Shown here: piece by piece, positions 1 through 64,000 of the stretch
Position numbering within the stretch: the first letter of the stretch is position 1
How the letters are laid out: each line of letters opens with the position of its first letter
Made by a program: the position numbers and the translations under genes
Assembly: GCA_934700345.1 (NCBI GenBank)
Contig: CAKUXP010000002.1
Location: 50,515 to 114,514, forward strand
Length of the DNA stretch: 64,000 nucleotides
Source: an uncultured Fibrobacter sp.
GTDB lineage: Bacteria > Fibrobacterota > Fibrobacteria > Fibrobacterales > Fibrobacteraceae
Direction of reading: 5' to 3'
Notes under the pieces: model-generated
Databases searched by the model: none
The model's input: the letters and a program-made list of their open reading frames with translations, nothing else
Told to the model about the DNA's origin: nothing

Positions 1-540
1 TGAGACGTCCCTTGACATCGTAGCCTGCGGCGTTGAAGTAGCGAAGCGCGGCAAAGCGGATTCCGCGGAGCTTGTCGTACCAGTTCAAAAACTTTTCGAT
101 GGCGAGCTTGGTGAAACCGTAATAGTTTTCGGGGACGGTCGGGTGCTTTTCATCGACGGGCATGTATTGGGGGGAACCATAGACGGCTGCGGAACTGGAA
201 AAGACGATGTACTTTACTTTGTGCGCTGCAGCCGCATTTAAAATGTTGACGGAACCGTTGATGTTGTTTACGCTGTACTTTTCGGGACTTGTCATGGATT
301 CGCCCGCAGCCTTGAATGCGGCGAGATGCACGAGCCCTTCGGGCTTGAAATTTTCAAAGAATGAGTCCAGATCTCTCGGATTTAAAATATCGCCTTGGGT
401 GAATCCCGCTTCCGGGAAAAGATTTTGGCGAAGTCCGGACGAAAGGTTGTCAAAGACGTGGACGTCATGCCCTGCGTCGAGAAGTTCCCGGACCGTGTGG
501 GAACCGATGTAGCCTGCGCCGCCGATCACTGCAATTTTCA
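1..540 (-). CDS. galE: UDP-glucose 4-epimerase, N-terminal ~180 aa (gene runs off the window start)
   Basis: Reverse complement of 538-540 is ATG. Translation begins MKIAVIGGAGYIGSHTVRELLDAGHDVHVFDNLSSG, the GxxGxxG NAD-binding Rossmann N-terminus typical of GalE. The frame stays open to position 1, so there is no stop in the window, which is why it is absent from the ORF track. Confidence 0.8.
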
Positions 541-847
541 TAAAATCCTCCGAAGTCAAGAGTCTTCTTGCCTGCAATTTAAAAATTATAGCTGTTTGGA
601 AATATCTATCTGTAAAATTTGGAATGGCGAAAATCATAAAAACCAAAAGATTCTTGAAAAATATTGACAAATATTTTTTTCCCTTATTGTTTTGAAGCCA
701 CTTTAAAATATAGGAGAAAAAAAATGAAAACGGTTTTGGCGTTGACATTGCTTTGCGGAATGGCTTTATTTTTGGTTGTTCACAGAATTTGGCGAGAGGG
801 ACTGCTACGAAGCGAAAGGCAAGGCGATTCGCGTCGGAAATTAAGCC

Positions 848-2608
848 TCACCCGATTCCGTCCAAAATTTCAAAACGTTCGTAGGCTGCTTCCAGGAGTT
901 TTTCCTTTTCGGAGAGGTTTTTTTGCGTTTCAATGAGTTTTGTCGGATTCGTATAGACTTCTTCCTTCCCTAGCAACTCTTGCAGGCCGGCGATTTCCTG
1001 TTCTAACTTTTCGATAGTTTCGGGAAGCCCTTGGTATTCGCGCTCTTCCTTGTAGCTGCGCTTCTTCTTTTCCCTAGGCCGTTCTTCGTTGGGTTTCTTT
1101 TCGGGACTTGTCGATGATTCCGCTTCCTTGATGCGTAATTTTTTCGCTTCCGCGTAATCGCTAAAGCCTCCGACGTTTTCATGGATGTCTCCGACGCCTT
1201 CGAATCCCAGGATTTCCGTGGCGACGTTGTCGAGAAAGTCCCGGTCGTGGCTGACCGTGATAACCGTTCCGTTGTATTCGGCGAGCAGATCGGCAAGCAG
1301 GTCGAGCGTTTCCATGTCGAGATCGTTTGTGGGTTCGTCGAGTACCAGCACGTTGGACGGATGAGAAAAAAGACAGGCGAGAAGTAGGCGGTTCCGCTCT
1401 CCGCCGGATAGCGCGCTGATCGGTCCGCGTGCGCGTTCCGCCGTAAAGAGAAAGTCTTGCAGGTAGCTCAATACGTGCTGTTTCTGTCCGTTCAGAACGA
1501 CATATTCCTGACCGTCCCCGATATTTTCGACAAGCGTCCTGTCTTCGCGTAGGCGGGTTCGCATCTGGTCAAAGTAGGCTATCTGGAGGTTCGTACCTAA
1601 TCGGACGGTTCCGGTTTGCGGGGCGAGTTCTCCTAGGAGAATCTTGAGAAGGGTCGTTTTGCCGCAGCCGTTCGGTCCGACGATTCCTATGCGGTCTCCG
1701 CGGGAAATCTCTGTCGAAAAATTCTGGATAAGGGGTTTTCCTTCGTAGGAATAGGAAATGTTCTCGGCGCGGACGACAATCCTTCCGGAACGTTCCGCTT
1801 CGGTGATTTGCATCTTGACGTTTCCCGTCCGGTTCCTGCGTTCGGCGCGTTCTTTTCGCATCTTGATCAAAGCCCTGACTCGGCCTTCGTTGCGAGTGCG
1901 CCTTGCCTGTATTCCCTTGCGAATCCAGACTTCCTCTTCGGCGAGCCTCTTGTCAAAAAGCTTGTTCGCCTTGGCTTCTTCGGCGAGTGCTTCGTCGCGA
2001 TGGCGTACAAATTCATCATAGGGAAAGTTCCAGGAGCGGATGCGTCCTCGGTCGAGTTCTAGAATCCGCGTGGCGAGCCTTCGGGCAAAGGCTCTGTCGT
2101 GGCTGATGAATAGGACTGCACATGAAATTCGTGCCAAAATCCCTTCTAGCCATTGGATGCTCGGAATGTCTAAGTGGTTGGTAGGTTCGTCAAGCAGAAG
2201 CAGGTCGGGTTCTTCGGCGAGAGCCTTTGCAAAGAGGACGCGACGCTTTTGGCCTCCGGAGAGAGAATTGTAAGAAACTTCGGGGTCAATACCGGTTTTT
2301 CCTAGGATGTCCTCGCCTGCGGTATGGCGTTCCGCTGTGTCTCCGATGACTATGCCGCGGACAGTTCCGCCTAGGTTGGCAGGAATTTCCTGGATGAGAC
2401 GCGCTGTGCGCAGCCCGATTTTTCGGATGATTTCGCCCGAGTTCGCTTCCATTTCGCCGGAAAGAATCTTGAGTAGCGTACTTTTTCCTTCACCGTTTCT
2501 GCCCATAAGGCATATGCGCTCGTTTTCCTGGATATCGAAGGATACCTTGTCTAAAAGGGGCGGGTCGCTAAAGCGAAGCGTTAAGTCTCTAACGGATAAC
2601 AGTGCCAT
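848..2608 (-). CDS. ABC-F family ATPase (two tandem ABC domains, Uup/EttA-like) with a C-terminal coiled-coil
   Basis: 586-aa ORF with two Walker A motifs (GRNGEGKST, GPNGCGKTT) and two ABC signature motifs (LSGGQKRRV, LSGGERNRL). It has no transmembrane domain and a K/E-rich C-terminal tail. Confidence 0.85.
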   Translation of the reverse strand: MALLSVRDLTLRFSDPPLLDKVSFDIQENERICLMGRNGEGKSTLLKILSGEMEANSGEIIRKIGLRTARLIQEIPANLGGTVRGIVIGDTAERHTAGEDILGKTGIDPEVSYNSLSGGQKRRVLFAKALAEEPDLLLLDEPTNHLDIPSIQWLEGILARISCAVLFISHDRAFARRLATRILELDRGRIRSWNFPYDEFVRHRDEALAEEAKANKLFDKRLAEEEVWIRKGIQARRTRNEGRVRALIKMRKERAERRNRTGNVKMQITEAERSGRIVVRAENISYSYEGKPLIQNFSTEISRGDRIGIVGPNGCGKTTLLKILLGELAPQTGTVRLGTNLQIAYFDQMRTRLREDRTLVENIGDGQEYVVLNGQKQHVLSYLQDFLFTAERARGPISALSGGERNRLLLACLFSHPSNVLVLDEPTNDLDMETLDLLADLLAEYNGTVITVSHDRDFLDNVATEILGFEGVGDIHENVGGFSDYAEAKKLRIKEAESSTSPEKKPNEERPREKKKRSYKEEREYQGLPETIEKLEQEIAGLQELLGKEEVYTNPTKLIETQKNLSEKEKLLEAAYERFEILDGIG

Positions 2609-3017
2609 GCGCTAAAGGTAGAAAAAAGACGCTCGTTGTGCCGGCTTGAATTAGTGCAGATTCTCTTTGTTTTTTTGGGGGGACTTCTTTCAAGTCTCGC
2701 TTTTTGCAACAGAAGTTTTTTCTGCTCCTCTTTTATCCATATCGGTTTCGCTTCCGCTTTTACTCAAAAGATTTCGCTTCTGACGGAAAGTTTTCCCTGG
2801 CTGTTTTTGAAAGCGGGAAGGAAAGAGCGTCGTCTTTTTTCGAAAACTTGCTGGAGTTTGAAAATATCGAGAATTCTTGAAAATACGAATGATGGAAAAA
2901 TTGCGGATGACGGCGACCGCTTTTCTCGTTATCGATATGGCCGTTCGTGTTAACGGTTGGATTCGACAGCCCATCTGTAAATTTTATAACTTTACGTAAA
3001 AGATAAAGGTGAATTTT

Positions 3018-4361
3018 ATGTCTGTCTTGATGCGTTCGGTTTCTGGAATCCGTGGAATTGTCGGTGATACGCTCACTCCGCAAGTTTTGACGAATCATGT
3101 GAAAGCCTTTCTGGAGGTAATCGGTGCGCGAAAAATCGTCATCGGGCGCGACAGCCGACCGACGGGCGAAGCGATTGCGTCTTTCGTTTCCGGGCTTTGC
3201 CGCTTGGCGGGAGCCGACGTCGTCGATGTGGGACTTGCGACAACTCCGAGCGTCGAACTCTTTGTGACAAAGCTTCATGCCGATGCGGGAATCATCGTGA
3301 CGGCGAGCCACAATCCGCTAGAATGGAACGCTCTCAAGTTTCTCGACCAGAGGGGAATTTTCCTCGGACCGGACGAAGTCAAGGAGCTTTTCGCTATTGC
3401 GGATTCGGGAAGGTTCATCTACCCGGATTATCGTCAGATGGGAACTTGCGAGAAGCTTGAAGACGCGGACGCTTTCCATATCGACGAGACGCTTGCGATT
3501 CCGTTTATGGATGTGAAGAGAATTCGGGAGAAGCGTTTCAAGGTGGCTATCGATGCCGTAAACGGTGCGGGTTCCCATATCGTCCCGCGACTTCTCGAAT
3601 CTCTCGGCTGCGACGTGGTGCGTGTCCACTGTGAACCGGACGGTACTTTCCCGCGAGGACCGGAACCGATTCCGTCGAACCTAAAGGATCTGGAAAAGGC
3701 TGTTCGGGAAAACGGGTGCGCTGTAGGATTTGCGCTCGACCCGGATGCGGATCGCTGTGCCCTTGTCGATGGAAACGGTCACGCTGTCGGCGAAGAATAT
3801 ACGCTTGCGATGGCGACAGAGGCTGTCCTTGCGAAGAAGAAAGGTCCCGTGTGCGTGAACCTTTCCACGTCTCGGATGAGTGCCGATATCGCGGAAAAGT
3901 TCGGCGTCGGGTTCTCCCGTGCGAAGGTGGGCGAAGTCAACGTAAGCCTGCAGATGATGCGGGAAGGCTGCGTTATCGGAGGCGAAGGAAACGGTGGCGT
4001 GATTTTGCCGGCAGTCCATTACGGTCGTGATTCGCTGGTCGCGGCGGCCATGGTCCTTTCGTGGATGGCGGAAAACGGCGGCGGTCCGGAAAAATTCAAG
4101 GCGGAACATCCACAATATGTAATGCCAAAGAAAAAGTTCCCGCTAGGGGAAAAACCCGTACAGGCTGTCTTTGAGGAGGTTCTGCGGGAATTTTCTGATT
4201 ATTCCGCAGACACGCGCGACGGTCTATGGCTAGGAAAAGGCAAGAGCTTTGTCCATGTCCGCGCGTCCAATACGGAGCCGGTCATCCGTGTCATCTCCGA
4301 GGCGCCGACCGAAGCGGAAGCGGAAGAACTCTGTGCGAAGGTTGAAGCGAAAATCCATTAA
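3018..4361 (+). CDS. Phosphoglucosamine mutase / phosphomannomutase family protein (alpha-D-phosphohexomutase); GlmM-like by its position next to glmS
   Basis: Active-site serine loop TASHNP, metal-binding DPDADR, and GEGNGG in the sugar-binding loop. AAAGG lies 8 nt upstream of the ATG at 3018; the track ORF starts at an upstream GTG at 3009. glmS follows 9 nt downstream. Confidence 0.75.
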   Translation: MSVLMRSVSGIRGIVGDTLTPQVLTNHVKAFLEVIGARKIVIGRDSRPTGEAIASFVSGLCRLAGADVVDVGLATTPSVELFVTKLHADAGIIVTASHNPLEWNALKFLDQRGIFLGPDEVKELFAIADSGRFIYPDYRQMGTCEKLEDADAFHIDETLAIPFMDVKRIREKRFKVAIDAVNGAGSHIVPRLLESLGCDVVRVHCEPDGTFPRGPEPIPSNLKDLEKAVRENGCAVGFALDPDADRCALVDGNGHAVGEEYTLAMATEAVLAKKKGPVCVNLSTSRMSADIAEKFGVGFSRAKVGEVNVSLQMMREGCVIGGEGNGGVILPAVHYGRDSLVAAAMVLSWMAENGGGPEKFKAEHPQYVMPKKKFPLGEKPVQAVFEEVLREFSDYSADTRDGLWLGKGKSFVHVRASNTEPVIRVISEAPTEAEAEELCAKVEAKIH

Positions 4362-4370
4362 GAGGTCGGT

Positions 4371-6203
4371 ATGTGCGGAATAGTCGGTTATATCGGAAAT
4401 CGCGATGCGGTGAATGTCCTTCTCGGCGGGCTGAAACGCCTGGAGTATCGCGGATATGATTCGTCGGGAGTCGCTGTAGCCCATCCGGACGGAACGCTCG
4501 AAATGGAAAAGGCGACAGGAAAAATCGCTTCGTTGGAAAAGAAGCTGAAGTCGCACCCTCTTGCGGCTCATATCGGAATTGCGCATACGCGCTGGGCGAC
4601 TCATGGTGCGCCGACCGAAAGAAATGCGCATCCCCAGGTGAGCTTTGACGGGAAGATTATGGTGGTGCACAACGGCATCATTGAAAATTACGTACAAATT
4701 AAGAAAAAGCTGGAAGCGGACGGGATAAAGTTTACTTCCGAAACGGATACAGAAGTCGTTGCGCATCTAATTGCAAAGCTTTACCGTGGCGATATCAAGT
4801 CCGCAATTTTGGAGGCTTTGAACAGGATCGAGGGAACCTTTGGGCTTGCGGTCCTTTGCGCAGAGGAACCGAATGTCTTAATCGGCGCGCGTCGCGGAAG
4901 TCCGCTGGTTTTAGGCCTTGGCGGCGACGGCGAATATTTTCTTGCAAGCGATGTGACCGCCATTGTCGATTATACGCAAAAAGTTGTCTATCTGAACGAT
5001 GATGATGTCGTCATCGCAAGCCGTACCGGTTATGAAATCATGACGGTTTCAAGCCATACGGTGAACCGCAATGTCGAAGAGGTGGAATTTGATGCCGATG
5101 CGGCAAGCAAGGGCGGATTCGAGCATTTTATGCTCAAGGAAATTTTCGAGCAACCCGAAGCGCTTCGCAATACGATGCGCGGACGTCTCCTTCTCTCCGA
5201 AGGTTCTGCAAAGCTTGCGGGACTTGATTCGAACCGCTTGGAACTTCGCAACCTGAACCGTATCATTATCACGGCCTGTGGAACGAGCTATTATGCGGGA
5301 ATGGTCGGGGAATATCTGATCGAAGACTTGGCCGGTGTTCCGGTGGAAGTCGAATACGCATCCGAATTCCGCTACCGCAATCCGATCATCAAGCCGGGAA
5401 CGCTCGTGCTAGTCATTTCGCAATCCGGCGAAACCGCCGATACGCTTGCCGCTCTCCGCGAAGCGAAAACAAAAGGCGCGACGGTTCTCGGCATCTGTAA
5501 CGCGGTCGGTTCGACGATTGCCCGCGAAAGCGATGGCGGAGTCTATCTGCATGCGGGACCGGAAATCGGTGTGGCGAGTACAAAGGCGTTTACGGCGCAG
5601 GTGACGGTTCTTGCGATGATTGCGCTTCTCCTCGGTCGGGAACGCCGCGTGTCCGCGGAACAGGGAATCGAACTTGCACGCTCCATTTCGAATATCCCGG
5701 GCGTTGTCGAGGAAACGCTGAAACTTTCCGAAAAAATCCGTGAAATTGCGAGAAAATACGCTCTTGCGAACAATTTTCTCTACCTCGGGCGGCATTACAA
5801 CTATCCCGTCGCCATGGAAGGCGCGCTCAAGCTGAAGGAAATCAGCTACATCCATGCGGAAGGCTATCCCGCAGCCGAGATGAAGCATGGGCCGATTGCG
5901 CTCATCGACGAGAACATGCCGGTGGTCGTTATCGCTCCGAAGGACAGCCTCTTTGACAAGGTCCTTTCGAATGTGCGGGAAATCAAGGCCCGTGGTGGCC
6001 GAATTATCGCCGTAACGACTTCCGACTGCACCGAGCTTTCCGAGTTTGCGGACGACATCATCTTTGTCCCCAAGATAAATCCGATGCTGATGCCTCTTGT
6101 CACCTGCGTTCCGCTCCAGCTGCTTGCCTACCACATCGCGGTTCTTCGCGGAAACGATGTCGATCAGCCGCGGAATCTTGCCAAAAGCGTGACCGTGGAA
6201 TAG
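4371..6203 (+). CDS. glmS: Glutamine--fructose-6-phosphate aminotransferase (isomerising)
   Basis: N-terminal MCGIVGY class-II glutamine amidotransferase nucleophile. Two SIS domains. Characteristic C-terminal VTVE. 610 aa. Confidence 0.95.
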   Translation: MCGIVGYIGNRDAVNVLLGGLKRLEYRGYDSSGVAVAHPDGTLEMEKATGKIASLEKKLKSHPLAAHIGIAHTRWATHGAPTERNAHPQVSFDGKIMVVHNGIIENYVQIKKKLEADGIKFTSETDTEVVAHLIAKLYRGDIKSAILEALNRIEGTFGLAVLCAEEPNVLIGARRGSPLVLGLGGDGEYFLASDVTAIVDYTQKVVYLNDDDVVIASRTGYEIMTVSSHTVNRNVEEVEFDADAASKGGFEHFMLKEIFEQPEALRNTMRGRLLLSEGSAKLAGLDSNRLELRNLNRIIITACGTSYYAGMVGEYLIEDLAGVPVEVEYASEFRYRNPIIKPGTLVLVISQSGETADTLAALREAKTKGATVLGICNAVGSTIARESDGGVYLHAGPEIGVASTKAFTAQVTVLAMIALLLGRERRVSAEQGIELARSISNIPGVVEETLKLSEKIREIARKYALANNFLYLGRHYNYPVAMEGALKLKEISYIHAEGYPAAEMKHGPIALIDENMPVVVIAPKDSLFDKVLSNVREIKARGGRIIAVTTSDCTELSEFADDIIFVPKINPMLMPLVTCVPLQLLAYHIAVLRGNDVDQPRNLAKSVTVE

Positions 6204-6210
6204 TTTTTCG

Positions 6211-7386
6211 ATGCCTGAAATTTCCGAATCCTACGAAGTCCATATCGGAGCATTTGAAGGTCCGATGGATCTCCTGCTGTATCTGGTGCAGCAGAGCGAG
6301 GTCAAGATCACGGACATCTCGATCGCCGAAATTGCGGACCAGTATCTCGCCTGGATCAAGAATCTTTCGCAGATGGATCTTTCTCAGGCCGGGGATTTTC
6401 TTGTCATGGCGAGCCGTCTCATGGCGATGAAGACGCGTGAACTTTTGCCAAAGGACGAGCGTACTCCCGAGGATGAGGAACAGATTGATTTTTCGCGGGA
6501 CGAATTCATCCGGCAAATGCTCGAATACCAGCGTTACAAGCAGGTGGCGAAGGAAATGCAGGAAATGGAGAACCGCAATTTCGGGACGTGCTACCGGGGA
6601 CGCCTGGAAAAAACGGAAAGCGAGGAGGATACGCTTGCCGATGCGAATGTCTGGCAGTTGTTTCGGGCATACCAAAAAACACTGAAAACACGCGGAAACG
6701 AAAATGTCCACCATATCGAACTGGACGATGTGACCATCGAGGACCGGCAACAGTTTATTTCGAACACGCTCCGCAGGGATGGACGCGTCCTGTTCGAAGA
6801 TCTTCTCGGGCGCGATCCGCTTCCGATCGTTACCGTGGTAACATTCATGGCGCTAATGGAAATGATCAAGACGGACGAGGTCGTTTTTCGCCAGAGTGAA
6901 CTTTTCGGAGCTATCTGGATCTACCGCAAAAAGGACAACCAGGAATTTGCCGAGGAAATGGCAAACGAAACGCGCCTCTACGAACCGGAGCGCGAGTTTA
7001 AAACCGGCATTGTCGAAAAGCTCCGAGAACGCGAACTTCTGCAGGGAGAAAATTCGGGTAGCGAAAGGGACGTTCCGCTCGACCAGGCGCTTCGTACGGT
7101 ATCCGCCCTGGTTGCGCAGGGAAAGAGCGTCGGTTCGGAAGACATCAACGCGCTGCTTTCCGGGAAGCTTGATTTTAAAACGCTAGAAGCGGAACTTTCA
7201 AGGCCGGACGAAAGACTGGTCGAACCGGAATTGCAAGCAATCGAGGATGCGGCTGAGCTTGTGGAAAATGCGGAAATCGAAGCGAGCCTTGCCGAAAATG
7301 TCGAACCGAACGAAAAATCCGCCGCGGAATCCGCAACGGATGACGAACGTCCGGAAAATCCGGAAGACGATTCCCCGGAACCCTAA
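6211..7386 (+). CDS. scpA: Segregation and condensation protein A (ScpA kleisin) with an ~140-aa acidic C-terminal extension
   Basis: N-terminus MDLLLYLVQQSEVKITDISIAEIADQYLAWI is the conserved ScpA start. At 391 aa it is longer than typical ScpA; the tail is E/D-rich and low-complexity. Confidence 0.7.
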   Translation: MPEISESYEVHIGAFEGPMDLLLYLVQQSEVKITDISIAEIADQYLAWIKNLSQMDLSQAGDFLVMASRLMAMKTRELLPKDERTPEDEEQIDFSRDEFIRQMLEYQRYKQVAKEMQEMENRNFGTCYRGRLEKTESEEDTLADANVWQLFRAYQKTLKTRGNENVHHIELDDVTIEDRQQFISNTLRRDGRVLFEDLLGRDPLPIVTVVTFMALMEMIKTDEVVFRQSELFGAIWIYRKKDNQEFAEEMANETRLYEPEREFKTGIVEKLRERELLQGENSGSERDVPLDQALRTVSALVAQGKSVGSEDINALLSGKLDFKTLEAELSRPDERLVEPELQAIEDAAELVENAEIEASLAENVEPNEKSAAESATDDERPENPEDDSPEP

Positions 7387-7661
7387 TCCCATTCGAGCCT
7401 TGGCGGCTCTTTTAGGTTCGGGTTGTTCTTTGCCGCTTCGAACTTCTTTTCAATTTCGGAGAGCCGGTTCTTTTCCTTTTCCCTCGCTTCGGCAAATTTT
7501 TTGTCCAGGTCCGCAGACCGCGTCTTTTCACTTTGGATAAAATCTTCCAGCGAAAGTTTTTCCTTTTTGAATTCCCTGTGTTCGAGAACCTTGCCCGAAT
7601 CCCTGTCGACGATCAAGATGCCGTGGCACATCGGGCATTCGATTTCGAGCGTTTGCGTCAT
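7383..7661 (-). CDS. Small hypothetical protein with an N-terminal CPxC knuckle and a K/E-rich helical tail
   Basis: Internal ATG at 7659-7661 gives a 93-aa product, MTQTLEIECPMCHG.... Its start overlaps the stop of the upstream peptidase gene as ATGA. The longer track ORF (148 aa) would run across the upstream gene. Confidence 0.4.
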   Translation of the reverse strand: MTQTLEIECPMCHGILIVDRDSGKVLEHREFKKEKLSLEDFIQSEKTRSADLDKKFAEAREKEKNRLSEIEKKFEAAKNNPNLKEPPRLEWD

Positions 7662-8383
7662 CAGTCGTCTCTCCGCCCGCCGAGAAGCCCTGCGCGGAGT
7701 GCCCAGTAGAGAAGCTGCATGATGGAGGAAATCGCTGCGGCGACATAGGTGAGGCCCGCTGCGAAAAGGACGCCCGCTACGACGTCGCGTTCCCTGCCCG
7801 GAGCGAGAATGTTCAGTCTCGCAAGACATTTCTTGGCGCGGGACGATGCGTCAAATTCGACGGGGACCGTCACCAACGTAAAAAGCGTTGCGATGCCGAA
7901 AAGAACCACGCCGACAATCGCGATGTTCTGCCCGACCGTCTTTCCGGCGGACATCAGGATGATTCCCAAAATGACGATCCACGGACCGAAATTGGAACCG
8001 ATGTTTGCTGCCGGAACGATGAACGAGCGGAGCCACATCGGAAAATAATTCTGGGCGTGCTGGATTGCATGTCCGACTTCGTGGGCGGCGACGCCTGCGG
8101 AACTTGCGCTGCGACCGTGATAGACGTCGCGCGAAAGGTTCAACGTCTTGTCTATGGGATTGTAGTAATCCGAGAGGAATCCGCTTGTTTCGCGGATCCG
8201 TACGTCATAGATTCCCGCATCGGCGAGGATCGCGGAAGCGACTTCCGCGCCGGTGAGACCGCTCCGGATCTGGACTTTTTGCCCGGCCTTGAAACGGGCG
8301 CTGACCAAAGCCGAGACTGCCCCGGAAACGAGAAGCGTAACGAGCAGGATGCCCATATAGAGAGGGTCGAACATCATTTTCAA
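7661..8383 (-). CDS. Membrane zinc metallopeptidase, YugP-like (Zn_peptidase_2 family)
   Basis: HEVGHAIQH zinc-binding motif, flanking hydrophobic helices, ~240 aa. This pattern is typical of the YugP / putative neutral zinc metallopeptidase family. Confidence 0.65.
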   Translation of the reverse strand: MKMMFDPLYMGILLVTLLVSGAVSALVSARFKAGQKVQIRSGLTGAEVASAILADAGIYDVRIRETSGFLSDYYNPIDKTLNLSRDVYHGRSASSAGVAAHEVGHAIQHAQNYFPMWLRSFIVPAANIGSNFGPWIVILGIILMSAGKTVGQNIAIVGVVLFGIATLFTLVTVPVEFDASSRAKKCLARLNILAPGRERDVVAGVLFAAGLTYVAAAISSIMQLLYWALRAGLLGGRRDD

Positions 8384-8453
8384 ATTCTCCTATTTTCCTT
8401 CACAAATTACACAAAATAAAGGAAAAAAGGAAGGCGAAAATCGGGAAAAACGT

Positions 8454-8753
8454 CTATTTTTCGTCCCAGAACGGTCCCTTGTCAGCGACCATTCTCTCGG
8501 AATCTTTCGTGTTGGAATCCTGTAGAAATGAATCCAGGGATGCGCCTAGGTCGGCGAATGTTTTTTCCAGGGGAACGAGAATCTGCAACAGGGAGTCGAG
8601 TCTCGGCAGCTGTTTGCAAGCCTCTAGGCGGGACAGGTATTGCTTGGAAAGTCCGCTGATCGCCGAAAGCTGTTCCTGGCTCAAACGCTTTTCGATGCGC
8701 CACTTGATAAGCGTCTTGCTCAGAGCATGTTGGACTTTCCGTGTATGATACAT
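8454..8753 (-). CDS. XRE-family helix-turn-helix transcriptional regulator
   Basis: Internal start MYHTRK at 8751-8753 (the longer track ORF has an implausible N-terminus). The HTH segment LSQEQLSAISGLSKQYLSRLE matches the XRE/Cro-C1 type. Confidence 0.55.
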   Translation of the reverse strand: MYHTRKVQHALSKTLIKWRIEKRLSQEQLSAISGLSKQYLSRLEACKQLPRLDSLLQILVPLEKTFADLGASLDSFLQDSNTKDSERMVADKGPFWDEK

Positions 8754-8910
8754 AAAAATAAACACTATGAAAAGTCCCGTGAATTTCCTGCAACCGAACG
8801 ATTGCAAAAGCAAAGGTCTTTTTTTTTGCCGAGAAAGGATATTTTCCTGTTTTTTGGGACAGAAAATTTTTATCTTAGCGGTAAATAGAATTTTATCCAT
8901 AAGGACGGTT

Positions 8911-9648
8911 ATGAAAAAACTGATTGCAATTGGTCTCTGTGCGGCGTTTCTCGCCGGCTGTAATGAAATCGGCGCATCCCGGAAGACATCCCTTGTGACG
9001 GAAAAGGAAAAGGTCAGCTATGCGCTCGGTTCCATCTTTGGAACGCAGGCTCATGCCCAGCTTGTCGCCCGTGATTCCATTGACTTGGACCTGGAAGTTT
9101 TCAAGCAGGCTTTCGTGGATCATTACGGCAAGGACAGTGCCAAGTACCTGCTTTCGGATTCCGCGGTAAAGGCCGTGCTTAACGACTTCTCCGCAAACCT
9201 CCAGGCGGAACGCAAAAAGAAGGATAGCATCGCCAGTGCGAAGACTTTGGAAGAGGGCCTTGCGTTCCTCGCAAAGAACAAGACCGCAGAAGGTGTCGTT
9301 GTTACGGAAAGCGGCCTCCAGTACAAGGTGATCACCGAGGGCAAGGGGGAATTCCCGAACGATTCCTCGACGGTTTCTGTCCACTATACGGGAAAGCTCC
9401 TGGACGGTTCGGAATTCGACAGTTCCGTTAAGCGCGGCCAGCCGGCGGAATTCCCGGTCCGCGCGGTCATTCCCGGCTGGACGGAACTCCTGAAGCTGAT
9501 GAAGACGGGCGGAAAGGTCGTCGCCTGGATTCCGAGCGAACTCGCATACGGCACATATGGCCGCCCTCCGCTGATTCCGGGCAACAGCGTCCTCGAATTC
9601 GAGGTGGAACTGCTGAGCGTCAATGCTCCGGATTCTGTGAAAAAGTAA
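8911..9648 (+). CDS. FKBP-type peptidyl-prolyl cis-trans isomerase lipoprotein (FkpA/FklB-like)
   Basis: Lipoprotein signal MKKLIAIGLCAAFLAGC with AAGGA 6 nt upstream of the ATG at 8911. FKBP_N dimerisation helix followed by the FKBP_C domain (VHYTGKLLDGSEFDSS, AYGTYG). Confidence 0.85.
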   Translation: MKKLIAIGLCAAFLAGCNEIGASRKTSLVTEKEKVSYALGSIFGTQAHAQLVARDSIDLDLEVFKQAFVDHYGKDSAKYLLSDSAVKAVLNDFSANLQAERKKKDSIASAKTLEEGLAFLAKNKTAEGVVVTESGLQYKVITEGKGEFPNDSSTVSVHYTGKLLDGSEFDSSVKRGQPAEFPVRAVIPGWTELLKLMKTGGKVVAWIPSELAYGTYGRPPLIPGNSVLEFEVELLSVNAPDSVKK

Positions 9649-9663
9649 TTTACGCTTTTTTGG

Positions 9664-9690
9664 AAGGCCCGCTTTCGGCGGGCTTTTGTC
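9664..9690 (+). terminator. Rho-independent terminator after the FKBP gene
   Basis: aaGGCCCGCtttcGGCGGGCtttt: a perfect 6-8 bp GC stem with a 4-5 nt loop and a T-run. Confidence 0.6.
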
Positions 9691-9698
9691 GTTAGATA

Positions 9699-11054
9699 AT
9701 GCAACGTTTTTTCTCCCGTATATTCCTTTCGTTGGCCGTTTTTCTTTGCGTTGCCTGTAAAAAAGGAACGATCGTAGAGCTTTCTTCGCAAATCGAATCG
9801 TTAAAAGCGGAACTTTCCCGGATTGACTCGGAACGCGATGCGTTTGAACGGGACCGCTTGCCGCCGCTTGCGATTTTGAGCGATACGGTCCATCCGGGGG
9901 AGGGACTGTATCAGGTTTTGGAGAGGCTCCGGGTTCGCTTCGACGACAGGCGCTCCATCGTACTGGCGATTCAGGATAGCGTGGAACTTTCGAATTTGCG
10001 GGTCGGGCAGGCGTTCCATGTGGCGCAGGATTCTGCGGGAAATGTGCAGGTCTTTCGTTATTCCCCGAATCCGGCGACGGTGCATCTCCTGCTTCGGGAC
10101 GCTCCTGGCGATGCGTGGGAATACAGGCTCGTCTCTAAACCGTTGACGGTCAAGCATTCCGTGTTCGAAGGTACGATTCTTTCGGGGGGGACTTTACACG
10201 GCACGCTTCTTTCGGTGGGAATTCCCGCCCGGATGTCGGGAATCGTCGCAGGGGTTCTCCAATGCAAGATTCCCTTTTCGAGTGTCCAGGCCGGGGACCG
10301 CTTCCGCATCATGCTTGAAGAATCGTTCTACCGGGACAGCATCTGGATTTCGGGCAAGGTGCTTTATGCCGAGTTTGAAGGGCGGACTGTAGGGCATCAC
10401 GAAGCGTTCCTGTACGAGGAGGACGATCCGAAGAGCACTTATAACGCACATTACACGGCAAGTGGCGAGGCTTTGATTTTCAATGGGCTTCGCTATCCGC
10501 TGGACCGTCTGCACATTACAAGCCCTTTCGGTTCGAGGATCCATCCGATTACCGGCAAGCGTAAGATGCATAGCGGTATCGATTATGGCAGTCCCAAAGG
10601 TTCACCGGTCTATGCGGTGGCGAAGGGAAGGGTCGTCGTTTCGGGTTTTGACGAGTTTAGCGGCAATAAAATCGCGATTCGCCATGCGGACAATTCGGTC
10701 AGTTACTACATGCACTTGAACTCCCGGGGCGTGGGTGTCGGACAGGAGGTCATGGGCGGGCAGATTATCGGGCGCGTAGGCAGCACGGGACGCAGCACGG
10801 GTCCGCACCTTCATCTCGGATTTAAGGACGCTCGCGGAAACTGGATCAATCCGAAGTCCAAGACGATGATTGCAACGCCGAAGCTCCAGGGGGAACGCCT
10901 ATCCCGCTTGCAGGGACAGGTTTCGCAAATTCGGATCGAAATCGAGAAAACCGAGGCGGTCGAACCGCAGGCGATCGAAGGCTCGACGGTAAAGGTCAAG
11001 CAGCGGGTCGTTTCAAAGCCCTGGAAACTCCCGGATGGCCATTCCACGCTTTAA
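9699..11054 (+). CDS. M23 family metallopeptidase lipoprotein (LytM-like murein endopeptidase) with an N-terminal coiled-coil
   Basis: Lipobox LCVACKK. M23 motifs HSGIDYGSPKGSPVYAVAKGRV and GPHLHLGF. 451 aa. Confidence 0.8.
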   Translation: MQRFFSRIFLSLAVFLCVACKKGTIVELSSQIESLKAELSRIDSERDAFERDRLPPLAILSDTVHPGEGLYQVLERLRVRFDDRRSIVLAIQDSVELSNLRVGQAFHVAQDSAGNVQVFRYSPNPATVHLLLRDAPGDAWEYRLVSKPLTVKHSVFEGTILSGGTLHGTLLSVGIPARMSGIVAGVLQCKIPFSSVQAGDRFRIMLEESFYRDSIWISGKVLYAEFEGRTVGHHEAFLYEEDDPKSTYNAHYTASGEALIFNGLRYPLDRLHITSPFGSRIHPITGKRKMHSGIDYGSPKGSPVYAVAKGRVVVSGFDEFSGNKIAIRHADNSVSYYMHLNSRGVGVGQEVMGGQIIGRVGSTGRSTGPHLHLGFKDARGNWINPKSKTMIATPKLQGERLSRLQGQVSQIRIEIEKTEAVEPQAIEGSTVKVKQRVVSKPWKLPDGHSTL

Positions 11055-12365
11055 TTCCCGGAGCGCTTCTGCCGGGGAGAAGCGCTTGACTTGCTTGCGC
11101 ATCGAGGAGTTCCAGTACGGCTGGACTTGCTGGCTGTATCCCGCGGTTCGCTTGGATGTCTTTCCGCTTGCCAGCTCGACCGCCTTTTGGAACGCGGAAT
11201 CCGCATCGGCGATATAGAAGTCCGGTTCAAACCCGTAGAGGTGATAGCTCTGGTAATTCTTGTCTAGGAAGAGGAACGAAGTGGCAACGCCGAAGGCGCT
11301 GTCGGGCGTTGTCACGTATGTCTGCCCGATACCCTTTCCGAAGGAGTTTGTTCCGACAACGGGAACTTTTAGGTTTGAAGTAAGTGCCGCAGCGAAGATT
11401 TCCGTGCAGCTCGCACTGCCGCTGTCGAGCATCATCACGTAATATCTGCCTGCTCCGATGCCGTCCTTTTCGACCGTAACGACCTGCTCGGACGAATCCC
11501 GCCCCTTTTTCCCGTAGCCCCATTTCCTCTCGACGATAACCGTGTCGCCGCGCTGGAGAACCGCCTTGGCCATGCGTACGCAAAGATCCACCGAACCGCC
11601 TCCGTTTCCGCGCAAGTCGAGAACCGTCGAAGCGGCTCCCTTGGTTCGGGAAAGCGCCTCTTCGAATTCAAGCGCAGTCCCGTCGGAATCGAATCCGTTC
11701 GTCTTTCCGACAAATTCCGTGATGCGGATAACCGGAATGTTTTCGGCGGAGTCGAGATATACCGTGGGGGAAATGACCGCCGTCCGGATCATTTCGATTG
11801 ACATCGTATCGTTTGAACGGGCAACGGAAAATGTAAACTCGTCCTTCTTCGCCGAAAGGATCGCTTTGTAGATAGAGTCGTTTCCGTTTAGCGGAACGTT
11901 GTCAACCGCAAGAAGAATGTCGCCTTTTAAAACTCCCGCCGAGGCTGCCGGTCCGACCCTGAAGACTGTCTTGACCCGGAGTTCGCCGTCGAGTTCCATG
12001 CCGAACGACTTGTCTTCCGTATCCGATTCCCGAATCGCCGAGGAGACCGCGGAATAGAAAGTGCGCGGGTAATAGGTCGTGAGCGGATCCGACATGGATT
12101 CATACATCACGATGACGTCCGCAACGTCTGCATATTTTTCGTTGATGATGGCTTTTAGCGGGCTTTCCAGATAGACTTCGGAATCTTCCAGTTCGTCCGC
12201 GGACTTGTAGTAATAGTAGTAGAGGAAGGAATAGTTAAACTGGAATTCCTTGCTCGCCTTGTCGGATACTTCGACCTGTGGCGAAACGGTATCGGTCGAG
12301 CATCCAAAAAAATATGCCGCGAGGGTGAGAGACGCCGCGGCGAGAAAAAGCTTGTTCTTTGGCAT
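11013..12365 (-). CDS. S41 family C-terminal processing peptidase (tail-specific protease) lipoprotein
   Basis: Lipobox FFGCST. PDZ-like segment, then LDLRGNGGG and a catalytic Ser/Lys region typical of Ctp/Prc. Its 3' end overlaps the convergent M23 gene by 42 nt. Confidence 0.8.
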   Translation of the reverse strand: MPKNKLFLAAASLTLAAYFFGCSTDTVSPQVEVSDKASKEFQFNYSFLYYYYYKSADELEDSEVYLESPLKAIINEKYADVADVIVMYESMSDPLTTYYPRTFYSAVSSAIRESDTEDKSFGMELDGELRVKTVFRVGPAASAGVLKGDILLAVDNVPLNGNDSIYKAILSAKKDEFTFSVARSNDTMSIEMIRTAVISPTVYLDSAENIPVIRITEFVGKTNGFDSDGTALEFEEALSRTKGAASTVLDLRGNGGGSVDLCVRMAKAVLQRGDTVIVERKWGYGKKGRDSSEQVVTVEKDGIGAGRYYVMMLDSGSASCTEIFAAALTSNLKVPVVGTNSFGKGIGQTYVTTPDSAFGVATSFLFLDKNYQSYHLYGFEPDFYIADADSAFQKAVELASGKTSKRTAGYSQQVQPYWNSSMRKQVKRFSPAEALRELKRGMAIREFPGL

Positions 12366-12369
12366 ACGG

Positions 12370-13122
12370 TTACGAATCGATTTTCAGTCCCTGCCTGTTG
12401 GCTAGGGCTTTGGGTAGCGGTTCCGAGAGTGGATTGTTTACCAGGGAAAGCGACTTGAGTGCGGAACATGCGGAAAGTTCTTCCGGGATGGAATCCAGCT
12501 CGTTTTCGTCGAGGACCAGTTCACGAAGCTTTTGCAGCTTGCCGATAGAGGCGGGCAGGGCGACCAGGCTGTTCCCCGAAATCATCAGGACTTCGAGACT
12601 TTCGAGATCTCCGATGCTTGCGGGAATCGTCGAAAGGTCATTGTTGTCCAGGTAGAGTTTTTCGAGCCGCTTCATCTTGCCCAGGGTCTCGGGAATTTTC
12701 GAAAGCATGTTGTCGTGCAGGGAAAGTTTTTCCACGTTTTCCCAGCCTCCGACTTCATCGGGCAGTCCGAACAGCTGGTTCCGCGCGATATTTACCTTTT
12801 TCAGGTTCTTGAGCGCGCCGATCTGCTTCGGAAGCTCGGACAGGCTGTTGTAGCCTAGATACAGGTTTTCGAGTTTGGATAGTTCGGCAATCGTTTCGGG
12901 AAGTTCCATCAGGTCGTTTTCGCTGACGGAAAGGCTCTGGAGGTTCTTGAGACGCCCGATTTCGTCGGGAAGCTCCACGAGCAGGTTTTGGTCGAGGACG
13001 AGCTCCTCTAAATCTTCGAGTTCGAAGAGCTGTGACGGGAGAAGGCGCAGATGCATTCCCACAAGGTCCAGTTTCTTCGCTTTTTCGGCTTTCGCCTTGG
13101 CAATGACTTCGAGAAGATTCAT
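12370..13122 (-). CDS. Leucine-rich repeat protein (~10 LRRs), no signal peptide
   Basis: Tandem LxxLxLxxNxLxxLPxxIGxL repeats of ~23 aa throughout. Sits 4 nt upstream of the S41 peptidase gene on the same strand. Confidence 0.75.
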   Translation of the reverse strand: MNLLEVIAKAKAEKAKKLDLVGMHLRLLPSQLFELEDLEELVLDQNLLVELPDEIGRLKNLQSLSVSENDLMELPETIAELSKLENLYLGYNSLSELPKQIGALKNLKKVNIARNQLFGLPDEVGGWENVEKLSLHDNMLSKIPETLGKMKRLEKLYLDNNDLSTIPASIGDLESLEVLMISGNSLVALPASIGKLQKLRELVLDENELDSIPEELSACSALKSLSLVNNPLSEPLPKALANRQGLKIDS

Positions 13123-13364
13123 AGTATCGACTCCATTTTTTCAAATGATAGCATTTTTGTGCATTTTGCGGACTTTTTGCGGCAAAAGAGCGGATATGTG
13201 GCAAGTTTTTTTTGTTCCAAGCAGGAATATTCAAGAGGTTGCAGGGCTCAGTAATTCGTTGATAGTAGGGATAACTCAGAAGCCAGAAGTTGGGTGATGT
13301 GTGAGGAATTGGCTGCCGAGCGGACTTTCCATGTCCCGAGTCCCTCGTACCGCTTTTCGAAAAG

Positions 13365-13399
13365 CCTAGACGTCTGCGGACTAATCCCTAATTTCTCAT
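13365..13399 (-). repeat. Dispersed copy (reverse orientation) of the AGACGTCT-centred repeat family that is clustered at 20.7-21.6 kb
   Basis: cctagacgtctgcggactaatccctaatttctcat matches the reverse complement of atgagaaattagg...ttagtccgcggacgtctaag found at 20703-20752 and 21083-21132. Confidence 0.45.
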
Positions 13400-13606
13400 G
13401 TTCTCGACCGTCCGCTTCCTAATTTTAATTCTTCTCCGACAGGAAAATTCAAAAAGCGTGTTTTTGCATACAGAAATGCGTTTTAAATGGTTTGTAAAAA
13501 TTTTGAAACATCTTTTTTCGTGGAAAATCTCGAAAATAAGTGATATTTTAATTATCTATGTATAGTATAGTCAAAACTCCGGGTCCGGAGTTACTAGAGG
13601 ATTAAA

Positions 13607-15490
13607 ATGGAACTGACGAAAGCGCAAGAACGTAGACTTTCTTTTGTGGCCAGCTTGCTGAGCTTGAACCCGAACGATCCGACGGATCGCATCAAGGCTT
13701 TAAGGCATTTGAACCTGGATGAAGAGGGATGTTTTCACGGATTCCAGTATTCCCAGGGATTCCTTGAAATTTTCATTTTTATTGACGAGTCGACCCCGCT
13801 CGAAAAGGCCGTGCACAATCTGGCGCACGACCTGAAACAGCTCCAGATAGCCGTTTTCCGTACAAGTGATCCGGACAATCCGTTCTTTATGTCGCTCCGC
13901 GAAGAAGCCGATCCGTGGGATGTCATCAAGATGGACGCTTCGGACGCGGAGGAGGACGGCGACCAGCCGGCGAGTCGTCCTTACATGGAAACGCTTGAAA
14001 TCACGGTACTTAGGACGCTTTCTAGCCGTTACGTGACCGATGCGGAAATGGAACGCACGCTCAAGGATATGCGCCGCAAGTTGAACATCTGGAAGTCCGA
14101 TGTCCGGGCGAAGCTTGAAATCCGGGCGGAACATGACGATCTCGCAAAGGATTTTCGCAACAACGACGACAAGCTCGATATCGTAATGCAGGACGAACCT
14201 CTCCACATGACGAGCAAGAGTGGCGAGCTTTTTGTCGGGTTCTGCCCGATCCGCACCATCTTCGACTACCACCAGTCTTTGGGAAAGCGTCTCAAGACAA
14301 AGCATAATATGGCGATTGTTTCGAGCAACATCCGCACGTATCTCGGAAACCTGACCCATACGAACGCAGCCCTTATCGATGCGTTCCAGGAAATGGAAAA
14401 GGCGAATGACGCAAGCGATTTCCCGTTCCTCCACAACGGCATGACGCTCACGGGCGACGATCTGCGCCTGAAGGACCGCGACGGCAAGAAGGTCCTGCAA
14501 ATCGAACGTCCGAAGATTATCAACGGGGCGCAGTCGCTTTTCACCTACGAAAGCTATTTCAAGAAGAGCAAGAATCCGGTGAATCCGTTCGTGCTGATCA
14601 AGGTCGTGGTACCGTATCCCGAAGCGGACGCGTTTTTGCGACAGGTGACGATGGCAAACAACCGCCAGAACCCGGTGTTCAGTTACCATCTTCGCGCTGC
14701 GGACGATTTGCAGTTCTTCATCTGGCAGCGTTACCAGGAAGAAGGCTTTACCTACGTCTATAAGGACGGTGTCCGCCTGAAGGCTCGCACGCGCAAGCTC
14801 GAAGTCCGTATGCGGCCCGAACTCGCGAAGACTCTCTTCATGATGGACGGGAAAATTTCCGAAAGCCGTTCCTCGGACTGCATCTTTGACAAGGAAAGCC
14901 TTTACCAGCATTGCTTCGGCGCATTCCTGCGGGTCGCTCCGGACAAGGAACGCGACTTTGTACGTAAAACCATCGCCTATACGAAGGCGTGGCAGCTTCT
15001 CACCCGGCTTCCGATCAAGAACAGAAACGTCGTTCCGGGAAAAGGAGTTTCGATCGAAGCGAACGATGCAAACCCGCTCACGCGCATCACGTGGAACGGT
15101 CGCTTGGAGGACAAGTTCCTCTTCCGCAGCGCGGTCCGCGATGTCGTCGTAGCGATTGCGCTTCGCCATTGGCTCATCTACGGCAATCCGATCCAGGATT
15201 TTGAATATCTGGTCGTAAACGAGATTGATTTCAACAATTCGCTGCTCAAGTATGCGTCGCATATTTACGGCGACTACCTGAAATCGATTCTCGTAAACGA
15301 ATTCAAGGACAACAAGGATTACTACGACACGATTACCACAATCGACAAGGATTCCGGCGAAAATGTGGAACGTCGCCTGTGGAAAGGCTTCGGCACGACC
15401 GCTACCTATGACAAGATCATGCAGATGCTCGTGGCGAAGGACAAGTCCTGGGAAAAATGCCTAGGCGATATCGATGTCTTTTTGAAGTAA
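13607..15490 (+). CDS. Hypothetical 627-aa cytoplasmic protein with no confident family assignment
   Basis: Long ORF with GAGGAT 6 nt upstream of the ATG and natural amino-acid composition. The 520-aa antisense ORF at 13700..15262 is R/L/V-rich and looks like a shadow. Preceded by a ~480-bp AT-rich non-coding leader. Confidence 0.6.
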   Translation: MELTKAQERRLSFVASLLSLNPNDPTDRIKALRHLNLDEEGCFHGFQYSQGFLEIFIFIDESTPLEKAVHNLAHDLKQLQIAVFRTSDPDNPFFMSLREEADPWDVIKMDASDAEEDGDQPASRPYMETLEITVLRTLSSRYVTDAEMERTLKDMRRKLNIWKSDVRAKLEIRAEHDDLAKDFRNNDDKLDIVMQDEPLHMTSKSGELFVGFCPIRTIFDYHQSLGKRLKTKHNMAIVSSNIRTYLGNLTHTNAALIDAFQEMEKANDASDFPFLHNGMTLTGDDLRLKDRDGKKVLQIERPKIINGAQSLFTYESYFKKSKNPVNPFVLIKVVVPYPEADAFLRQVTMANNRQNPVFSYHLRAADDLQFFIWQRYQEEGFTYVYKDGVRLKARTRKLEVRMRPELAKTLFMMDGKISESRSSDCIFDKESLYQHCFGAFLRVAPDKERDFVRKTIAYTKAWQLLTRLPIKNRNVVPGKGVSIEANDANPLTRITWNGRLEDKFLFRSAVRDVVVAIALRHWLIYGNPIQDFEYLVVNEIDFNNSLLKYASHIYGDYLKSILVNEFKDNKDYYDTITTIDKDSGENVERRLWKGFGTTATYDKIMQMLVAKDKSWEKCLGDIDVFLK

Positions 15491-15547
15491 TTTTCGTCGT
15501 TCTCCTAAAAGCGGAAAAGGTTCGAAGCGATTCGGGCCTTTTTATAT

Positions 15548-16708
15548 TTGACGGTGATGGCAAATCTGCTTTTAGCGGTCATTTACGTTTCGTTTATAAG
15601 TTTGGGACTGCCCGATTCGCTGCTCGGTGCGGCGTGGCCGTCTATCTACCCGGAACTCGGGACGCCTATCTCGTCCGCGGGCATTTTGTCGATGATTATC
15701 GCGGTGGGGACGGTCGTGTCGTCGCTTGTGAGTGACCGGGTGACGCGCCTTTGGGGGGCGGGAAAGGTAAACGCTTTTAGCGTGCTTCTGACCGCGATTG
15801 CGCTTTTCGGCTTTTCGTCGAGCGGTTCGTTTGGGGAACTTTGTCTATGGGCGGTACCCTATGGTCTCGGGGCGGGAGCCGTCGATGCCGCTCTCAACAA
15901 CTACGTCGCGCTTCATTATAAGAGCCGTCACATGAGCTGGCTCCATTGCATGTGGGGAATCGGAGCGACCCTCGGTCCATACGCGATGGGATATGCGCTT
16001 TCACACGGGATGAATTGGACTGGCGGCTACCGGATTATTTCGGTTGTCCAGTTCGGGCTTGTCGCCGTCCTGTTCGCAAGTCTCCCTTTGTGGAAAAGGC
16101 GTTCGGATATGGCGAACGAGAAAAAGTCGGAACCGTTGCCGCTGCGGAAAGCTCTTGGAATGCCCGGAGCGAAAGAGATGATGCTCTGCTTCTTTTGTTA
16201 CAGCGCCGTGGAGCAGACGACGGGACTTTGGGCGGCGAGCTATCTGAACGGTGCCCGTGACTTTTCGGCAGAGGTTTCCGCAAGTCTTGCCGGGCTTTTC
16301 TTCGTGGGGATAACGGTCGGGAGAGCACTTTCGGGATTTGTCACGATGCGCCTTTCCGACGACCAAATGATTCGGCTCGGGCTTTGTATCATTCTCGTTG
16401 GAATTTTCCTCTTGTTCTTGCCGGTGAAGACGCTTTCCTTGGCGGGGCTTGTCGCCATCGGGCTTGGCTGTGCGCCGGTTTATCCCTGTATCATCCATTC
16501 GACGCCGGAGCGTTTCGGGGCGGAAAATTCGCAGGCTTTTGTGGGAATCCAGATGGCGAGCGCCTATGTCGGGACGACCTTGATGCCTCCGCTATTCGGA
16601 CTTATCGCAAGAAATTTGGGCATTTCTCTTTTGCCTGTATATTTAATCCTGTTTCTGTCACTTATGCTCTCGATGCATTTGAAATTGACGAAAATCACCC
16701 GGAAATAA
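15548..16708 (+). CDS. MFS transporter
   Basis: About 12 predicted transmembrane helices, a charged central loop, and an N-terminal GLPDSLLGAAWP-type MFS signature. Confidence 0.8.
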   Translation: MTVMANLLLAVIYVSFISLGLPDSLLGAAWPSIYPELGTPISSAGILSMIIAVGTVVSSLVSDRVTRLWGAGKVNAFSVLLTAIALFGFSSSGSFGELCLWAVPYGLGAGAVDAALNNYVALHYKSRHMSWLHCMWGIGATLGPYAMGYALSHGMNWTGGYRIISVVQFGLVAVLFASLPLWKRRSDMANEKKSEPLPLRKALGMPGAKEMMLCFFCYSAVEQTTGLWAASYLNGARDFSAEVSASLAGLFFVGITVGRALSGFVTMRLSDDQMIRLGLCIILVGIFLLFLPVKTLSLAGLVAIGLGCAPVYPCIIHSTPERFGAENSQAFVGIQMASAYVGTTLMPPLFGLIARNLGISLLPVYLILFLSLMLSMHLKLTKITRK

Positions 16709-16819
16709 CTTTTTAACCACCTCTTTTAAAAATGATAAGCTATATTAAACGATTGAAAACGGTTTAATGACGCTGTATGAAAGTTCAGAAAGCCGAAATA
16801 ACACGCAGAAGGGATTTTT

Positions 16820-17956
16820 ATGATAAAATGGTGTGCGCTTGGCATTTTGACGGTTGCACTCTTGTCCGCTTGCGGTGACGATGTGACAAAGACCGTCGCA
16901 GGAGAACCGCAAGGCTTGGAAATTGCGGCGGACGTGGATTCGCTTCCCCTGTGCGATGCGAAAAATATCGGCGGGATGTTCTTAATTCCGAAAAAGGAAG
17001 AAGTCTATGTGTGCCTGGATTCGGGCTGGAAGAGCCTTACGCCGGATGTAAAAGGGCATTCCTGCATGACGGAGATGCTCCCGGACAGTTCGGGCAGCAA
17101 GATTGTCTGCGACGGGGATTCGCTCGGCGTCGTCTCTAACGGAAAGAACGGCAAGGACGGCGAAACCGGGGACGTTGGCGAAAACGGTGCCGCAGGCAAG
17201 ACGTGCCACTCGGCGGATAACGGCGACGGCTCGTTCTGGCAGATTTGCGGCGAAGATTCCGTGATGCTCTATAAGGCTTTTTGCCGGGATGTGTTTTATG
17301 ATCCGGACAGCGCCTTTTGCGATTCGCGGAATATGCGGCTATATCGGATGGTTCGAATCGGCGAGCAGGTGTGGATGGCGGAAAACTTGAACTATTCAGG
17401 ATATAAGACGTATGTTCGCGACAGTACGAGTGGTAAGAGTGGTTGGGGTTGTCTTTTTAGTAGTGGCGCCGATGGTAGCGGTAGGTTTTTGCTTGGGGTT
17501 TGCTATGAGAAGAATGGAGAGTATTGTGAAAAGTTTGGACGGCTTTATACAAACCGGGAGATTGAAACGCTCTGCCCTGCCGGTTGGCACATGCCGGATT
17601 CGACGGAATGGAAATCCCTGTTCGCTTTCGTGGCGGAAAATGGCGGGGGAAATGTGGGGGGCAGTCTGCGTTCTGTAAATGGCTGGAGTAAAAATATTCT
17701 GGCAACGGACGAGTTCGGCTTTGGAGCGCTTCCTGGCGGTTTTATGGAAGAACATTTTGACAAGCAGGGCTATTGTATTGAATCTAGGGATTTTTATAGA
17801 ATCTCTATCGAGGCGCGTTTTCTGAGTGCTGAAGGCGGTTATTTTGTTTTTGACAGTTATGACGCTCTTGACACTTTTTCCGATGGCGTAAGATATGTAG
17901 AGAACGAGGGCATTACGAAAGGTTCCTCGGTCCGGTGTATTCGGGACGATGGCTAG
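16820..17956 (+). CDS. Lipoprotein with a Fibrobacter-succinogenes-major-paralogous-domain (FISUMP / Fib_succ_major-like) C-terminal domain and a short collagen-like GXY tract
   Basis: Lipobox LLSACGDDVTKTV. GKN-GKD-GET-GDV-GEN-GAA-GK (7 GXY). C-terminal domain with VRIGEQVWMAENLNY and CPAGWHMPDSTEWKSLFAFV, which I recognise as the FISUMP paralog family signature. Confidence 0.6.
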   Translation: MIKWCALGILTVALLSACGDDVTKTVAGEPQGLEIAADVDSLPLCDAKNIGGMFLIPKKEEVYVCLDSGWKSLTPDVKGHSCMTEMLPDSSGSKIVCDGDSLGVVSNGKNGKDGETGDVGENGAAGKTCHSADNGDGSFWQICGEDSVMLYKAFCRDVFYDPDSAFCDSRNMRLYRMVRIGEQVWMAENLNYSGYKTYVRDSTSGKSGWGCLFSSGADGSGRFLLGVCYEKNGEYCEKFGRLYTNREIETLCPAGWHMPDSTEWKSLFAFVAENGGGNVGGSLRSVNGWSKNILATDEFGFGALPGGFMEEHFDKQGYCIESRDFYRISIEARFLSAEGGYFVFDSYDALDTFSDGVRYVENEGITKGSSVRCIRDDG

Positions 17957-17988
17957 CGGTCAAGGAATTTAACCAAGAGGATTTGTCG

Positions 17989-19257
17989 ATGAGAATAGGA
18001 AAGCTTTCCCTTGTAATCTGCACCGTGGCGTTCTTTATTGCCTGTAGCGATTCCGTGACGGAGGTCGTCCGCCCCGTGGAGACCGTCGTTCTTGGAAAGG
18101 CGGATTCCCTGCCGGAATGTTCCCCCGAAAACCAGGGACAGATGGCGGTAATTTCGGAAGACGCTTCGGCGTATGTCTGTGAAAATTCGAAATGGGAAAA
18201 TCTGGTATCAAAACCCGATGCGGAGCCTTGCGTCTTGATAGCCCTTTCGGACGGTTCCGGCTATAAAATCGTCTGCGGCGAGGACACGGTGGGAACGGTT
18301 TTGAACGGAATGGATGGACAGAACGGAGCAAAGGGCGAGCAGGGAAAAAGCGGCTTGGATGGACGGGACTGCTTTTTTATCGACAATGCCAACGGAACGA
18401 TTTTGCAGATTTGCGGCGAGGATTCGACCGTGCTTTCGAAAGCGCTGTGCGGCGGCGAACCCTATGACCCGGCGACGCATTTTTGCTATAGTGATAGGCT
18501 TTATGCGCAAGTCGTTTATGATACGCTTATCGATGCGCGCGACGGCTTCAGCTATCGGACGGTCAAAATCGGGAGCCAGACTTGGATGGCGGACAATCTT
18601 CGCTTTGTAACGGACAGCAGTTCTTGCTTGGACGATACGCTGCGTTGTCTGGAATATGGCCTCTACTATAAATGGTTTGACATGATTGATTCTATTGGTA
18701 AGTACAGAGGAACTCCTCTTATCTGTTCGAATCCTTATGGTATTGTTGATAACGGTGGTGAGGCGCGAGTTACGGAATGTAATCTGGAAACACCGGCGCG
18801 AGGCATTTGCCCGGAAGGCTGGCATATTCCGACATCCGAAGAATGGGCTTGGCTGTTTAACACTGTGGACCGGATGGCGTACGAAGGGATTGGCAAGGTT
18901 TTGAAGTCAAGAACGGGATGGGATTTCGTGGGAGGTGATAACGGAATCGACTTGTTTGGGTTTGACGCAAAGCCGACCGGTGCTAAAGGCGAACCAACTG
19001 AATATGGTGAAGGTGGCTGGGGTGAACGCGAAGCGGAAATAATGGATGATATTGCTTCTTTTTGGGCTGCGGACTTTTATCAAGGCGATTCTTCTTGGTG
19101 TGCGAGCGGCTCGTGCTTTGGCTACATTTTTGCCCAGCTAGCCGCAGGGAATGGAATGAGCCGTATATATTTATCTAGAATGTTCAAAAAAGTTGGCCGT
19201 GATTATGATAGGGAATTTTTATCAAGTGTCCGTTGTGTTCGAGATGAACAGGACTGA
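17989..19257 (+). CDS. FISUMP-like paralogous lipoprotein (second copy)
   Basis: Lipobox FFIACSDSVTEVV at an internal ATG at 17989 (the track ORF starts at GTG 17935 and overlaps the previous gene). GMD-GQN-GAK-GEQ-GKS-GLD-GRD (7 GXY). VKIGSQTWMADNLRF and CPEGWHIPTSEEWAWLFNTV. Confidence 0.6.
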   Translation: MRIGKLSLVICTVAFFIACSDSVTEVVRPVETVVLGKADSLPECSPENQGQMAVISEDASAYVCENSKWENLVSKPDAEPCVLIALSDGSGYKIVCGEDTVGTVLNGMDGQNGAKGEQGKSGLDGRDCFFIDNANGTILQICGEDSTVLSKALCGGEPYDPATHFCYSDRLYAQVVYDTLIDARDGFSYRTVKIGSQTWMADNLRFVTDSSSCLDDTLRCLEYGLYYKWFDMIDSIGKYRGTPLICSNPYGIVDNGGEARVTECNLETPARGICPEGWHIPTSEEWAWLFNTVDRMAYEGIGKVLKSRTGWDFVGGDNGIDLFGFDAKPTGAKGEPTEYGEGGWGEREAEIMDDIASFWAADFYQGDSSWCASGSCFGYIFAQLAAGNGMSRIYLSRMFKKVGRDYDREFLSSVRCVRDEQD

Positions 19258-19291
19258 AAATCAGAATTTTACTCCGAGGTAGGAATTTTCA

Positions 19292-20596
19292 ATGAAAACA
19301 GATAAACTCTTTTTGTCCAGTCTTTTGGTTGCGGCTTTTTTCGTCGCCTGCGGTGACGATGTGACGCGGGTAGTCTCTCCGTCCGGGATGGAAACGGTTT
19401 CGCTCGGGGAATGTTCAAGCGAGACTCTCGGAAAAATGCTCTATGTCGCCGAAAGGAAAAGCGCCTATGTTTGTGGCGATACCGGCTGGTTTCCGCTTGC
19501 TTCCCGCAGGGAAAAGCTCGCCTGTGATTTCGAAATCTTGGAGGATTCTTCGGGCTACCGGATGGTTTGCGACGGCGATTCCGTCGGCGTCATCTATCAT
19601 GGAAAGGACGGTGCGGATGGGACGCTTGGGGCAAATGGCGAGAACGGCTCTTTGGCAAGTTGCTCGATAATCGAAAAGGAGAACTGGATTTTTCTCCAGG
19701 TTTGCGGTTTGGATACGACTTTCCTTTACCAGGCGATTTGCGGGGGCGAGCCTTTTGACCCGAAGGCAAATTTTTGCTTTGAAGGCAAAATTTTCGAAAA
19801 ACCTGTTTTCGGGACTGTTACCGATTTGCGGGATTCCGAAGTCTATCGGACTGTTCGGATAGGAAAGCAGACTTGGATGGCGGAAGATTTGCGAAGGGAT
19901 ATTCCGGGTAGCGTTACAAATGATCCCAAAGCCTGTCTTACAACGGATACGAGTGCTTTTTGCACATATTGGAGGGGTAGGAAAAATGGACCTAGTGGTG
20001 TGGGTATGTGGATGTTTGATCGCGCCTTTGCGGATTCTGCCGCTGAATTGATTCTTAGTGCGGGACGCCTGTATGAAGCCGAAAGCCTTTCTGTCTCGGA
20101 CAAGGCCGGGCTGTGCCCTGCCGGATTCCATCTTCCGGACAGCAGCGAATGGAATGAATTGCTTGCTTTTGTAACGGCTCATAGCCAAGGTGTCGAGCCG
20201 CTGCTTGCGCTTTGGGCTAATTATGGTTGGGCGGGTTGTACTGAAGGCGGTTGGGGGTTTTTGACGCCAACAGGATCTGGTACTACTTCTGATGGGCAAA
20301 ACCGAGGGGTCAACGGCGTGGATTTGTTTGGCTTTTCGACTTTGCCTGTATGGACGCAGACGATAGATATTACTAGACAAAATTTAGACGCAGATTTTTC
20401 GGATATGTACGGAAATCTTTCTGCCTATATAACGGATGAAGGGTTGTTTACGATGCTAGCTGCTGATGGAGGCTTTCATTATCGTAACATCTTGGCGGGT
20501 GGTACTCCTTGTTTGACATGTACAGCGACGCGTGAAATTTCAGACCATTATGGAGTAGAAGTTTATAGAGGCTTTGTCCGTTGTGTGGGGGACTGA
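19292..20596 (+). CDS. FISUMP-like paralogous lipoprotein (third copy)
   Basis: Lipobox FFVACGDDVTRVV. GKD-GAD-GTL-GAN-GEN-GSL (6 GXY). VRIGKQTWMAEDLRR and CPAGFHLPDSSEWNELLAFV. Confidence 0.6.
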   Translation: MKTDKLFLSSLLVAAFFVACGDDVTRVVSPSGMETVSLGECSSETLGKMLYVAERKSAYVCGDTGWFPLASRREKLACDFEILEDSSGYRMVCDGDSVGVIYHGKDGADGTLGANGENGSLASCSIIEKENWIFLQVCGLDTTFLYQAICGGEPFDPKANFCFEGKIFEKPVFGTVTDLRDSEVYRTVRIGKQTWMAEDLRRDIPGSVTNDPKACLTTDTSAFCTYWRGRKNGPSGVGMWMFDRAFADSAAELILSAGRLYEAESLSVSDKAGLCPAGFHLPDSSEWNELLAFVTAHSQGVEPLLALWANYGWAGCTEGGWGFLTPTGSGTTSDGQNRGVNGVDLFGFSTLPVWTQTIDITRQNLDADFSDMYGNLSAYITDEGLFTMLAADGGFHYRNILAGGTPCLTCTATREISDHYGVEVYRGFVRCVGD

Positions 20597-20624
20597 ATAA
20601 GTTGGCCTACCCGGCCTGGGGCAA

Positions 20625-20670
20625 GGTAGGGGGACCTTTCCAAGTTGCGAAGGCCAAGGTCCCCCTTCCT
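20625..20670 (+). terminator. Strong GC-rich hairpin downstream of the third FISUMP gene (terminator-like, no T-run)
   Basis: aggtagggggacc-N20-ggtcccccttcct pairs at 12 of 13 positions with a G5/C5 core. Confidence 0.3.
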
Positions 20671-20947
20671 TGCAACCACCCCCAGGACCACGCTTATCAT
20701 CGAATGAGAAATTAGGAGTGAGGAATGAGGAGTTAGTCCGCGGACGTCTAAGTTTAGGGACTAGGGAACAGGGATTAGGGAATAGTCCGCGGACGTCTAA
20801 GTTTAGTGGACAGTGATTAGTGGGCAGAGACGCAGACGTCTAGGTTTTTGGGATGAAGGAGTAGGGATTAGTTTGCGGACGTCTAAGCTTTTGGGAAGCG
20901 GTACGAGGAACACGGGATTCAGAGCTTAGTTGAGAGTGCTTAGAATT
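20670..20947 (+). repeat. Direct repeat copy 1 (~278 bp) containing three GCGGACGTCTAAG / GCAGACGTCTAGG palindromic-core sub-motifs and an internal 50-bp sub-duplication
   Basis: ttgcaaccacccccaggaccacgcttatcatcgaatgagaaattaggagtgaggaatgaggagttagtccgcggacgtctaag ... cagagcttagttgagagtgcttagaatt is repeated at 21050-21295. Confidence 0.85.
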
Positions 20948-21049
20948 GGCGGTTAGATTCGGAACGAGAAATTTGAAGCGAACAGACTGTTATTAACAAC
21001 GGTCGATGATTAGCTAAGTTCTCTATACGAAGCTCTATGTTCCGATAAC

Positions 21050-21295
21050 TTGCAACAACCCCCAAGGCCACGCTTATCATCGAATGAGAAATTAGGAGTG
21101 AGGAATGAGGAGTTAGTCCGCGGACGTCTAAGTTTAGTGGACAGTGATTAGTGGGCAGTGAGCAGAGACGCAGACGTCTAGGTTTTTGGGATGAAGGAGT
21201 AGGGATTAGTTTGCGGACGTCTAAGCTTTTGGGAAGCGGTACGAGGAACACGGGATTCAGAGCTTAGTTGAGAGTGCTTAGAATTTAGAACAGCG
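21050..21295 (+). repeat. Direct repeat copy 2 (~246 bp), >90% identical to copy 1 apart from a 50-bp deletion and a 7-bp insertion
   Basis: Read directly from the sequence; the two copies lie 380 bp apart. Confidence 0.85.
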
Positions 21296-21610
21296 GGATT
21301 TAAATTGCTGAAAAACAGAATCTAGTCGTCTGCAAATTTCAGCACTAAGCTCTCAGCTCTGACAACGGCTCGCTCGACAGTCTAATCCCTAATCCCTTCT
21401 CCCTGTTCCCTAGCTGCTCGCTAGTCACTGATCACTGATTTCTAACTTCTGTCAACTACCAACTAAGCTCTAACCACTGATTCCTGACAACTTACAGTTC
21501 GCTAGACTGTCAATTCCTCATTGCTCATTGCTCATTGCTAATTCCTCCCTAATCCCTATTCCCTTCCCCCTAATCCTTGATAGCGGTTCGCTGAACAGCC
21601 CGCATCCTAA
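21296..21610 (+). repeat. Degenerate, mostly inverted units of the same repeat family (TTCGCT-A/C-GAC-A/T-GTC-T/A-AAT-T/C-CC...), low-complexity
   Basis: ctcgctcgacagtctaatccctaatccc, ttcgctagactgtcaattcctcattgctcattgctcattgc and ttcgctgaacagc resemble reverse complements of ggattaggg, gaggaatgagg and ttagtccgcggac from the forward copies. Confidence 0.4.
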
Positions 21611-21730
21611 AACAAACAGAGCAAAAATTATTACTTTCTATCGGCTTTTGTGGGCGGAAAGGCGCTTTTTCTGTATTTTGGAAAACGTTTTTTGCCCTGC
21701 ATGTATGATGACGTCCGGATTGAAACGAAA

Positions 21731-24700
21731 ATGAAAAGGCTTTTAGCCGTTTTTGCCCTGTTGGTGTCGCTGTCTCCTGCCGAGCCGGCGGATTCCGCTG
21801 TGTCCGAAAATGCGGTGAGTTCGGGCAAAAGTTCCGTCCAGTATATTCCGCTCCCGCCGAGCGTGACTCCTCTCTCGGATTTGGTCCCGAAGAGCGGTAT
21901 TGGCCAGAGCGACCGGCTGATGAATCCCCCGAAGAGCGAACGGTTCGAGCACAACATCGACTTTGAAAACCGCGAAATGGAAGTCTCCAAAAAGTATGTG
22001 AACCCGATAAGCCGCGATACGGCGGAAATGTGGTCTGCGACTTACCCCGAGATTGCCTCTTACGTTTCGGACATGTACGACATCGGATTCAACCGCCTGT
22101 GGCTGAACTCCTTTGCCGGTCAAAAGGACGGTGGCTATGCCGCCCCGGAAGGCGCAACGCTCTACGACATTGACATTCCCATCAACATGCCCTCGTGGAT
22201 GAAGGACTTTGGATTAGACAAGCCGAAGCTCATGCTGCAAGGGACGATGGATATCCGGCTTTCGGGCCGTGGAGAAAAGGACGATGCTCCGGGCAGCACC
22301 AAGGACAACCTGTTCCCTAGCCCGACACTTTCCTATGACCCGAGCTTTATGGTCAAGGGAAAAATCGGTCCGTATATCACCGTGGAAGTGAACAACGTGG
22401 AAAGCGGTCTCGGTGCGAAAAACCAGATTCGGGTCGTGTACGAGGAATCCTACAAGGATGAATTCGAGGATTACATCTTGCAGCGCATCGAGGCCGGTAC
22501 GACGTCGCTTGCGCTTCCCGGAACGGAACTCACGGGATATTCCGAAAATCACAAGGGACTGTTCGGCATCAAGGCCGAATGGAAGCTCGGAGACTGGTGG
22601 CTTACGACTATCGCTTCGCAGGACGGAGGAAGCCAGGAAAAGTACACGATCAACGCGAGCACAAGCACGACGGAATTCCAGATCCAGGACAAGCAGTTCG
22701 TCGCTTACCGCTACTACTTTTTAAATCAGGAAGCGCGTAGCAATTATGTCAGCGCGGGACTTGCCGGACGCAGCACGTCTCCGTATGCGGCGACGAACCT
22801 GAAGCTTTACCGCCGTGCACCGACCAACACGACGACGAATGTCGTGGAAAATATCACGGCGGTCTATGTGACGCCTTCGGGCGCGCGCGTCGAAAAGAAA
22901 ATCGACCGCCTGGTCCCGATGTCGGCAAACGACTATTCCTATGACAGCAAAACGGGCATCGTGAAAGTTCTCGGGGCGAACAAGAATACGCTTATCGCGG
23001 CGAGCTTCTCGGACGATGGGACGGGACGCTCCGGGACTACCGTGAACAACAATTCGAGGGTAGTCCTTATCCAGTGGGACGCGACGCTTTCGGAACTCGA
23101 AGGCATCGACAAGCTGATGCTTCGGAACGTCTATTCGGTCGGAATTTCGGACGAGAGTGCTTCGAGCTTCGTGCTCCGCTTAAAGAACAAGTCGGGCGTT
23201 TCGAGTTCCTACCTGAAGACTCTCGGACTGGTCGATTCGACGACGGGAACCGTTCTGACCGGCGACGCGACGATTTTTAAAAAGGACGCTTCGGGAACTT
23301 ACACGGGCGAAATGTGGTTGCCCTGCCGCCCGCTTTCGTGGTATTCCGGTGCGAATTCTTCGGCTCGAGCGCGGGAAAACTGCCTGGAGCCTTTCCGCAA
23401 CGTGGACTCTTCCGCGGCGATGGCGAATCTTTACTCGCTTCCCGTTTCGAACATCGCGTCTAAGTACACGAGCCGCTTCTACTTTGAAAGTGTCGGCAAG
23501 AGGCGCAACTCGGTCATCAGCGTGCGCGATCCGAATTCGAGCTATTCCGTCAGCGCTGGCAGCTGCATGGATATTTCGGAAGGCTCGGAAAAGTTGAAGG
23601 CCGGCTCGACGGTTCTCACCCGCGGCGTGGATTACGATGTGAACTACGAACTCGGGCAAATCGAACTTTTGAGCGAGACCGCTCTCGATCCGAACAAGGA
23701 AATCTCGGTGGAATTCGAGTGCGAACCCCTGTTCGAAATCGACAACAAGGTGCTGCTCGGCGCTCGCGCGGAACTTCCCCTTTCGCGGTATGGATTTGGA
23801 AACGGGTCGCTCTTCGGCATTACGGCTCTCTACAAGAGCCAGAGCACGACCGCTTCGACGCCGACGCTCGGGAGCGAACCTTATTCGAGCTTTCTCTGGG
23901 GCATGAACCTGCGCCTGCAGGATACGACGAAGTGGATGACGGATGTGGTGAACTGGATTCCCGGAATCGAAACGAAGGCCGCTTCGAACTGGCGCTTCGA
24001 AACGGAATTTGCGAGCAGCTATCACGATGCGAATACGAGCAGCGGCAAGACTGCGCTTCTCGAAGATTTTGAAAGCAGCGAATCGGGGCTTGTCTATCCG
24101 CTGTCTAGACTTTCCTGGTACCAGGCCTCGCCTCCGGGGGGCGTCGATACGGATCCGAGCACCTACATCGAAAGCCAGGATTACAAGCACAAGGGCGAAT
24201 TCATCTGGCACAGCAACAACACGGTTCTCTACAAGCACATCTACCCGACTGTAGGAAACAGCGATGTCGATAACCAGCGTTTAACGGTCCTGAAGCTCAC
24301 GCTCCGCCCGAACGACAACCTGATGGGGAACAGCTGGGGCGGTATCATGCGCCCGAATTCAAGTTATTACCAGGACCTGAGTGACATGAAGTATATCGAA
24401 GTCGTCGCGCGGGGAAATGTCGGAAGCATCTATTTGGATTTGGGGCTTGTGAGCGAAGACCTTTCCATCAACGGCGATGCGCCGAACGGGCAATATGACG
24501 GCGAAAACGATCTGGGAACGACGACGGCTTTGCACGATAAGGGTCTCGACGGACTTTCCGGGTCGGAAGAACATCTGACCGTCTGGGACTGCCGCATGAA
24601 CGGCTGCGTGAGCACCATCAAGACGAGTGCGAATTCCGATGCGACGAATACGGACATTGCGCGTGACAACTTCGACGACAGCCTCGACGATGCCAGCGAT

Positions 24701-27700
24701 CCGCCGGTAGCCATCAACGGGACGGAAGGCAACTCGGGCGAACGCGCTTATGATACGGAAGATATCAACAGGAACGGCTCACTCGACACGGACATCGGGT
24801 TTGTCCGCTACCGGATAGACCTTTCCGACAACGATGACGCCCATTTTGAAACGCTCAAGAACGGCTGGCGCAAATGGAAAATTCCGCTCGACCAGTTTGA
24901 CACGGTCGTTTCCAAAAACGGCGAAAGTTACCAGACGATTCTGGCCCAGGCGCAGTTTTCGAGGCTTTGGATGGGAAAGCTCAATAACGGCGTTGCCGAG
25001 GCGAAGGTGCAGATAGTGAAGCTTGGCGTGATGGGAAATTCCTGGGAAGCTTCAAACGTTTCGAGCAAGTTCGTCACCTCTTCGACGGGCGGTTCGCAGA
25101 CGGCAATCGTTGACGGCAGCGAAGTGGATATTTCGGGTTCGACGACGACATCCGACACGACCTACCTGAACGTTTCGACGATCAACAACCGCGAAAATTC
25201 GGGGACGTATTACAAAAGCCCGAACACCAAGACGGAACGCGACTCGGAGACGAACGCCGCGCTGAAGGAAACGGCCCTTGTCCTGACATATAAGAACCTT
25301 TCGCCGGGACAGTCGGTCGGTGCAACGCGGACTTTCGATTCGGACGAAAAGGACTTGACGAAGTACAAGACGCTCAAGATGGAAATCCACTATACGACCG
25401 ATGCGACGCGGACTCCGGTGCGATTCGCTTTCCAGTTCGGGGAAGGATCGCTGGAAGGTTCGACGGATTATTACGAGTGGAGCTTTAGGCCCGTGAAGAT
25501 CAACTGCTCGGCAGCGGAGCGGGCTGCGGATTGTCACGAACGGAACTGGCTCGCAAACGCGTTCTCCGAAAAGCTCTCCGCGTTTTCCGACCTGAAGAAG
25601 GGGCGCCGTCCACCGTTCCTCGAAGCGGTCGTCGATTCTATCGGCGGCGAAAGGGAAGAAGTCTTGAAGCTTGTCGGAAACCCTTCGACGACTTCGGTGG
25701 ACTGGATTCGCTTTGTGATTATCGCGGACGAGGACGCTTCGCCTGCGGATCTCGAAGGCGAATTCTGGATTGACGATTTGCGGCTTTCGGGAATGGATAA
25801 CGACTGGGGCTATGCATTCCGCACTTCGGGCCAGGCGAACTTTGCGGATTTCCTTTCGGTTTCCGCATCGGCGCGTTACCAGGACGGAAACTTTGCGACG
25901 CTTTCGACAAGCGGATCGTCGCCCAAGCCGACGCTTTCCGAAGCGGAATCCAAGCTGGACATCGCCGCGGATGCGAGCGTGAACTGGAACAAGTTCTTTG
26001 CCGACGAACAGGGATTCCACATGCCGATGAGCATCGGCTACAGCAGCACGACGGAGCGTCCCTACCTGAAGCCGACGGACGATTTGGAACTTTCGCATGA
26101 TAACCTGGGCGATTTTGCAAAGGATGTTTGGGACGGCAAGTTGACCGTTGAAAACGCCGACGAGGAACAGAAGATTCGCGACGACGCGGAGTCTCGCGGA
26201 TACCAGTCGTTCAGCCGTACGCGCCGCTTCAGCTTTAGTTACAGCAAGGATTACAAGGAAGAATCAAGCCCTGTCAAGGAAGTCCTTTCGCAGATTTTCC
26301 TGGAGCGTCCGGCGTGGAGCTACAGCTATACGGAGACCGAGTCCCGATCGACGACATCCGCGGATTCCTCCTATTCGTATCACACGATCATCGAATACAG
26401 CCTCGGAACCTTTAACCGATTCAACTACAAGCCTTTTAGCTTCTTGAAAAATTCGTCATGGGCGAAGAGCTTTTCCGATGCGTCGTTTGAACCGTGGCCG
26501 CAGACGATAGACCTCACCCTTTTCGACCTGAGCTATATCCGCTATGTGAACCAGGAGCGCGACCCGGACTTTACGGAACCGCAGACGGCAAAGACCGTCA
26601 CTTACACGGTGGATCTTTCGCACAAGGCAAATCTTCGTTGGAATATCTTCCCCTTTCTTTCGACAAGCTACAGCCTGAACATCTCTCGCGACATGTACGG
26701 TGGCGGTGACCAGGAAGATTTTGCAAAAGAGAATTTCTGGACGTTCAAGAACGGCGGATTGTTTGCCGCGGACGATATCTTCGACTTTGACCATACGGAC
26801 AGGAAAGTCTATGTCTCGCCGGACAGCGTCGTCATCATACCCTACGATACGGTCGCCGTGGTGAATGCAAAAGGCGATACAGCTTTAATCGACATGGACG
26901 ATCCGAGTACCTACCGGATTTTATACGACAGCACGGTCTATTACAAGGTTGATAGCGTCGGGCATCGCGAATACGGACGCGCTTACGGTATTCTCAAGAA
27001 TGAACGTAGCCGCAGCCAGCAGTTCAAGACGACGTTTAGTCCCGCAGTGATCCCCTTCCTTCCGATGTCATTCTCGTTTACGTCTTCGTTCCGGCAGCAA
27101 AAGACGATTCCCGACGAGTATGACCTGTACGATCCGACGATGATCGAGAAGAACTACTGGACGATTTCCCAGACGAACCGCTTCGAGTTTACGCCGTCTT
27201 TCCGCATTGTAAATTTCTTGAAACTTTTTGGCGACAAGAACGCGGCTGCGGGATTCTTCGAAAAGCTCAAGTGGCGTGACGTGAAGGCTGCGTGGACGGT
27301 CGATATCTCCACGGTGGGCGAGAACTTCACCCTGTCGCAACTCTATGAAGAACAGGGCGTGACACCGTTCCAGTATTACCTTTACGGCCTAGGCATCGGA
27401 AACGGCTACCGGAACCGCGGAATTTGGAACATCGTTTCGGGCGACATGGGACTTGACCATCGGAACGATTACACGCGTTTTGCGCAATACCGGAACGGAC
27501 ATGTCGATACGCTCGTTTACCAGGGGAACTTCACCCATTCGGTAAACCGGACGCTTAACCTCTCGACAGGATTCACGCTTCCGTTCTGGAATATAGGCAT
27601 TGTAACGGATATGCAGTGGAAACAGGACTTTAGCCAGTCGCGCGAATATCCGCTCTATACGGATTCGACGATTGTCTGGCCGAAGTGGGGCGTCGGCGTA

Positions 27701-28507
27701 ACCGTACCGAATTTCTCGCAGCGCGTCGGATTTTTGAACTCTTTCCGCAGTGTAAGCACGACGCATCGGGTCGATTATACGCATACGCGGGTTTCTAGGC
27801 CTTTCCAGAGCGCGGAAGACAGTTGGACAACGACATGGAATTTCAATCCGCTGATCCGCATCAGCTTTCTCACCCAGCAGAACATCCGTATCGAGGACAA
27901 TACCTATCTCAAACTGGAATTTACCGATCGGCGTCCCAAGCAGGAAGTCATCTCGCAGACGAACTGGCCGTCGAATGTCGAGGACCTTTCGGATACGACA
28001 AAGTATTTCTACACGCCTTGGATGCCGACCGCGCTTTACAAGGATTTCGGCTACAATGTCGGAAACGACTTGACGATTTCCTACCCGCTCAAGACGAAGC
28101 GCGGATTCCAGTTCTGGAAATGGTACTTCAAACTGAAAAACGATATCGATCTTCGCCTTACCGCCGGCTATGAATACACGAAGACGATTCGGGAATCCTA
28201 CGAGCCGGTTTCCGGCTACAACATGAACGAGAAAAACGAGGCGGCGGGCGATGTCTATCGGCGTTGGAACATCAACGGCAGTGATTACACGGTCTATTTT
28301 CCGAAGCTCGAAAAAACGGAGCGGACAGTTCCTTCGCGGGTTCACGAATGGTTTGTCCGCCCGAGCGCCGGTTACCAGTTCAACAAGATGGCGAGCATGA
28401 GCGCCTATATCGAATACCGTCAAATTCACGAAAAGCTCGACGACGAAACCGCTCACACGGAGCAGATCCTTTCGTTTGAAATCGCGCTTCTCCTGAGATT
28501 CAACTAG
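21731..28507 (+). CDS. Giant (~2260 aa) secreted outer-membrane protein, SprA/Sov-like (candidate type IX secretion translocon)
   Basis: Signal peptide MKRLLAVFALLVSLSPAEP at ATG 21731. The in-frame track ORF starts at 21650 (GTG). Size, abundant alternating aromatic and polar beta-strand-like segments, and S/T-rich loops are consistent with the SprA family (TIGR04189-like). The assignment is by size and composition, not by a named motif. Confidence 0.45.
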   Translation: MKRLLAVFALLVSLSPAEPADSAVSENAVSSGKSSVQYIPLPPSVTPLSDLVPKSGIGQSDRLMNPPKSERFEHNIDFENREMEVSKKYVNPISRDTAEMWSATYPEIASYVSDMYDIGFNRLWLNSFAGQKDGGYAAPEGATLYDIDIPINMPSWMKDFGLDKPKLMLQGTMDIRLSGRGEKDDAPGSTKDNLFPSPTLSYDPSFMVKGKIGPYITVEVNNVESGLGAKNQIRVVYEESYKDEFEDYILQRIEAGTTSLALPGTELTGYSENHKGLFGIKAEWKLGDWWLTTIASQDGGSQEKYTINASTSTTEFQIQDKQFVAYRYYFLNQEARSNYVSAGLAGRSTSPYAATNLKLYRRAPTNTTTNVVENITAVYVTPSGARVEKKIDRLVPMSANDYSYDSKTGIVKVLGANKNTLIAASFSDDGTGRSGTTVNNNSRVVLIQWDATLSELEGIDKLMLRNVYSVGISDESASSFVLRLKNKSGVSSSYLKTLGLVDSTTGTVLTGDATIFKKDASGTYTGEMWLPCRPLSWYSGANSSARARENCLEPFRNVDSSAAMANLYSLPVSNIASKYTSRFYFESVGKRRNSVISVRDPNSSYSVSAGSCMDISEGSEKLKAGSTVLTRGVDYDVNYELGQIELLSETALDPNKEISVEFECEPLFEIDNKVLLGARAELPLSRYGFGNGSLFGITALYKSQSTTASTPTLGSEPYSSFLWGMNLRLQDTTKWMTDVVNWIPGIETKAASNWRFETEFASSYHDANTSSGKTALLEDFESSESGLVYPLSRLSWYQASPPGGVDTDPSTYIESQDYKHKGEFIWHSNNTVLYKHIYPTVGNSDVDNQRLTVLKLTLRPNDNLMGNSWGGIMRPNSSYYQDLSDMKYIEVVARGNVGSIYLDLGLVSEDLSINGDAPNGQYDGENDLGTTTALHDKGLDGLSGSEEHLTVWDCRMNGCVSTIKTSANSDATNTDIARDNFDDSLDDASDPPVAINGTEGNSGERAYDTEDINRNGSLDTDIGFVRYRIDLSDNDDAHFETLKNGWRKWKIPLDQFDTVVSKNGESYQTILAQAQFSRLWMGKLNNGVAEAKVQIVKLGVMGNSWEASNVSSKFVTSSTGGSQTAIVDGSEVDISGSTTTSDTTYLNVSTINNRENSGTYYKSPNTKTERDSETNAALKETALVLTYKNLSPGQSVGATRTFDSDEKDLTKYKTLKMEIHYTTDATRTPVRFAFQFGEGSLEGSTDYYEWSFRPVKINCSAAERAADCHERNWLANAFSEKLSAFSDLKKGRRPPFLEAVVDSIGGEREEVLKLVGNPSTTSVDWIRFVIIADEDASPADLEGEFWIDDLRLSGMDNDWGYAFRTSGQANFADFLSVSASARYQDGNFATLSTSGSSPKPTLSEAESKLDIAADASVNWNKFFADEQGFHMPMSIGYSSTTERPYLKPTDDLELSHDNLGDFAKDVWDGKLTVENADEEQKIRDDAESRGYQSFSRTRRFSFSYSKDYKEESSPVKEVLSQIFLERPAWSYSYTETESRSTTSADSSYSYHTIIEYSLGTFNRFNYKPFSFLKNSSWAKSFSDASFEPWPQTIDLTLFDLSYIRYVNQERDPDFTEPQTAKTVTYTVDLSHKANLRWNIFPFLSTSYSLNISRDMYGGGDQEDFAKENFWTFKNGGLFAADDIFDFDHTDRKVYVSPDSVVIIPYDTVAVVNAKGDTALIDMDDPSTYRILYDSTVYYKVDSVGHREYGRAYGILKNERSRSQQFKTTFSPAVIPFLPMSFSFTSSFRQQKTIPDEYDLYDPTMIEKNYWTISQTNRFEFTPSFRIVNFLKLFGDKNAAAGFFEKLKWRDVKAAWTVDISTVGENFTLSQLYEEQGVTPFQYYLYGLGIGNGYRNRGIWNIVSGDMGLDHRNDYTRFAQYRNGHVDTLVYQGNFTHSVNRTLNLSTGFTLPFWNIGIVTDMQWKQDFSQSREYPLYTDSTIVWPKWGVGVTVPNFSQRVGFLNSFRSVSTTHRVDYTHTRVSRPFQSAEDSWTTTWNFNPLIRISFLTQQNIRIEDNTYLKLEFTDRRPKQEVISQTNWPSNVEDLSDTTKYFYTPWMPTALYKDFGYNVGNDLTISYPLKTKRGFQFWKWYFKLKNDIDLRLTAGYEYTKTIRESYEPVSGYNMNEKNEAAGDVYRRWNINGSDYTVYFPKLEKTERTVPSRVHEWFVRPSAGYQFNKMASMSAYIEYRQIHEKLDDETAHTEQILSFEIALLLRFN

Positions 28508-28509
28508 TA

Positions 28510-29067
28510 ATGAAACGGCAAAATTTATACCTGGATTCCTTTCTGACTTTTTTTAAAATCGGGCTGTTTACGCTCGGCGGCGGCTACGCCATGATTCCGC
28601 TGATCGAAGCGGAAATCATCGAAAAGAAACGGTGGATTGCCAAGGAAGATTTTTTGGATCTCTTGGCGATTGCGCAGAGCTGTCCCGGAATCTTTGCGGT
28701 GAACATCAGCATTTTCATCGGGTATCGGCTGAATCGCGTGAAAGGCGCGGTTGTAACGGCTCTCGGGACGGCTCTGCCGTCTTTTCTCATCATCCTTCTG
28801 GTTGCGCTTTTCTTTCACCAGTTTGAGGACAATGCAGCGGTCGCGGCGATGTTTCGCGGAATTCGTCCGGCGGTCGTCGCCCTGATTGCTGTCCCGACGT
28901 TTAACCTGGGAAAGAAGGCGAAGCTCAACCGCTTTACGATTTGGATTCCGATTGTAAGCGCTCTTTTAATCTGGCTTCTGGGTGTCTCGCCTATCTTGAT
29001 TATTTTGTGTGCAGGAATCGGCGGCTTCTTTTTCGGCAAGTTTACTCGGAAGGAGAATCAAAGGTGA
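28510..29067 (+). CDS. Chromate transporter (CHR) family, short-chain N-terminal-half homolog
   Basis: FLTFFKIGLFTLGGGYAMIPLIE is the conserved CHR motif. 185 aa, hydrophobic. ATG lies 2 nt after the stop of the SprA-like gene. Confidence 0.75.
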   Translation: MKRQNLYLDSFLTFFKIGLFTLGGGYAMIPLIEAEIIEKKRWIAKEDFLDLLAIAQSCPGIFAVNISIFIGYRLNRVKGAVVTALGTALPSFLIILLVALFFHQFEDNAAVAAMFRGIRPAVVALIAVPTFNLGKKAKLNRFTIWIPIVSALLIWLLGVSPILIILCAGIGGFFFGKFTRKENQR

Positions 29068-29642
29068 TTTTCCTTTCGCTCTTTGTAACGTTTTTTCAAA
29101 TCGGGCTTTTTGGTTTTGGCGGCGGCTACGGGATGCTTTCGCTCATCCAGCGGGAAGTCGTCTTCAATCACCGTTGGATGACTTCCGGCGAGTTTACGGA
29201 TATTGTCGCCATCAGCCAGATGACTCCCGGTCCGATTGGGATAAATTCTGCAACGTATGCCGGATTTACCGCGTTGCAGAATGCGGGAGCGGGAAAGCCC
29301 CTCTGCATCCTCGGAAGCTGTACCGCGACATTTGCGGTCGTACTGCCTTCGCTTATCCTGATGATTCTCATCAGCCGTTACCTGATGAAGTTCAAAGACC
29401 ATCCGGCTGTCCAGCATATATTTGAAGGCTTGCGCCCAGCGGTCGTCGGGCTTTTGGCAGCGGCGACGCTGATGCTCTTGACAAAGGAAAATTTCGGTTC
29501 GGCGCTTGAAAACATTCCGGAATTTGCGATTTCTGTCGGACTTTTTGTTCTGACCTTTGTCTGCACTAAATTTTTCAGGGTCGGTCCCATCAAGATGATT
29601 CTCGTGTCCGCATTGATTGGGCTTCTAGTCTATGGATTGTAA
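29064..29642 (+). CDS. Chromate transporter (CHR) family, short-chain C-terminal-half homolog
   Basis: GTG start at 29064 overlaps the TGA stop of the partner (GGTGA). FFQIGLFGFGGGYGMLSLIQ is a second CHR motif copy, giving a split ChrA pair as in YwrA/YwrB. The track ORF from 28941 has an implausible N-terminus. Confidence 0.7.
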   Translation: MIFLSLFVTFFQIGLFGFGGGYGMLSLIQREVVFNHRWMTSGEFTDIVAISQMTPGPIGINSATYAGFTALQNAGAGKPLCILGSCTATFAVVLPSLILMILISRYLMKFKDHPAVQHIFEGLRPAVVGLLAAATLMLLTKENFGSALENIPEFAISVGLFVLTFVCTKFFRVGPIKMILVSALIGLLVYGL

Positions 29643-29647
29643 TCATC

Positions 29648-31294
29648 TCATCTAGCGACTCGCAATGACCGGAAAGGTTCATTTGCATATCTGTAACAAA
29701 GTATGTAAGTGCCGCGTTGCAAACCGGATTTAGCACTTTCCCAAGCTTCCGAGGCGGATTTAGCTGAAACTTTAGACGATTTGAGTAGCTGTCCGTTAAG
29801 GTCGAATACCTGAATATGGAGCTCTTCGAAATTTACGCTTCGCCGATAGTTTGGAGTAATTTTGTCTAGGCCTGTGATTTCGAACAGGATTTTGTCGATA
29901 TTTACGTAGCTGTCGTCAATTGACAATCGAAGTTTTTGTATTCCTGGCGAAAGTTCTAGCTTGCCGGCTTCCACTTCGGAATAGGAGTCCCAGTTTTCTC
30001 CGCCTGGAATTTTTGCCTGTAGGCTTTGTTCCCCGATGGAAAGTGTTACGGACGATTCGTTCGTGTTCCCTGTTGCTCCCCATACGCTTATTGCGTATTT
30101 GCCCTTTGTTTTGACATTTAGCGTGTATTCAAAAAAGTCTCCGGTGGTTGTATAGCCTAGCGCAAATCCTTGGCCTGCTTTAACGACGCCAGCATCGTCT
30201 GTTCTGTAGCCTGTCGAGTCGCTTTTCCCGTCAGCGTCGCGAAAGGCGTTTATGTCGTAGTTTTCGGCTTCGATAATTCCTGGAATTTCAATCGGTCCTT
30301 GAAAAGGAAGGGCTTCGATTACGGTAGTCGTGTCGGAAACGTTGGCGACGACGATGTCCCCGCCATTGGGAATTGCATCGAAATAAATGTAGCCGTCGCG
30401 AAGTTCCGTTTCTAGAGGCGAACCTTTTTGAGTCGCCTTTACCGATTGCCAGTTGCCCGCATTTTTTATTCGGATGGAGAGCGGGTAGTCAAATTTAGAA
30501 AGGGATGTCTCCAGGGAATGACTTAGACGATAGGTTTCGCTGTTGGCGTTGCCTTCGATTTTGGTGATTTTTGCCGCATCGCGTTCTTTGGAATACATAA
30601 TCGCATTTCGAAAGGTCGTTACCCAGATTTTAGAATCGTTCTGCTTTGCCCAGCTTAACGCACCGTCGATTGCGGATGAGCTTGTAGGGGAATAGCCGCT
30701 ACCCTCGTCCACCTCGTGGATTAAGAAAGTTACCCAGCCGTTTTTATTGATCGCTTCCTGCATTTTTTGCTGGAAAGCCTGCGCGCTGTTTACGTTTCCG
30801 GTGTTTCCGCAGATGATGGAACTTATCCTGTTGTAATTTTGAGGCGTCTTGCCGTCGATTTGGCCGCTGCAAATTCGTCCGCCGATGTAGTTTTGGGATA
30901 TTAGAGATTCGTTCGGTACATTGCAATTAGGATATGTAATCGTATTGCAGGATTGGTTTGGAATTCGACTTTCGATAGTCTTCTTGGACGATGCGATTTC
31001 GTTATCGGGCATTGTTTGGGAATGTGTATCGGAGTGGCTGCCGATTTCGTATCCCCGTTCAACGAGTTCCTTGTATTTGCTGTAATTGGGGCTCCAGTTG
31101 TTTACGATATAAAAGCTAGCCTTATAACCGTATTTGTCAAAGATGGGGACGGCAATTGTCAGCTGGTTGGGAAGGTTGTCGTCAAATGTAAAAGTAGCGA
31201 CTCCGTTCCGAAAACCCGACCAGATCGCAATTTCTTGGGTCCATAGGAAATTCGAACCGAGTAAAAACGTTATGGTAAGGAAGATCTTTTTCAT
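29648..31294 (-). CDS. Secreted CE4 polysaccharide deacetylase with a CBM6/35-like domain and a Por (T9SS) type-A C-terminal sorting domain
   Basis: Signal peptide MKKIFLTITFLLGSNFLWTQE at the internal ATG 31294. TFDDN and SHSDTH are NodB/CE4 motifs. A galactose-binding-like segment (GDFFEYTLNVKTKGKYAISVWG). C-terminal ...IQVFDLNGQLL...GTYILCYR... resembles T9SS CTDs. The gene is visibly AT-richer than its neighbours. Confidence 0.65.
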   Translation of the reverse strand: MKKIFLTITFLLGSNFLWTQEIAIWSGFRNGVATFTFDDNLPNQLTIAVPIFDKYGYKASFYIVNNWSPNYSKYKELVERGYEIGSHSDTHSQTMPDNEIASSKKTIESRIPNQSCNTITYPNCNVPNESLISQNYIGGRICSGQIDGKTPQNYNRISSIICGNTGNVNSAQAFQQKMQEAINKNGWVTFLIHEVDEGSGYSPTSSSAIDGALSWAKQNDSKIWVTTFRNAIMYSKERDAAKITKIEGNANSETYRLSHSLETSLSKFDYPLSIRIKNAGNWQSVKATQKGSPLETELRDGYIYFDAIPNGGDIVVANVSDTTTVIEALPFQGPIEIPGIIEAENYDINAFRDADGKSDSTGYRTDDAGVVKAGQGFALGYTTTGDFFEYTLNVKTKGKYAISVWGATGNTNESSVTLSIGEQSLQAKIPGGENWDSYSEVEAGKLELSPGIQKLRLSIDDSYVNIDKILFEITGLDKITPNYRRSVNFEELHIQVFDLNGQLLKSSKVSAKSASEAWESAKSGLQRGTYILCYRYANEPFRSLRVAR

Positions 31295-31387
31295 GATTTG
31301 TTCCGATAAATTGGGTGTGGTTCCTCTCTTGAGATAAATCTTTTTTTTTTGAAATGACCGTGGCGTTTTGCTTCTTTTGTTGTATAG

Positions 31388-31409
31388 AACTACAACAAAC
31401 AAAAGTTTT
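31388..31409. promoter_or_regulatory. Perfect 8-bp inverted repeat TTGTTGTA-N6-TACAACAA in the divergent promoter region between the deacetylase and SPFH genes
   Basis: Read directly from the sequence; the surrounding region is AT-rich. Confidence 0.35.
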
Positions 31410-31463
31410 TTGCCTTTTTTCCAAAATTTTGTGTAAATTTTTGAAAAAAAAAGGAGTTGCACG

Positions 31464-32537
31464 ATGGGCATTCTAGATAAGCTAAAAGGCGAATTCATAG
31501 ACATTGTCGAATGGATTGAGAATGAGCCCGATGTCCTGGTATGGCGTTTTCCGCGTTACCAGAATGAAATCAAGGACGGGGCGCAGCTCATCGTTCGCAA
31601 AGGACAGCTTGCTGTCTTTGTCGCAAACGGGAAGGTGGCGGATGTCTTTTCGCCCGGGATGTATGAACTGAAGACCGAGAACCTGCCGATTCTTTCGACG
31701 ATTCTCGGCTGGAAATATGGATTTCACAGTCCATTCAAGGCTGAAGTCTATTTCATCAGTACTCGTTGCTTTATTAATTTAAAATGGGGAACGCGCAATC
31801 CCGTCATCGTTCGGGATGTCGCGCTTTCCATGGTGCGCATACGGGCTTTTGGCTCTTACGTGATCAAGGTGCAGGAACCGCGGATCCTGATTCGCGAACT
31901 TATCGGAACGCAAGGAAAGTTTTCCGTGGAGACGATTTCGGAACAGATTCGGAACCTGGTTGTTTCGAGTTTTGCGGATGTTGTCGGCGAAGCGAAGATT
32001 CCTGTGCTGGATTTAGCTGCTCATTATGACGAGCTATCGCAAAGATTGCTAACAAAAATTTCCGATGAGGTTAAGTCTTATGGGTTGATTTGTACGCAAA
32101 TGAAGGTGGAGAACATATCTCTTCCCGAAGAGACGGAACGTGCGATCGACAAGAGGGCGGCGATGAGTGCTGTCGGGGAATCGGATTTCTCTCGGTTTCA
32201 GGCTGCGATGGCTGCGGAAGCCGCTGCGAAAAATTCCGGGGAAGCCTCGGGCGGAATCGGGCTTGGCATCGGAATGGGAATGGCGCAGCAGGTCGCTCGG
32301 ACGTTTTCCGCTCCGCCTCCGTTGCCGCAAGCGGAAACGCTCTGGTATTACGCGGACGGAAATGATCGCCGAGGTCCTGTCCCGCAGAGCGAACTGAAGC
32401 GTCTCATCGAAACCGCTGCCATCGGGCGGAAAACACGGCTCTGGCGAGAGGGGCTTCCCGATTGGAAATTCGCCGGGGAACTTCCCGACTGGAAATTGCT
32501 CTTCCCGATGGAACCGCCCCCGCTTCCGAAGGACTGA
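31464..32537 (+). CDS. SPFH/band-7 domain protein (Band_7_1 / virion-core-like) with a C-terminal GYF-like (DUF4339) domain
   Basis: N-terminus MGILDKLKGEFIDIVEWIENEPDVLVWRF is typical of PF13421-type SPFH proteins. C-terminal TLWYYADGNDRRGPVPQSELKRLIETAAIGRKTRLWREGLPDWK is GYF/DUF4339-like. Confidence 0.65.
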   Translation: MGILDKLKGEFIDIVEWIENEPDVLVWRFPRYQNEIKDGAQLIVRKGQLAVFVANGKVADVFSPGMYELKTENLPILSTILGWKYGFHSPFKAEVYFISTRCFINLKWGTRNPVIVRDVALSMVRIRAFGSYVIKVQEPRILIRELIGTQGKFSVETISEQIRNLVVSSFADVVGEAKIPVLDLAAHYDELSQRLLTKISDEVKSYGLICTQMKVENISLPEETERAIDKRAAMSAVGESDFSRFQAAMAAEAAAKNSGEASGGIGLGIGMGMAQQVARTFSAPPPLPQAETLWYYADGNDRRGPVPQSELKRLIETAAIGRKTRLWREGLPDWKFAGELPDWKLLFPMEPPPLPKD

Positions 32538-32542
32538 TTCCG

Positions 32543-33187
32543 ATGGCGACCTGTAAATATTGCGGTGCGCCGCTTCTCGAAAACGTTCCGGTGTGCAGCT
32601 ACTGTCACGCAAAAATCGATGTCGATCTTTCGGCGAAAGGTTTCCAGACGGTCCATGCTCCGGAAAAATTTCGGATATGTCCGGTTTGCAAAAAGGAAAT
32701 GAATGTTTTAAACATCGGGCAGAAAGGCGATCCGTTTTTCATCGACCGCTGCCCGACATGCCTCGGAATTTTTCTGGATACCGGAGAGCTGGATGCGATT
32801 GTCCGCGAAACGGTTCCGTCCGTTCGCCACGTCAACATGGAAAAGTTGAAACAGTTGAAACGCGAAATGCTTGATTACAACAAGACGGTTTCCTATCGGG
32901 CGTGCCCGGTTTGCGGAAAGCTGATGAACCGGGAGAATTACGGAAAGTTTTCAGGCGTTATCGTCGATCGTTGCCGAGAACATGGCGTCTATCTGGATGC
33001 CGGGGAATTGCAGTTGATTCAGCGTTGGGTGGCTGCGGGCGGGAATCTGCAGACGCTTCCGGAGCCCTGTATTGCGAAACGTGCGGATGCATTCCGTCGG
33101 TCGGAACCTGAAGCGGATGTTTTCAAGAGGCGCTCAGCAAGATCCGTCGATTGGCTTCTCCAGAAACTGGTGGATTTGATATTCTAG
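32543..33187 (+). CDS. Double zinc-ribbon protein (two zf-TFIIB-like CxxC...CxxC modules)
   Basis: ATG at 32543, 3 nt after the SPFH stop. CKYCGAP...CSYCHAK; CPVCKKEM...DRCPTCLGIFLDTGELDAI; CPVCGKLM...DRCREHGVYLDAGELQLI. The second and third pairs match the zf-TFIIB (PF13453) pattern. Confidence 0.55.
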   Translation: MATCKYCGAPLLENVPVCSYCHAKIDVDLSAKGFQTVHAPEKFRICPVCKKEMNVLNIGQKGDPFFIDRCPTCLGIFLDTGELDAIVRETVPSVRHVNMEKLKQLKREMLDYNKTVSYRACPVCGKLMNRENYGKFSGVIVDRCREHGVYLDAGELQLIQRWVAAGGNLQTLPEPCIAKRADAFRRSEPEADVFKRRSARSVDWLLQKLVDLIF

Positions 33188-33199
33188 ATTTACGCCGCC

Positions 33200-33724
33200 A
33201 TGAAAAATTTGGAAGATTATATTGTGAGCGTCCTGGACTTTCCGAAGCCGGGGATTGTCTTTCGCGACATCACCGGAATCCTGGATTCGCCCGAAGGGCT
33301 CCATCTCGCTTTTGAACGTCTCTACAAGGCGCTTGAAAACATCGAATTCGATGTCGTCGCCGGGCTCGAAGCGAGGGGCTTTCTGTTTGGGGTGAGCCTC
33401 GCCGAGCATTTTCACAAGAGCTTTGTACCGATCCGGAAAAAGGGGAAGCTCCCGCGGGAAACGGTTTCTGCGACGTATGAACTGGAATACGGCAACGCGA
33501 CCATCGAAATGCACCGCGACGCGATAAGGCCCGGGCAGAAAGTGGTCCTCTTTGACGACCTGCTAGCGACCGGTGGAACGATGAACGCCGCGGCCTCCCT
33601 CGTGGAAACCGTCGGCGGAACCGTTGCGAAAACGCTTTTTATCGTGGAACTCTTTGACTTGGGCGGCAGACAGAAACTGTCAAAATACGATGTGACGTCC
33701 CTCGTCAAGCTTCCCGGACATTGA
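33200..33724 (+). CDS. apt: Adenine phosphoribosyltransferase
   Basis: 174 aa. PRPP-binding motif VVLFDDLLATGGT and N-terminal DFPKPGIVFRDIT. Confidence 0.9.
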   Translation: MKNLEDYIVSVLDFPKPGIVFRDITGILDSPEGLHLAFERLYKALENIEFDVVAGLEARGFLFGVSLAEHFHKSFVPIRKKGKLPRETVSATYELEYGNATIEMHRDAIRPGQKVVLFDDLLATGGTMNAAASLVETVGGTVAKTLFIVELFDLGGRQKLSKYDVTSLVKLPGH

Positions 33725-33748
33725 GAATTTTTATTCGACGGAGAAACC

Positions 33749-35170
33749 ATGTTGGAAAAACTCTTTAAAATCACCGAGAACCGTTCTAGCGTTCGAACCG
33801 AAATCCTGGCGGGTCTCACCACGTTCATGACGATGGCGTATATCCTTGCGGTAAACCCCAGCATCCTTTCCGCTTCGGGAATGCCCAAGGGCGGCGTTTT
33901 TATCGCGACGGCTCTCGCGGCGGCTCTTGGCTCGACGCTGATGGCGCTCTTTTCGAACTATCCCTTTGTCCTCGCTCCAGGTCTCGGGCTGAACGCGTTT
34001 TTCTCCTACACGGTTGTCATCACGATGGGATACAGCTGGCAATTTGCCCTGCTTGCCGTCTTTGTCGAAGGCATTGTCTTTCTTGCGCTTTCGCTCACCT
34101 CTGTCCGGGAAAGCCTTTTCAACGCGATTCCGCTTTCGCTCAAGTCCGCCGTGGCGGTGGGCATCGGGCTTTTCATCACGTTCATCGCGTTTCAAGGGGC
34201 AAAGATTGTCGTCAATTCCGATGCGACGCTCGTAACGGTCATCAACTTCCACCGGGCGGATTTTCACACGACGGGAATCTGGGCGCTTCTCGCGATCATC
34301 GGGACGATTGTCACGGGATTTCTCGTTTCGAAAAAAATTCGGGCGGGAATTTTGCTCGGCATGTTCATCACGTGGTTTCTAGGCGTTCTCGCGGAACTTG
34401 TAGGAATCTACGTGCCGGATGCTTCCAAAGGATTTTTCTCCGTGGTCCCGCATTTTGGAAACTACTTCAGCGATTTGGGCAAGACTTTTTCGGAATTCGG
34501 GTCGATAGCCTTTGCCATTTTCCATCCGTCGTCTTGGACGCATTCGGTAAACGGCGCCGTGGATTTTTCGGGCTGGACCCTCGTCAAATCCTTGGACTTC
34601 TTTGTCGTGATGTTCGCCTTTTTCTTTGTCGATTTGTTTGATACGCTCGGAACGCTCATCGGCGTTTCGCTCAAAGGCGGCTTCCTGGATGCGAACGGAA
34701 AGCTTCCTCGGATTTCGGGCGCCCTCTATGCGGATTCCATCGCGACTTCGGTTGGAGCCGTTCTCGGAACTTCGACCACGACGACTTTTGTCGAAAGCGC
34801 AGCGGGCGTCGCCGCCGGGGGAAAGACCGGGTTCACGTCCATCTTCGCCGCGTTCCTGTTCATTGTATCAATTGTTTTCGCTCCGGTATTCTTGGCGATT
34901 CCCGGGTTTGCGACGGCTCCGGCCCTGGTCATTGTCGGCTTTTACATGATAAGCTCCGTATCGAAAATCGAGTTCAAGGATTATTCCAAGGCGATTCCCG
35001 CGTTCCTGTGCATTGTCGCGATGCCTCTAACCTACTCGATTTCGGACGGGATCATGTTCGGCGTAATCTCCTACACGGTGCTGAACTTTGTCCTCGGAAA
35101 GCGGAAGGATATCCATTGGATCATGTACATTCTGACCGTGCTCTTCGTGCTGAAATACGCTTTGATGTAG
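33749..35170 (+). CDS. NCS2 family nucleobase permease (AzgA/PbuG-like adenine/guanine/hypoxanthine permease)
   Basis: ILAGLTTFMTMAYILAVNPSIL and an ~14-TM architecture typical of the AzgA subfamily. Adjacent to apt. Confidence 0.8.
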   Translation: MLEKLFKITENRSSVRTEILAGLTTFMTMAYILAVNPSILSASGMPKGGVFIATALAAALGSTLMALFSNYPFVLAPGLGLNAFFSYTVVITMGYSWQFALLAVFVEGIVFLALSLTSVRESLFNAIPLSLKSAVAVGIGLFITFIAFQGAKIVVNSDATLVTVINFHRADFHTTGIWALLAIIGTIVTGFLVSKKIRAGILLGMFITWFLGVLAELVGIYVPDASKGFFSVVPHFGNYFSDLGKTFSEFGSIAFAIFHPSSWTHSVNGAVDFSGWTLVKSLDFFVVMFAFFFVDLFDTLGTLIGVSLKGGFLDANGKLPRISGALYADSIATSVGAVLGTSTTTTFVESAAGVAAGGKTGFTSIFAAFLFIVSIVFAPVFLAIPGFATAPALVIVGFYMISSVSKIEFKDYSKAIPAFLCIVAMPLTYSISDGIMFGVISYTVLNFVLGKRKDIHWIMYILTVLFVLKYALM

Positions 35171-35190
35171 CGAATCGTTTTTTGGAAAAG

Positions 35191-35218
35191 GACCGTCTTG
35201 CTGGCGGTCTTTTTTTTT
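35191..35218 (+). terminator. Rho-independent terminator after the permease gene
   Basis: GACCGtcttgctggCGGTC followed by a 9-T run. Confidence 0.6.
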
Positions 35219-35240
35219 GTGTGCACAATGCTTTGAAAAA

Positions 35241-35354
35241 TCGTTTCGACTTGTTATATTTCGATTCTCATAAAGAGGTTTTTAAATCAATGCATTTACG
35301 CGTCTTTTTCCTGTTGCTTCTTGTGTCCCTGGGGAACGTTCTTGCCGTGCAGTT
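35241..35354 (+). repeat. Cassette X copy 1: 5'UTR + RBS + signal peptide (MHLRVFFLLLLVSLGNVLAVQ), 114 bp
   Basis: 112 of 114 positions are identical to 36731-36844. The two copies are fused to completely different downstream coding sequence. Confidence 0.9.
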
Positions 35355-36366
35355 GCCCCAAGCGGTTTTTGCAGTTGGAAAGACTCAATACATAGAAACA
35401 GAGAAAAAACAAAACTACAGAATCTGTCTAGAAAATAATCAAAAAGGATTTTGGGATGGATCCATTCCGTTTGTGATGTCGACGGAAAATTGCCTTTTGG
35501 TGACCACTCCAAATCGAACAGGAAGTTTTTTGTTCGTACACTTTAACGATTCGATTTCCTCAGATAGCATTTGGCTTTTAAACAACCAAAAATTAATCGA
35601 TTTGTCAAAAGACGTTCATTTGTTGTGGAGTTTGGATTCCGTTGTTGGACCGTTCAACAAAAGACGCGTGTATGGTTCGTATAAAGCGACTCGATTGAAC
35701 AAGATTCTTGTCGTCGATCGAACGGAAGCGACGGTTGGCGAAGTAAAATATCTGTGTGATTATTTTGGAGTGGCTTACAAAGCTTCTAATTCGTGGTATC
35801 CAGACAATAACGCGTTAAATCATCCCGATATGCCACAAGATCCGGGGTTTGCCACAGTTCCTAATTACGCTAACAATAGAAGTAAACTGGAAGGTTTTGA
35901 AATTTCTTCGTATGCAAACGGAGCGGATACAACCAAAAACGGGTATCGGCTTCCTACTCGAGATGAATGGGTTGCTTTACAGAGAGGCGCTTCTAAAAAA
36001 GATTATTATTGGGGAAATGACACGGATTCACTAACCATTTCCCAATATGAATGGTATAGGTCCGCCAAGGAACGAGTTCATGATGTCGGGTTGTTGAAAC
36101 CAAATCCGTACGGATTATATGATGTCATGGGAAATGCGATTGAATACACTTTACAGGGACGCGAATGTGTCAGCAAGGATGAAAAATCTCGAGAATGCTT
36201 TATAAAAGACGATTTAAAACAACACGAGGCAAAGAACGTTTGCTATACGCGTATAAAATATAATGCGGATAAAAAAATACAAACAAAGGAGTGTCGTGTC
36301 GGATTTTCCCTAAACGAATTTTGGGGCTTCAGATTGGTCCGCCAGCTTTTTATAGATAATCATTAG
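35290..36366 (+). CDS. Secreted FGE-sulfatase/SUMF1-domain protein (paralog A), AT-rich body
   Basis: Signal peptide from cassette X. NGYRLPTRDEWVALQRG, PNPYGLYDVMGNAIEYT and C-terminal GFRLVRQLF are hallmark FGE-sulfatase domain motifs. The true start is the ATG at 35290; the track ORF from 35008 overlaps the permease. Confidence 0.7.
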   Translation: MHLRVFFLLLLVSLGNVLAVQLPQAVFAVGKTQYIETEKKQNYRICLENNQKGFWDGSIPFVMSTENCLLVTTPNRTGSFLFVHFNDSISSDSIWLLNNQKLIDLSKDVHLLWSLDSVVGPFNKRRVYGSYKATRLNKILVVDRTEATVGEVKYLCDYFGVAYKASNSWYPDNNALNHPDMPQDPGFATVPNYANNRSKLEGFEISSYANGADTTKNGYRLPTRDEWVALQRGASKKDYYWGNDTDSLTISQYEWYRSAKERVHDVGLLKPNPYGLYDVMGNAIEYTLQGRECVSKDEKSRECFIKDDLKQHEAKNVCYTRIKYNADKKIQTKECRVGFSLNEFWGFRLVRQLFIDNH

Positions 36367-36683
36367 ATGGTAAAAAACATGAAAGCCAAAATAATTCTTT
36401 TTCAAGCCTTGACGGTGTTGGCTTTTTCGGTGGTGGCCGAAATGTCTCGCTTCTTTCATGCTGCCTATACTATATTTTTCTGTAAAGATAAGTTTTGCCG
36501 ATGTTACGAAAACCAATGGGATTGTCTGCATCGTCTGTCGGAAGAGAGCTGCGCGGATCCTGAAATGTGGAGGATTGACTGATGAAAATTTTTACTTGGT
36601 TCACCGTTCTTTTTCTAGTATTGAGCGAAGTCTTTGCGCTGGAGTACAATGCCGTATTCAATGCGAAGGGTGTGCCGCTTTGA
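36367..36683 (+). pseudogene. Two gene remnants. The first is the 5' end of a paralog-B-like gene (MKAKIILFQALTVLAFSVVAE...). The second is a truncated paralog-C-like start (MKIFTWFTVLFLVLSEVFALEYNAVFNAKGVPL*) preceded by cassette Y.
   Basis: ggtaaaaaacatgaaagccaaaataattcttttt parallels ggtaaaaaccatgaaaatcaaaataatccttttt at 41477. Positions 36504-36673 are ~88% identical to 42876-43046 (cassette Y plus the first ~30 codons of paralog C), then stop abruptly at TGA 36681-36683. Confidence 0.55.
36504..36673 (+). repeat. Cassette Y copy 1: 5'UTR (GGAGG RBS) plus start of a paralog-C-like ORF, truncated
   Basis: Read directly: acgaaaaccaatgggattgtctgca(t/c)cgtctgtcggaagagagctg(c/t)gcggatcctgaaatgtggaggattgac(t/c)gatga(a/g)aattttta... 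is shared with 42876-43046. Confidence 0.85.
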
Positions 36684-36730
36684 AAAAAAACGAAAACTAG
36701 TCTTTTTTTTGTAAACAAAGTTTTGGAAAT

Positions 36731-36844
36731 TCGTTTCGGCTTATTATATTTCGATTCTCATAAAGAGGTTTTTAAATCAATGCATTTACGCGTCTTTTTC
36801 CTGTTGCTTCTTGTGTCCCTGGGGAACGTTCTTGCCGTGCAGTT
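36731..36844 (+). repeat. Cassette X copy 2
   Basis: See copy 1. The two copies are 1490 bp apart. Confidence 0.9.
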
Positions 36845-39797
36845 CCCCCATTCGAAATGGAACCTCGCCACCTATCACGGAGCCTACGCGATATTCGGCG
36901 AGGGCTTTGTCTCCGTGACGGACGGAGGCTCCGACTATTGGCATGTGCAGCTGACTAGGAGCGGCATCGAGCTGCGTGCCGGGAAAACCTACGAAGTACG
37001 GTTCTTCCTGCAGGGCGTAAGCGCGAGGCGTTATGTGGAGGTCCGCATCGGCAGGGACGGTTTTCCGTACGACGCGTTTGCCGAGTTCGGCGAGGTCGTG
37101 GCGACCGCGAACGGAAGGACGGTGACGAGAACTTTCACGATGCAGTCGGGAAGCGTAAGCAACGCCCGGTTCGAGTTCAATCTGGGCAAGGCTACGGGAA
37201 CGGTATATGTCGCCGACATTAGCCTGGACTGCCTCGATTGCGGCGATGATGTCGGAGCCGGCGATTTGCCGGTGTTTCCCGGGGAAAACCTGGACTATGC
37301 GGTCGTAGCCGATACGGTCGATTTCCGGGACGGCTCCATGTCCTTGGGGAGCGTGTTCGGGACAAGGCTTGAACTGGGGGCGGACTCCAAAGTCTTCGGC
37401 GATGTCGATGTCGCGGCGGCGTGCTTCCTTCGGGAACGCACAAAAATTGATGGCGGCTTGCGCTACGGGCGTCCGTGCGCGGAGCAGAACGGCGTGTCCG
37501 CGAAGACGAAAAGCGCCGCCAAACTATCGAAACCCGCATTCGGCGTCCCGAATATCGTTCCCGGGATTTCCCCGGTTTCTGTCGGATTGAAACAGTCCGC
37601 CGAGCTTCCTCCCGGGAGTTACGGGACTTTCTATGCCGCGGCGAAGTCCAGAATCCGTTTTTCTTCGGGAGCTTACGCGTTCCAGTACTTTTACACGGAA
37701 CCCGATGCTGAAATAATTTTTGACTTGTCCGCTGGGCCGGTTACGGTCGGCGTGTCCGGAAGCGTTCGCTTTGGCGACAGGAACCGGTTCTCCGTTATCG
37801 GTGGAAACCCGAGCGAAATTTTGTGGAACGTTTCCGGGGAAAGAGTCGATATGGGGACCGACGGCCTTTATTTCGGAAAATTTGTCGCCCCGGATGCCTG
37901 CGTGCGCATCCCCTCCCGTTCGCATCTCGTCGGTGGCGTCTATGCGAGAAAGTTCGCGATCGAGCCGCAATCGACCGTGTCCAGGGAACCTCGCGCCAGG
38001 GAAATCTCCCACAGCGAAGAGCACTTCGGGCCATTTTTCGAACCGGGAAGGTTTCGCTACCGTTCCCAGGTTTCGCCTTCCCTGTCCAGGATAGAGATGT
38101 TCGTCTATGCGGACAGCCTCCAGGTCACGGTGAATGGAGGCCCTTCAAGGGTCGTTGAGCTTTCGTCTTCGGAAGTTTCTGTCAAAGTGTCGCTCAGGCG
38201 GAACCCGGTGGCGGGGTTCCCTTCCGAAGCGTTCCGCAGCAGCTATCGGTTTGACTTTCTGAAAAATGCGAATTACCGCATCTACTGGAATCCGCAGACG
38301 CCGTGCAGGCAGGGTTGCGACGGGATGACCGCGGCGACGGCCGTCGGCGATTTTGGAAAGGCTCTCGAAACGGCAAGAACGACCGGTCGGGAAATCAACA
38401 TGGCCGGCGGGACCTGGAACGCCTCGGAAAGTTTCCCGGACAGCGTCGTCTCCTGGAAAGTGGGCTTCGAGCTTGTCGGCAACACAGAAAACCTGGGGGA
38501 CCTGTCTTCCGAAAACGACCTGCCCCTGATCGATTTGGGAAATGCCTCCCACATCGAGATAGAGGGGCGCTCTCCGCGCAGCCTGACCGGTTTCCGCATC
38601 GCGAACGGATACAATGCCGGTGACGGCGGCGCAATTTATTCGAACAGCCAGAAGCTCGGGCTTAAAAATCTTCTGGTTTCTTCGTCAAAATCTGGAGGTG
38701 CTGGCGGTGCGGTCTTTGCTTCCGATACGATAAATTTGGAAAATGTCCGTATTTTAAAAAGCTCGTCATTTGGAAACGGAGGAGCTGTTTCTGTCGGCGG
38801 ATTCGCAAAGTTTCTCAACGTTCTGTTTACGGAAAATACTTCTGCAAAAAATGGTGGGGCGCTTGGATTGAATGGTGCAAATGCTTATATTGGAAATGGC
38901 ATATTTTATGGAAATCGATCCGGACTTTCTGGCGGAGCGGTTTACAATGAAAATTCTTTGCTCAATATATGGAATTCAACGTTTTTTGCAAATTTGGCAA
39001 CTACGGCAAACGGAGCTCTTGGGGGAAATGCAAAAGGAATGATTGGAAATAGCATTTTTTGGAAAAATATCACTTCTAAATGCAGCTCAGAAGATTGTTC
39101 TTCGGAGGTCGTTGTTGGTTATTCCGCTACAAATTCCTCCTTTACAAATGCTTATGTTGGCAATAACATTTATGTTGGTGATCCGAAGTTTGCGGATGAA
39201 AAAAATCCAGAAGGCAGAAATGCATATATGGATTATGATGCAGGAATCAACTTGTCCGAGGACTCTCCTCTTTTAAAAGCGGGAATAGCGGATATAAATG
39301 TTCCGACTGACGATTTACTGTCGGAAATTCGAAATATGGCGAATATTGCCTTGGGTGCCTATGCGTATGCAAAACCTAAGCGTGAAACATCTTTTGGTGT
39401 ATTAGATAAGGATGGATCGGTTGTTTCAATAAAGCCTTCAATTCCCTTGATAAATGCAATTTCTGGAGATTATTACAGGGAATATCTAGCGACATCGCCT
39501 TATGCTCGTGTTTGGAAGGCGACGGTTAAAAAGCACAAGAAAACAAAAAAAGATAAGGCTCATGTCAAAATGTGGGTAGTGAACAGACGTGGTGAAAAAA
39601 TTACAAAAGAACCCGTAGAATTTGAAGTTTACCGAAATGGGGAAGAGAACGGTCGCTATGTATTTCAAACGATGACCAAAACTGCCGGTAAACCGGTTTT
39701 ATTTTCGATGCGCCCTGAAGATGCTGGAAATTATAAGGATGCTATTGTTTTATATATGAAGTCTGTTTCTGATTATTTCTATTACGAGGCGGAATAG
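36780..39797 (+). CDS. Large secreted surface protein (1006 aa): N-terminal CBM4/9-like domain, central repetitive region, parallel beta-helix with Pmp/GGA-type repeats. The C-terminal ~380 aa are compositionally distinct (AT-rich).
   Basis: Signal peptide from cassette X (ATG 36780; the track ORF from 36723 includes UTR). The CBM-like region is WHVQLTRSGIELRAGKTYEVRFFLQG. The beta-helix shows repeated GGAIYSN / GGAGGAVFAS / NGGAVSVG / NGGALGLN / SGGAVYNE. G+C drops abruptly near 38640. Confidence 0.6.
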   Translation: MHLRVFFLLLLVSLGNVLAVQFPHSKWNLATYHGAYAIFGEGFVSVTDGGSDYWHVQLTRSGIELRAGKTYEVRFFLQGVSARRYVEVRIGRDGFPYDAFAEFGEVVATANGRTVTRTFTMQSGSVSNARFEFNLGKATGTVYVADISLDCLDCGDDVGAGDLPVFPGENLDYAVVADTVDFRDGSMSLGSVFGTRLELGADSKVFGDVDVAAACFLRERTKIDGGLRYGRPCAEQNGVSAKTKSAAKLSKPAFGVPNIVPGISPVSVGLKQSAELPPGSYGTFYAAAKSRIRFSSGAYAFQYFYTEPDAEIIFDLSAGPVTVGVSGSVRFGDRNRFSVIGGNPSEILWNVSGERVDMGTDGLYFGKFVAPDACVRIPSRSHLVGGVYARKFAIEPQSTVSREPRAREISHSEEHFGPFFEPGRFRYRSQVSPSLSRIEMFVYADSLQVTVNGGPSRVVELSSSEVSVKVSLRRNPVAGFPSEAFRSSYRFDFLKNANYRIYWNPQTPCRQGCDGMTAATAVGDFGKALETARTTGREINMAGGTWNASESFPDSVVSWKVGFELVGNTENLGDLSSENDLPLIDLGNASHIEIEGRSPRSLTGFRIANGYNAGDGGAIYSNSQKLGLKNLLVSSSKSGGAGGAVFASDTINLENVRILKSSSFGNGGAVSVGGFAKFLNVLFTENTSAKNGGALGLNGANAYIGNGIFYGNRSGLSGGAVYNENSLLNIWNSTFFANLATTANGALGGNAKGMIGNSIFWKNITSKCSSEDCSSEVVVGYSATNSSFTNAYVGNNIYVGDPKFADEKNPEGRNAYMDYDAGINLSEDSPLLKAGIADINVPTDDLLSEIRNMANIALGAYAYAKPKRETSFGVLDKDGSVVSIKPSIPLINAISGDYYREYLATSPYARVWKATVKKHKKTKKDKAHVKMWVVNRRGEKITKEPVEFEVYRNGEENGRYVFQTMTKTAGKPVLFSMRPEDAGNYKDAIVLYMKSVSDYFYYEAE

Positions 39798-39799
39798 CG

Positions 39800-41476
39800 A
39801 TGTTTGGAGATTTGGTGAAATGGTGTCTGCTTCTTTCTTTTTTTATGACTTTGATTGCTTGTGATGACGACAAGGTCACTGGGAATACGCGTAAAGAAGA
39901 TTGCGATGAAAGCAACAACCCAAATTGCTATAAGACTATACCGGGAGTTTCTCCGATAAGTGGTGATTATGATTATAAGTCATATGATGATGGGGATGTG
40001 GTCACGTTCCAATGGGACCAGACGCTGGCTTGGTTTCTTCAATCCGAAAATCACCAATATGGTTATGATCGAGATCCTTTTTCAAATTTAGAAGATTATG
40101 TGGAACGCGGAAAGGATGTGTATATGTCTGTCCTAAAAGGTGAAATGGCAAAAGTGAAAATTGTTGTAGACCAAAATTCAAAAAAGATTTATCGAGTGCA
40201 TCGAATTAGTGAAAATAAAGAAATTTTAGAAAAAAATATTATCGTTGGAACGGATGTGTGTCAAGAAAAAAGCTGTGTAAAAGAATACGCCTTGCCTGTT
40301 GGACATTATGCTGTATTTTATGATGAATTGGATAAAAAAAGATATTTGCACATAATTGAATACTCAAAAAAGACGAACGATATTTATTTTGTGCAGCTTG
40401 GAGATGAATATGGAAATACATGCAATATCGGAAATGCTAATGGATGTTATACCAAGAAATCTGTTCAGGACAATTATAACCGAGTGATGGCTCAGGTGGT
40501 AACTGAGGGAAATTTTATCGAAGTCGATCCGACAAAGATGGATTTGGAAACGGCAGGACCGAATAACATTCTTATTGTTGATTTGAATAGTACGAAAGAC
40601 TCAAAATTACCGCTTGTCAATCAAATCTATGATAAAATTTTAGCAAGCAAGGAATTTGGCTATGGGAATGAAGAGGAAAAATATAACGAGATTAGAGAAA
40701 AATATGAAAACGGTGAAGTAGATGTTTCTATCTTCAATTATGCTGTCGAAGCTTATAATTCCGCTGTGTTACGGCATCGGCAGAAGCATATTGTTTTAGC
40801 GATTAACGAAATGCGGATACGATGGAAATTTTTTATAGGGGATGATTACTCTTTAGGCAATTTGAGTGCGTTTGAACGCGCTTGTGAAGTGGATGAAGAT
40901 GTTTGTCAATCGGGTTCTTTGGCTATGACATTGGAAAGTAGCTGTGGCGATAAGGACGTCCCTATAAAATTGAGTGTTGCAAAAACAAAAGACAACGATC
41001 AGTTTATTCCTAAGATTTCTGGATTTGGGGCTTTAAAAAATGGTTGCGAATACAGTATCTATGCGGATGTTTATCCTTTTGTCCCCGATGATCCGAATGC
41101 CGCCCAAATAACCATCACTAACTATAAATCGGAAAAAGATAAAACGGTAATTGGTGGCATGGTATGGGGAAGTCATTTGAATGGTTCTGCTTCACTGAAT
41201 ACGATTGTTCATGAAATCGGTCATTCGTTTGGTTTGACGGATTTACATAAGGATCCAAATGACCCTTCCAATGCTCCAGAACGTTATTACTATTTTGCCT
41301 TTAATGAAGGCAATATCATGGCGAGCTATGTGCCGTCCGGAGAACGGCTTCGTTATCGACCGCTTTTTGTTGTAAATACGGGGACTAACGATAGGATTCT
41401 TTTAGGAAATGGGTGGTATGCCACCGAAAACCAGTGGGATTGTGTCCGTTCAACAAGTAAATGTTATAAAAAGTAG
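39800..41476 (+). CDS. AT-rich lipoprotein with an HExxHxxGxxD putative zinc-metallopeptidase motif
   Basis: Lipobox FFMTLIACDDD. HEIGHSFGLTDLH near the C-terminus. Starts 3 nt after the previous stop. Markedly AT-rich; the ORF itself is confident but the function is not. Confidence 0.5.
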   Translation: MFGDLVKWCLLLSFFMTLIACDDDKVTGNTRKEDCDESNNPNCYKTIPGVSPISGDYDYKSYDDGDVVTFQWDQTLAWFLQSENHQYGYDRDPFSNLEDYVERGKDVYMSVLKGEMAKVKIVVDQNSKKIYRVHRISENKEILEKNIIVGTDVCQEKSCVKEYALPVGHYAVFYDELDKKRYLHIIEYSKKTNDIYFVQLGDEYGNTCNIGNANGCYTKKSVQDNYNRVMAQVVTEGNFIEVDPTKMDLETAGPNNILIVDLNSTKDSKLPLVNQIYDKILASKEFGYGNEEEKYNEIREKYENGEVDVSIFNYAVEAYNSAVLRHRQKHIVLAINEMRIRWKFFIGDDYSLGNLSAFERACEVDEDVCQSGSLAMTLESSCGDKDVPIKLSVAKTKDNDQFIPKISGFGALKNGCEYSIYADVYPFVPDDPNAAQITITNYKSEKDKTVIGGMVWGSHLNGSASLNTIVHEIGHSFGLTDLHKDPNDPSNAPERYYYFAFNEGNIMASYVPSGERLRYRPLFVVNTGTNDRILLGNGWYATENQWDCVRSTSKCYKK

Positions 41477-41485
41477 GTAAAAACC

Positions 41486-42856
41486 ATGAAAATCAAAATA
41501 ATCCTTTTTCTCGCCATTGCGGTGCAGGCCTTTGCCGCCAAGGATTCTCTCTACGAAATCAATGGAACGGTTTTTAACAAGGAACACGGGCCGAGAGGTC
41601 CCAAGGCGATAGTCAAGGTTTCCCGTACTGTACCGAGGATAAAGCCGCTCCGCGCAAGCGAGGATTCGTTTCAGGTTTCCTTGAGAAAAGGTGGAGATGA
41701 GCGTTGGCTTGAAATGGAAAAGAATACGGTCTATTCCGTCTGTGTCGATGATGATGGCGGCTTTTGGAAAGTTGAAGATTTCAAGTACGAAAAAGAGGGA
41801 AGTTCATGCATTAGATTGCATTCCGGGAATTACGTGAAAAACGGGAAAATTCAGTATGCGACCAGGATGGGCAACGGTTACACTTTTCAGTTGTTGGTCG
41901 GAATGAAGTACATCGATCTCAGGGGGAAAAAACATCTTTTGGGGTATTTAGAGCTGGGCGAAGGCTTCTATTACAAGGAAGGCCTTTGGTATCCGATCGA
42001 TCCGGGAAGGTACGAAGCTATGGACAAGGTTCTGGCTGTGGATAAGTATATGGTCACCGAATGCGAATTTGTTCAGGCTCTGTGGGACTCCATTCCTGCG
42101 CAAGCCAAAAGGGAGTACCAGAGGAATCATCCCTTTTGGATAGAGAAAAAAAAGACCATGACGAAAAACGGATTTTGCGATGCGCATGATTCCGCGGTGG
42201 TCCGTGTCAATTTGTACTATGCCCTTGTCTATGCGAATCTTCGAAGTGTTCGGGACGGTTTTCAACCGGTCTATTCTTTCGAATGGACGGATAATGGATA
42301 CGGCCTTGCGGAAGACGGCAGCTTTGTCATTTCCGATGTCAATTTTCACGTAGAAAACTCGGCTGTCCGCGTGAGGATAGATACAAGCGCGAACGGCTAT
42401 CGTTTGCCCTATTACGATGAATGGATGGCGTTGGGACGCGCCGGACATGATTATACGTTTTATGTATGGGGCCGTGATGGCGATTCCGCAATTGCCGCTC
42501 GGCACGCTTGGTTTGGCGTCCGGGACCCGGAAGACAAGTATTTAAAAATGAACAGGAACGATTGGAATGAACGAAGCCGCTTGGAACGTTCTTGCGGGAA
42601 ATGGCTACAAAAATCTAAGCCGGTAGGAATGCTGAAACCGAATGACTACGGATTGTATGACATGTTTGGTCTTGTGTGCGAAAACGTTATCATGGAAAAA
42701 CACCAGGTATATTTCCATGGGGTTGCGGCTACCTGCAAGGGCGGCTTTTTGGCGGATACCCTCAAGGCGTTGAACTTTAAAGCGAAGTGCAGGACTGATT
42801 TTTTTGATCCGGAAAGACTTTTCCAAGGATTGCGCCTGGTCAGGCAAATCAAGTGA
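41486..42856 (+). CDS. Secreted FGE-sulfatase/SUMF1-domain protein (paralog B)
   Basis: Signal peptide MKIKIILFLAIAVQAFAA. VTECEFVQALWD, ANGYRLPYYDEWMALGRAG, KPNDYGLYDMFGLVCENV and C-terminal GLRLVRQIK. Confidence 0.7.
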   Translation: MKIKIILFLAIAVQAFAAKDSLYEINGTVFNKEHGPRGPKAIVKVSRTVPRIKPLRASEDSFQVSLRKGGDERWLEMEKNTVYSVCVDDDGGFWKVEDFKYEKEGSSCIRLHSGNYVKNGKIQYATRMGNGYTFQLLVGMKYIDLRGKKHLLGYLELGEGFYYKEGLWYPIDPGRYEAMDKVLAVDKYMVTECEFVQALWDSIPAQAKREYQRNHPFWIEKKKTMTKNGFCDAHDSAVVRVNLYYALVYANLRSVRDGFQPVYSFEWTDNGYGLAEDGSFVISDVNFHVENSAVRVRIDTSANGYRLPYYDEWMALGRAGHDYTFYVWGRDGDSAIAARHAWFGVRDPEDKYLKMNRNDWNERSRLERSCGKWLQKSKPVGMLKPNDYGLYDMFGLVCENVIMEKHQVYFHGVAATCKGGFLADTLKALNFKAKCRTDFFDPERLFQGLRLVRQIK

Positions 42857-42875
42857 TGGTGCAAAATGTTGAAAT

Positions 42876-43046
42876 TACGAAAACCAATGGGATTGTCTGC
42901 ACCGTCTGTCGGAAGAGAGCTGTGCGGATCCTGAAATGTGGAGGATTGACCGATGAGAATTTTTACCTGCTTCGCCGTTCTTTTTCTGGCGTTGAACAAA
43001 ATCTTTGCGTTGGAGTACCATGTCGTATTCGATGCGAAGGGGCGGC
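42876..43046 (+). repeat. Cassette Y copy 2 (intact; drives paralog C)
   Basis: See copy 1 at 36504-36673. Confidence 0.85.
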
Positions 43047-44281
43047 TTATCGGAAAAACAGAGGGCTCGGCAAAGATCGGTTACGAGAATTTCGGGAAAG
43101 GCGCCTATTTTGTACTCCGTAAAGGCACTGCGGATAAAAAATCGCCGGAATATAAACGCTCCGTTCCCGCCTTAGAATCTGGTCGGACAAGGTGGTATGA
43201 GGCGGAAAAAAATGAACATGTCAAGATTTGCCCGTCCAATTCGTCGAGCGGAGGAGTTTGGCTTGCCAAGATTCAAGCCGAGGTGGATGCTTCAAACTGT
43301 CTCGGTGTCTTTACGGGTCAATTTGTCCGGAGTCTTTTCGCCCTGTATGTTCCGGACACTTTGAAAATGGAATCTGCGGATACGAGCTGGATTCTTGTCG
43401 GACAAAAAATCGCGCCCATTTCGAAGGGAACGCATCGTTTCTTCGAGGGGAAAGAAGCTCCGCTTCGAAAGATGCAAAATCCGGAATCGGGATATCGAGA
43501 TATAAATTTCTCTTATGATTTGATTGTCGATGCTATGGAGTTCCGTGTGGGCGATGCGGAATGGTTGATTGGTTCGGCTGAAACAGACTCTTTGATAGGA
43601 AAGGACTTGGATTTCATTGATGAACGGAAACTTTTTAACCGAAGTTCCTTGCCCATGGAAACATCGGAAATATATCGCCTGGCAAACGCCCGCAGCGCAC
43701 GTGACGGCCTAGATTCCGTGTACAGGCTTTTACCAAAGGATGTGTGGGAAAAAAGCGGGCTTCCCTTTTTGGACATTTCCGAACGGAGAAATTTAGTCCT
43801 TGTACTTGACACTTCTGCGAATGGCTACCGAGCGCCTTTTTTTGAAGAATGGGCCGCTCTGCAACGCGCAGGAGGTTCGGGAGATTTCTTCTGGGGTAAC
43901 GATAATTCTCTGTCTGGAGAAGCGATCAAATACGAACAACTGTTTGGGGATACGGCCTCTGCCTTTTGCCGTCCGTCGGGCCAAAAGACGCCGAATCCGT
44001 ATGGCCTGTACGATGTCTATGGAAATGCTTTGGAATATGTCTTGAAACGGTCCGTATCGTCGGGGCGTTATTACCACATGATCGAATGCCAAACGGATTT
44101 TAAATATGACCGCAGCCCGGTGTGTTCTCTGTTCTTTGACATGGTCGGCTACAGGGCGAGCAAGAGGCGAAAAATCTGCATCGGAGAGTTTGATGCAGAG
44201 GGAAATGTCTCCGAGACATGCACGCCCTATATGAAGCGGACCTTTGTCAAAGGCTTCCGCCTTGTGCGAAAGCTGCGGTGA
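42953..44281 (+). CDS. Secreted FGE-sulfatase/SUMF1-domain protein (paralog C)
   Basis: Signal peptide MRIFTCFAVLFLALNKIFA. ANGYRAPFFEEWAALQRAG, PNPYGLYDVYGNALEYV and C-terminal GFRLVRKLR. Confidence 0.7.
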   Translation: MRIFTCFAVLFLALNKIFALEYHVVFDAKGRLIGKTEGSAKIGYENFGKGAYFVLRKGTADKKSPEYKRSVPALESGRTRWYEAEKNEHVKICPSNSSSGGVWLAKIQAEVDASNCLGVFTGQFVRSLFALYVPDTLKMESADTSWILVGQKIAPISKGTHRFFEGKEAPLRKMQNPESGYRDINFSYDLIVDAMEFRVGDAEWLIGSAETDSLIGKDLDFIDERKLFNRSSLPMETSEIYRLANARSARDGLDSVYRLLPKDVWEKSGLPFLDISERRNLVLVLDTSANGYRAPFFEEWAALQRAGGSGDFFWGNDNSLSGEAIKYEQLFGDTASAFCRPSGQKTPNPYGLYDVYGNALEYVLKRSVSSGRYYHMIECQTDFKYDRSPVCSLFFDMVGYRASKRRKICIGEFDAEGNVSETCTPYMKRTFVKGFRLVRKLR

Positions 44282-44300
44282 GGTCGCAGTAATTATTCCC

Positions 44301-44729
44301 TCAGATATAATACATATATCCCGAGGATTTTTTGGAAATGAGTTTGTCTAAGGTGATGCTTTTTAGGACCGCGGAAAGCGCTTCGTCGATTTTGTCGTAA
44401 AGCCCGATGCGCAGGGCCTTTCGAAACGGAGTTTCTTCTGCTGTCGGGAGCGGCGGATCGATGATTTTCAGGTCGCCTTCCAGGGCTTCCAGAATGCTGT
44501 CGAGGTGAATGTCGGCGGGAGGCTTGGCGAGAACGAATCCGCCGCTCGAACCCTTGATGGATCGGATGAATCCCGCACGCTTCAGGACGATGGCGATTTG
44601 CCCGAGATAGGTTGAAGATATCTGCTGCCTTTCCGAAATTTCGGCAAGGGTCGTGTGCGAGTTTGGCCCCTGCTCCGCGATATCGATTAAAAAGCGGATG
44701 CCGTAGCGTCCCTTGGTGGAAATCTTCAT
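44301..44729 (-). CDS. Rrf2-family transcriptional regulator (no Cys cluster)
   Basis: MKISTKGRYGIRFLIDIAEQG... is a typical Rrf2 winged-helix N-terminus. Start ATG 44727-44729 overlaps the stop of the upstream Rrf2 gene (ATGA). Confidence 0.8.
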   Translation of the reverse strand: MKISTKGRYGIRFLIDIAEQGPNSHTTLAEISERQQISSTYLGQIAIVLKRAGFIRSIKGSSGGFVLAKPPADIHLDSILEALEGDLKIIDPPLPTAEETPFRKALRIGLYDKIDEALSAVLKSITLDKLISKKSSGYMYYI

Positions 44730-45154
44730 CCGATGAAAACTCCTTGCACTCCGCGGTAAATGGTCGCAAGGTCTTCGAGCGATACCGTCTTGAGGGTGGC
44801 TTCGAGCGCGCCGCTCACCTTGTCCCAGACCTCCTTGGATTCGCAAGCTTCCTTGCGTGGACATTCGCCGCCGTTTTGGCAGGGAACGGACCGGAGCGAC
44901 GTCTCCATCTTGCTTAGAATGTCATACGCGGAAATCTCCCCGGGTTTCTTGGCGAGCCTGTACCCGCCTTGTACGCCGCGGGTTCCGGTGATGAATCCCG
45001 CCTTTTTGAGCGGAATGAAAAGCTGTTCCAGGTAGCCTTCCGAAAGCTTTGTCTCTTCGGCAATCGAATGGATGCTGCGAGGCTTCTCGGAAGTCCCCGT
45101 GGCGAGATTTAAAAGTGCTTCAATGGCGTATTGTCCGCGGGTGGAAATCTTCAT
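44726..45154 (-). CDS. Rrf2-family transcriptional regulator with three Cys (CQNGGECPRKEAC), an IscR/NsrR-like Fe-S type
   Basis: MKISTRGQYAIEALLNLATG... with the cysteine triad in the position used for cluster ligation in IscR/NsrR. Start at 45154 overlaps the OMP gene stop (ATGA). Confidence 0.8.
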   Translation of the reverse strand: MKISTRGQYAIEALLNLATGTSEKPRSIHSIAEETKLSEGYLEQLFIPLKKAGFITGTRGVQGGYRLAKKPGEISAYDILSKMETSLRSVPCQNGGECPRKEACESKEVWDKVSGALEATLKTVSLEDLATIYRGVQGVFIG

Positions 45155-45699
45155 CTGCTGACGTCGATGGCTTTTAATCCCGGGCGGGAATTGGCAAACA
45201 GGATTCCCAGCGAGATGCCGAACCCGTGTTCGGTCTCCTTGGCGAACGTCCACTGGTAGGAACCCTTGATGCGGAAGGAGATGAACGATTCGCGGAAAAA
45301 GTAAAGTCCCGCGTTGGCTTCTACGGTCGGTCCGAACCGGTCGCCGAACGTATCGAGAATGTCGTCTTCGGGAAGCGCGCTTACGCCGGCCATGCCGCCG
45401 ACAAAGGGTGTGATGCTTGCCGGGAGAAGCATTTGCTGCAGACCGAGCTTTACGTTAAATCCGTTTCCCGGGAACGAGTAGCCGATGTCGCTCGTTAGGC
45501 TCGTGTAGGGGAGAAGCTGGATGTTCGAAACAAAGTTCACTACGCCGAATGCCGAGCGTTCGTCGCTCCAGGAATCGTTTACGGGTTTGAATGCTCCGAG
45601 TTCAAGGCCAAAACTCGAAAACGGGTTATAGACGGGACGTCCTTCGCCTGCGAAAGCCGCGATAGCCAGAGAACCGATAAAAAGAATCCATTTTTTCAT
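45151..45699 (-). CDS. Small secreted outer-membrane beta-barrel-like protein
   Basis: Signal peptide MKKWILFIGSLAIAAFAGEG at ATG 45699. Alternating hydrophobic beta-strand pattern with G/Y/F-rich segments, 182 aa. First gene of a three-gene translationally coupled unit. Confidence 0.45.
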   Translation of the reverse strand: MKKWILFIGSLAIAAFAGEGRPVYNPFSSFGLELGAFKPVNDSWSDERSAFGVVNFVSNIQLLPYTSLTSDIGYSFPGNGFNVKLGLQQMLLPASITPFVGGMAGVSALPEDDILDTFGDRFGPTVEANAGLYFFRESFISFRIKGSYQWTFAKETEHGFGISLGILFANSRPGLKAIDVSR

Positions 45700-45717
45700 A
45701 TTGAATCTCCAATCACA

Positions 45718-45783
45718 GAACATTCTGCAAGGTAGCAAAATAACAAATGCGAAAAGCGTTCTACTAGGAATTGCGGAACATTC
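45718..45783. promoter_or_regulatory. Two copies of GAACATTC (45718-45725 and 45776-45783) in the promoter region of the OMP-Rrf2-Rrf2 operon
   Basis: cacaGAACATTCtgc and gcgGAACATTCgga, 58 bp apart. Each has a dyad-like gaa..ttc core. These are candidate Rrf2 operator half-sites. Confidence 0.2.
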
Positions 45784-45862
45784 GGATAATGCGCCTAAAA
45801 TCCTATCTGGGCGGAATGTTTTCTATATTAAGTGGAAACCAAAACTTAACAGAAGGATATCT

Positions 45863-46474
45863 ATGTCTAAAATTCTGCGCATCTTTGCTCTTTCTGCCTT
45901 GGCGATGGCTTTTGTGGCCTGCTCTAGCGGCGGTAAAAAGGTTACCCGCATCGAATCGGATTCCGTGGTCGATCTTTCCGGAAAGTGGAACGATACGGAT
46001 TCCCGTCTTGTCGCGGAAGAGATGATCCAGGACTGCATCGCGCGTCCTTGGTATGGCAAGCTCCTCCAGAACAAGAACGGCGAACTTCCGACGGTCGTCA
46101 TCGGCAGTGTCCGCAACAAGAGCCACGAACACATCAACGTGGAAACCTTTATCAAGGATATGGAGCGCGCCCTTATCAACTCGGGCAAGGTCGATTTCGT
46201 CGCGAACGCCGAAGAACGCGGCGAACTTCGCGCGGAACTCGCAAGCCAGTCCGGCAATGCGACCGAGGAAACCCGCAAGGAAGCCGGCCAGGAAATCGGC
46301 GCGGACCTGATGCTCACGGGAAGCCTGAATTCAATCGTTGACCAGGAAGGCGGCGAACAGGTCGTCTTCTACCAGATTGACTTGCAGCTCGTCGATATCC
46401 AGACCCACAAGACTGTCTGGATCGGTGACAAGAAAATCAAGAAGTATATGAGCAAAAGCTCGGTCAAGATGTAA
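45863..46474 (+). CDS. LpoB-like lipoprotein (penicillin-binding-protein-activator LpoB / COG3417-like fold)
   Basis: Lipobox AFVACSSGG at ATG 45863. VVIGSVRNKSHEHINVETFIKDMERALINSGKVDFV...GADLMLTGSL follows the LpoB C-terminal domain pattern. Confidence 0.45.
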   Translation: MSKILRIFALSALAMAFVACSSGGKKVTRIESDSVVDLSGKWNDTDSRLVAEEMIQDCIARPWYGKLLQNKNGELPTVVIGSVRNKSHEHINVETFIKDMERALINSGKVDFVANAEERGELRAELASQSGNATEETRKEAGQEIGADLMLTGSLNSIVDQEGGEQVVFYQIDLQLVDIQTHKTVWIGDKKIKKYMSKSSVKM

Positions 46475-46486
46475 TCGGTATTCGCC

Positions 46487-47899
46487 ATGAAGAAAATCCG
46501 CTTTTCTCTACTTGCAATCTGTCTGTTCCTTTTTGCCTCCTGTGCCAACAAGTCGATGACTCGGTACGAGGAACTTTCAAAACCGATGGCGAAAGGCGGA
46601 TTTTCCGCTGCGATTGATGCCGTTCAGAAAAACCAGAAAAAACTTTACGGTTCCAATTCGGAATTTCTTTATCACTTTGACCTGGCGACCCTCTATCATT
46701 ACGATGGCAATTACCGGAAAAGCGCTGACGAGTTCGAAAAGGCGAAGCAGGTCTATGACGACCTCTATACAAAGTCCGTAACCAACGAAGCCGCTTCTGT
46801 CTTGACAAACGACAATGTCCGTCCGTATCGGGCGAGACCTTTTGAAATCCTTTCCCTTTACGAAATGAACATCGTAAACTATCTCGCGATGGGAGATGTC
46901 GATGGAGCGCTTGTTGAAGCCCGGGCTTCGGATATCGCTTTGCAACAGCTGTACCAGAAGAGTGACAAGAAGACGAATGATGCCGGATATTTGCGCTACC
47001 TGATCGCTCTGGTATATGAAATGGGCGGAGAAACGGACAATGCCGCAATATCCTATTACAAGACGGTTCGTGCCTATTCCGAGGAACCGACGAAGCTTCC
47101 CGCCGAGGCGCAGGCGTTTATCGTAAACCGCCTCGAAAAGAGCGGTCGAGCAAATGATATTTCGACTTTGAACTTTCCGAATTCGAATGTTTCGGAGACG
47201 GTCCCGATGTATGTCGATAACGCGAACGGTGAAATCGTCGTCATTGGCTATGCGGGCCACAGTGCGATTCTCGGGGAATGGATGCTTTCGGGAACCTATG
47301 TGCGCGGCGGGATTCTGAACGTGATGGGAAAGAATCCGCAATCGGGAAAAGTGGAAAGTCTGACGATTCCGTTCCCGGCGACCGCTGTCGGAAGCCACGG
47401 TGGAACGACATTTTCTGTCACGATTGCAATTCCGGAACGCAAGGATGTTCCGTATCATGTAGAGAACTTTGAAATTTTGCTGGACGGAAAACCTTTGGGC
47501 TACCAGCCGGAAGTTTTTTTGGACAATACGAAAAACCTGGTCAAGAATCTGGAAGACGAGCGCGCGGTGACGCTCGGACGGACCGCGGTTCGCGTTCTTA
47601 CCCGGACTATCGCTGCGCAGACCGCCAAAAAGCAGATGGAGACGAACAATGTCCTGCTGAATCTTGTGACGAGCATCGGCACGGACGTCGCAGCAGCCCA
47701 ATTGGAACAGGCCGATCTGCGGGTTGCGCTTTTCCTTCCGCATGATGTCCGCATGGCGCGGATTCCGGCGACTCCGGGTACGCACAAGGTAACGGTTCTT
47801 GCGACAAACCGGAACGGCGGTGCGGTCAAGCGTTACGAGTTTACGGCGAATGTCAAGCCCGGCAAAAAGGCGCTGGTCGTTGTTCCCGCAATCCGATAA
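46487..47899 (+). CDS. Hypothetical lipoprotein (470 aa), helical TPR-like N-terminal half, beta-rich C-terminal half
   Basis: Lipobox LFASCANK. Begins 13 nt after the LpoB-like gene. No family assigned. Confidence 0.5.
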   Translation: MKKIRFSLLAICLFLFASCANKSMTRYEELSKPMAKGGFSAAIDAVQKNQKKLYGSNSEFLYHFDLATLYHYDGNYRKSADEFEKAKQVYDDLYTKSVTNEAASVLTNDNVRPYRARPFEILSLYEMNIVNYLAMGDVDGALVEARASDIALQQLYQKSDKKTNDAGYLRYLIALVYEMGGETDNAAISYYKTVRAYSEEPTKLPAEAQAFIVNRLEKSGRANDISTLNFPNSNVSETVPMYVDNANGEIVVIGYAGHSAILGEWMLSGTYVRGGILNVMGKNPQSGKVESLTIPFPATAVGSHGGTTFSVTIAIPERKDVPYHVENFEILLDGKPLGYQPEVFLDNTKNLVKNLEDERAVTLGRTAVRVLTRTIAAQTAKKQMETNNVLLNLVTSIGTDVAAAQLEQADLRVALFLPHDVRMARIPATPGTHKVTVLATNRNGGAVKRYEFTANVKPGKKALVVVPAIR

Positions 47900-48333
47900 T
47901 TTATGCAGACGGAAGAAATCCTGACACGGTTTGACGACATCGCGCTTTCTTTCGTCTTCGATTCCTTCTCCCAAAACGATTTTGAATTTTGGGGCGGGAA
48001 CAGGGTTGCGTTCAAACTTTGAATTTTCCGTCTTGGACTATACCGAAATCTGCCCACTTGAAAGTTTGACCCGATAGCTTCCGCCCTTTCGATACACCAT
48101 TTAGAAGAATGCGCAGGAAAATGCTCTAACGGAATATCTTTGAACGTCTCGAGCATGGCTATTGGTGAACCTCGACCGGTTCGATGCGGAATTTTCCGAA
48201 GTGCTATCCGGGAAAGCGGCCTTTCGAAATTGGAATTTGAACGCTAGATAGCGCGGAAAGCCTTGGAGCGCGCGAATCGGTAAGACGAAACTCGTCGAAA
48301 AAAATCCACTGCTAGGATTAGTCGCTAGAGTCG

Positions 48334-48996
48334 CTAGATGTTTCGCAAGACTTCTTGGGAGGTTTGTGGCGCGAGTTCCGTATCCATGACGAAATGCCGG
48401 ACCTCGTTCGGGTTGATGCGTGCATATTCGGAAAGGGCCTGCCCGATGCCTGTGCGGATGTAGTAGTTGTCGTCCTTGGCGCAGTGCAGGCAGCAGGACT
48501 TGAGAAGATCCCAGTCCGTATGGTCGCGGTATTGCAGCTGGAAAAGGATGACGCTGCGGCGGACCCAAATGTTCGGGTCGCGAATCCACGTGGCGATCTT
48601 GTGGCGGATCGGAGGAATTCTCCAGGCGAGGTTGCCGAGAACGCTTGTGGCGATTGTATCGACCGTGTCTTTCCACGGGCGTGTCTTGATGAGTGTCTTC
48701 AGGAAGTTGAGGTGCTGTCCGCCGAGAAGAGCCTTGTGCTTGAACAGGTAGTCGCAGGCGGCGTATTGGACTTCGCGGTAAGGCTGGGCCCACATGTCGG
48801 AAACCCTTGCCGCCAGTTCGTCCCCGTTCTTGGGCGGATACTTGTCGAAAATCGGGTAGGTGGCTTCACGACGCTTGATGACGCTTACCCCGAGAAAGTC
48901 AAAGGAATCGCGCATACTTTTTGACATCGTACGCGCTTCTTCTTCGTTTGAGCGTGCTCGGAGCGTTAAAAGAATTTCTTGTGTGAATCGGAGCAT
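48334..48996 (-). CDS. DNA alkylation repair protein (AlkC/AlkD-like HEAT-repeat glycosylase family)
   Basis: HEAT-like helical repeats. W/R-rich segments (WAQPYREVQYAACDYL, IRDPNIWVRRSVILFQL) resemble the PF08713 DNA_alkylation family. Confidence 0.5.
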   Translation of the reverse strand: MLRFTQEILLTLRARSNEEEARTMSKSMRDSFDFLGVSVIKRREATYPIFDKYPPKNGDELAARVSDMWAQPYREVQYAACDYLFKHKALLGGQHLNFLKTLIKTRPWKDTVDTIATSVLGNLAWRIPPIRHKIATWIRDPNIWVRRSVILFQLQYRDHTDWDLLKSCCLHCAKDDNYYIRTGIGQALSEYARINPNEVRHFVMDTELAPQTSQEVLRNI

Positions 48997-49207
48997 TTGC
49001 GTAAAAAATACAACACTATTTCAAGAATTTCTAGGTCTTGACAAATAGATTTTTTTAATTTAAATGTTGTTCGCTGATTTTATAATCAGGGTCGGCTCTG
49101 AAAATCGCCTTGGTAAGGAAAGCTCCGCTTGGGTTCTTGCAAAGTTTCCTTATCGGTTTCTGGAAAATGAATTTTTGGAGAGTCCCATAGAATCCCTAGC
49201 ATTTTTG

Positions 49208-49957
49208 ATGAACACGATGGAAAATACACCGATAGAAAATCTCCCCGTGATAGAAGTCCCCCCCGAGTTGCGCGGTCTTTCCGACGAAGAAATCCTGGCG
49301 CTTCATCCGGTCGATCCCGAAAAGCGCGACCGCTTTCGCCTTTCCAAGAAGGAACGCGCTGCGAAGAAGCTCGCCAGGGAACAGGCGAAGTTTCGCCGCC
49401 TAATGGAACAGTATGAGAATCGAGATAGGATTGTCCATTCATCGAGACCGATGCCCAAGATGTCGGATTTCGACGGGAATGCGGCAACTCAAGCCGCTAG
49501 GCGTTCTACGGTGACGCCCGCCCCTCGGAAAACCCTTTTTGTCCCGAGCCAGATGAAAAAAACGGTTACTGCGCAGGCTCCTATTGCCGTTCCGGCAAAG
49601 TCTGTTCCTGCTCCGCTGCCGCCTAGGCAAAGTTCGGGCCGCGTACTTGTCGGTTCGTTTGGCGGGGCAAAGTTCGGCGCAGCCAAGACGCAGATTATTT
49701 CCGAGGACGAACTGGCGAAGAAACGCGCCGCGGAAGAGGCGAAGCGCAAACGCGAACTGGCGAAAAAGCGCACAGCGATGGAGCGCGCCGCCCTCGAACG
49801 CACAGTGTTGACAGCCCCCGAAGTTCCGCAAAAGCTCGATCCGAATTCCCTGTTCAAGCCGGACTCGCCGCTGGGAACGGCGCAGACGCCGGAAATACCG
49901 GGAGTGCCTGTGAAGCGCAAGCGCGGTCGTCCGCGGAAAAATCCGCTTCCCGAATAG
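49208..49957 (+). CDS. Hypothetical low-complexity protein ending in an AT-hook (KRKRGRPRKNP)
   Basis: Internal starts MNTMENT at 49208/49217 (the track ORF from 49064 is longer). A/K/R/P-rich and predicted disordered. A TTGACA-N17-TAAATG promoter-like sequence lies at 49039-49067. Confidence 0.4.
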   Translation: MNTMENTPIENLPVIEVPPELRGLSDEEILALHPVDPEKRDRFRLSKKERAAKKLAREQAKFRRLMEQYENRDRIVHSSRPMPKMSDFDGNAATQAARRSTVTPAPRKTLFVPSQMKKTVTAQAPIAVPAKSVPAPLPPRQSSGRVLVGSFGGAKFGAAKTQIISEDELAKKRAAEEAKRKRELAKKRTAMERAALERTVLTAPEVPQKLDPNSLFKPDSPLGTAQTPEIPGVPVKRKRGRPRKNPLPE

Positions 49958-50031
49958 CTTTAACCTGGTTTTTTTTACTTTTTTCTCCGTAATTCGCAAT
50001 TTTTGGCAAGGATTGAATATATCTTTGTGGT

Positions 50032-52002
50032 ATGCGATATGGTGATATTTCCAGCTATCAGAGCGGTGTTGCGGTTCCCCTGTTTTCGTTGCGTTCCAAG
50101 GATAGCGTCGGCATTGGCGAATTTTTGGATTTGGTGCCTTTTGGCGTTTGGGCGAAGAAATGCGGATTGAATGTTATCCAGATTCTCCCGGTGAACGATA
50201 CTGGTTACGAATCTTCTCCCTATAGCGCACGTAGCGCCTTTGCGCTTAACCCGGCGTTTATCCGTTTGCAGATAATCATCGGTGCAGAACGCTTTATGCC
50301 GGAAATAACGGCCCTGCAGGAGAAATATGCATCGGAAACGAAGGTCCGCTACCAGGAAATCGCTCGGGAAAAGCGAGTCATTCTCCGGAAAATTTTCGAT
50401 TCGCGCTATGCGCTTCTAGAACACAACGTTGCATTCCTCAAGTGGGTCGATGCGAATCCGTGGGCAAAACCCTATGCGGTCTATGCGGTTCTCAAGGAAA
50501 GGAATCGGGAAGCTAGCTGGAAAAGCTGGGCGGAAGATGTAAATCCGTCGCCAGCCCGCGTGAGCGCCTTGTTCCGCAAGATGCACAAGGATTCGCTGTT
50601 TCAATGCTGGATGCAGTTTGAAGCGGAAGCCCAGTTCAAGGTGACATCCGACAAGCTGACCGAAAGCGGCGTTTACCTGAAAGGAGATATTCCGATTCTC
50701 CTGAACGAGGACAGTGCGGATGTCTGGTATAACCGCAAGTACTTTTCCCTCTCCGACCGGGCCGGGGCGCCTCCCGATATGTTCAGCTATAGCGGGCAGA
50801 ACTGGGGCTTTCCGACGTATCGCTGGGATGTTCTGGAACAGGACGGTTTCAAGTGGTGGTGCAACCGCCTTGCCGAAGCGGCGAAATTCTATCATGCTTA
50901 CCGCATTGATCATGTTCTGGGCTTTTTCCGAATTTGGGCGATTCCCGAAAATCAGCGGACGGGAGTCCTCGGGCACTTTTCGCCGGCGATTCCGCTTACG
51001 GAAACGGCCCTCTTCGCGTCGGGATTCAAGAGGGAAACGCTCGGCTATCTGCAAAACCCGAATTTTTCCAGGGGGCAGCTTCGGGAGTTCCTGGGCGAGG
51101 CTACGGACGCCTGCATCGAAAGGTTCTTTGAACTTCTGCCGTTTACGAGCGACCGCTACGTCTTGAAAGAAGGGTTCCGCTGTGAAAGTGCGATCGTCGA
51201 TTCCGATGAAGAACAATCCGTAAAGGACGGGCTTTTGAAAGTCTTGTGGAACCGCGTCTTTGTGCCGGGGACGAAAGACGGAAACTACTACCCGTTCTGG
51301 TATTGGTATAACGCTCCGGTTCTCGGGACGCTTCCGCAAAGCGAGCAGGAATTGCTTCGGAATTTAATCCGTGCGAACGAAGCCGCTCAGGAATCCCTGT
51401 GGTATGCGAACGGGAAAAAACTTCTCTCCGTTCTAGCCAAGGCGACGGATATGACCGTCTGCGCCGAAGACCTGGGAGCCGTTCCGCGTTGTGTGCCTCA
51501 GGTTCTTTCGGAACTTCGGATTAATTCGCTTCGCGTGGAACGCTGGGCGAGAAACTGGGATGCGCCTTCCCAACCGTATTACGAACTTTCGGAATACCCG
51601 AGACTTTCGGTCGCGACGACAAGTGTCCACGATACGTCAACTCTGCTAGGCCTCTGGAAGGAAAAGGATTTTGATAAAAACTATTTCTGGTCGAGCCATC
51701 TACACTTAGACGGTCCCGCCCCGGAATCCCTGACACCGGATACGGTCAAGCTTCTTATTCGGAATATCTTCAAGGCGAACAGTCTCTTCTGCATTCCGCC
51801 ACTCCAGGATTTTCTTGCTCTAAGCGCGCGCTTTTCGCCTGCGAATCCCGAGGAGGAACGCGTCAATACGCCGGGAACGGTCGGCCCGCAGAACTGGACC
51901 TATCGGATGCCGTGCACAATCGAGGAGTTGGAAGAAAACGTCGCGCTGGTCCGCGAAATTGCCTGCCTGACGGATGAACGCTCCAGGCGTTCCCTCGTCT
52001 GA
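50032..52002 (+). CDS. malQ: 4-alpha-glucanotransferase (amylomaltase, GH77)
   Basis: 656 aa. LPVNDTGYESSPYSARSAFALNP and overall GH77 pattern. Confidence 0.9.
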   Translation: MRYGDISSYQSGVAVPLFSLRSKDSVGIGEFLDLVPFGVWAKKCGLNVIQILPVNDTGYESSPYSARSAFALNPAFIRLQIIIGAERFMPEITALQEKYASETKVRYQEIAREKRVILRKIFDSRYALLEHNVAFLKWVDANPWAKPYAVYAVLKERNREASWKSWAEDVNPSPARVSALFRKMHKDSLFQCWMQFEAEAQFKVTSDKLTESGVYLKGDIPILLNEDSADVWYNRKYFSLSDRAGAPPDMFSYSGQNWGFPTYRWDVLEQDGFKWWCNRLAEAAKFYHAYRIDHVLGFFRIWAIPENQRTGVLGHFSPAIPLTETALFASGFKRETLGYLQNPNFSRGQLREFLGEATDACIERFFELLPFTSDRYVLKEGFRCESAIVDSDEEQSVKDGLLKVLWNRVFVPGTKDGNYYPFWYWYNAPVLGTLPQSEQELLRNLIRANEAAQESLWYANGKKLLSVLAKATDMTVCAEDLGAVPRCVPQVLSELRINSLRVERWARNWDAPSQPYYELSEYPRLSVATTSVHDTSTLLGLWKEKDFDKNYFWSSHLHLDGPAPESLTPDTVKLLIRNIFKANSLFCIPPLQDFLALSARFSPANPEEERVNTPGTVGPQNWTYRMPCTIEELEENVALVREIACLTDERSRRSLV

Positions 52003-52007
52003 TTCCT

Positions 52008-53453
52008 ATGGCGAACAGTTCAACGGATTTTGCCAGCTTCCCGGAATGGGTGAAGTCGGCGGTCTTTTACCAGGTCTTTCCGGATCGATTTGCGCGCAGC
52101 CCGCGTTATTCCGCGCCGGGGCATTTTAGAAATTGGGGTTCAAAGCCTGAAACGTCCGGGTTTTGCGGAGGAAATCTCCGAGGGATTCTGGAACATCTCG
52201 ATTATATCCAGCGGGTCGGGGCGAATGCGATTTACCTTTGCCCGATTTTTATGAGCGCGGCGAATCATCGCTACCACACGGTCGATTATTTTCGGATAGA
52301 TCCTGTTTTAGGTACGCTTGAAGATTTCGACGAGCTGGTGCGCGAAATCCATCGTCGCGGGATGCGCCTGATTCTCGACGGGGTTTTCAACCACTGTTCG
52401 CGCGGATTCTTTCCTTTTTTGAGCGTGATGGAAGAGGGCGAAGCGTCTCCGTTCAGGGACTGGTTCCACATCCATTCGTTCCCGGTCAAGGCTTATTCGG
52501 GGCGCCCGAATTACGAATGCTGGTGGGGAATGCCTCCGCTCCCCAAGTTCAATACGGACAATGTCGAGGTCCGGGAATACTTGATGCGCGTTGCCGAATA
52601 CTGGTTGCATCGCGGAATCGACGGCTGGCGACTGGATGTTCCGAATGAAATCGACGATGACGGTTTTTGGCGCGAGTTCCGCTTGCGGGTCAAAAGGATC
52701 AATCCCGAAGCGTATATCGTCGGGGAAATCTGGGAAGATCCTTCTCGCTGGCTTGCCGGCGACCAGTTCGACGGCGTAATGAACTATCCGGTGCGAAAGC
52801 TTGCCCTGGATTTTCTTTTTCCGCAAGGAATGCGCTCGGCGGACGCGGTTTCGACAGGCGATACGACGGGGGCTGCAGGCAAGGAAGTCGGCCTTTCCGA
52901 ATTTTGCAAGAAGTTTCAGGCGCTTTTTGAACGGGATCTTTTTGGCGTCCAGATGAACCTTTTCGGGAGCCATGATACGGCTCGCTTGCGGACTCTTGCC
53001 GGGAAAAATCCGGACGGTGCGATCCTCGCCTGTGCGCTTCTCCTGTGCCTGCCCGGAGCGATTTCCATGTATTACGGTGACGAAATCGGGATGGAAGGCG
53101 GCAAGGACCCAGATAACCGGCGCTGTTTTCCGTGGCAGGAAATGCCCGAGGCGGAGAATTCCGAAATATTTCGTCTGGTGCGGACCTTTCTGTCGTTTCG
53201 CAAACGCGAAGCCGCGATGACGCAAGGAGCTTTTTTGATCCGTCCCGAAGGACAGGGTATTCTCGTTTGCCGGACGTATGAAAACACGGTCGTGGAACTT
53301 CGGCTGGGATTTCCCGGTGCGGCTCCCTTGCCTGGAATTTCGGCGCGGACCGAGATCGTTTACGAGAAAAATCGCAAGCCAATCGAAAATGTGGCTGGCT
53401 ATTTCGTGGCAAAAGGCGGAATCGTTCTCACCAAAAGGATTCTCTCTTACTAA
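52008..53453 (+). CDS. GH13 alpha-amylase-family glycoside hydrolase (neopullulanase/cyclomaltodextrinase-like catalytic domain)
   Basis: GH13 conserved regions LILDGVFNH, DGWRLDVPNEI, GEIWE and FGSHDT. Confidence 0.8.
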   Translation: MANSSTDFASFPEWVKSAVFYQVFPDRFARSPRYSAPGHFRNWGSKPETSGFCGGNLRGILEHLDYIQRVGANAIYLCPIFMSAANHRYHTVDYFRIDPVLGTLEDFDELVREIHRRGMRLILDGVFNHCSRGFFPFLSVMEEGEASPFRDWFHIHSFPVKAYSGRPNYECWWGMPPLPKFNTDNVEVREYLMRVAEYWLHRGIDGWRLDVPNEIDDDGFWREFRLRVKRINPEAYIVGEIWEDPSRWLAGDQFDGVMNYPVRKLALDFLFPQGMRSADAVSTGDTTGAAGKEVGLSEFCKKFQALFERDLFGVQMNLFGSHDTARLRTLAGKNPDGAILACALLLCLPGAISMYYGDEIGMEGGKDPDNRRCFPWQEMPEAENSEIFRLVRTFLSFRKREAAMTQGAFLIRPEGQGILVCRTYENTVVELRLGFPGAAPLPGISARTEIVYEKNRKPIENVAGYFVAKGGIVLTKRILSY

Positions 53454-53500
53454 ATTTGAACGGCACTTTAGGTTTTTTACGCCTTTAAGGAAAAGATCAG

Positions 53501-56095
53501 ATGAAGAAAAAAATATTCGGTTTGCGCGAGGTTATCATTCTCGCTATCCTACTTCTTTCGTGCTACACGATCATTCCTTCGATTCGCGTCCATTCCAAGA
53601 CTGGCGAGGCGAAAAAGGAATACGTGAAGCAAAATCCGAAGGTCGCTGCGAAGGCGGTGAACTTTGGACTTGACCTAGCTGGCGGTACGAGCATCACGCT
53701 GCAGATCGACGGCAAGGGACTGAAGGATGAAGACATCAAGGATGTCCAGCAGCAGTCCCTCGAAATTGTGCGGAACCGCGTGGACCAGTTCGGCCTATCC
53801 GAACCGCTAATTTCCCCATCGGGCAAGGACCGCATCATCGTCGAACTTGCGGGCGTGGATGATTCCACGGCGAAGAGCCTTGTCGGTAGCACGGCAAAGC
53901 TCGAATTCAAGATTCTCGCGGAACAGGAAAAGTTCGGGCAGGTTATTTCTGTCATCGACAACTACCTGTTAAACCGCGGAGCGATTGCGGATTCAAATGT
54001 CGCGGCTGCTTCGAGCGATTCGTCGAAGGCTTCCGAAAGGACCGCGGAAGTTTCGGATGCGGAACTCTTTGCCGGCAATGCAGCGGGCAAGACGGACTCT
54101 GCTTCGAAACCGGACAGCGTGTCTGTAAGCGAAAAATCCCAGGGCGTTGCGCTTTCTGCCCTGTATATGTCTTTTGGAAACGGTGGCTTTGTCGCCCAGG
54201 AACAGATCGAAACCATCAAGAAGCTTTTGTCGGACCGCACCGTGCAGAGCCTGATTCCGCATGATGTCGTTTTCGCCTGGGGGTCGGGACTTGAAAAGGT
54301 AAATGGCTCTGCTGTCAAGGCCAAGCGTCTTTATCTGCTCAAGCGGCGTGCGGAAATGAGCGGTGAATACGTCTCCGATGCGCGTCCTTACCGTGTAAGC
54401 GACGGTACGAATTCCGGTGAAGTCGCCGTGAGCCTCAAGTTCGCAGGCATCGGTCCGAAACGCTTTGGCGCAATTACCGCGGCGAACATCGGCAAGCAGA
54501 TGGCGATAGTTCTCGACGACCAGGTGATAAGCGCCCCGGTCATTCGCGACCGCATCCCGAACGGCGAAGCCCAGATTACAGGTCTTGACGATATGGCGGA
54601 AGCGAACCGTCTTGCAGTCGTTCTCCGTTCCGGCGCCCTCAAGGCTCCGATGAATATCATCGAAAGCCGTACAATCGGAGCGACTCTTGGCGAAGACAAC
54701 ATCCGCTCCGGATTCGGATCCGCCCTGATAGGACTTCTGATTACCGTGCTCTTTATGATTATGTATTATCGCTTTGGCGGTCTTATCGCAAGCGCGGGTC
54801 TTATCTGCAACGCTTTGATTACCGCCGCAGTGCTTTCCGTGTTCCATGCGACGATGACGCTTCCGGGAATCGCCGGTATGATTTTGACCGTCGGCATGTC
54901 GATTGACGCGAACGTGATTATTTTCGAGCGCGTGCGAGAAGAACTCCGCGAAGGTAACAAGGCGCGCATGGCAATTGCCAAGGGCTACGAAAGGGCGTTC
55001 AGCGCGATCTTCGATTCGAACTTGACGACTTTCCTCACCGCGCTCATTCTCTACAAGGTCGGTTCCGCTTCGGTCAAGGGTTTTGGTCTCACGTTGATGA
55101 TCGGTATCGCGGCTTCGATGTTTACCGCGTTGACGGTTACGCGCGCTATTTTTGACATCAAGCTTGCCAAGCAGGATTCGAATACGATTTCGATCGGAAA
55201 CGGAATTTCCGCTTTGAACAATGCGCAACTTACGATTATCAGCCGGGCGAAGATCTTTGGGACGATTTCCGCCATCCTGATTCTCGCGGCGTGTGGACTT
55301 GCGATTTTCAAGGGATTCAACTTCAGCATTGACTTCACGGGCGGTACGGTTTTCCGCGTCCAGTATAATGATTCCAAGGATCACATCCAGGACTTGAACG
55401 ATGTCCTTGCCAAGTTTAACGTAACCGATGGAACGGTACGCGCCGTGGGCGGCACATCCATCCAGAACGCTTACGAAGTTTCCGTGAAGAGCGAAAAGGG
55501 ACAGGATGTCGTGAAGGCTATCGATTCCGACGATAATGTCCACATCCTTTCCCAGAACGATGTCGGTGCGACAATCGGGAAGGAGCTGCGCTTCAACGCG
55601 ATTCTTGCCGTCATCTTCGCGTGGATTGCGATTTGTCTCTACGTGTGGTTCCGCTTCGGAAAGCTCGGTCTGGGCTTCGGTCTCGGGGCGATTATCGGTC
55701 TGATTCACGATACGGTTATCACCATCGGCTTGATTTCCCTCCTGGGACTTTCTGTCGATGGCGCCTTGATAGCGGCGCTCCTTACGATGATCGGTTACTC
55801 GGTGAACGATACGATTATCAACTACGACCGCATTCGTGAAAATGTTCGCTTGCATGGTTCCGCGAACTTTGCTGGTCTTGTCGATACGTCGGTTTCGCAG
55901 TGCTTAAGCCGGACCGTTATTACATCGTTCTCGACGCTTTTTGTGTGCGTCATCCTTGCGGTGATGGGCGGTTCCTCGATTCGCGACTTCGGTATCGTGA
56001 TGTCGTTCGGTGTGCTGATTGGAACATATTCTTCCATCTTCATCTGCTCGCCGTTTGTCGTGTGGTTCAATTCTCGGATCCGCCGCATCGTGTAA
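53501..56095 (+). CDS. secDF: Protein translocase subunit SecDF (fused)
   Basis: 864 aa. N-terminal TM, large periplasmic domain, 6 TM (SecD), second periplasmic domain, 6 TM (SecF). Conserved LDLAGGTSITLQ. Confidence 0.9.
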   Translation: MKKKIFGLREVIILAILLLSCYTIIPSIRVHSKTGEAKKEYVKQNPKVAAKAVNFGLDLAGGTSITLQIDGKGLKDEDIKDVQQQSLEIVRNRVDQFGLSEPLISPSGKDRIIVELAGVDDSTAKSLVGSTAKLEFKILAEQEKFGQVISVIDNYLLNRGAIADSNVAAASSDSSKASERTAEVSDAELFAGNAAGKTDSASKPDSVSVSEKSQGVALSALYMSFGNGGFVAQEQIETIKKLLSDRTVQSLIPHDVVFAWGSGLEKVNGSAVKAKRLYLLKRRAEMSGEYVSDARPYRVSDGTNSGEVAVSLKFAGIGPKRFGAITAANIGKQMAIVLDDQVISAPVIRDRIPNGEAQITGLDDMAEANRLAVVLRSGALKAPMNIIESRTIGATLGEDNIRSGFGSALIGLLITVLFMIMYYRFGGLIASAGLICNALITAAVLSVFHATMTLPGIAGMILTVGMSIDANVIIFERVREELREGNKARMAIAKGYERAFSAIFDSNLTTFLTALILYKVGSASVKGFGLTLMIGIAASMFTALTVTRAIFDIKLAKQDSNTISIGNGISALNNAQLTIISRAKIFGTISAILILAACGLAIFKGFNFSIDFTGGTVFRVQYNDSKDHIQDLNDVLAKFNVTDGTVRAVGGTSIQNAYEVSVKSEKGQDVVKAIDSDDNVHILSQNDVGATIGKELRFNAILAVIFAWIAICLYVWFRFGKLGLGFGLGAIIGLIHDTVITIGLISLLGLSVDGALIAALLTMIGYSVNDTIINYDRIRENVRLHGSANFAGLVDTSVSQCLSRTVITSFSTLFVCVILAVMGGSSIRDFGIVMSFGVLIGTYSSIFICSPFVVWFNSRIRRIV

Positions 56096-56115
56096 TTTTT
56101 ACAAATAATTTCCGA

Positions 56116-56150
56116 AAGACCTAGGCACTTGCCCGGGTCTTTTTTATTTT
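56116..56150 (+). terminator. Rho-independent terminator after secDF
   Basis: aagacctaggc-actt-gcccgggtctt (11-bp stem with one mismatch and one G-U) followed by ttttttatttttg. Confidence 0.55.
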
Positions 56151-56190
56151 TGGGACGAACCCGAAGCGTCCATCATCTAAGAAGGCTCGT

Positions 56191-57111
56191 ATGCACAAGT
56201 ATTATAAAATCGAGAATGGCCGCATCACGCAAGCCGAGGACGAAGATTCTGCGGACATCGTGCTGATGGGAAGCCCGAGCCCGGAACAGCGGGGCGCCCT
56301 GGTGAAGAAGTACGAAATCGCCGAGCATACAATCGCTTCCGCATTTGACAACGACGAGCTTTCCCGTGTGGAATATGACGACGATTTCATCACGATAGTT
56401 TTCAAGAAACCGCGCAACTACACGTCGGCGGACAATTTCGAATTTCGCGTAGAATCTTTCGGAATATTCCTTTTTTCGGATTGGGTGCTGCTTCTTTCGG
56501 ATGCGGAACTTCCACTGATGGATCCGCGCCGCTTTTCGAAAATCGACAGCCTGAATACTTTTGTCATCAAGCTTTTGAACTATTCCGTCTATCATTTCAA
56601 CGAGCACTTGAAAATCATTAGCCGAATAAGCGACGAACTGGAGGACAAGCTCCAGAATACGCTTGACAATAAATATCTGCAATATATGTTCACGCTGAAC
56701 AAGGGATTGATTTACTATGTCAGCGCGCTAAATTCCAACGAGGCCCTTTTGAAAAAGTTGCAGATGGGACGCGGAATGCATTTTGATGAAAACGAACGCG
56801 AACTTTTGGACGACGTGGTGATTGAAAACAGGCAAAGTTTGCAGCAGGCGGAAATCTACGCGAACATTCTTGCTTCGTTGATGGATGCGCGGGCGAGCGT
56901 CGTGAACAACAACATGAACGCCTTGATGAAAACGCTAAACGTTATCACGATTGCGATTACGATTCCGACTTTCGTCGCAAGTATTTTCGGGATGAACGTT
57001 GCGTTTCCCTTTGGCCTTGGTCCGGAAAATCCCTATTCGTTCTGGATTATTGCGGCGATTTTTGTCCTCTCGGTTGCCGGAGTCCTTTTTGTGTGGCGCA
57101 AGCGCAAGTAG
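56191..57111 (+). CDS. corA: CorA-family magnesium/cobalt transporter
   Basis: Two C-terminal TM helices with the FGMNV (GMN) signature, preceded by a soluble N-terminal domain. Confidence 0.75.
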   Translation: MHKYYKIENGRITQAEDEDSADIVLMGSPSPEQRGALVKKYEIAEHTIASAFDNDELSRVEYDDDFITIVFKKPRNYTSADNFEFRVESFGIFLFSDWVLLLSDAELPLMDPRRFSKIDSLNTFVIKLLNYSVYHFNEHLKIISRISDELEDKLQNTLDNKYLQYMFTLNKGLIYYVSALNSNEALLKKLQMGRGMHFDENERELLDDVVIENRQSLQQAEIYANILASLMDARASVVNNNMNALMKTLNVITIAITIPTFVASIFGMNVAFPFGLGPENPYSFWIIAAIFVLSVAGVLFVWRKRK

Positions 57112-57117
57112 CTTCCG

Positions 57118-58857
57118 ATGAAAAAAATTTCCAGGCTGTTCATCGTCAATTCCTATGTTCCTAAAATTTTACTCGCCGCGTTTATCGGTTTTGTGACGGG
57201 TGTCGTCGCTGTCGTCTTCCGGCTCTGTCTGGAACATACATCTTTATTTGTGCACAATACGTTCACCGGTTGGACGCTTTATGCGGCTCCGGCTGTCGGC
57301 GGGCTTCTTTGCGGTCTGTTCCTGTTTGTCGTGACGAAAACCCCCGAGGCTTCCGGGCAGGGGACTGATCGTTCCATTTACGCGTTTCACCATCACGGCG
57401 GAGTTCTTAGGAAGCGCATTGCTCCGGTGAAGCTTATCGCTAGTACGATTACGCTCGGCAGCGGTGGCAGCGCAGGCTATGAAGGTCCCGTCTCGCAAAT
57501 AGGCTCGGGAATAGCCGGCTTGATTTGTCGCCTTTTTAAGATGCCGCGAGCGGTTCGTCGGCAGTTCGGTCTTGCTGGAATGGCCGCAGGTCTCGGTGCA
57601 ATTTTCAAGGCGCCGCTTTCGGGGGCTCTGACTTCGGTCGAAATTCTCTATCGCGAGGATTTTGAAAGCAGTGCGTTTGGAACGTCGATTGTCGCTTCGG
57701 TTGTCGGATTTGCCGTATATTCCAGTGTTTTTGGAACGGCTCCCACGTTCAATGTGCCGAACTTTTATTTTGCCAATGGTGTCGAACTTTTGTTTTGTGC
57801 ATTCCTCGGATTGATTTGTGTTCCGCTGTCGTTCGCTTATGTAAAATGCTATTATGCGGTCGAGGATTTTTTCTCCCGGTGGAACGTCCCGAATTGGTTA
57901 AAACCCGCAATCGGTGGCATTATATGTGGAATCGTCGCTATCGGATTTCCGCAGGCAATGGGCGGAACCTGGGATTACGTGGAAAGCATGACCCGCTTGG
58001 TGGATCCTGCGTGCGCGCCTTCTGTGGTTTTTCTTCTCGGACTTGTCCTTGCGAAAATTCTCGCCACCTCCTTTACCGTGGGAAGCGGAGGATCGGGCGG
58101 AGTCTTTGGACCATCGCTCTTTTTGGGAGGTGTCATCGGGGCCGCATTTGCCGTCGCCGTCGAAACGCTTGCGCCGGGAATCCTGCGGGAACCCGGAGCG
58201 ATGCCGCTTGTGGGCATGGGAGCATTTTTTGCCGGTGCCGCCAAGGCTCCGCTCGCCGGGGTCGTCATGGTTTGCGAAATGACGGGCAGTTACCAGCTTT
58301 TGCCGGGAATCATGATCGCCGCGGTCGTCCATGTCGCTTTTAGTCGCAAGTGGAGCATCTACCGCAGCCAGGTCCTCAACAAGTTCGCATCTCCCGTTCA
58401 CAGGCTTGAAATGGACCCGGATCTCTTGCGAACGATTTCCGTCGAATCCGTGATGCAAAAGACTCCCGTACTGGAACTTTCGGCGTCAAAGACCTTCCAC
58501 GAGGCAGAACGTGAAATTGACGCTTTCAATATGGAACATGTCGATTCGGCGATCGTCCATTCCTACCCTGTTTTCGAGGACGGAAAGTATATCGGAATTC
58601 TGGACTGGAGTCTCGCCTTGCAGAACATCGTTTCGATAGAAGGCTCGGCTTCTGTACTGCTTGTCGCAGATTGTGTTTCACGATCTCCGCTTTTGCCGGC
58701 GAGCTCCGATTTGCACACGGCGATGAAGTTCATGCTCAAACATTCCCTGAACGAAGTCTATGTCAAGAACTCTGCAGGAAAAATCGAAGGTGTCCTTTCG
58801 ACAGAGGTTATCCTTGACACCTACGACCGCGTTGTCCGGGAAAGCTTTAAAAACTGA
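57118..58857 (+). CDS. ClC-family voltage-gated chloride channel / H+-Cl- antiporter with C-terminal CBS pair
   Basis: GSGGSAGYEGP, GKAPLSG and GGVFGPSLFLG selectivity-filter motifs. CBS-like C-terminus. Confidence 0.8.
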   Translation: MKKISRLFIVNSYVPKILLAAFIGFVTGVVAVVFRLCLEHTSLFVHNTFTGWTLYAAPAVGGLLCGLFLFVVTKTPEASGQGTDRSIYAFHHHGGVLRKRIAPVKLIASTITLGSGGSAGYEGPVSQIGSGIAGLICRLFKMPRAVRRQFGLAGMAAGLGAIFKAPLSGALTSVEILYREDFESSAFGTSIVASVVGFAVYSSVFGTAPTFNVPNFYFANGVELLFCAFLGLICVPLSFAYVKCYYAVEDFFSRWNVPNWLKPAIGGIICGIVAIGFPQAMGGTWDYVESMTRLVDPACAPSVVFLLGLVLAKILATSFTVGSGGSGGVFGPSLFLGGVIGAAFAVAVETLAPGILREPGAMPLVGMGAFFAGAAKAPLAGVVMVCEMTGSYQLLPGIMIAAVVHVAFSRKWSIYRSQVLNKFASPVHRLEMDPDLLRTISVESVMQKTPVLELSASKTFHEAEREIDAFNMEHVDSAIVHSYPVFEDGKYIGILDWSLALQNIVSIEGSASVLLVADCVSRSPLLPASSDLHTAMKFMLKHSLNEVYVKNSAGKIEGVLSTEVILDTYDRVVRESFKN

Positions 58858-59246
58858 ATGAAAAGTCGCTCCGGCTGTGCGTGAGTCCAAATGGAAAGTT
58901 GGCATCAGGGAAAGCTGGTAATTTCTCTTTGCGACATAGGAATCCTTCCGTCCCTGGAGTTTCCGGGCATTCCGCCTCTGTTTTCCGCCACCGGTCTTTA
59001 GGATGATTTCTGCGTTAGGTAGAGAAAAAGAAGGTTATTAAAATCCCTGTCGAGAACAGATCGTCTGCGCTATCGGGATGTCATGATGCAGAGACTGCTT
59101 TCGAGAAAAAGTTCGCTCGAGACTGGGAAAATGTTTCTAAGGCGTAAAAGATTTTCGTGGCGGAGTTCGTACTTTTCGGTTAGGTTGTCGTGAATTGACA
59201 CGCTGTCTGGTTCGAAAAGCATTTGACCGGAAACGGAAATTAATTT

Positions 59247-60206
59247 TTAGAAATGCCTTTTTCCGCAGATGTTTTCGATGTCAATCTGGAAAACGGCGGT
59301 GTTGTCGATTGCCCTGTCGATATAGGCTTCGCCTTCTTTTTGAAAATTCGGGCTGTATTTTTTGACGAGCCTTTGCAGGGCGAAACGCGGATCCTTCGCC
59401 CTTCGGATGCGGCCAAAAACGATGCAGCTTTCGAATGCGGAAGAAAACTGTTCGGGATGTACTTTGGAATTCCGGACAACGGTAAAACATACCTTGGAAT
59501 CGCGTTCAAATGCAAAAAATTTTTCACCGCAATCCTTAACCCCGTGGAAGTAGAGTCTCTTTCCGTCAAAGGCGAAGTTTAGCGGAACTCCGTAAGGATA
59601 GCCTATCGAATTTGTCGTCGAAAGGATTCCGTATTCACTGTTTTTTAAAATATCTTCGGCTTCGTGCAGTGATATTTGGCGATCTTTTCTGCGCATTGGC
59701 GGAAATGCGGAGAGCGAGCCAAAGGAAAAATCTTCGACGTGGACAGGCTTTTCGTTGAGCAGGGCCTCGACAAGGACGCCTTTTTGATAGGAAAGCTTTA
59801 GGGAAAAGAAGGGCGCCTCCCTGTCGAGAAGCGTAAGGAAAATCCGGTCGCCGTCCCAATGCGGAAGCTCGGCAAACTTTTCCTTGGGAATCCATTCCAG
59901 GATGCCTTCGTCGCATTCGCGAATCTTTCCGGAGAACTTCGTCGCTCGAAAAAGATGCATAAATTCGATTTCTGCCATCTCATCGCTCTGGAAAGTGACG
60001 ATTCCGGAGTAGCGCAGGGCTTTCAGTTTAAGACCGGTCTCTTCGAAAACTTCGCGCCTTATGCAATCCTCGGGGCTTTCACCCTCTTCAAATTTTCCGC
60101 CGATTCCAATCCACTTGTCGTGATTGATATCGTTCTTCTTTTTGACGCGGTGTAGAAGCAGGTAGGAACCGTTCTGTTCGATGTAGCAGAGGGTCGTGTT
60201 GATCAT
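59247..60206 (-). CDS. NUDIX hydrolase (MutT-like) fused to a pyridoxamine-5'-phosphate-oxidase-like FMN-binding domain
   Basis: NUDIX box GGKFEEGESPEDCIRREVFEETGL in the N-terminal half. The C-terminal half (EYGILSTTNSIGYPYGVPLNFAFDGKRLYFHG) resembles the PNPOx-like split-barrel. Confidence 0.6.
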   Translation of the reverse strand: MINTTLCYIEQNGSYLLLHRVKKKNDINHDKWIGIGGKFEEGESPEDCIRREVFEETGLKLKALRYSGIVTFQSDEMAEIEFMHLFRATKFSGKIRECDEGILEWIPKEKFAELPHWDGDRIFLTLLDREAPFFSLKLSYQKGVLVEALLNEKPVHVEDFSFGSLSAFPPMRRKDRQISLHEAEDILKNSEYGILSTTNSIGYPYGVPLNFAFDGKRLYFHGVKDCGEKFFAFERDSKVCFTVVRNSKVHPEQFSSAFESCIVFGRIRRAKDPRFALQRLVKKYSPNFQKEGEAYIDRAIDNTAVFQIDIENICGKRHF

Positions 60207-60281
60207 GCGGGAAATTTAGAATTAAAATAGAAGAGGCGGATTTCTTTTTGAAATCCGCCACGTTTAAAATAATTTGTACGC

Positions 60282-60959
60282 TTATTTTATTTCTTCTCCG
60301 CTTAGGAGATTCATCCCGTGGCGCATTCCCGTTTCGGCAAAGATAACCCAGCCGGCGACGTTGCTCGCATGATCCCCGATTCGTTCCAGGTATTTGGCGA
60401 CCATTACCGAGTTGATGACGCTTTCCGCATCGTTTAAATTGTTGCGGATGGATTCGATCAGCTCCTTTTTTGCCGCAGAGAAAAGGGCATCGACTTCATC
60501 GTCGCTGTCGATGACATGGTGCGCAAGATTCAAGTCTTTGCGAACAAAGGCGTCAACGCTTTGCGTAAGCATCTTGACCGTTGCGGCTCCCATCGGTGGA
60601 ATGGCGGAAAGCTTTGCCGGGGAACCGTCCGTTTCGGAAGCTTCGAAAATGATTTCCGAAATGTCGGCTGCCTGATCCCCGATGCGTTCCAAATCGCTGA
60701 CCATCTTGAGCGAGGCGGAAATCAGTCGCAGATCACGGGCGACGGGCTGTTGGCTCAGGAGAAGCCGAAGGCAGAGCGTTTCGATGTCCTTCATCTTTTG
60801 GTCGATATCCTTGTCGCCGGCGATGACTTTTTGGGCAAGAGGCTTGTTGAATTTTAGAAGCGCTTCGATGGAAAAACTAAGCGACTCTTCGACCATTGCG
60901 CCCATTTCGATGATGCCGTTGTTTAAAATTTCGAGTTGAGAGTCAAAACGATTTCGCAT
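60282..60959 (-). CDS. phoU: Phosphate transport system regulator PhoU
   Basis: Two PhoU repeats with the (E/D)xxxD motif (ERIGDQAADI and ERIGDHASNV). Located 3' of pstB. Confidence 0.85.
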   Translation of the reverse strand: MRNRFDSQLEILNNGIIEMGAMVEESLSFSIEALLKFNKPLAQKVIAGDKDIDQKMKDIETLCLRLLLSQQPVARDLRLISASLKMVSDLERIGDQAADISEIIFEASETDGSPAKLSAIPPMGAATVKMLTQSVDAFVRKDLNLAHHVIDSDDEVDALFSAAKKELIESIRNNLNDAESVINSVMVAKYLERIGDHASNVAGWVIFAETGMRHGMNLLSGEEIK

Positions 60960-61714
60960 TATCCGAATCTCCCTGTGATGTAATCTTCCGTACGTTTGTC
61001 CTTGGGCATGGAAAAAAGCGCTTCTGTCTTATCGACTTCGACGACTTCGCCTAAGAGAAAAAATGCGGTTCTGTCCGAGACGCGCGTTGCCTGCTGCATA
61101 TTGTGCGTGACCATGACGATCGTGTAGTTCTGCTTCAATTCCAAAACGAGATCCTCGATTTTGGATGTCGAAATGGGATCTAGCGCGCTGGTGGGTTCGT
61201 CCATCAGGAGAACTTCCGGGGCAACGGCTAGGGCTCGCGCAATGCAAAGACGCTGTTGCTGTCCACCGGAAAGTCCGAGTGCATTTTTCTTGAGACGGTC
61301 CTTGAGTTCTTCCCAGACGCCGGAACCTTTTAGGGACTTTTCCACAATTTCATCTAGGTCTGCCTTGGAACGGATGCCGTGCGTGCGCGGTCCGAAGGCA
61401 ATATTGTCGTAAATGCTCATCGGGAATGGATTCGGTTTCTGGAATACCATGCCGACACGCTTGCGGAGAATGTTTACGTCCATGTCGCCGTAAATGTTTT
61501 CTCCATCGAGTTTGAGATCGCCCGTGATTTTACAGCCTTCGACGAGGTCGTTCATCCGGTTAAGCGATTTGAGAAGCGTACTTTTTCCGCAGCCGGAAGG
61601 CCCGATGAAAGCCGTAATTTCGTTGGCGTGAATATTTAAATTCACATTTTTAAGCGCATGGAAATTGCCATAGTGCAAATTCATGTTTTGAATCGTGATT
61701 TTATCGTTTTCCAT
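60959..61714 (-). CDS. pstB: Phosphate ABC transporter ATP-binding protein
   Basis: Walker [19 protein letters not shown] signature, and the PstB-specific N-terminus. Confidence 0.9.
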
Positions 61715-61716
61715 TT

Positions 61717-62568
61717 TTATACTTTCCCGATTTTGTGAGCGAATTTGTTTGAAATCCAGTTGATGAGAAGAACCACCGCGATGAGGATGACGGAGGTGGC
61801 ATAGGCTTCGCCGGTGTGTAGGCCTTCGCGGGAAAGTTCATACATGTGGACGGCAAGCGTTCTGCCCGATGAAAAGATTCCTTTTGGAAAATCGGCAACG
61901 GTTCCTGCCGTATAAATTAACGCGGCGGTTTCTCCGACGACGCGCCCGACAGAAAGGATGATGCCCGCTAGGATTCCGGGTATCGCTGCTGGGAGGACGA
62001 TGGAACGGACTGTACGGAGTTTTCCTGCGCCTAGGCCGTAGGAACCTTCCCGGTAGCTGTCGGGAACGGCTTTCAGCGCTTCTTCTGTCGTGCGCATAAC
62101 CAGCGGGAGAATCATGATGGATATGGTTAAAATTCCCGACAGGAGCGAATAGCCGAAGTGCAGCGCCGTGGCAAAAAAGAGCATTCCGAAAAGCCCGTAG
62201 ATGATGGATGGAATTCCCGAAAGCGTCTCCGTCGTTAGCCGGACGATTTCCACGATCTTGTTTCCGCGACTGGCGTATTCCACAGTATAGATCGCTGCGA
62301 AAATTCCGAGCGGTCCCGCGATAAGAAGCGATCCGAGAACGATGATAATCGTGTTTAGAATTGAAGGTAGAAAAGATACGTTTTCGGAATTGTATGTTAG
62401 CGAAAAGAGGGATGGTTTGAGAAACGGAATACCCTTAGCGAGAATATAGACGATTAAAAATCCAAGAGAAAGGATCGTGACTAGAATGGAGAGTGTGACT
62501 GCGATCCGCAATAGAAGGGACAGCGGAGACCTCCTGTAGATTTTGAATATTTGAAGAATCTTTTTCAT
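61717..62568 (-). CDS. pstA: Phosphate ABC transporter permease PstA
   Basis: 6-TM ABC permease with EAA loop. Second permease in the operon order. Confidence 0.85.
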
Positions 62569-63437
62569 TGGAAGGCTCTCTTTTTGAGGATGGAGAAAAG
62601 CAGATTGATAACCAGGATGAATGCGAACAGAACAACACCGGTTGCAATCAAGGCTTCGCGGTGAAGGTCTGTTGCGTATCCCATTTCGAGAACGATGTTT
62701 GCCGTGAGGGTTCGGACACCGGCGAGAATTCCGGTTGGCATTCGAGCCTGGTTTCCTGCGACTAGAATGACTGCCATTGTTTCGCCGATCGCTCGACCGA
62801 ATCCAAGAATTATTCCTGCGACGATACCCGATGTCGCTGCCGGAAGGACTGCGAAGAAAACGCTGCGCTCGTGGGTCGCTCCGAGCGCGAGCGCGCCTTC
62901 GTAATAGCTATTGGGGACTGCCCGCAATGCGGCTTCCGAAACAGAGATTATTGTTGGCAGGATCATGATTCCGAGCAGGATGGATGCGGCAAGGATGCTC
63001 GCTCCGCTTCCTCCGAAGTTTTGCCGGACAAATGGTACGATAACGACCAATCCGAAGAATCCATAGACGACGGACGGAATGCCTGCGAGAAGATCTACTG
63101 CCGGCTTTAGTTTTTTATGGATTTTGTTGGAACAGAATCGGGAAAGGTAGATAGCGGAAAGAAGTCCGACTGATACGCCGATGGCGAGAGCTCCGAGTGT
63201 TACATAGATACTTCCCAGAATCATCGGAAAAATTCCATAGACAGCCGGCTCATCTGTCGGAGTCCATTCCTTTCCGAACAGAAAGTCTGTTACTCCGATC
63301 TTGAGAATGGCGGGGACGCCATTTGCAAAGAGAAATATGCAAATCAGGGCAACGAAGAGAATGCTCGCAAGTGCCGAAAACAAGAATACGCCTGATGCCG
63401 TTTTTTCCTTGAGCTTATTGTATGTCTGAACTTTCAT
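62565..63437 (-). CDS. pstC: Phosphate ABC transporter permease PstC
   Basis: Internal start MKVQTYNK at 63437. 6-TM permease. First permease in the operon. ATGA overlap with pstA. Confidence 0.8.
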   Translation of the reverse strand: MKVQTYNKLKEKTASGVFLFSALASILFVALICIFLFANGVPAILKIGVTDFLFGKEWTPTDEPAVYGIFPMILGSIYVTLGALAIGVSVGLLSAIYLSRFCSNKIHKKLKPAVDLLAGIPSVVYGFFGLVVIVPFVRQNFGGSGASILAASILLGIMILPTIISVSEAALRAVPNSYYEGALALGATHERSVFFAVLPAATSGIVAGIILGFGRAIGETMAVILVAGNQARMPTGILAGVRTLTANIVLEMGYATDLHREALIATGVVLFAFILVINLLFSILKKRAFQ

Positions 63438-63504
63438 ATTGAATCCTTGGAAATCCGTATAGGAAAATGGTTTTCCGAAAATTTCGGAAAACCATTGAAA
63501 TGCG

Positions 63505-64000
63505 TTACTTGATGGTTGTCGTAAGCCTTGCCGCAAGCGCTACTTCGGAAATTTTCTTTTCGCTGTAGAGTGTAACTTGCGCCTTGCTGCGGGAACCGAT
63601 TTTCTTGACAAGTCCCACGGCCCAGCCGAGTTCATCCGAGTCCTTGTTCAATTCGTCGCGATCCTTGATGTATTCGATTTCAACGAACGCCTTATCCAGG
63701 ATTCCTGCGGTCGGAATTTCTACGCCTGCATAGACGGGGTAGTATTTGGTGTCCTGTGCGTAATCGGATGCGGTAGCTTCCTTGTTCTGAATCGATTCTG
63801 CATTGACGTCCTTGTCCTTTCCGGTTACGATTGCTGCAGCTTCGCCATAGACGGTGAATTTTTCGGCGAGCTTGACATTTGCCCGGAGGCTTCCGCGGTG
63901 CGTCACTACGGCGGTGTATTGGATCGGGTCGATGATATTGGCGCGGTATCCTAGTCCGAGCTTGAACGATTTGTTCAGCTTGATGTCGTCGGTAACGCGG
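63505..64000 (-). CDS. Partial ORF (C-terminal part), beta-strand-rich, possibly an outer-membrane porin preceding the pst genes
   Basis: The frame is open to the window end. Alternating polar/hydrophobic pattern (…VTLYSEKKISEVALAARLTTTIK*). Does not resemble PstS. Confidence 0.3.
   Translation of the reverse strand, partial: RVTDDIKLNKSFKLGLGYRANIIDPIQYTAVVTHRGSLRANVKLAEKFTVYGEAAAIVTGKDKDVNAESIQNKEATASDYAQDTKYYPVYAGVEIPTAGILDKAFVEIEYIKDRDELNKDSDELGWAVGLVKKIGSRSKAQVTLYSEKKISEVALAARLTTTIK

Follow-up and report, generated by a model that had tools for sequence, protein, structure and literature searches.

Two non-homologous genes behind one leader in a gut Fibrobacter operon: a probable case of leader duplication, in-frame fusion and later gene conversion

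The 64-kb stretch of DNA from an uncultured Fibrobacter that we analysed, here called the window, contains two genes, A' and B, which begin with a nearly identical 5' module and continue with different bodies. By origin, the duplicated module is gene B's leader; it comprises a promoter-like site, a ribosome site, the start codon and a Sec-type signal peptide. A' consists of the signal peptide of B (codons 1-22) and codons ~70-406 of the 406-aa FGE-sulfatase-like gene A of the same operon. As the overall explanation we consider it probable that a duplicated B leader was fused to a beheaded A, and that the two leaders were later made alike by gene conversion in the direction B to A.

Results

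A repeat search returned a direct repeat of 148 nt (35213-35360 against 36703-36850, 93% identity, spacing 1490). Base by base, the 148 nt of copy A and copy B differ only at 35219, 35223, 35224, 35229, 35231, 35236, 35240, 35249, 35253 and 35355; a run of 101 nt without mismatch (35254-35354) thus directly follows a 41-nt stretch with 9 mismatches. A previous sequence-only reading had reported two 114-nt segments (35241-35354 and 36731-36844) with two differences, and exactly two are found, since the list of mismatches places just 35249 and 35253 there. The weak similarity that it had noticed farther upstream, into the T-runs, is also real, as weaker homology reaches ~35190. Both copies encode the same 21 codons, MHLRVFFLLLLVSLGNVLAVQ, starting from the ATGs at 35290 and 36780. 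The 57-nt ATG..GCC piece occurs exactly twice in the window and has no match in 100 shuffles, and a third copy of the repeat was not found in the 64-kb window. The likeness stops at 35360/36850, beyond which the proteins contain an FGE-sulfatase domain on one side and CBM_4_9/DUF7305 on the other. Protein-level likeness past the signal peptide would have indicated a plain paralog duplication, which is excluded since the bodies behind the leader are non-homologous. The earlier description of two unrelated genes is accurate for their folds but not for their origin, because both derive from one conserved Fibrobacter operon.

In strains with a single leader (L003, L004, L006, L008 and L009), the B orthologues carry the same or a closely related signal peptide, MHLR[VI]FFLL..., together with the same or a closely related upstream region. 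One signal peptide is common to the B orthologues P0001, P0002, P0004, P0021, P0024 and P0025. Hence the module is gene B's own leader and not the free cassette that had been suggested. The 5' part of copy A is identical to the single leader of L006, and copy B is nearly invariant among the A'-bearing strains examined. Gene B is conserved across Fibrobacter, with 120 full-length Fibrobacter homologues among the matches listed; in some sources its relatives are called 'predicted outer membrane repeat protein'. An exact look-up of the window's B protein gave no record, and its 98% relative P0001 is on record. In the empty-site strains L003, L004, L008 and L009 the permease gene lies directly upstream of B.

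It had been proposed that both genes have one secretion signal and probably one regulation. This agrees with our data, in that ribosome site and signal peptide are common to both copies and a promoter-like site is present in each. These sites are consensus matches and represent putative promoters; that of copy A also fits TTTG-N19-TAnnTTTC. An RNA element in the common 5' UTR was considered and discarded, as Rfam at E<=1 gave just one meaningless sub-threshold hit. The permease terminator before copy A folds with -17.8 kcal/mol (z -3.8, equalled by none of 200 shuffles), and its counterpart before copy B with -5.4 kcal/mol (z -0.1). Our terminator scan, limited to loops of 3-8 nt, had passed over the permease terminator with its loop of 9 nt (strict G-C/A-T pairing), which was recovered by folding. 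The features of the locus are listed in Table 1.

Table 1. Features of the A'-B locus in the window.
Feature	Position	Strand	Basis
Xanthine/uracil-family permease gene, conserved left neighbour	33749..35170	+	Pfam Xan_ur_permease, E 7.5e-37
Intrinsic terminator of the permease gene, 13-bp stem + T9, intact before copy A	35185..35218	+	RNA fold
Leader copy A, in the ancestral place right behind the permease: promoter-like site, ribosome site, ATG, signal-peptide codons 1-21, ending in the CCCCA junction	35213..35360	+	
Promoter-like site TTGAAA-16-TATATT, TG before the second hexamer	35233..35260	+	consensus match, 10/12
Shine-Dalgarno-like AAAGAGG, 11 nt 5' of the ATG	35272..35278	+	read from sequence
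Gene A', 358 aa, fusion of B signal peptide and FGE-sulfatase-like A body	35290..36366	+	
Putative minimal gene-conversion tract in copy A (maximal 35254-35354)	35314..35347	+	strain comparison
Fusion junction CCCCA, 5-nt microhomology	35356..35360	+	BLAST matches to both parents overlap here
Remnant: start and signal-peptide codons of the 456-aa FGE-like gene	36367..36426	+	
77 nt without detectable match to any fetched locus	36427..36503	+	local alignment against shuffles
Remnant: 3'-terminal 25 codons of a 51x-type gene, followed by the 5' end of the 44x gene (start, 29 codons)	36504..36670	+	
Decayed counterpart of the permease terminator before copy B; A-run and T-run kept, hairpin gone	36671..36702	+	alignments, fold
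Leader copy B before native gene B; promoter-like TTGGAA-16-TATATT at 36723-36750	36703..36850	+	
Gene B, 1005 aa, CBM_4_9 and sub-threshold DUF7305 match	36780..39797	+	Pfam
Remaining operon: 558-aa gene, 456-aa FGE-like gene (41486-42856), 442-aa gene (42953-44281)	39800..44281	+	

Compared with the 406-aa protein P0121, A' shows 99% identity over its residues 22-358 only (94% of the query), and it aligns to residues ~70-406 of the 406-408-aa proteins P0121-P0123. The original 5' end of A has therefore been lost: A' has neither the signal peptide of P0121, MFCKKILLVLNFIVISSYG, nor another 48 of its residues. The Pfam FGE-sulfatase match of A' (E 9e-13, residues 190-351) lies wholly in the retained body. 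The join is in frame at B codon 22/23, and the frame continues unbroken for 358 codons. The motif CCCCA is common to B codons 23-24 and A codons ~70-71. With parental and fused sequences side by side, the sharp boundary noted before proves to be a true recombination junction. Contrary to the earlier suggestion, nothing targets the 5' module; the boundary is simply this 5-nt microhomology. For A' of the window and of L002 the dN/dS is 0.12, and A' is intact in all alleles, its in-frame survival being most simply explained by selection. Judged from its sequence, A' would be made from the copy of B's promoter and ribosome site. It would be exported with B's signal peptide, for which cleavage between VLA and VQ is predicted from an n-h-c layout read by eye.

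Canonical operons, in which A lies downstream of B and 51x, were found in L005, L006, L010 (F. intestinalis), L011, L012 and L013. The DNA 3' of A' is collinear with the L013 order A - 456 - (51x 3' remnant) - 44x. The 456 remnant, 79% identical to window 41476-41533, prolongs the A match of L005 and L006 without a break and ends at L005 15352 and L006 11281. The following 51x/44x remnant is 95% identical to L005 12499-12665 and 90% identical to its duplicate at window 42875-43041, and its translation matches the C-termini of 51x proteins. Local alignment of 36427-36503 to the 456, 51x and 44x genes of several loci was no better than shuffles. Canonical gene A is absent from the downstream operon stretch, in which the order 558 - 456 - 44x is the same as in L003 and the A'-bearing loci; in A'-bearing strains, A' thus replaces the canonical A. 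We also considered the 558-aa gene as a variant of 51x. The similarity is just marginal at both ends (E about 1e-3), and the gene was treated as an alternative allele or gene. We likewise rejected the ideas that the low-GC insert is foreign or that gene B is a chimera, since the 60%/38% GC split in B and the low-GC A region are kept in all orthologous operons. The composition of the insert is explained by its derivation from the low-GC part of the same operon.

The A'-B arrangement is present on at least 23 contigs from many sequencing runs, and other strains have either the empty site or the canonical operon. At least six sequence variants of the A' protein exist, and the 358-codon frame is intact in at least six alleles on ~35 or more contigs. 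One variant, P0140, was found on 23 contigs of many different runs, each with the gene order permease - A' - B - 558 - 456 - 44x. The duplication is old and common in the population, the leader copies A and B being ~20% apart in most strains. The A' of the window is 93% identical to other A' alleles, and its body is 98.5% identical at the nucleotide level to the canonical gene A of L006. As the body is nearer to a canonical A allele than to other A', one has to assume either additional recombination between strains or a mixed-strain assembly. A dispersed cassette was not borne out by a search with a degenerate 29-nt pattern that matches every known leader variant: it had no hit in the JGI metagenome contigs and two single-copy hits in GTDB genomes, both before B. 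Other bodies behind the same module, for which it had been advised to look in other genomes, were accordingly not found in these two collections.

Over positions -36 to +63, copy A and copy B of the same locus differ at 0 of 99 sites in the window, at 7 of 99 in L022 and L023 and at 20-22 of 101 in eight loci. The window is the only locus without differences, the other ten A'-bearing loci compared having 7-22 per ~100. Farther upstream, copy-A-specific differences are kept in all loci (9-16 of 41-44), which argues for an internal patch and not for a crossover. Accordingly, the window retains the copy-A sites 35219-35253 upstream and the A body downstream. Within the minimal tract, six sites have the copy-B state where the A' alleles of other strains have the alternative state. 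Against copy A of the L014 type, the window's copy A has 17 differing sites between 35270 and 35347 and the private base 35355. The two copies within one genome are therefore more alike than copy A is between strains. Furthermore, L022-L025, L024 and the window have different tract ends. Other samples contain intermediate copy-A alleles in which conversion reaches no farther than codon 5, and the partly converted allele P0145 was found on five contigs.

The intermediate allele together with the retained flanking markers points to B-to-A gene conversion with variable tract ends. In the strain of the window, such a patch would have erased all differences over 35254-35354, and this would account for the 98% identity observed earlier. 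The homogenisation itself is evident from the comparison, and a conversion event is its probable cause. An independent second record of the fully homogenised A' (P0141) was not found; it comes from one contig only, in the window's own metagenome assembly, so that a single record documents the last conversion step. The suggestion of a recent recombination or gene conversion is therefore retained in part: conversion best explains the near-identity, but what is recent is the homogenisation alone, so far in one assembly, and not the old duplication.

Discussion

Overall, our data are consistent with an ancestral canonical operon of the order permease - leader - B - 51x - A - 456 - 44x. A segmental, most simply tandem, duplication may have spanned the stretch between the permease terminator and the first part of the 44x gene. 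Loss of the DNA between B codon 23 and A codon 70 at CCCCA, in the upstream copy, would have fused the B leader in frame to the beheaded A, and the same copy would also have shed most of the 456 gene. From left to right, the locus now reads permease - leader copy A - A' - remnants - leader copy B - B. Between A' and copy B, two further operon genes have left leader remnants, in canonical order, which fits segmental duplication followed by deletions. The downstream operon has the 558-aa gene and not 51x and A, so the tandem scenario needs at least one extra replacement event. No intermediate operon form on the path from duplication to deletion was found among the loci compared.

Could the locus be an artefact of metagenome assembly, in which two strains were joined at a common repeat or variants were collapsed, so that the structure or the near-identity is unreal? 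The window is an ENA metagenome scaffold, its alignment with L002 alternates between difference-free blocks and blocks 5-10% diverged, and the homogenised A' allele stems from a single contig. We nevertheless regard an artefact as extremely improbable, because the order permease - A' - B, the junction and the remnants recur on at least 23 contigs from independent runs and assemblers, in loci whose leaders are ~20% apart and thus unable to mislead an assembler. In the window itself, the two copies have distinct flanks and the private base, and the path from a copy-B-type signal peptide into the A body needs spanning reads (last copy-B-specific site 35347, junction 35356). It is highly improbable that the copies arose by a very recent duplication and, without any conversion, had no time to diverge. 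The 101-nt identical run would fit, but the mismatches just upstream, the decayed terminator before copy B and the intermediate copy-A alleles of other samples do not. Moreover, the structure is common to strains whose A' is 7% different (dS 0.25) and whose leader copies are ~20% apart. The insertion of a transposable element, for which we looked for a transposase, terminal inverted repeats and a 2-14 bp target duplication, was rejected, as the 1.34-kb insert is made of pieces of the same operon, contains no transposase ORF and is flanked by a duplication of ~150-170 nt.

Programmed switching, with the leader as an expression or recombination site for body swaps or for excision of A' in a phase-like variation, appears quite improbable to us. 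RecA could mediate a pop-out between direct repeats of 101-148 nt around 1.34 kb, the population contains A'-bearing as well as A'-free strains, and three leader fragments lie within 1.5 kb. However, the 64 kb hold just two leader copies instead of several cassettes, and each of the two GTDB genomes with the leader has it once, in front of B. A' and B were the only bodies found to follow it. The leader allele of empty-site strains is distinct and more divergent, and these strains are not recent pop-outs. A recombinase domain was detected neither in the 9 neighbouring proteins scanned nor in the Pfam hits of the called genes. The repeats at the exchange site are direct, with only weak inverted repeats of 22-27 nt in 33000-40000. 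It is also unlikely that A' is a decaying, functionless pseudogene remnant and the leader an irrelevant scar. A' has lost ~48 mature residues, adjoins obvious gene remnants, and some strains (L003 type) have no A in the locus altogether; against this stand the intact frame and low dN/dS described above, the retained Pfam match and the fact that A' is the only A copy in the locus of A'-bearing strains. The three leader fragments (of the B, 456 and 44x genes) are each cut 16-29 codons into the gene. We think it improbable that the leader regions of the operon, with start and signal-peptide codons, are preferred breakpoints, with the locus serving for natural 'leader-shuffling' in which new bodies are repeatedly placed after export signals. 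There is a similarly small chance that A' and a chimeric 67/71-aa cysteine-rich ORF (36367/36379-36582) are products of such shuffling. This ORF is composed of the 456 leader, unmatched DNA and the 51x gene tail.

Fusion after duplication of the B leader, followed by conversion, thus remains our preferred explanation, and the strain comparison supports each step with the ancestral operon, the empty site, the fusion allele and graded conversion tracts. Gut Fibrobacter are largely uncultured in humans. The case illustrates how a secreted protein may be re-equipped with the promoter and signal peptide of a neighbour, after which the 150-nt repeat is probably kept alike by conversion. In gut Fibrobacter, the operon stands out as a surface or secretion locus that varies between strains and is rich in recombination. 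For annotation it is a warning, since A' would be mis-called an ordinary FGE-like paralogue. The locus is a clear natural example of known processes and involves no new mechanism or kind of element.

Conserved 5' leaders are known from the cassette systems of Campylobacter fetus sap, the Borrelia vmp expression site and Lactobacillus slp, which combine one expression site with several silent, homologous gene cassettes and often use inversion. As in these systems, identical promoter-proximal and signal-peptide sequence precedes different bodies, and recombination takes place in the common 5' region. In contrast, the two copies in our locus are arranged in tandem and are apparently both expressible, their bodies are unrelated, and nothing points to programmed switching.

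Intragenomic conversion has been described in Helicobacter pylori for the outer-membrane protein genes babA/babB, sabA/sabB and homA/homB (PMC3960876). These are paralogues over their whole length, with a 3' segment reported to be under concerted evolution (PMC3960876). Similar to these families, short tracts of varying extent are homogenised within one genome in our locus, the remaining gene stays different, and similarity is higher within than between strains. Here, however, just a leader of ~150 nt is common to two non-homologous genes, and the exchange would be one-way, from B to A.

Experiments in E. coli have demonstrated that promoters can be captured through deletion and through amplification at microhomologies (Li and Bock 2019, PMC6614815), and capture of promoters or leaders through duplication join points and microhomology deletion in bacteria is also covered in PMC11111574. 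The likeness to the E. coli experiments lies in a signal-less gene that comes under a neighbour's promoter, in a junction of a few bases of microhomology and in a segmental duplication. Unlike there, the arrangement described here is a natural polymorphism, fixed across numerous strains of an uncultured gut Fibrobacter, and an in-frame protein fusion has moved the signal peptide as well, with the donor leader kept in duplicate.

Results

Base-by-base comparison bore out the count of 2 differences in the 114-nt duplicated cassette described by the sequence-only reading, and this cassette is part of a 148-nt direct repeat (copy A, 35213-35360; copy B, 36703-36850; 93% identity, 1490 nt spacing in a repeat search). 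The mismatches lie at 35219, 35223, 35224, 35229, 35231, 35236, 35240, 35249, 35253 and 35355, leaving a run of 101 nt without mismatch (35254-35354). A 57-nt piece of the leader occurs exactly 2 times in the window and 0 times in 100 shuffles, and neither an exact search with this piece nor the repeat search found a third copy in the 64-kb window. The module includes the ATG and 21 codons identical in both copies; no matching Rfam family was found for its UTR. Beyond 35360 and 36850 the reading frames are unrelated, with an FGE-sulfatase domain in gene A' and CBM_4_9 plus a sub-threshold DUF7305 match in gene B. Scans of GTDB genomes and JGI metagenome contigs found no other gene bodies behind the leader.

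Features of the leader repeat and of the segment between gene A' and copy B
Feature	Position	Strand	Remark
Sigma-70-like site TTGAAA-16-TATATT	35233-35260	+	copy A, consensus match
AAAGAGG ribosome site	35272-35278	+	copy A, in leader module
Gene A'	35290-36366	+	358 aa, FGE-sulfatase-like fusion
Leader of 456 gene	36367-36426		sequence comparison
No match to any fetched locus (77 nt)	36427-36503		local search
Last 25 codons of 51x-type gene, then 44x start and first 29 codons	36504-36670		95% to L005, 90% to window 42875-43041
Decayed counterpart of permease terminator	36671-36702		alignment, folding
Sigma-70-like site, copy-B counterpart	36723-36750	+	consensus match
Gene B	36780-39797	+	1005 aa

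The window belongs to an ENA metagenome scaffold of 175.7 kb, and its genes are of Fibrobacter type. Those homologues of A' and B that bear a source name are labelled Fibrobacter (F. sp. UWEL, F. intestinalis), the others being from metagenome and MAG records. Hadza gut metagenomes are the named source of several related contigs. One related locus, L009 (CAVKXR010000041.1), is labelled Oscillospiraceae bacterium yet aligns collinearly with the Fibrobacter locus (90-92% nucleotide identity), and is probably misbinned. To the left lie apt and a xanthine/uracil-family permease; rightwards the operon continues with B and then with genes for products of 558 aa, 456 aa (FGE-like) and 442 aa (operon genes are named here by product length, e.g. 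51x and 44x). Elsewhere in the window, intergenic direct repeats cluster at 20648-21285 (61-143 nt per unit, sharing 61-95% identity with their reference copies, and with G-rich sequence on either side of the core AGTCCGCGGACGTCTAAGTTTAG), just 5' of a 2285-aa SprA-like gene of the T9SS translocon family (21650-28507). A conserved 51-nt stretch (17341-19893, 65-75% identical) is common to three consecutive genes (16820-20596), which are probably tandem paralogues.

The gene B family is conserved at full length, with at least 120 members at about 100% coverage among the matches listed. The peptide MHLR[VI]FFLL... was found in the B orthologues P0001, P0002, P0004, P0021, P0024 and P0025. Some of the orthologues with this signal peptide come from L003, L004, L006, L008 and L009, where a single leader directly follows the permease, which indicates that the leader module is native to gene B.

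The closest relative of A', P0121 (406 aa), is 99% identical over A' residues 22-358 only; P0121 and its relatives begin with their own signal peptide MFCKKILLVLNFIVISSYG... and 48 further residues, all missing from A'. Canonical operons place this full-length gene A downstream of B (L005, L006/L007, L010 from F. intestinalis, L011/L012 and L013), the fullest order being B - 518 - A - 456 - 437 in L013. By BLAST, 33000-35360 matches permease plus leader, and 35356-36425 matches the A body and the first 60 nt of 456 in L005 and L006, so that the two parental matches overlap at 35356-35360. Set side by side, parent B (...GCAGTTC-CCCCA-TTCGG), parent A (...GCTGCA-CCCCA-AGCGG) and the fusion (...GCAGTT[C/G]-CCCCA-AGCGG) identify A' as an illegitimate in-frame join at the 5-nt microhomology CCCCA. 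The junction falls 2-4 residues past VLA|VQ, the cleavage site predicted by eye.

Six or more protein variants, grouped in a single 90% cluster and all with the frame intact, represent the A' form (358 aa). P0140 was found on 23 contigs that derive from many sequencing runs; each has the order permease - A' - B - 558 - 456 - 44x and lacks canonical A. P0145 was found on five further contigs. Between the A' alleles of the window and L002, dN/dS is 0.12 and dS 0.25, though part of this divergence may be imported from canonical A by recombination, since the A' body of the window is closest to the canonical A of L006 (98.5%) and the two A' loci form a mosaic of blocks without differences and blocks 5-10% diverged. 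Across 33000-44281, the former include 38600-40000 and 40200-41400, and the latter are 34800-36200, 38000-38600 and 41400-44200. This pattern may reflect either strain-level homologous recombination or strain mixing in the assemblies.

Copies A and B were compared within each locus over -77..-37, -36..-1 and +1..+63. In eight loci (L002, L014, L015, L017-L021) they differ at 13-16/43-44, 10-12/38-39 and 10/63 positions, respectively; in L022 and L023 at 9/41, 1/36 and 6/63; and in the window at 9/41, 0/36 and 0/63. Copy B is almost without variation among the A'-bearing strains compared. Copy A forms a graded series: the alpha type of unconverted strains throughout, the copy-B type as far as codon 5 (L022-L025, reaching further 5' in L024), and the copy-B type as far as codon 21, in the window only. 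All six sites at which the window differs from the intermediate allele (35314, 35316, 35322, 35339, 35346 and 35347) are in the copy-B state; 35355 is a private base, and the copy-A-specific sites at 35219-35253 are kept upstream. Internal patches of this kind, with ends that vary, are the mark of gene conversion from B to A. A weak point is that the window's contig is the sole record of P0141, the fully converted allele.

Between A' and copy B, the order A - 456 - (51x remnant) - 44x is the same as in L013. In RNA folding, the terminator hairpin 5' of copy A reaches -17.8 kcal/mol (z -3.8), whereas the equivalent sequence 5' of copy B does not outdo its shuffles. A second direct repeat of the same nature as the leader repeat (36504-36687 and 42875-43058, 86-90% identical) comprises the last 25 codons of a 51x-type gene and the start and signal-peptide codons of 44x; its upstream copy is a truncated remnant with a 33-codon ORF (36583-36684). 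In addition, 36367-36582 holds a chimeric, cysteine-rich putative ORF (67/71 aa; ATG at 36367 or 36379), built of the 456-gene leader (79% identical to 41476-41533), the 77 unmatched nt and an in-frame 51x tail. Gene callers pick it up, and every A'-bearing locus has it at 98% conservation.

GC content within gene B (36850-38640 against 38650-41300) is about 60% in the N-terminal 620 codons and about 38% in the C-terminal part, a split kept in the orthologues of related strains and less marked in F. intestinalis. At 38641, where GC falls, the nucleotide match to L006-type strains breaks off. Compared with L005, L006, L011 and L013, 38641-41476 (the C-terminal part of B and the next gene) has two or more allelic forms that can hardly be aligned, B-C' + 558 aa and B-C + 51x + A, which suggests a strain-variable, recombination-rich surface locus. 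In L006, L014, L016, L017, L019 and L020, either gene B or the 558-aa gene is broken into two ORFs at differing positions; frameshift alleles or errors of assembly could account for this.

Discussion

Gene conversion and a shared leader, both proposed from the sequence alone, stood up to the comparison with related strains, but the module is B's own leader, captured by a truncated gene of the same operon, and the duplication is old and common. An assembly artefact as the source of the A'-B structure was ruled out by its recurrence on contigs of many sequencing runs; in the other A'-bearing loci, the two leaders are too different for assembler confusion. Transposon insertion was likewise ruled out, the insert consisting of operon pieces with no transposase. 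We infer that duplication took in the stretch between the permease terminator and a point just within 44x, and that deletions in the upstream copy afterwards removed B - 51x - 5'A, giving the fusion A', and most of 456. This duplication-then-deletion origin fits the gene order of L013. It would need extra events, because 77 nt are unmatched and the downstream operon copy has the 558-aa gene in place of 51x + A, with only marginal similarity.

Gene A' directly follows the permease terminator, with a copy of B's promoter-like and ribosome sites in front of it, and starts with B's Sec-type signal peptide. Its expression and export should hence resemble those of B, with the FGE-like domain of A as cargo; the exported product would lack A's N-terminal 48 mature residues. 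B retains its own leader copy, and the hairpin loss 5' of copy B would permit read-through from A'.

The defining features of expression-site/silent-cassette systems are absent from the A'-B locus, since there are only two copies in the window, in direct orientation, with no recombinase gene seen among the called neighbouring genes and no other bodies found behind the leader. The origin of A' resembles promoter capture through duplication or deletion at microhomologies, which has been experimentally shown in E. coli (PMC6614815), and the homogenisation of the leaders resembles the intragenomic conversion among paralogous outer-membrane protein genes of H. pylori (PMC3960876). The A'-B locus is a well-documented case of known kinds of event.

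Follow-up and report, generated by a model that had tools for sequence, protein, structure and literature searches.

Directly behind the stop codon of paralog A, an FGE-sulfatase-like gene of an uncultured gut Fibrobacteraceae bacterium (a Hallerella-like, human-gut species), lies a short segment made of the ends of other genes. The question was whether this segment acts as a gene, a regulatory element, or a recombination partner, or is debris. It was analysed within a 64,000-nt stretch of the genome (the window) and by comparison with related loci. We consider it probable that positions 36367-36702 are a composite recombination scar, without selected function, in a strain-variable surface-protein cluster of three-gene units. 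The segment is genome decay of an ordinary kind, in which deletions have joined what remains of three neighbouring genes.

A strain-variable array of three-gene units

The array is bounded by a permease gene on one side and a pair of Rrf2 regulator genes on the other. Three genes form its unit: one for a large CBM_4_9 protein, one for X, an HExxH lipoprotein, and one for an FGE-sulfatase-like protein, which is A', B, or C. A, B, and C all match PF03781 (FGE-sulfatase) in Pfam; A shares ~30% identity with B and C and is the third paralog of this type. It stems from a CBM-X'-A' unit, and is not the counterpart of X that the original prediction had made of it. Full X proteins carry HEIGHSFGL, HELVHLLGL, or HEMGHMFGL ~60 residues upstream of an E-x-Q-W-[DE]-C tail, and these putative zinc metalloproteases (X1 of the window, X2 of L008 and L015) gave weak, sub-threshold matches to the Reprolysin_3 and M6 metalloprotease domains.

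The gene make-up between the permease and the Rrf2 genes differed between strains, with at least seven architectures among close relatives and many independent knock-outs. Genes A, X1, B, and C were inactivated at least 10 times independently in other strains, and C was deleted independently in L007 and L014. The CBM-X'-A' unit is still complete in L003, L004, and L014. In L003 and L004, CBM-a, X' (513 aa), and A' (406 aa) precede the 71-aa and 33-aa relics known from the window, and in L014 a full-length B directly follows A'. Four relatives (L008, L010, L011, and L012) have neither A nor the relic, and their permease gene is followed directly by a single copy of a 143-nt cassette; in further strains, the versions are full or cut short in other ways. 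The ongoing gain and loss that had been predicted for this locus was thus borne out by the comparison with relatives.

Table 1. Features of the locus, in positions of the window
Feature	Position	Strand	Remarks
Intrinsic terminator of the xanthine/uracil permease gene	35186..35218	+	GGACCGTC-loop-GGCGGTC, then T9
143-nt cassette, copy 1	35213..35355	+	T-run, promoter-like site, RBS AAAGAGG, ATG 35290, signal peptide
Paralog A, 358 aa, FGE-sulfatase-like	35290..36366	+	PF03781, E 1.6e-12
Chimeric ORF, 71 aa (67 aa from ATG 36379)	36367..36582	+	MKAKIILFQALTVLAFSVVAEMSRFFHAAYTIFFCKDKFCRCYENQWDCLHRLSEESCADPEMWRID
B-type piece: ribosome-binding region and first 16 codons (signal peptide) of B	36369..36426	+	starts GGTAAAAAACATGAAAGCC
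Orphan piece, 77 nt, open in the same frame as the B start and the X2 tail	36427..36503	+	no source match
X2-type tail: last 26 codons (YENQWDC...MWRID, from TAC at 36505) and stop	36504..36582	+	holds the GGAGG of the next gene
C-type head	36582..36683	+	~30 codons homologous to the C start; TGA after 33 codons
Junction stretch (A-run and ACTAGTC) linking the C head to the second cassette copy	36684..36702	+	no terminator
143-nt cassette, copy 2, preceding the CBM_4_9 gene	36703..36845	+	promoter-like TTGGAA-16-TATATT at 36723-36750
CBM_4_9 gene, 1005 aa	ATG 36780 to 39797
X1 gene, intact HExxH lipoprotein	39800-41476
ENQWDC-coding 18-mer near the X1 end	41426..41443	+	GAAAACCAGTGGGATTGT
Second X2-tail relic, most of the B-C spacer	42876..42956	+	reads YENQWDCLHRLSEESCADPEMWRIDR, then stop

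Gene fusion and repeated cassette flanking the segment

Paralog A has the putative promoter and the signal peptide of the downstream CBM gene and is itself an in-frame fusion, in which this signal peptide is joined to residues 71-406 of A'. The fusion point lies at a CCCCA microhomology (~35350-35356); the A' of L003 and L004 could be aligned to A only from 35356 onward, and the junction (...VQFP/QAVFAVGK) is common to all strains. The signal peptide of 22 codons (MHLRVFFLLLLVSLGNVLAVQ) belongs to the first copy of the 143-nt cassette, in which the promoter scan found TTGAAA-16-TATATT (35233-35260). This copy begins inside the T-run of the permease terminator, whose fold is stable (-19.8 kcal/mol, z -3.75, equalled by 0 of 200 shuffles).

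A second copy of the cassette, a direct repeat not mentioned in the original prediction, starts directly behind the remnant. The two copies are ~91% identical over the first 45 nt and 100% identical over the following ~100 nt in the window (E 2e-34), and the upstream copy is diverged in L025-type strains. Behind the TGA of the C-type head come eight A, 12 nt, and eight T (36703-36710), and this T-run descends from the permease terminator, of which the tail is present and the stem is missing.

Pieces of three genes within the scar

The stop codon of A (TAG) ends at 36366, and 317 nt separate it from the stop of the 33-codon ORF. As predicted, the ribosome-binding site and start of B are reproduced at once behind A: positions 36369-36426 matched the X1 stop and B start at 41476-41533 (79.3% over 58 nt, ungapped, E 8e-9 in the 64-kb window). 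The resemblance to L014 was closer, as 36340-36426 and the intact A'-B junction of that strain (15760-15846) agreed at 92% over 87 nt, and the relic B start was ~90% identical to the B of L014 compared with 79% to the B of the window.

Further downstream, 36504-36670 matched 42875-43041 at 89.8% (150/167, ungapped, E 6e-61), close to the ~88% estimated beforehand for a "cassette Y" and the C-like start. The C-like ORF, ended by TGA after 33 codons with a T-run behind it, was also found as described. It keeps the C signal peptide and ~10 further residues, with clear homology to 42953-43041 up to 36670, and is annotated as a gene in L003 and L004. It holds no PF03781 domain and covers only the signal-peptide region of C. 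B measures 1371 nt, X2 ~1550 nt, and C 1329 nt, and the bodies of these genes are absent from the scar rather than interrupted. The prediction of deletion-derived remnants of B-type and C-type genes is therefore upheld, by significant homology with the bodies missing within 317 nt. Sequencing errors do not mask full-length frames, as at least 13 independent assemblies, of different samples and by different assemblers, show the same architecture base for base.

Cassette Y had been taken for a 5' untranslated region outside coding sequence. It is in fact the last 26 codons of the gene for the HExxH lipoprotein X2 (YENQWDCLHRLSEESCADPEMWRID), and its 79 nt are identical (79/79) to the X2 3' end of L005-type genomes. 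Two relatives, L008 and L015, have an intact X2 (516 and 519 aa, respectively) with the same tail and a stop overlapping the ATG of C; the 516-aa X2, immediately before C, is that of a Hallerella MAG. The GGAGG ribosome-binding site of C thus sits within the coding tail of X2. A second relic of this tail makes up most of the B-C spacer of the window; a TGA lies two codons upstream of it, no usable start was present, and its stop overlaps the C ATG at 42953. The homology of L005 and L008, with their intact X2, begins at 42875.

In both relics, the 5' edge of homology is the ENQWDC motif, whose coding 18-mer had three matches in the window versus 0.03 expected by chance. As these occur only at the three X tails of the window, a role as site-specific recombination site was ruled out; the 18-mer is simply where the coding sequence of the X paralogs is best conserved, and not a dispersed site. 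The ENQWDC...C tail is kept across X1, X2, and X' down to ~25-40% overall identity, which indicates that the tail itself matters in the parent proteins.

For the 77-nt orphan piece, no match was found in the window or in 28 related loci by blastn (word size 7), and no translated match by tblastn or tblastx (word size 2) in the same sequences. A search of 5.8 billion proteins returned nothing for it, and neither did JGI metagenome contigs queried with peptide patterns including AEMSRFFH and FFCKDKFC. The deletion history is therefore incomplete.

At 159-165 of 167 positions, the relic tail and C head were the same as the X2-C junction that L005-type genomes have intact, compared with 150/167 for the window's own junction. 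The downstream B/C junction is thus mirrored, as had been proposed, and the mirror image is not a copy of the genome's own junction. Within L005-type genomes, the relic matched the resident live junction at 165/167; in window-type genomes, 16-17 differences separated the two. Where relic alleles differ from each other, at 5-6 positions, the difference is in every case toward the live copy of the same genome.

A chimeric reading frame

The B-type signal peptide, the 77 orphan nucleotides, and the X2 tail lie in one frame; this continuous reading frame through the B-like start and cassette Y had been missed in the original prediction. Its stop overlaps the ATG of the 33-codon C head as TGATG. 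The gene callers chose ATG 36379, and the source scaffold as well as more than 24 further contigs have the ORF annotated as a gene. An exact look-up of the 71-aa form gave nothing, and the 67-aa form is the one on record.

Neither form matched Pfam or NCBIfam, and the FGE-sulfatase domain is absent. The 67-aa product has no lipobox, ~490-residue body, or HExxH motif; only the X tail is present, so it does not belong among the X lipoproteins. Among 5.8 billion proteins, there was no homolog beyond 96% identity, and the family consisted of a single 90% cluster (six variants) plus a broken X2 tail ORF. No copy was found in JGI metagenome contigs. The ORF was intact on every contig found, with more than 40 index blocks for a single protein variant, and its C-terminal 47 residues were identical in all six known variants.

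Tests of function and selection

The diversity sample comprised 14 sequences, 10 of which had been retrieved by exact protein identity, so that amino-acid-changing sites are biased downward in the values that follow. Diversity at codon positions 1, 2, and 3 was 0.0056, 0.0093, and 0.0073 in the chimeric ORF, which has only seven variable sites and lies in a low-diversity patch, compared with 0.0155, 0.0115, and 0.0493 in A and 0.0052, 0.0026, and 0.0571 in the permease gene. An excess at third positions was seen in A, the CBM gene, and the permease gene, and none in the chimeric ORF. The relic had two segregating sites in 156 nt, against ~19% at the silent sites of its neighbours, and this had suggested selection. 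The claim was dropped after a sliding-window control, because 8.5% of 156-nt windows were equally low in variation and the low-diversity patch (~36100 to 36700, ~600 nt) takes in ordinary coding sequence, including the 3' end of A. With low local diversity and a short ORF, only ~0.6 disruptions are expected, and intactness is therefore weak evidence against a scar.

No RNA family was found over 35000-37000 at the Rfam E-value threshold (best E 0.17 and 0.93, far below gathering scores). The relic showed no stable fold (z +1.06 and +1.23). The terminator scan reported no site at 36684-36712, where only A8/U8 pairing occurs (-9.2 kcal/mol, z +1.06) and 176 of 200 shuffles fold equally well. No recombinase or invertase gene was present among the called genes of the locus.

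The scar is probably co-transcribed with A, and it could be translated, since the 33-codon ORF has a strong putative GGAGG site. No sign of function was found, and the relic most likely has no selected function.

Proposed origin of the scar

The original prediction explained the remnants by a single X-B-C duplication followed by two deletions. This scheme falls short, as at least three junctions are needed and the 77-nt piece has no known source. The B start derives from a B gene that once followed A', as B still does in L014. The join between the C head and the T-run would be the novel junction of a tandem duplication, or of a tandem integration of another strain's allele, the segment concerned having extended from the permease terminator into C, as far as about codon 35. 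The body of B would next have been lost through deletions. A later CCCCA-mediated deletion in this lineage may have taken out the body of CBM-a, X', and the first 70 codons of A', fusing the CBM signal peptide to A. Homology for these events could have been supplied by the 18-nt ENQWDC-coding motif common to all X genes and by the 143-nt cassette repeats, and gene conversion may keep the relic similar to a live X2-C junction in genomes that have one. Both the tandem duplication and the sequence in which the events took place are read from the architectures of today's strains; other orders are possible because the strains clearly exchange segments.

Alternative explanations

One observation counts against a mere scar: both junctions of the chimeric ORF keep the frame without a stop, for which chance is ~0.03 by a rough estimate. 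The 67-aa ORF might instead be a newly born chimeric gene, in which a B-derived Sec signal peptide (MKAKIILFQALTVLAFSVVA/EM) would export a 45-residue, five-cysteine peptide, although we regard this as unlikely. Such a peptide, ending in the disulfide-type tail (C-x8-C) that all X lipoproteins have, could be a partner of whatever binds the tail, or else a decoy or competitor. The frame kept across two junctions fits a gene birth, as do the intactness of the ORF in all contigs with 47 invariant C-terminal residues, its calling as a gene by several independent annotation runs, and the conservation of the ENQWDC...C tail in X1, X2, and X'. However, the variable sites (two at third positions, five at first or second positions) show no silent excess, and the invariance is shared with the 600-nt low-diversity patch that includes ordinary coding sequence. 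Furthermore, no homolog exists outside one species-level lineage, the ribosome-binding site of the ORF (ATGGTAAAAAAC) is weaker than that of B (TAGGTAAAAACC), the middle 26 residues are without any match, and the tail represents only 26 of ~516 X2 residues, without the HExxH region.

Still less probable is a maintained role of the relic as a silent cassette, donor or acceptor, whose conversion with the X2-C junction, and between the 143-nt cassettes, would vary the 5' ends of surface-protein genes, much as in silent-cassette antigenic variation. The relic-junction comparison is consistent with exchange, with 2/167 differences in L005-type genomes against 16-17 in the window type and all 5-6 allele differences toward the resident live copy, and so is the cassette identity over ~100 nt in the window next to divergence in L025-type strains. 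However, concerted evolution of any nearby repeat yields the same pattern without a selected role. There is one relic and no archive, the locus has no recombinase or invertase gene, and the donatable codons cover signal peptide and tail only, with no exposed protein regions. That the 67-aa ORF is a recently born gene exporting a free X disulfide tail, that the relic is a conversion partner reshaping the X2-C junction, or that both hold, is a combined reading to which we give a small chance.

A regulatory leader of the CBM operon (a small upstream ORF, attenuator, or small RNA) is very doubtful. The relic does lie 100-200 nt upstream of the CBM gene and contains a strongly initiating 33-codon ORF with a T-run behind it. 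The CBM gene, however, has its own promoter cassette downstream of the relic, and the relic-free L008 and L010-L012 have the same cassette directly behind the permease terminator. No stable or conserved structure, Rfam match, or terminator-like hairpin before the T-run was found in the relic.

Finally, an assembly artefact, with repeats collapsed or reads of several strains joined, might be suspected of a metagenome scaffold (ENA ERZ28615684, scaffold_73) with 100-170-nt repeats in the region and several related contigs ending within the repeated CBM gene, but it is highly improbable, as at least 13 contigs have identical junctions although they differ in sample, project, and assembler (ENA MEGAHIT k141 and k99, Logan, and SPAdes MAGs), many of these contigs cover the locus from end to end, and the unique junctions (signal peptide-A, B start-orphan, orphan-X2 tail, and C head-T-run) are not producible by repeat collapse.

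Significance and comparison with known systems

The composite scar is gene debris of a familiar kind and of little importance in itself; its context is more useful. The permease-to-Rrf2 interval is a hotspot in which units of a CBM protein, an HExxH lipoprotein, and an FGE-like protein are duplicated, swapped between strains, fused, and deleted. The relic and the signal peptide-A fusion are markers that order some of the rearrangements, and they also point to a short paralog-conserved motif and the 143-nt promoter and signal-peptide cassette as substrates of recombination. In annotations, the 67-aa and 33-aa "hypothetical proteins" are best marked as fragments and A as a fusion gene, and the B-C "intergenic spacer" is likewise the relic of a gene. 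Should the ORF prove to be a new gene, or the relic a conversion partner, this would be a birth of a gene from deletion debris in a gut symbiont, datable because intermediate architectures still segregate in the population.

Silent-cassette gene-conversion systems include Neisseria pilS/pilE and Borrelia vls. The relic is like them in being a promoterless partial copy near an expressed copy, with sequence exchange indicated between the two. It differs in being a single relic that shares only signal-peptide and tail codons, and no dedicated recombination machinery or sequence was seen in this locus. Like the X-type HExxH lipoproteins, the 67-aa ORF ends in the 26 C-terminal residues of X2 and keeps the stop/start overlap with an FGE-like gene, but at its N-terminus a B-type signal peptide replaces the X sequence. 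As in the FGE-sulfatase-like genes A, B, and C, the ribosome-binding sites are kept, with 16 codons of B and ~30 codons of C, whereas the PF03781 domain is missing from both pieces.

The scar also resembles the pseudogene fragments and chimeric ORFs left by deletion or unequal recombination between tandem paralogs in bacterial contingency and surface-protein loci. It departs from these in its two in-frame fusions (signal peptide-A and the 67-aa ORF) and in a 77-nt piece without identifiable source. As in such debris, truncated paralog ends are joined head to tail, the breakpoints lie at a short microhomology (CCCCA) or a paralog-conserved motif (the ENQWDC 18-mer), direct repeats flank the site, the architecture varies between strains, and the neighbouring genes are often inactivated.

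Structure of the relic

A blastn search of 36300-36800 against the whole window returned three non-self matches: 36504-36670 to 42875-43041 (89.8% identity over 167 nt, ungapped, E 6e-61), 36369-36426 to 41476-41533 (79.3% identity over 58 nt, E 8e-9), and 36703-36800 to 35213-35310 (90.8% identity over 98 nt, E 2e-34), the last being absent from the original prediction. The sequence and these matches bear out, far beyond chance, the predicted layout of gene remnants after gene A, including a C-like ORF (36582-36683) that is cut by a TGA after 33 codons, with an A-run and then a T-run downstream. The FGE-sulfatase-like genes A, B, and C share only about 30% pairwise identity; they are old paralogs, and the DNA repeats of 80-100% identity are recent.

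The stretch 36367-36582 is a single open frame (translation MVKNMKAKIILFQALTVLAFSVVAEMSRFFHAAYTIFFCKDKFCRCYENQWDCLHRLSEESCADPEMWRID), whose stop codon shares bases with the start codon of the C-like ORF (TGATG); thus, the B-like start and the stretch before the C-like ORF, previously named cassette Y, belong to one chimeric ORF. The lipoprotein X1 ends in ...YATENQWDCVRSTSKCYKK, so that the last part of this ORF looks like the C-terminal end of X-type proteins. When the 67-aa form was searched against 5.8 billion proteins, only two clusters were retrieved, its own (96% identity) and a 79-aa ORF (MHELVHLLGL...SYENQWDCLHRLSEESCADPEMWRID) with an HExxH motif and an identical tail, located directly before a C gene. 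The corresponding lipoprotein gene, X2, is intact in a Hallerella MAG locus (L008), where the protein ends in ...YENQWDCLHRLSEESCADPEMWRIDR and the stop codon overlaps the ATG of C, and a more distant ortholog with the same layout was found in L015. An E-x-Q-W-[DE]-C...C tail lies about 60 residues after HExxH in all X-type proteins of the related loci. Cassette Y had been read as a 5'UTR; the tail match and the intact X2 of L008 identify it instead as the last 26 codons of X2, within which the GGAGG ribosome-binding site of C is located. The B-C spacer of the window (42876-42956) is thus also an X2-tail relic, and its X2 frame has a TGA two codons upstream and no start codon.

Positions of genes and variants (window coordinates unless a related locus is named)
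Feature	Position	Size	Description
A	35290 (ATG, true start) to 36366	358 aa	FGE-sulfatase-like, PF03781 (Pfam)
CBM gene	36780-39797	1005 aa	CBM_4_9 (Pfam)
X1	39800-41476	558 aa	sub-threshold metalloprotease match only, around HEIGHSFGL motif (Pfam)
B	41486-42856	456 aa	FGE-sulfatase-like, PF03781 (Pfam)
C	42953-44281	442 aa	FGE-sulfatase-like, PF03781 (Pfam)
X2, L005	4583-6129	419 + 79 aa	frameshifted in L005-type genomes
X2, L008	10456-12006	516 aa	intact
X2, L015	3735-5294	519 aa	intact
M6-like gene, L014	7485-9836 (minus strand)	783 aa	secreted HEFGHVLGL protein
Right-flank variant of C	L022 15755-17543; L023 13841-15818; L030 9140-11117		327-aa gene + Eco57I/N6_Mtase-like gene
Inactivating changes across strains, by window position	35995, 39842, 40125, 40229, 43043, 43210		
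Inactivating changes, L005, L021-L030	A codon 76, X1 codon 228, B codon 137, C codon 380		

Origin of gene A and of the relic pieces

A 143-nt cassette comprising a promoter-like site, a ribosome-binding site, and a 22-codon signal peptide occurs twice (35213-35355 and 36703-36845). The alignment of L003 and L004 to the window does not begin until 35356, corresponding to codon 71 of their full-length A (A', 406 aa), and the junction ...VQFP/QAVFAVGK is located at a CCCCA microhomology in every short-A strain; thus, one deletion fused the signal peptide of CBM-a, the CBM gene preceding A', to the A' body in frame. This deletion would have removed the CBM-a body, the lipoprotein gene X', and 70 codons of A'. 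Recombination between the two cassette copies could have given rise to the strains in which one cassette follows the permease directly (L008 and L010-L012). The cassette before A was also compared with the same position in L022, L023, L025-L027, L029, and L030: in the window, about 100 nt of it are 100% identical to the downstream copy, and L025-type strains carry a diverged allele (MHLRIFFLLLLVSLGNALALQ), which indicates that the two copies recently underwent conversion in the window lineage.

The B/C junction of the window had been proposed as the parent copy; both ends of the relic are closer to other alleles. Positions 36340-36426, running from the last bases of A through the spacer into the B-like start, match the A'-B junction of L014 at 92% over 87 nt, and there B continues at full length directly after A', answering the suggestion that full-length copies be sought in related strains. 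The B start of the relic descends from a B gene that followed A', not from the window's own X1-B junction (79% only). For the relic tail and C head, L005-type genomes match their own live X2-C junction at 165 of 167 positions, window-type genomes match theirs at only 150-151, and the window relic matches the L005-type junction at 159. The relic thus came from, or was converted by, an allele with an intact X2-C. The relic alleles differ at 5-6 positions, all toward the resident live copy, the pattern that marks gene conversion.

The 5' edge of the tail homology (TTACGAAAACC) is identical in the relic and the B-C spacer and coincides with an ENQWDC-coding 18-mer that is also present in X1; L007 has an independent breakpoint directly 3' of this motif (17-mer) in its X2-tail relic. 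The 77-nt middle piece (36427-36503), in frame on both sides, had no detectable source or homolog anywhere searched. Homology to the C head is clear to 36670 and, with indels, may extend to about 36690. At 36700-36703, ...GTC is joined to T8, the end of the stem of the permease terminator plus its T-run, where the second cassette copy starts. This join would be the new junction created when a segment was duplicated in tandem, or when the allele of another strain integrated in tandem; that segment would have spanned the permease terminator to about codon 35 of C.

Architectures of related loci

The window is part of a 175-kb metagenome scaffold in ENA (ERZ28615684, scaffold_73). Species-representative genomes were scanned with the CBM protein, which placed the locus in Fibrobacteraceae. 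The permease is identical at the protein level (100%) in a Hallerella sp. MAG and 99% identical in an uncultured Fibrobacter sp. MAG from Hadza samples. The locus was also found on MAGs titled Senegalimassilia, Oscillospiraceae, Alistipes onderdonkii, Sodaliphilus, Methanomethylophilaceae, and 'archaeon' (L007, L010, L011, L014, L019, and L020), with permease protein identities of 94-99% in the first five loci and no permease found in the L020 contig; these contigs evidently look mis-binned. Mapping of the window proteins onto all loci, together with gene calls, revealed at least seven different gene orders in the interval from the permease to the Rrf2 pair.

Architectures between the permease and the Rrf2 pair (SP::A, short A with the CBM-gene signal peptide; 67 and 33, relic ORFs)
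Locus	Gene order
L008	[CBM][X2][C]
L012	[CBM][X1][B][X2 tail][C]
L007	M6-like gene, then [CBM][X1][B][C-tail relic]
L014	M6-like gene, then [CBM-a][X'][A' 406 aa][B full length][C-tail relic]
L003, L004	[CBM-a][X' 513 aa][A' 406 aa][71-aa relic][33-aa relic][cassette + CBM...]
L005, L021, L024, L028	[SP::A][67][33][CBM][X2][C]
Window, L022, L023, L025, L026, L029, L030	[SP::A][67][33][CBM][X1][B][X2 tail][C]

The M6-like gene, absent from the window, separates the permease from the CBM gene in L014, and likewise in L007 and L019. To the right of C, some window-type strains have two genes replacing the Rrf2 pair. Most of C was deleted independently in L007 (16075-16260) and L014 (17234-17308), leaving the last 25-70 codons. 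The CBM gene is a mosaic with a breakpoint at about 38644-38760: its 5' 1.9 kb is 94-96% common to strains with quite different 3' 1 kb, and the 3' part goes with the type of the following X gene (X1, X2, or X'). This suggests that the swapped unit is the CBM 3' third, the X gene, and the FGE-like gene. Across strains, A, X1, B, and C were inactivated independently at least 10 times; the changes include several 1-nt indels in A6, A7, or T7 runs, a 16-nt insertion, and four nonsense codons, and the 1-nt indels may represent phase variation.

Function of the relic

We consider it probable that the relic is a scar without selected function. That the ORF encodes a young chimeric secreted peptide is improbable, although the frame is kept across both junctions, every contig found has an undisrupted ORF, and the last 47 residues are invariant. 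About 10 independent disruptions were counted over 5.4 kb of the neighbouring genes, a rate at which about 0.6 would be expected in 317 nt, so the intactness says little. Nucleotide diversity of the ORF is low (pi 0.0074 across 14 sequences); as a sign of selection this was ruled out by a sliding-window control, in which 8.5% of 156-nt windows were equally low and the low patch also spanned the 3' end of A. At codon positions 1, 2, and 3, diversity was 0.0056, 0.0093, and 0.0073 in the ORF, with few variable sites and no third-position excess, in contrast to 0.0155, 0.0115, and 0.0493 in A and 0.0052, 0.0026, and 0.0571 in the permease, a contrast that is larger if anything, as the sampling favoured identical proteins. 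No homologs of the ORF were found outside the lineage.

Little weight is given to the relic serving as a conversion donor. A role as a leader is likewise doubtful, as the CBM gene carries a promoter cassette of its own, downstream of the relic, and the relic has no Rfam family match, its folds are not stable (z +1.06 and +1.23), and no terminator hairpin precedes the T-run. At least 13 independent assemblies agree, which in practice excludes an assembly artefact.

The scar belongs neither to the FGE-sulfatase family nor to the X-type lipoproteins or any RNA family, and it has the properties of a deletion-derived gene fragment. Of the original prediction, the remnants, their mirroring of the B/C junction, and ongoing gene flux stand, and the untranslated region, the parent copy, and a simple history of duplication plus deletion do not. 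The result is of use mainly for annotation and for the view it gives of a hypervariable locus in a Fibrobacteraceae species of the human gut. The relic is of the same kind as the familiar outcomes of unequal or illegitimate recombination among tandem paralogs in variable surface-protein loci.

Follow-up and report, generated by a model that had tools for sequence, protein, structure and literature searches.

An abrupt G+C switch inside a beta-helix gene as the probable edge of a hypervariable allelic cassette at a conserved Fibrobacteraceae locus

Why does the base composition of a single gene change abruptly within its reading frame? The question is raised by a gene for a secreted beta-helix protein in a 64,000-nucleotide stretch of DNA from an uncultured Fibrobacter sp. 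(the window). An earlier note on this DNA had reported a G+C switch inside the gene, with AT-richness continuing through the lipoprotein gene that follows, and computation bore out both points. Sliding 300-nt windows gave a non-uniform profile, with G+C of 0.55-0.62 across 36750-38700 and 0.32-0.41 across 38700-41250; the fall, from about 0.58 to 0.39, occurs at about 38640-38700, and low G+C runs on through the lipoprotein gene to 41476. Counted in frame, GC3 of the beta-helix gene lies at 0.66-0.80 as far as codon ~625 and at 0.26-0.36 beyond codon ~650. The overall drop is from 0.71 to 0.32 (424/600 for codons 41-640 versus 123/384 for codons 641-1024, chi-square p = 2.6e-32), and the maximum-likelihood change point lies at codon 647, nucleotide 38661 (log-likelihood ratio 73). 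Because GC1 (~0.5) and GC2 (~0.45) stay nearly constant while GC3 halves, the switch is a synonymous-site effect, and amino-acid composition was ruled out as its cause. The lipoprotein gene has GC3 of 0.33, with GC1 of 0.47 and GC2 of 0.33. GC3 is 0.48-0.71 in the other ~40 long ORFs of the window and 0.37 in an accessory gene, paralog A, described below; the native neighbours encoding SprA (0.70) and a permease (0.68) resemble the N-terminal part of the beta-helix gene (0.71).

The beta-helix gene occupies 36780-39797 on the + strand. Its ORF opens at TTG 36723, and the ATG at 36780 is the likely start, judged from its position and from the length of the closest homologs, which at 1005 aa equals that of the product. 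The protein carries a signal peptide, a CBM_4_9 domain (aa 62-156, Pfam E = 6.9e-10), a conserved middle region, a beta-helix and a C-terminal beta-sandwich, in that order, and we found 120 full-length homologs (protein clusters from independent assemblies and isolates) in Fibrobacter and its relatives. Structure prediction assigned aa ~600-860 to the parallel beta-helix fold of the pectate-lyase-like superfamily. The AT-rich 3' part (38641-39797, + strand; aa 641-1024, GC3 0.32) encodes a predicted right-handed beta-helix with GGA/Asn-ladder repeats, a linker and the beta-sandwich (about aa 929-1024). Across alleles, the invariant columns of the beta-helix are almost all Gly, Asn or Ala, and no conserved constellation of acidic or basic catalytic residues was seen. 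The POMP_repeat model scored 13.7 bits, below its cut-off of 15, and Chlam_PMP appeared only faintly, on homologs. An autotransporter-type beta-barrel is absent from the C-terminus, which is predicted to be a beta-sandwich of ~95 aa, and Pfam and NCBIfam gave no match to a type A or type B type IX sorting domain at E <= 0.1, with models that may miss Fibrobacterota CTDs. Pfam detected no TPS, PAAR, LXG or Rhs-type delivery domain; the Sec signal peptide, CBM_4_9 and a weak DUF7305 match were the only features. The product would be a secreted, glycan-binding, extracytoplasmic protein and probably a cell-surface partner of the lipoprotein.

The lipoprotein gene (39800-41476, + strand) is variable and encodes 558 aa, with a lipobox LIAC, Cys21 and a mature N-terminus CDDDK; its products range over 490-660 aa across alleles. 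The HExxHxxGxxD motif that had been noticed in it was confirmed by sequence and homolog alignment as the zinc-binding motif HEIGHSFGLTD (aa 471-481; 41210-41242, + strand). Residues H471, E472, H475, G478, L479, D481, N505 and M507 are invariant in 33 homologs, and HExxHxxGLxD is retained, with minor variants, in all complete alleles of every class, while identity elsewhere falls to 22-25%. Met507, the candidate residue of a Met-turn below the active site, lies downstream of the motif within an E.NIM stretch, where the structure model has low confidence (residues 497-512). The predicted structure of the catalytic domain has a metzincin-like fold. Family models stayed below threshold (Pfam Reprolysin_3 at 20.0 bits, cut-off 22.4; Reprolysin_5 at 14.5, cut-off 27; the NCBIfam M6 domain at 18.3, cut-off 110.8), and in the PDB the lipoprotein profile gave sequence matches over no more than ~25 residues at the zinc motif (E about 0.03). 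Among 1.84 billion representatives the family accounts for 100 clusters at 50% identity, which makes it a narrow one. Compared with adamalysin/reprolysin-like metzincins (atrolysin C, ADAMs, fragilysin, ulilysin), its third zinc ligand is Asp, not His, and the protein is lipidated and has an extra N-terminal beta-sandwich. An acidic stretch right after the lipidated Cys is the surface-export signal of Bacteroidetes lipoproteins (PMC5080379), and CDDDK resembles it; the acidic stretch occurs in class-A alleles only, and the signal is established for Bacteroidota, not Fibrobacterota. By this analogy the product would be a putative outer-membrane protease, extracytoplasmic and probably at the cell surface.

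Comparison with orthologous loci (numbered L001 onwards) revealed alternative C-terminal and downstream versions, with a C-terminus that is not conserved like the N-terminus. Most of these loci come from metagenome-assembled genomes, so strain-level chimeric assembly is possible at a conserved stretch of any single contig; the mosaic pattern recurs in independent assemblies, and the overall architecture is also present in isolate genomes. The G+C-rich backbone part (36780-38640, + strand) is 89-96% identical in amino acids, and ~90-96% in DNA, to its counterparts in the same-clade loci L001, L003, L004, L005, L009 and L024. Among close relatives overall, N-terminal parts are 89-98% identical, C-terminal parts 32-40% and lipoproteins 22-24%, which, together with sharp junctions in the DNA, supports the earlier idea of a swapped module. 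Against L005, from a Hallerella sp. MAG, the three values are 96%, 40% and 24%, with dS of 0.085, 1.24 and 1.88. The clearest pair is L004 and L003, whose near-identical flanks (99.3% across 11,968 nt on the upstream side, 99.2% across 5,742 nt on the downstream side) enclose unrelated cassettes of 2.7 and 5.3 kb; dS rises from 0.012 in the N-part to 1.32 in the C-part and 2.37 in the lipoprotein, so that synonymous sites in the cassette are saturated. Other clades gave the same picture, with N/C/lipoprotein identities of 100/70/24 (L016/L017), 97/36/32 (L014/L037), 95/35/23 (L006/L045) and 92/33/24 (L021/L014). The reverse incongruence was also found: L001 and F. intestinalis ATCC 43854 are 67/76/71% identical. 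Pairwise identities correlate at 0.25 between the N- and C-parts and at 0.82 between the C-part and the lipoprotein. A metagenome scan with the N-terminal part yielded only relatives at 60-71%, again with the mosaic pattern in other clades.

The homology breaks are sharp. Same-clade DNA is ~90-96% identical up to 38636-38642 or ~38747, cannot be aligned from there to 41474-41476, and is then ~92% identical. At the first left junction (38636-38642, + strand, from a multiple DNA alignment), just after the GGAIYS codons, L001/L024-type homology ends (blastn end points 38641, 38636 and 38632), in the vicinity of the GC3 change point and of a protein change point at aa 641. At the second (38745-38750, + strand, DNA alignment; blastn end 38760), L003/L005/L007-type homology ends, and three independent pairs place the protein change point at aa 676. 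The right junction (41474-41476, + strand, DNA alignment; blastn start 41476) coincides with the lipoprotein stop codon. Thus the G+C switch coincides with sharp recombination junctions, and the span of 38640-41476 previously given for the AT-rich module agrees with these independent breaks. Across pairs, left junctions spread over aa 585-886, and in one pair the lipoprotein alone was replaced. Two contigs of one MAG (L026/L031) are identical for ~350 nt and then fork at the same junction.

A change of lipoprotein class was always accompanied by a change of at least the last ~140 residues of the beta-helix protein; the sole lipoprotein-only swap seen was between alleles 50% identical. At least three allele classes occur in the window's own clade and at least six across Fibrobacteraceae. 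The C-termini of different alleles are alignable from end to end (29-47% identity) and share one predicted beta-helix and beta-sandwich fold. Within a class the proteins are under purifying selection (dN/dS 0.08-0.17), and divergence is lower in the cassette (dS 0.15-0.23) than in the backbone (0.27-0.29). The locus thus has the features of a hypervariable allelic locus, namely a single chromosomal site, conserved flanks, deeply diverged alleles and incongruence with the backbone.

On this evidence we consider it probable, at about three chances in four, that the G+C switch marks the left boundary of a hypervariable allelic cassette that sits at a conserved Fibrobacteraceae locus and is exchanged through its flanks. 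The cassette, 2.8 kb here, comprises the tail of the beta-helix protein and the zinc-protease-like lipoprotein, with the metzincin-like lipoprotein gene as its core, and the replaced tract usually reaches left into the last 140-440 codons of the beta-helix gene. Many deeply diverged alleles, all AT-rich and of one architecture, are swapped between strains by homologous recombination; left crossovers fall within the conserved first 1.9 kb of the beta-helix gene (here 38636-38642 or ~38747), right ones at the lipoprotein stop codon or where the next FGE-sulfatase gene begins (41474-41486). The backbone part tracks the host genome (GC3 about 0.7), and the cassette stays at GC3 0.2-0.35 in every lineage, which makes the switch abrupt in this relatively G+C-rich clade. 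Old alleles may persist through balancing or negative frequency-dependent selection acting on exposed surfaces, with the catalytic site preserved; the putative selective agents are phage, predators or host immunity. The locus would then be an old, balanced, hypervariable one for putatively surface-exposed proteins, and because near-identical strains swap very different versions, it is better read as a strain-variable surface module than as a toxin-immunity pair.

The flanks of the cassette are orthologous core-like genes. The gene order is SprA, permease, the beta-helix and lipoprotein genes, FGE-sulfatase genes and Rrf2. The conserved right flank, the FGE-sulfatase-domain gene FGE#2 (41486-42856, + strand; Pfam E = 1.9e-11), is 92% identical in DNA to L001 and L003 whatever the cassette type. 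Searches of the locus found no tRNA gene as attachment site, no direct or inverted repeats flanking the cassette, and no integrase or IS element. PHROG gave no matches, the lipoprotein and cassette had none in viral contigs, a phage collection or plasmids, and a BFVD structure search returned generic beta-helix matches only (TM 0.44 or less). We therefore rejected both a phage origin and a genomic island on a mobile element, for which integrase or transposase, attachment site and phage or plasmid carriage were all missing. No account of the locus or family turned up in the literature searches.

The earlier note had offered a polymorphic toxin, in which the variable C-terminus is delivered to neighbouring cells, the downstream gene encodes an immunity protein or modifier, and the two are swapped as a cassette. 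CdiA-CT/CdiI-type cassettes (PMC3482391) do resemble the locus in their long conserved N-terminal body, a sharp junction at a motif (here GGAIYS), joint replacement of the C-terminus and the next gene (here tightly linked, r = 0.82), and a module of lower G+C. What defines polymorphic toxins, however, is that their toxin domains are diverse and unrelated to one another (Zhang et al. 2012, PMC3482391), whereas the Fibrobacteraceae C-termini are homologous, alignable over their full length as divergent alleles of one beta-helix architecture with mostly structural invariant positions (Gly, Asn, Ala). Pfam, NCBIfam and PADLOC held no relevant toxin, immunity or defence match, the partner is a large lipoprotein of 490-660 aa with a conserved zinc-protease motif instead of a small immunity protein, there is no dedicated delivery domain, and the window contains no orphan cassettes. 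A toxin-immunity pair is thus very improbable; the evidence comes nearer to the fallback of the earlier note, a putative effector and a partner whose type is unknown. Hardly more credible is the recent arrival of a single foreign low-G+C island from a distant donor. The low cassette GC3 and the occurrence of type-A alleles in low-G+C Fibrobacter lineages (L006, L019, L021, L022) would fit such an import, but L001 and L003, with other alleles, switch at the same gene position, and GC3 of the lipoprotein gene is below that of the N-part in 37 of the 37 loci examined, so a one-off import peculiar to this genome is not supported. The nearest alleles from low-G+C lineages are only 56-65% (C-part) and 40-45% (lipoprotein) identical, no donor above 95% identity was found outside the clade, and the mobile-element searches were negative. 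Low G+C appears instead to be a property of the locus, a trait shared by other flexible surface loci of long standing, and would not have been left by a recent foreign donor.

Intragenomic antigenic variation, with silent copies gene-converted into an expression site as in pilE/pilS, could explain why some MAGs yield two contigs with different C-terminal cassettes after an identical upstream stretch (L026/L031, L022/L028). Coexisting strains explain such forks equally well, the 64-kb window holds no second copy of the C-terminal module or the lipoprotein, and the one identified isolate genome, F. intestinalis ATCC 43854, gave a single locus in scans whose patterns covered the N-terminal and middle regions and would let silent 3' cassettes escape; we regard the mechanism as highly unlikely. 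That there was no exchange at all, and the switch reflects either amino-acid and codon usage of two domains in a vertically inherited gene or a chimeric assembly, is practically negligible. Lys, Asn, Ile and Tyr are somewhat more frequent in the C-terminal module and the lipoprotein, but the change is confined to GC3, homology stops within a few bases, dS jumps from 0.01-0.09 to more than 1.2 across the junction, and the full-length architecture recurs in the 120 protein clusters. Exchange of substrate specificity deserves more weight while still being doubtful. The beta-helix would bind or cleave glycans and the metzincin (glyco)proteins, and swaps would follow plant or host glycoprotein substrates, not enemies. 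Against this stand the missing catalytic constellation, a best structural match of unknown function, divergence that extends across the entire protein surface (22-25% identity) instead of being confined to a binding cleft, and deep discrete classes common to several clades, a pattern more typical of balancing selection on antigens or receptors. A further tentative reading, to which we give a comparably small chance, makes the variable beta-helix end and the lipoprotein an allele-specific cognate pair or a device for strain-specific (kin) surface recognition; the protease might, for example, dock on, process or activate only its own partner. The co-variation of the two could be a by-product of adjacency, with a 3-nt spacer and no conserved anchor between the genes. 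If true, a cognate pair would give Fibrobacterota a polymorphic two-protein recognition system that has not been described before and differs from toxin/immunity systems.

The hypervariable cassette that we favour has relatives among known systems. The textbook case of low-G+C hypervariable surface loci exchanged via conserved flanks is that of the O-antigen and capsule clusters. They share with the present locus many old, unalignable alleles at one site between conserved genes, AT-richness relative to the genome, and backbone-incongruent alleles common to several species. The Fibrobacteraceae cassette differs in being part of one protein and all of another, with no glycan pathway, and one of its crossovers falls inside coding sequence, which makes chimeric proteins with a stable glycan-binding half and an exchangeable half. 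Phage tailspikes and tail fibres also join a conserved N-terminal anchor to an exchangeable C-terminal beta-helix module for receptor binding, frequently accompanied by a helper gene downstream. Unlike them, the Fibrobacteraceae locus sits in the chromosome amid conserved bacterial synteny. Its protein has a Sec signal peptide, PHROG gave no matches, and viral structures matched only generically and weakly (TM 0.44 or less), the best matches being bacterial proteins. The closest solved fold for the beta-helix is Acinetobacter baumannii Rhombotarget A (PDB 9cdu), at a sequence identity of only 14%; the abstract of a macrocycle binder design study names this protein, whose function is unknown. 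In contrast to Rhombotarget A and Chlamydia Pmp-type GGA(I/L/V)/FxxN proteins, the Fibrobacteraceae protein has neither GlyGly-CTERM nor an autotransporter barrel.

In the guts of herbivores and humans, Fibrobacteraceae are key degraders of fibre, and their strain-level surface variation is little known. The locus is an unusually clean case, with flanks 99% identical and cassettes old enough for saturated synonymous sites, and it can readily serve as a strain marker. The metzincin-like lipoproteins, a narrow and uncharacterised family, and their beta-helix neighbour are a likely interface with phages, predators, host or substrates. Low G+C that marks an old flexible locus rather than a recent import also calls for caution in composition-based island calling.

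Upstream of the beta-helix gene lies paralog A (35290-36366, + strand), an AT-rich accessory FGE-sulfatase gene (FGE#1 body) joined to a duplicate of the beta-helix-gene leader; windowed G+C and leader-repeat comparison agree with the earlier description of an AT-rich body behind a leader that is not AT-rich. In L001 and L003 the FGE gene that follows the lipoprotein gene is 93-95% identical to paralog A, which forms part of the same flexible region and has been translocated in the genome studied here. Since this AT-rich gene is so well conserved among relatives, low G+C is not strictly tied to hypervariability. A SprA gene is located 8 kb upstream of the beta-helix gene, whose product has a predicted C-terminal beta-sandwich. 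The leader, comprising a promoter-like site and signal-peptide codons, is present at 35213-35360 (+ strand) and, by repeat comparison, at the start of the beta-helix gene (36703-36850, + strand), the two copies being 93% identical. Promoter-like hexamers were found at 35233-35260 in the first copy in a promoter and terminator scan that was otherwise uninformative, and the leader is single-copy in L005 and L009.

Sliding-window and codon-position analyses showed that the composition of the beta-helix gene is not uniform, and that the abrupt G+C switch described in the earlier note was real and correctly placed. In 300-nt windows, the G+C content dropped from 0.55–0.62 to 0.32–0.41 between 38550 and 38850, and remained low across the adjoining gene (39800–41476). 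When read in frame, G+C at the third codon position (GC3) fell sharply from 0.66–0.80 to 0.26–0.36 between codons ~625 and ~650, with the first and second positions nearly constant. Third-position G+C was 424/600 versus 123/384 across the switch (p = 2.6e-32), and its best change point was nt 38661. The conserved 5′ part of the gene (N-part) has a GC3 of 0.69–0.71, similar to the neighbouring SprA and permease genes, and the remaining long ORFs range from 0.48 to 0.71. The outliers in the window are the variable 3′ part (C-part, aa 641–1024; 0.32), the downstream lipoprotein gene (0.33), and paralog A (0.37), an FGE-sulfatase-domain gene.

Comparison at the DNA level placed the edges of the variable tract. 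By blastn, 88–97% identity to same-clade relatives ended at 38632–38641 for L001, L024, and L008, which are orthologous loci in other assemblies, and at 38760 for L003, L005, and L007; it was lost past the left junction and returned at 41476. In a multiple alignment the breaks were sharp within a few bases, lying on the left at 38636–38642, after the GGAIYS codons, or at ~38747, and on the right at the stop codon of the lipoprotein gene. L004 and L003 illustrate this most clearly: their flanks have 99.3% identity across 11,968 nt on the upstream side and 99.2% across 5,742 nt on the downstream side, and enclose unalignable cassettes (C-part plus lipoprotein gene) of 2.7 and 5.3 kb. For this pair, dS was 0.012 in the N-part, 1.32 in the C-part, and 2.37 in the lipoprotein gene. 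Two other pairs with different cassettes gave 0.085, 1.24, and 1.88 (the window and L005), and 0.007, 0.69, and saturation (L016 and L017). These sharp junctions, the jump in dS, and the divergent cassettes between near-identical flanks support the swapped module envisaged in the earlier note, and show that the G+C switch marks an allelic cassette replaced via homologous recombination in conserved flanks, with one crossover within coding sequence. The left junction varies across pairs (aa 585, 597, 637–641, 676, 685, ~797, and 886 in window numbering), and one pair, L037/L038, differs in the lipoprotein alone (50% identity). This places the lipoprotein gene at the core of the variable tract, which extends different distances into the upstream beta-helix gene.

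The same exchange was evident among proteins. Four clusters (P0004, P0021, P0024, and P0025), drawn from 120 full-length homologs, match the window at ~90% identity in aa 41–640 but at only 32–39% in aa 641–1024. Examination of 37 orthologous loci revealed alternative C-part and lipoprotein modules behind closely related N-parts, many pairs with at least 90% N-part identity having 29–40% in the C-part and 22–34% in the lipoprotein. The reverse is seen between L001 and F. intestinalis ATCC 43854, whose N-parts share 67% identity, their C-parts 76%, and their lipoproteins 71%. The pairwise identities of N-part and C-part are weakly correlated (r = 0.25), and those of C-part and lipoprotein strongly (r = 0.82); that the C-part and the lipoprotein form an allele-specific cognate pair is, in our estimate, improbable. 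Two contigs of a single MAG (RGIG8517, water deer cecum; L026 1–700 and L031 1–700) both begin at aa 517, are 98–100% identical for ~350 nt, and are unrelated from the window's junction onward. This assembly fork suggests two cassettes in one sample, consistent with coexisting strains.

The window belongs to a Fibrobacteraceae genome. The nearest loci are in Fibrobacter and Hallerella assemblies, and the orthologous loci share a gene order of SprA, two chromate-transporter genes, polysaccharide deacetylase, phosphoribosyltransferase, xanthine/uracil permease, the beta-helix and HExxH lipoprotein genes, FGE-sulfatase genes, and two Rrf2 genes. The region also carries Fib_succ_major paralogs besides SprA; three of them lie in tandem at 16820–20596, where GC skew is unusually high (0.18–0.29). 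An AIPR (abortive-infection phage-resistance) family gene at 13607–15490 adjoins a local G+C dip (0.456 at 13001–14000), and 13000–15490 may be a small defence islet.

The beta-helix gene (ORF 36723–39797, likely start ATG 36780) encodes 1005 aa. The protein has a Sec signal peptide, matches CBM_4_9 (E = 6.9e-10) and, weakly, DUF7305, and continues with a conserved middle region. From ~aa 600, an AlphaFold model of aa 560–1024 (pLDDT 89) consists of a right-handed parallel beta-helix and then a ~95-residue beta-sandwich. The lipoprotein, encoded by the next gene, belongs to a narrow family, with only 100 clusters (50% identity) at E <= 1e-3 among 1.84 billion representatives. Judged by a signal peptide, a lipobox, and numerous conserved cysteines, both products are predicted to be extracytoplasmic, and they are probably exposed at the surface. 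The acidic residues that follow the lipidated cysteine resemble the lipoprotein export signal of Bacteroidetes, C-X-K-(D/E)2 or SDDDD (PMC5080379), a signal established outside Fibrobacterota.

Whether the low G+C is the trace of one foreign donor was judged across lineages. L001 and L003, relatives with other alleles, have the same switch at the same gene position. GC3 in the window's clade is 0.68–0.74 in the N-part, 0.25–0.35 in the C-part, and 0.23–0.34 in the lipoprotein gene; lower-G+C lineages have 0.25–0.50 in the N-part and 0.17–0.43 in the cassette. The lipoprotein gene was below the N-part in 37/37 loci. Since N-part GC3 varies by lineage and that of the cassette stays low, only the N-part tracks the composition of the host genome. 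A single donor was thus rejected, and low G+C is a property of this flexible locus across all lineages. Mobile-element features and carriers were sought for the cassette, and none were found. Within one allele class, proteins are under purifying selection (dN/dS 0.08–0.17), and the cassette has diverged somewhat less than the backbone (dS 0.15–0.23 versus 0.27–0.29; DNA identity 94–98% versus 87–92%). These values agree with a cassette that spread by recombination once the backbones had split; a lower mutation rate may also explain them.

The alleles are old, discrete, common to several clades, and recently reshuffled among near-identical strains, and the active site is preserved while the proteins have otherwise diverged. 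For these reasons we infer that the pattern probably reflects balancing or frequency-dependent selection that acts on exposed structures. The main functional rival, in which cassettes are swapped to change substrate specificity, seems unlikely. The locus resembles CdiA-CT/CdiI-type cassettes in its conserved body, motif-marked junction, and linked downstream gene. However, the toxin/immunity reading offered in the earlier note is not supported by the tests that define that class (PMC3482391): the alternative C-termini are no set of unrelated toxins, the downstream protein is not of the immunity type, and neither a delivery domain in the beta-helix protein nor an orphan cassette in the window was found. 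The locus is also similar to hypervariable surface regions of low G+C, O-antigen clusters among them, although the cassette here encodes proteins, and to module exchange in tailspikes, although this locus has no phage affiliation. A literature search found no description of the locus; the two proteins are an uncharacterised pair whose cassette dynamics are of a known type.

Neighbouring sites also vary. Paralog A (ATG 35290–36366) is a chimera of a beta-helix-gene leader copy, with promoter-like site and signal peptide (35213–35360, 93% identical to 36703–36850), and an FGE-sulfatase body that in L001 and L003 lies downstream of the lipoprotein (93–95% identity). An insertion of 1.34 kb (35359–36699), which L005 and L009 lack, lies between the two leader copies in the window. 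It includes a 60-nt copy (36367–36426) of the start of FGE#2, the FGE-sulfatase-domain gene right of the cassette, and a second copy, that of the upstream/start region of fge3 (36504–36687; 86% identical to 42875–43058). It looks like the product of integration or unequal crossing-over via the leader repeat. This permease/beta-helix-gene intergenic site (~35170–36720; L001 7485–9758, L003 7502–9952) is empty in both L005 and L009; paralog A occupies it in the window and in L036, and a minus-strand gene of 757–816 aa (weak Peptidase_M6 match, DUF4859) does so in L001 and L003, while L004 shows a gap about as large. In L036, a 97–98% identical relative (run SRR27722926), a 16-nt tandem duplication, TATATGTCTGTCCTAA, at ~13340–13380 (equivalent to window 40120) frameshifts the lipoprotein gene, and the FGE gene that follows is split as well, reflecting either pseudogenisation or assembly error.

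A few kb upstream of the cassette, 31417–33130 is a second presence/absence polymorphism: an SPFH/Band-7 and GYF-domain gene (31464–32537) and the following zinc-ribbon ORF are present in L005, L007, and L036, and missing in L001, L003, and L004. The polysaccharide deacetylase/CBM6 gene (29648–31504, minus strand) has 79–83% DNA identity to L001, L003, and L004, versus 88% for its neighbours, and the lowest GC3 among the flanking genes (0.49). Five CAV... assemblies (L004, L007, L008, L013, and L024) carry a clearly Fibrobacteraceae locus under the titles Senegalimassilia sp., Oscillospiraceae bacterium, Alistipes onderdonkii, Sodaliphilus sp., and Methanomethylophilaceae archaeon; these record labels probably mismatch their bins.
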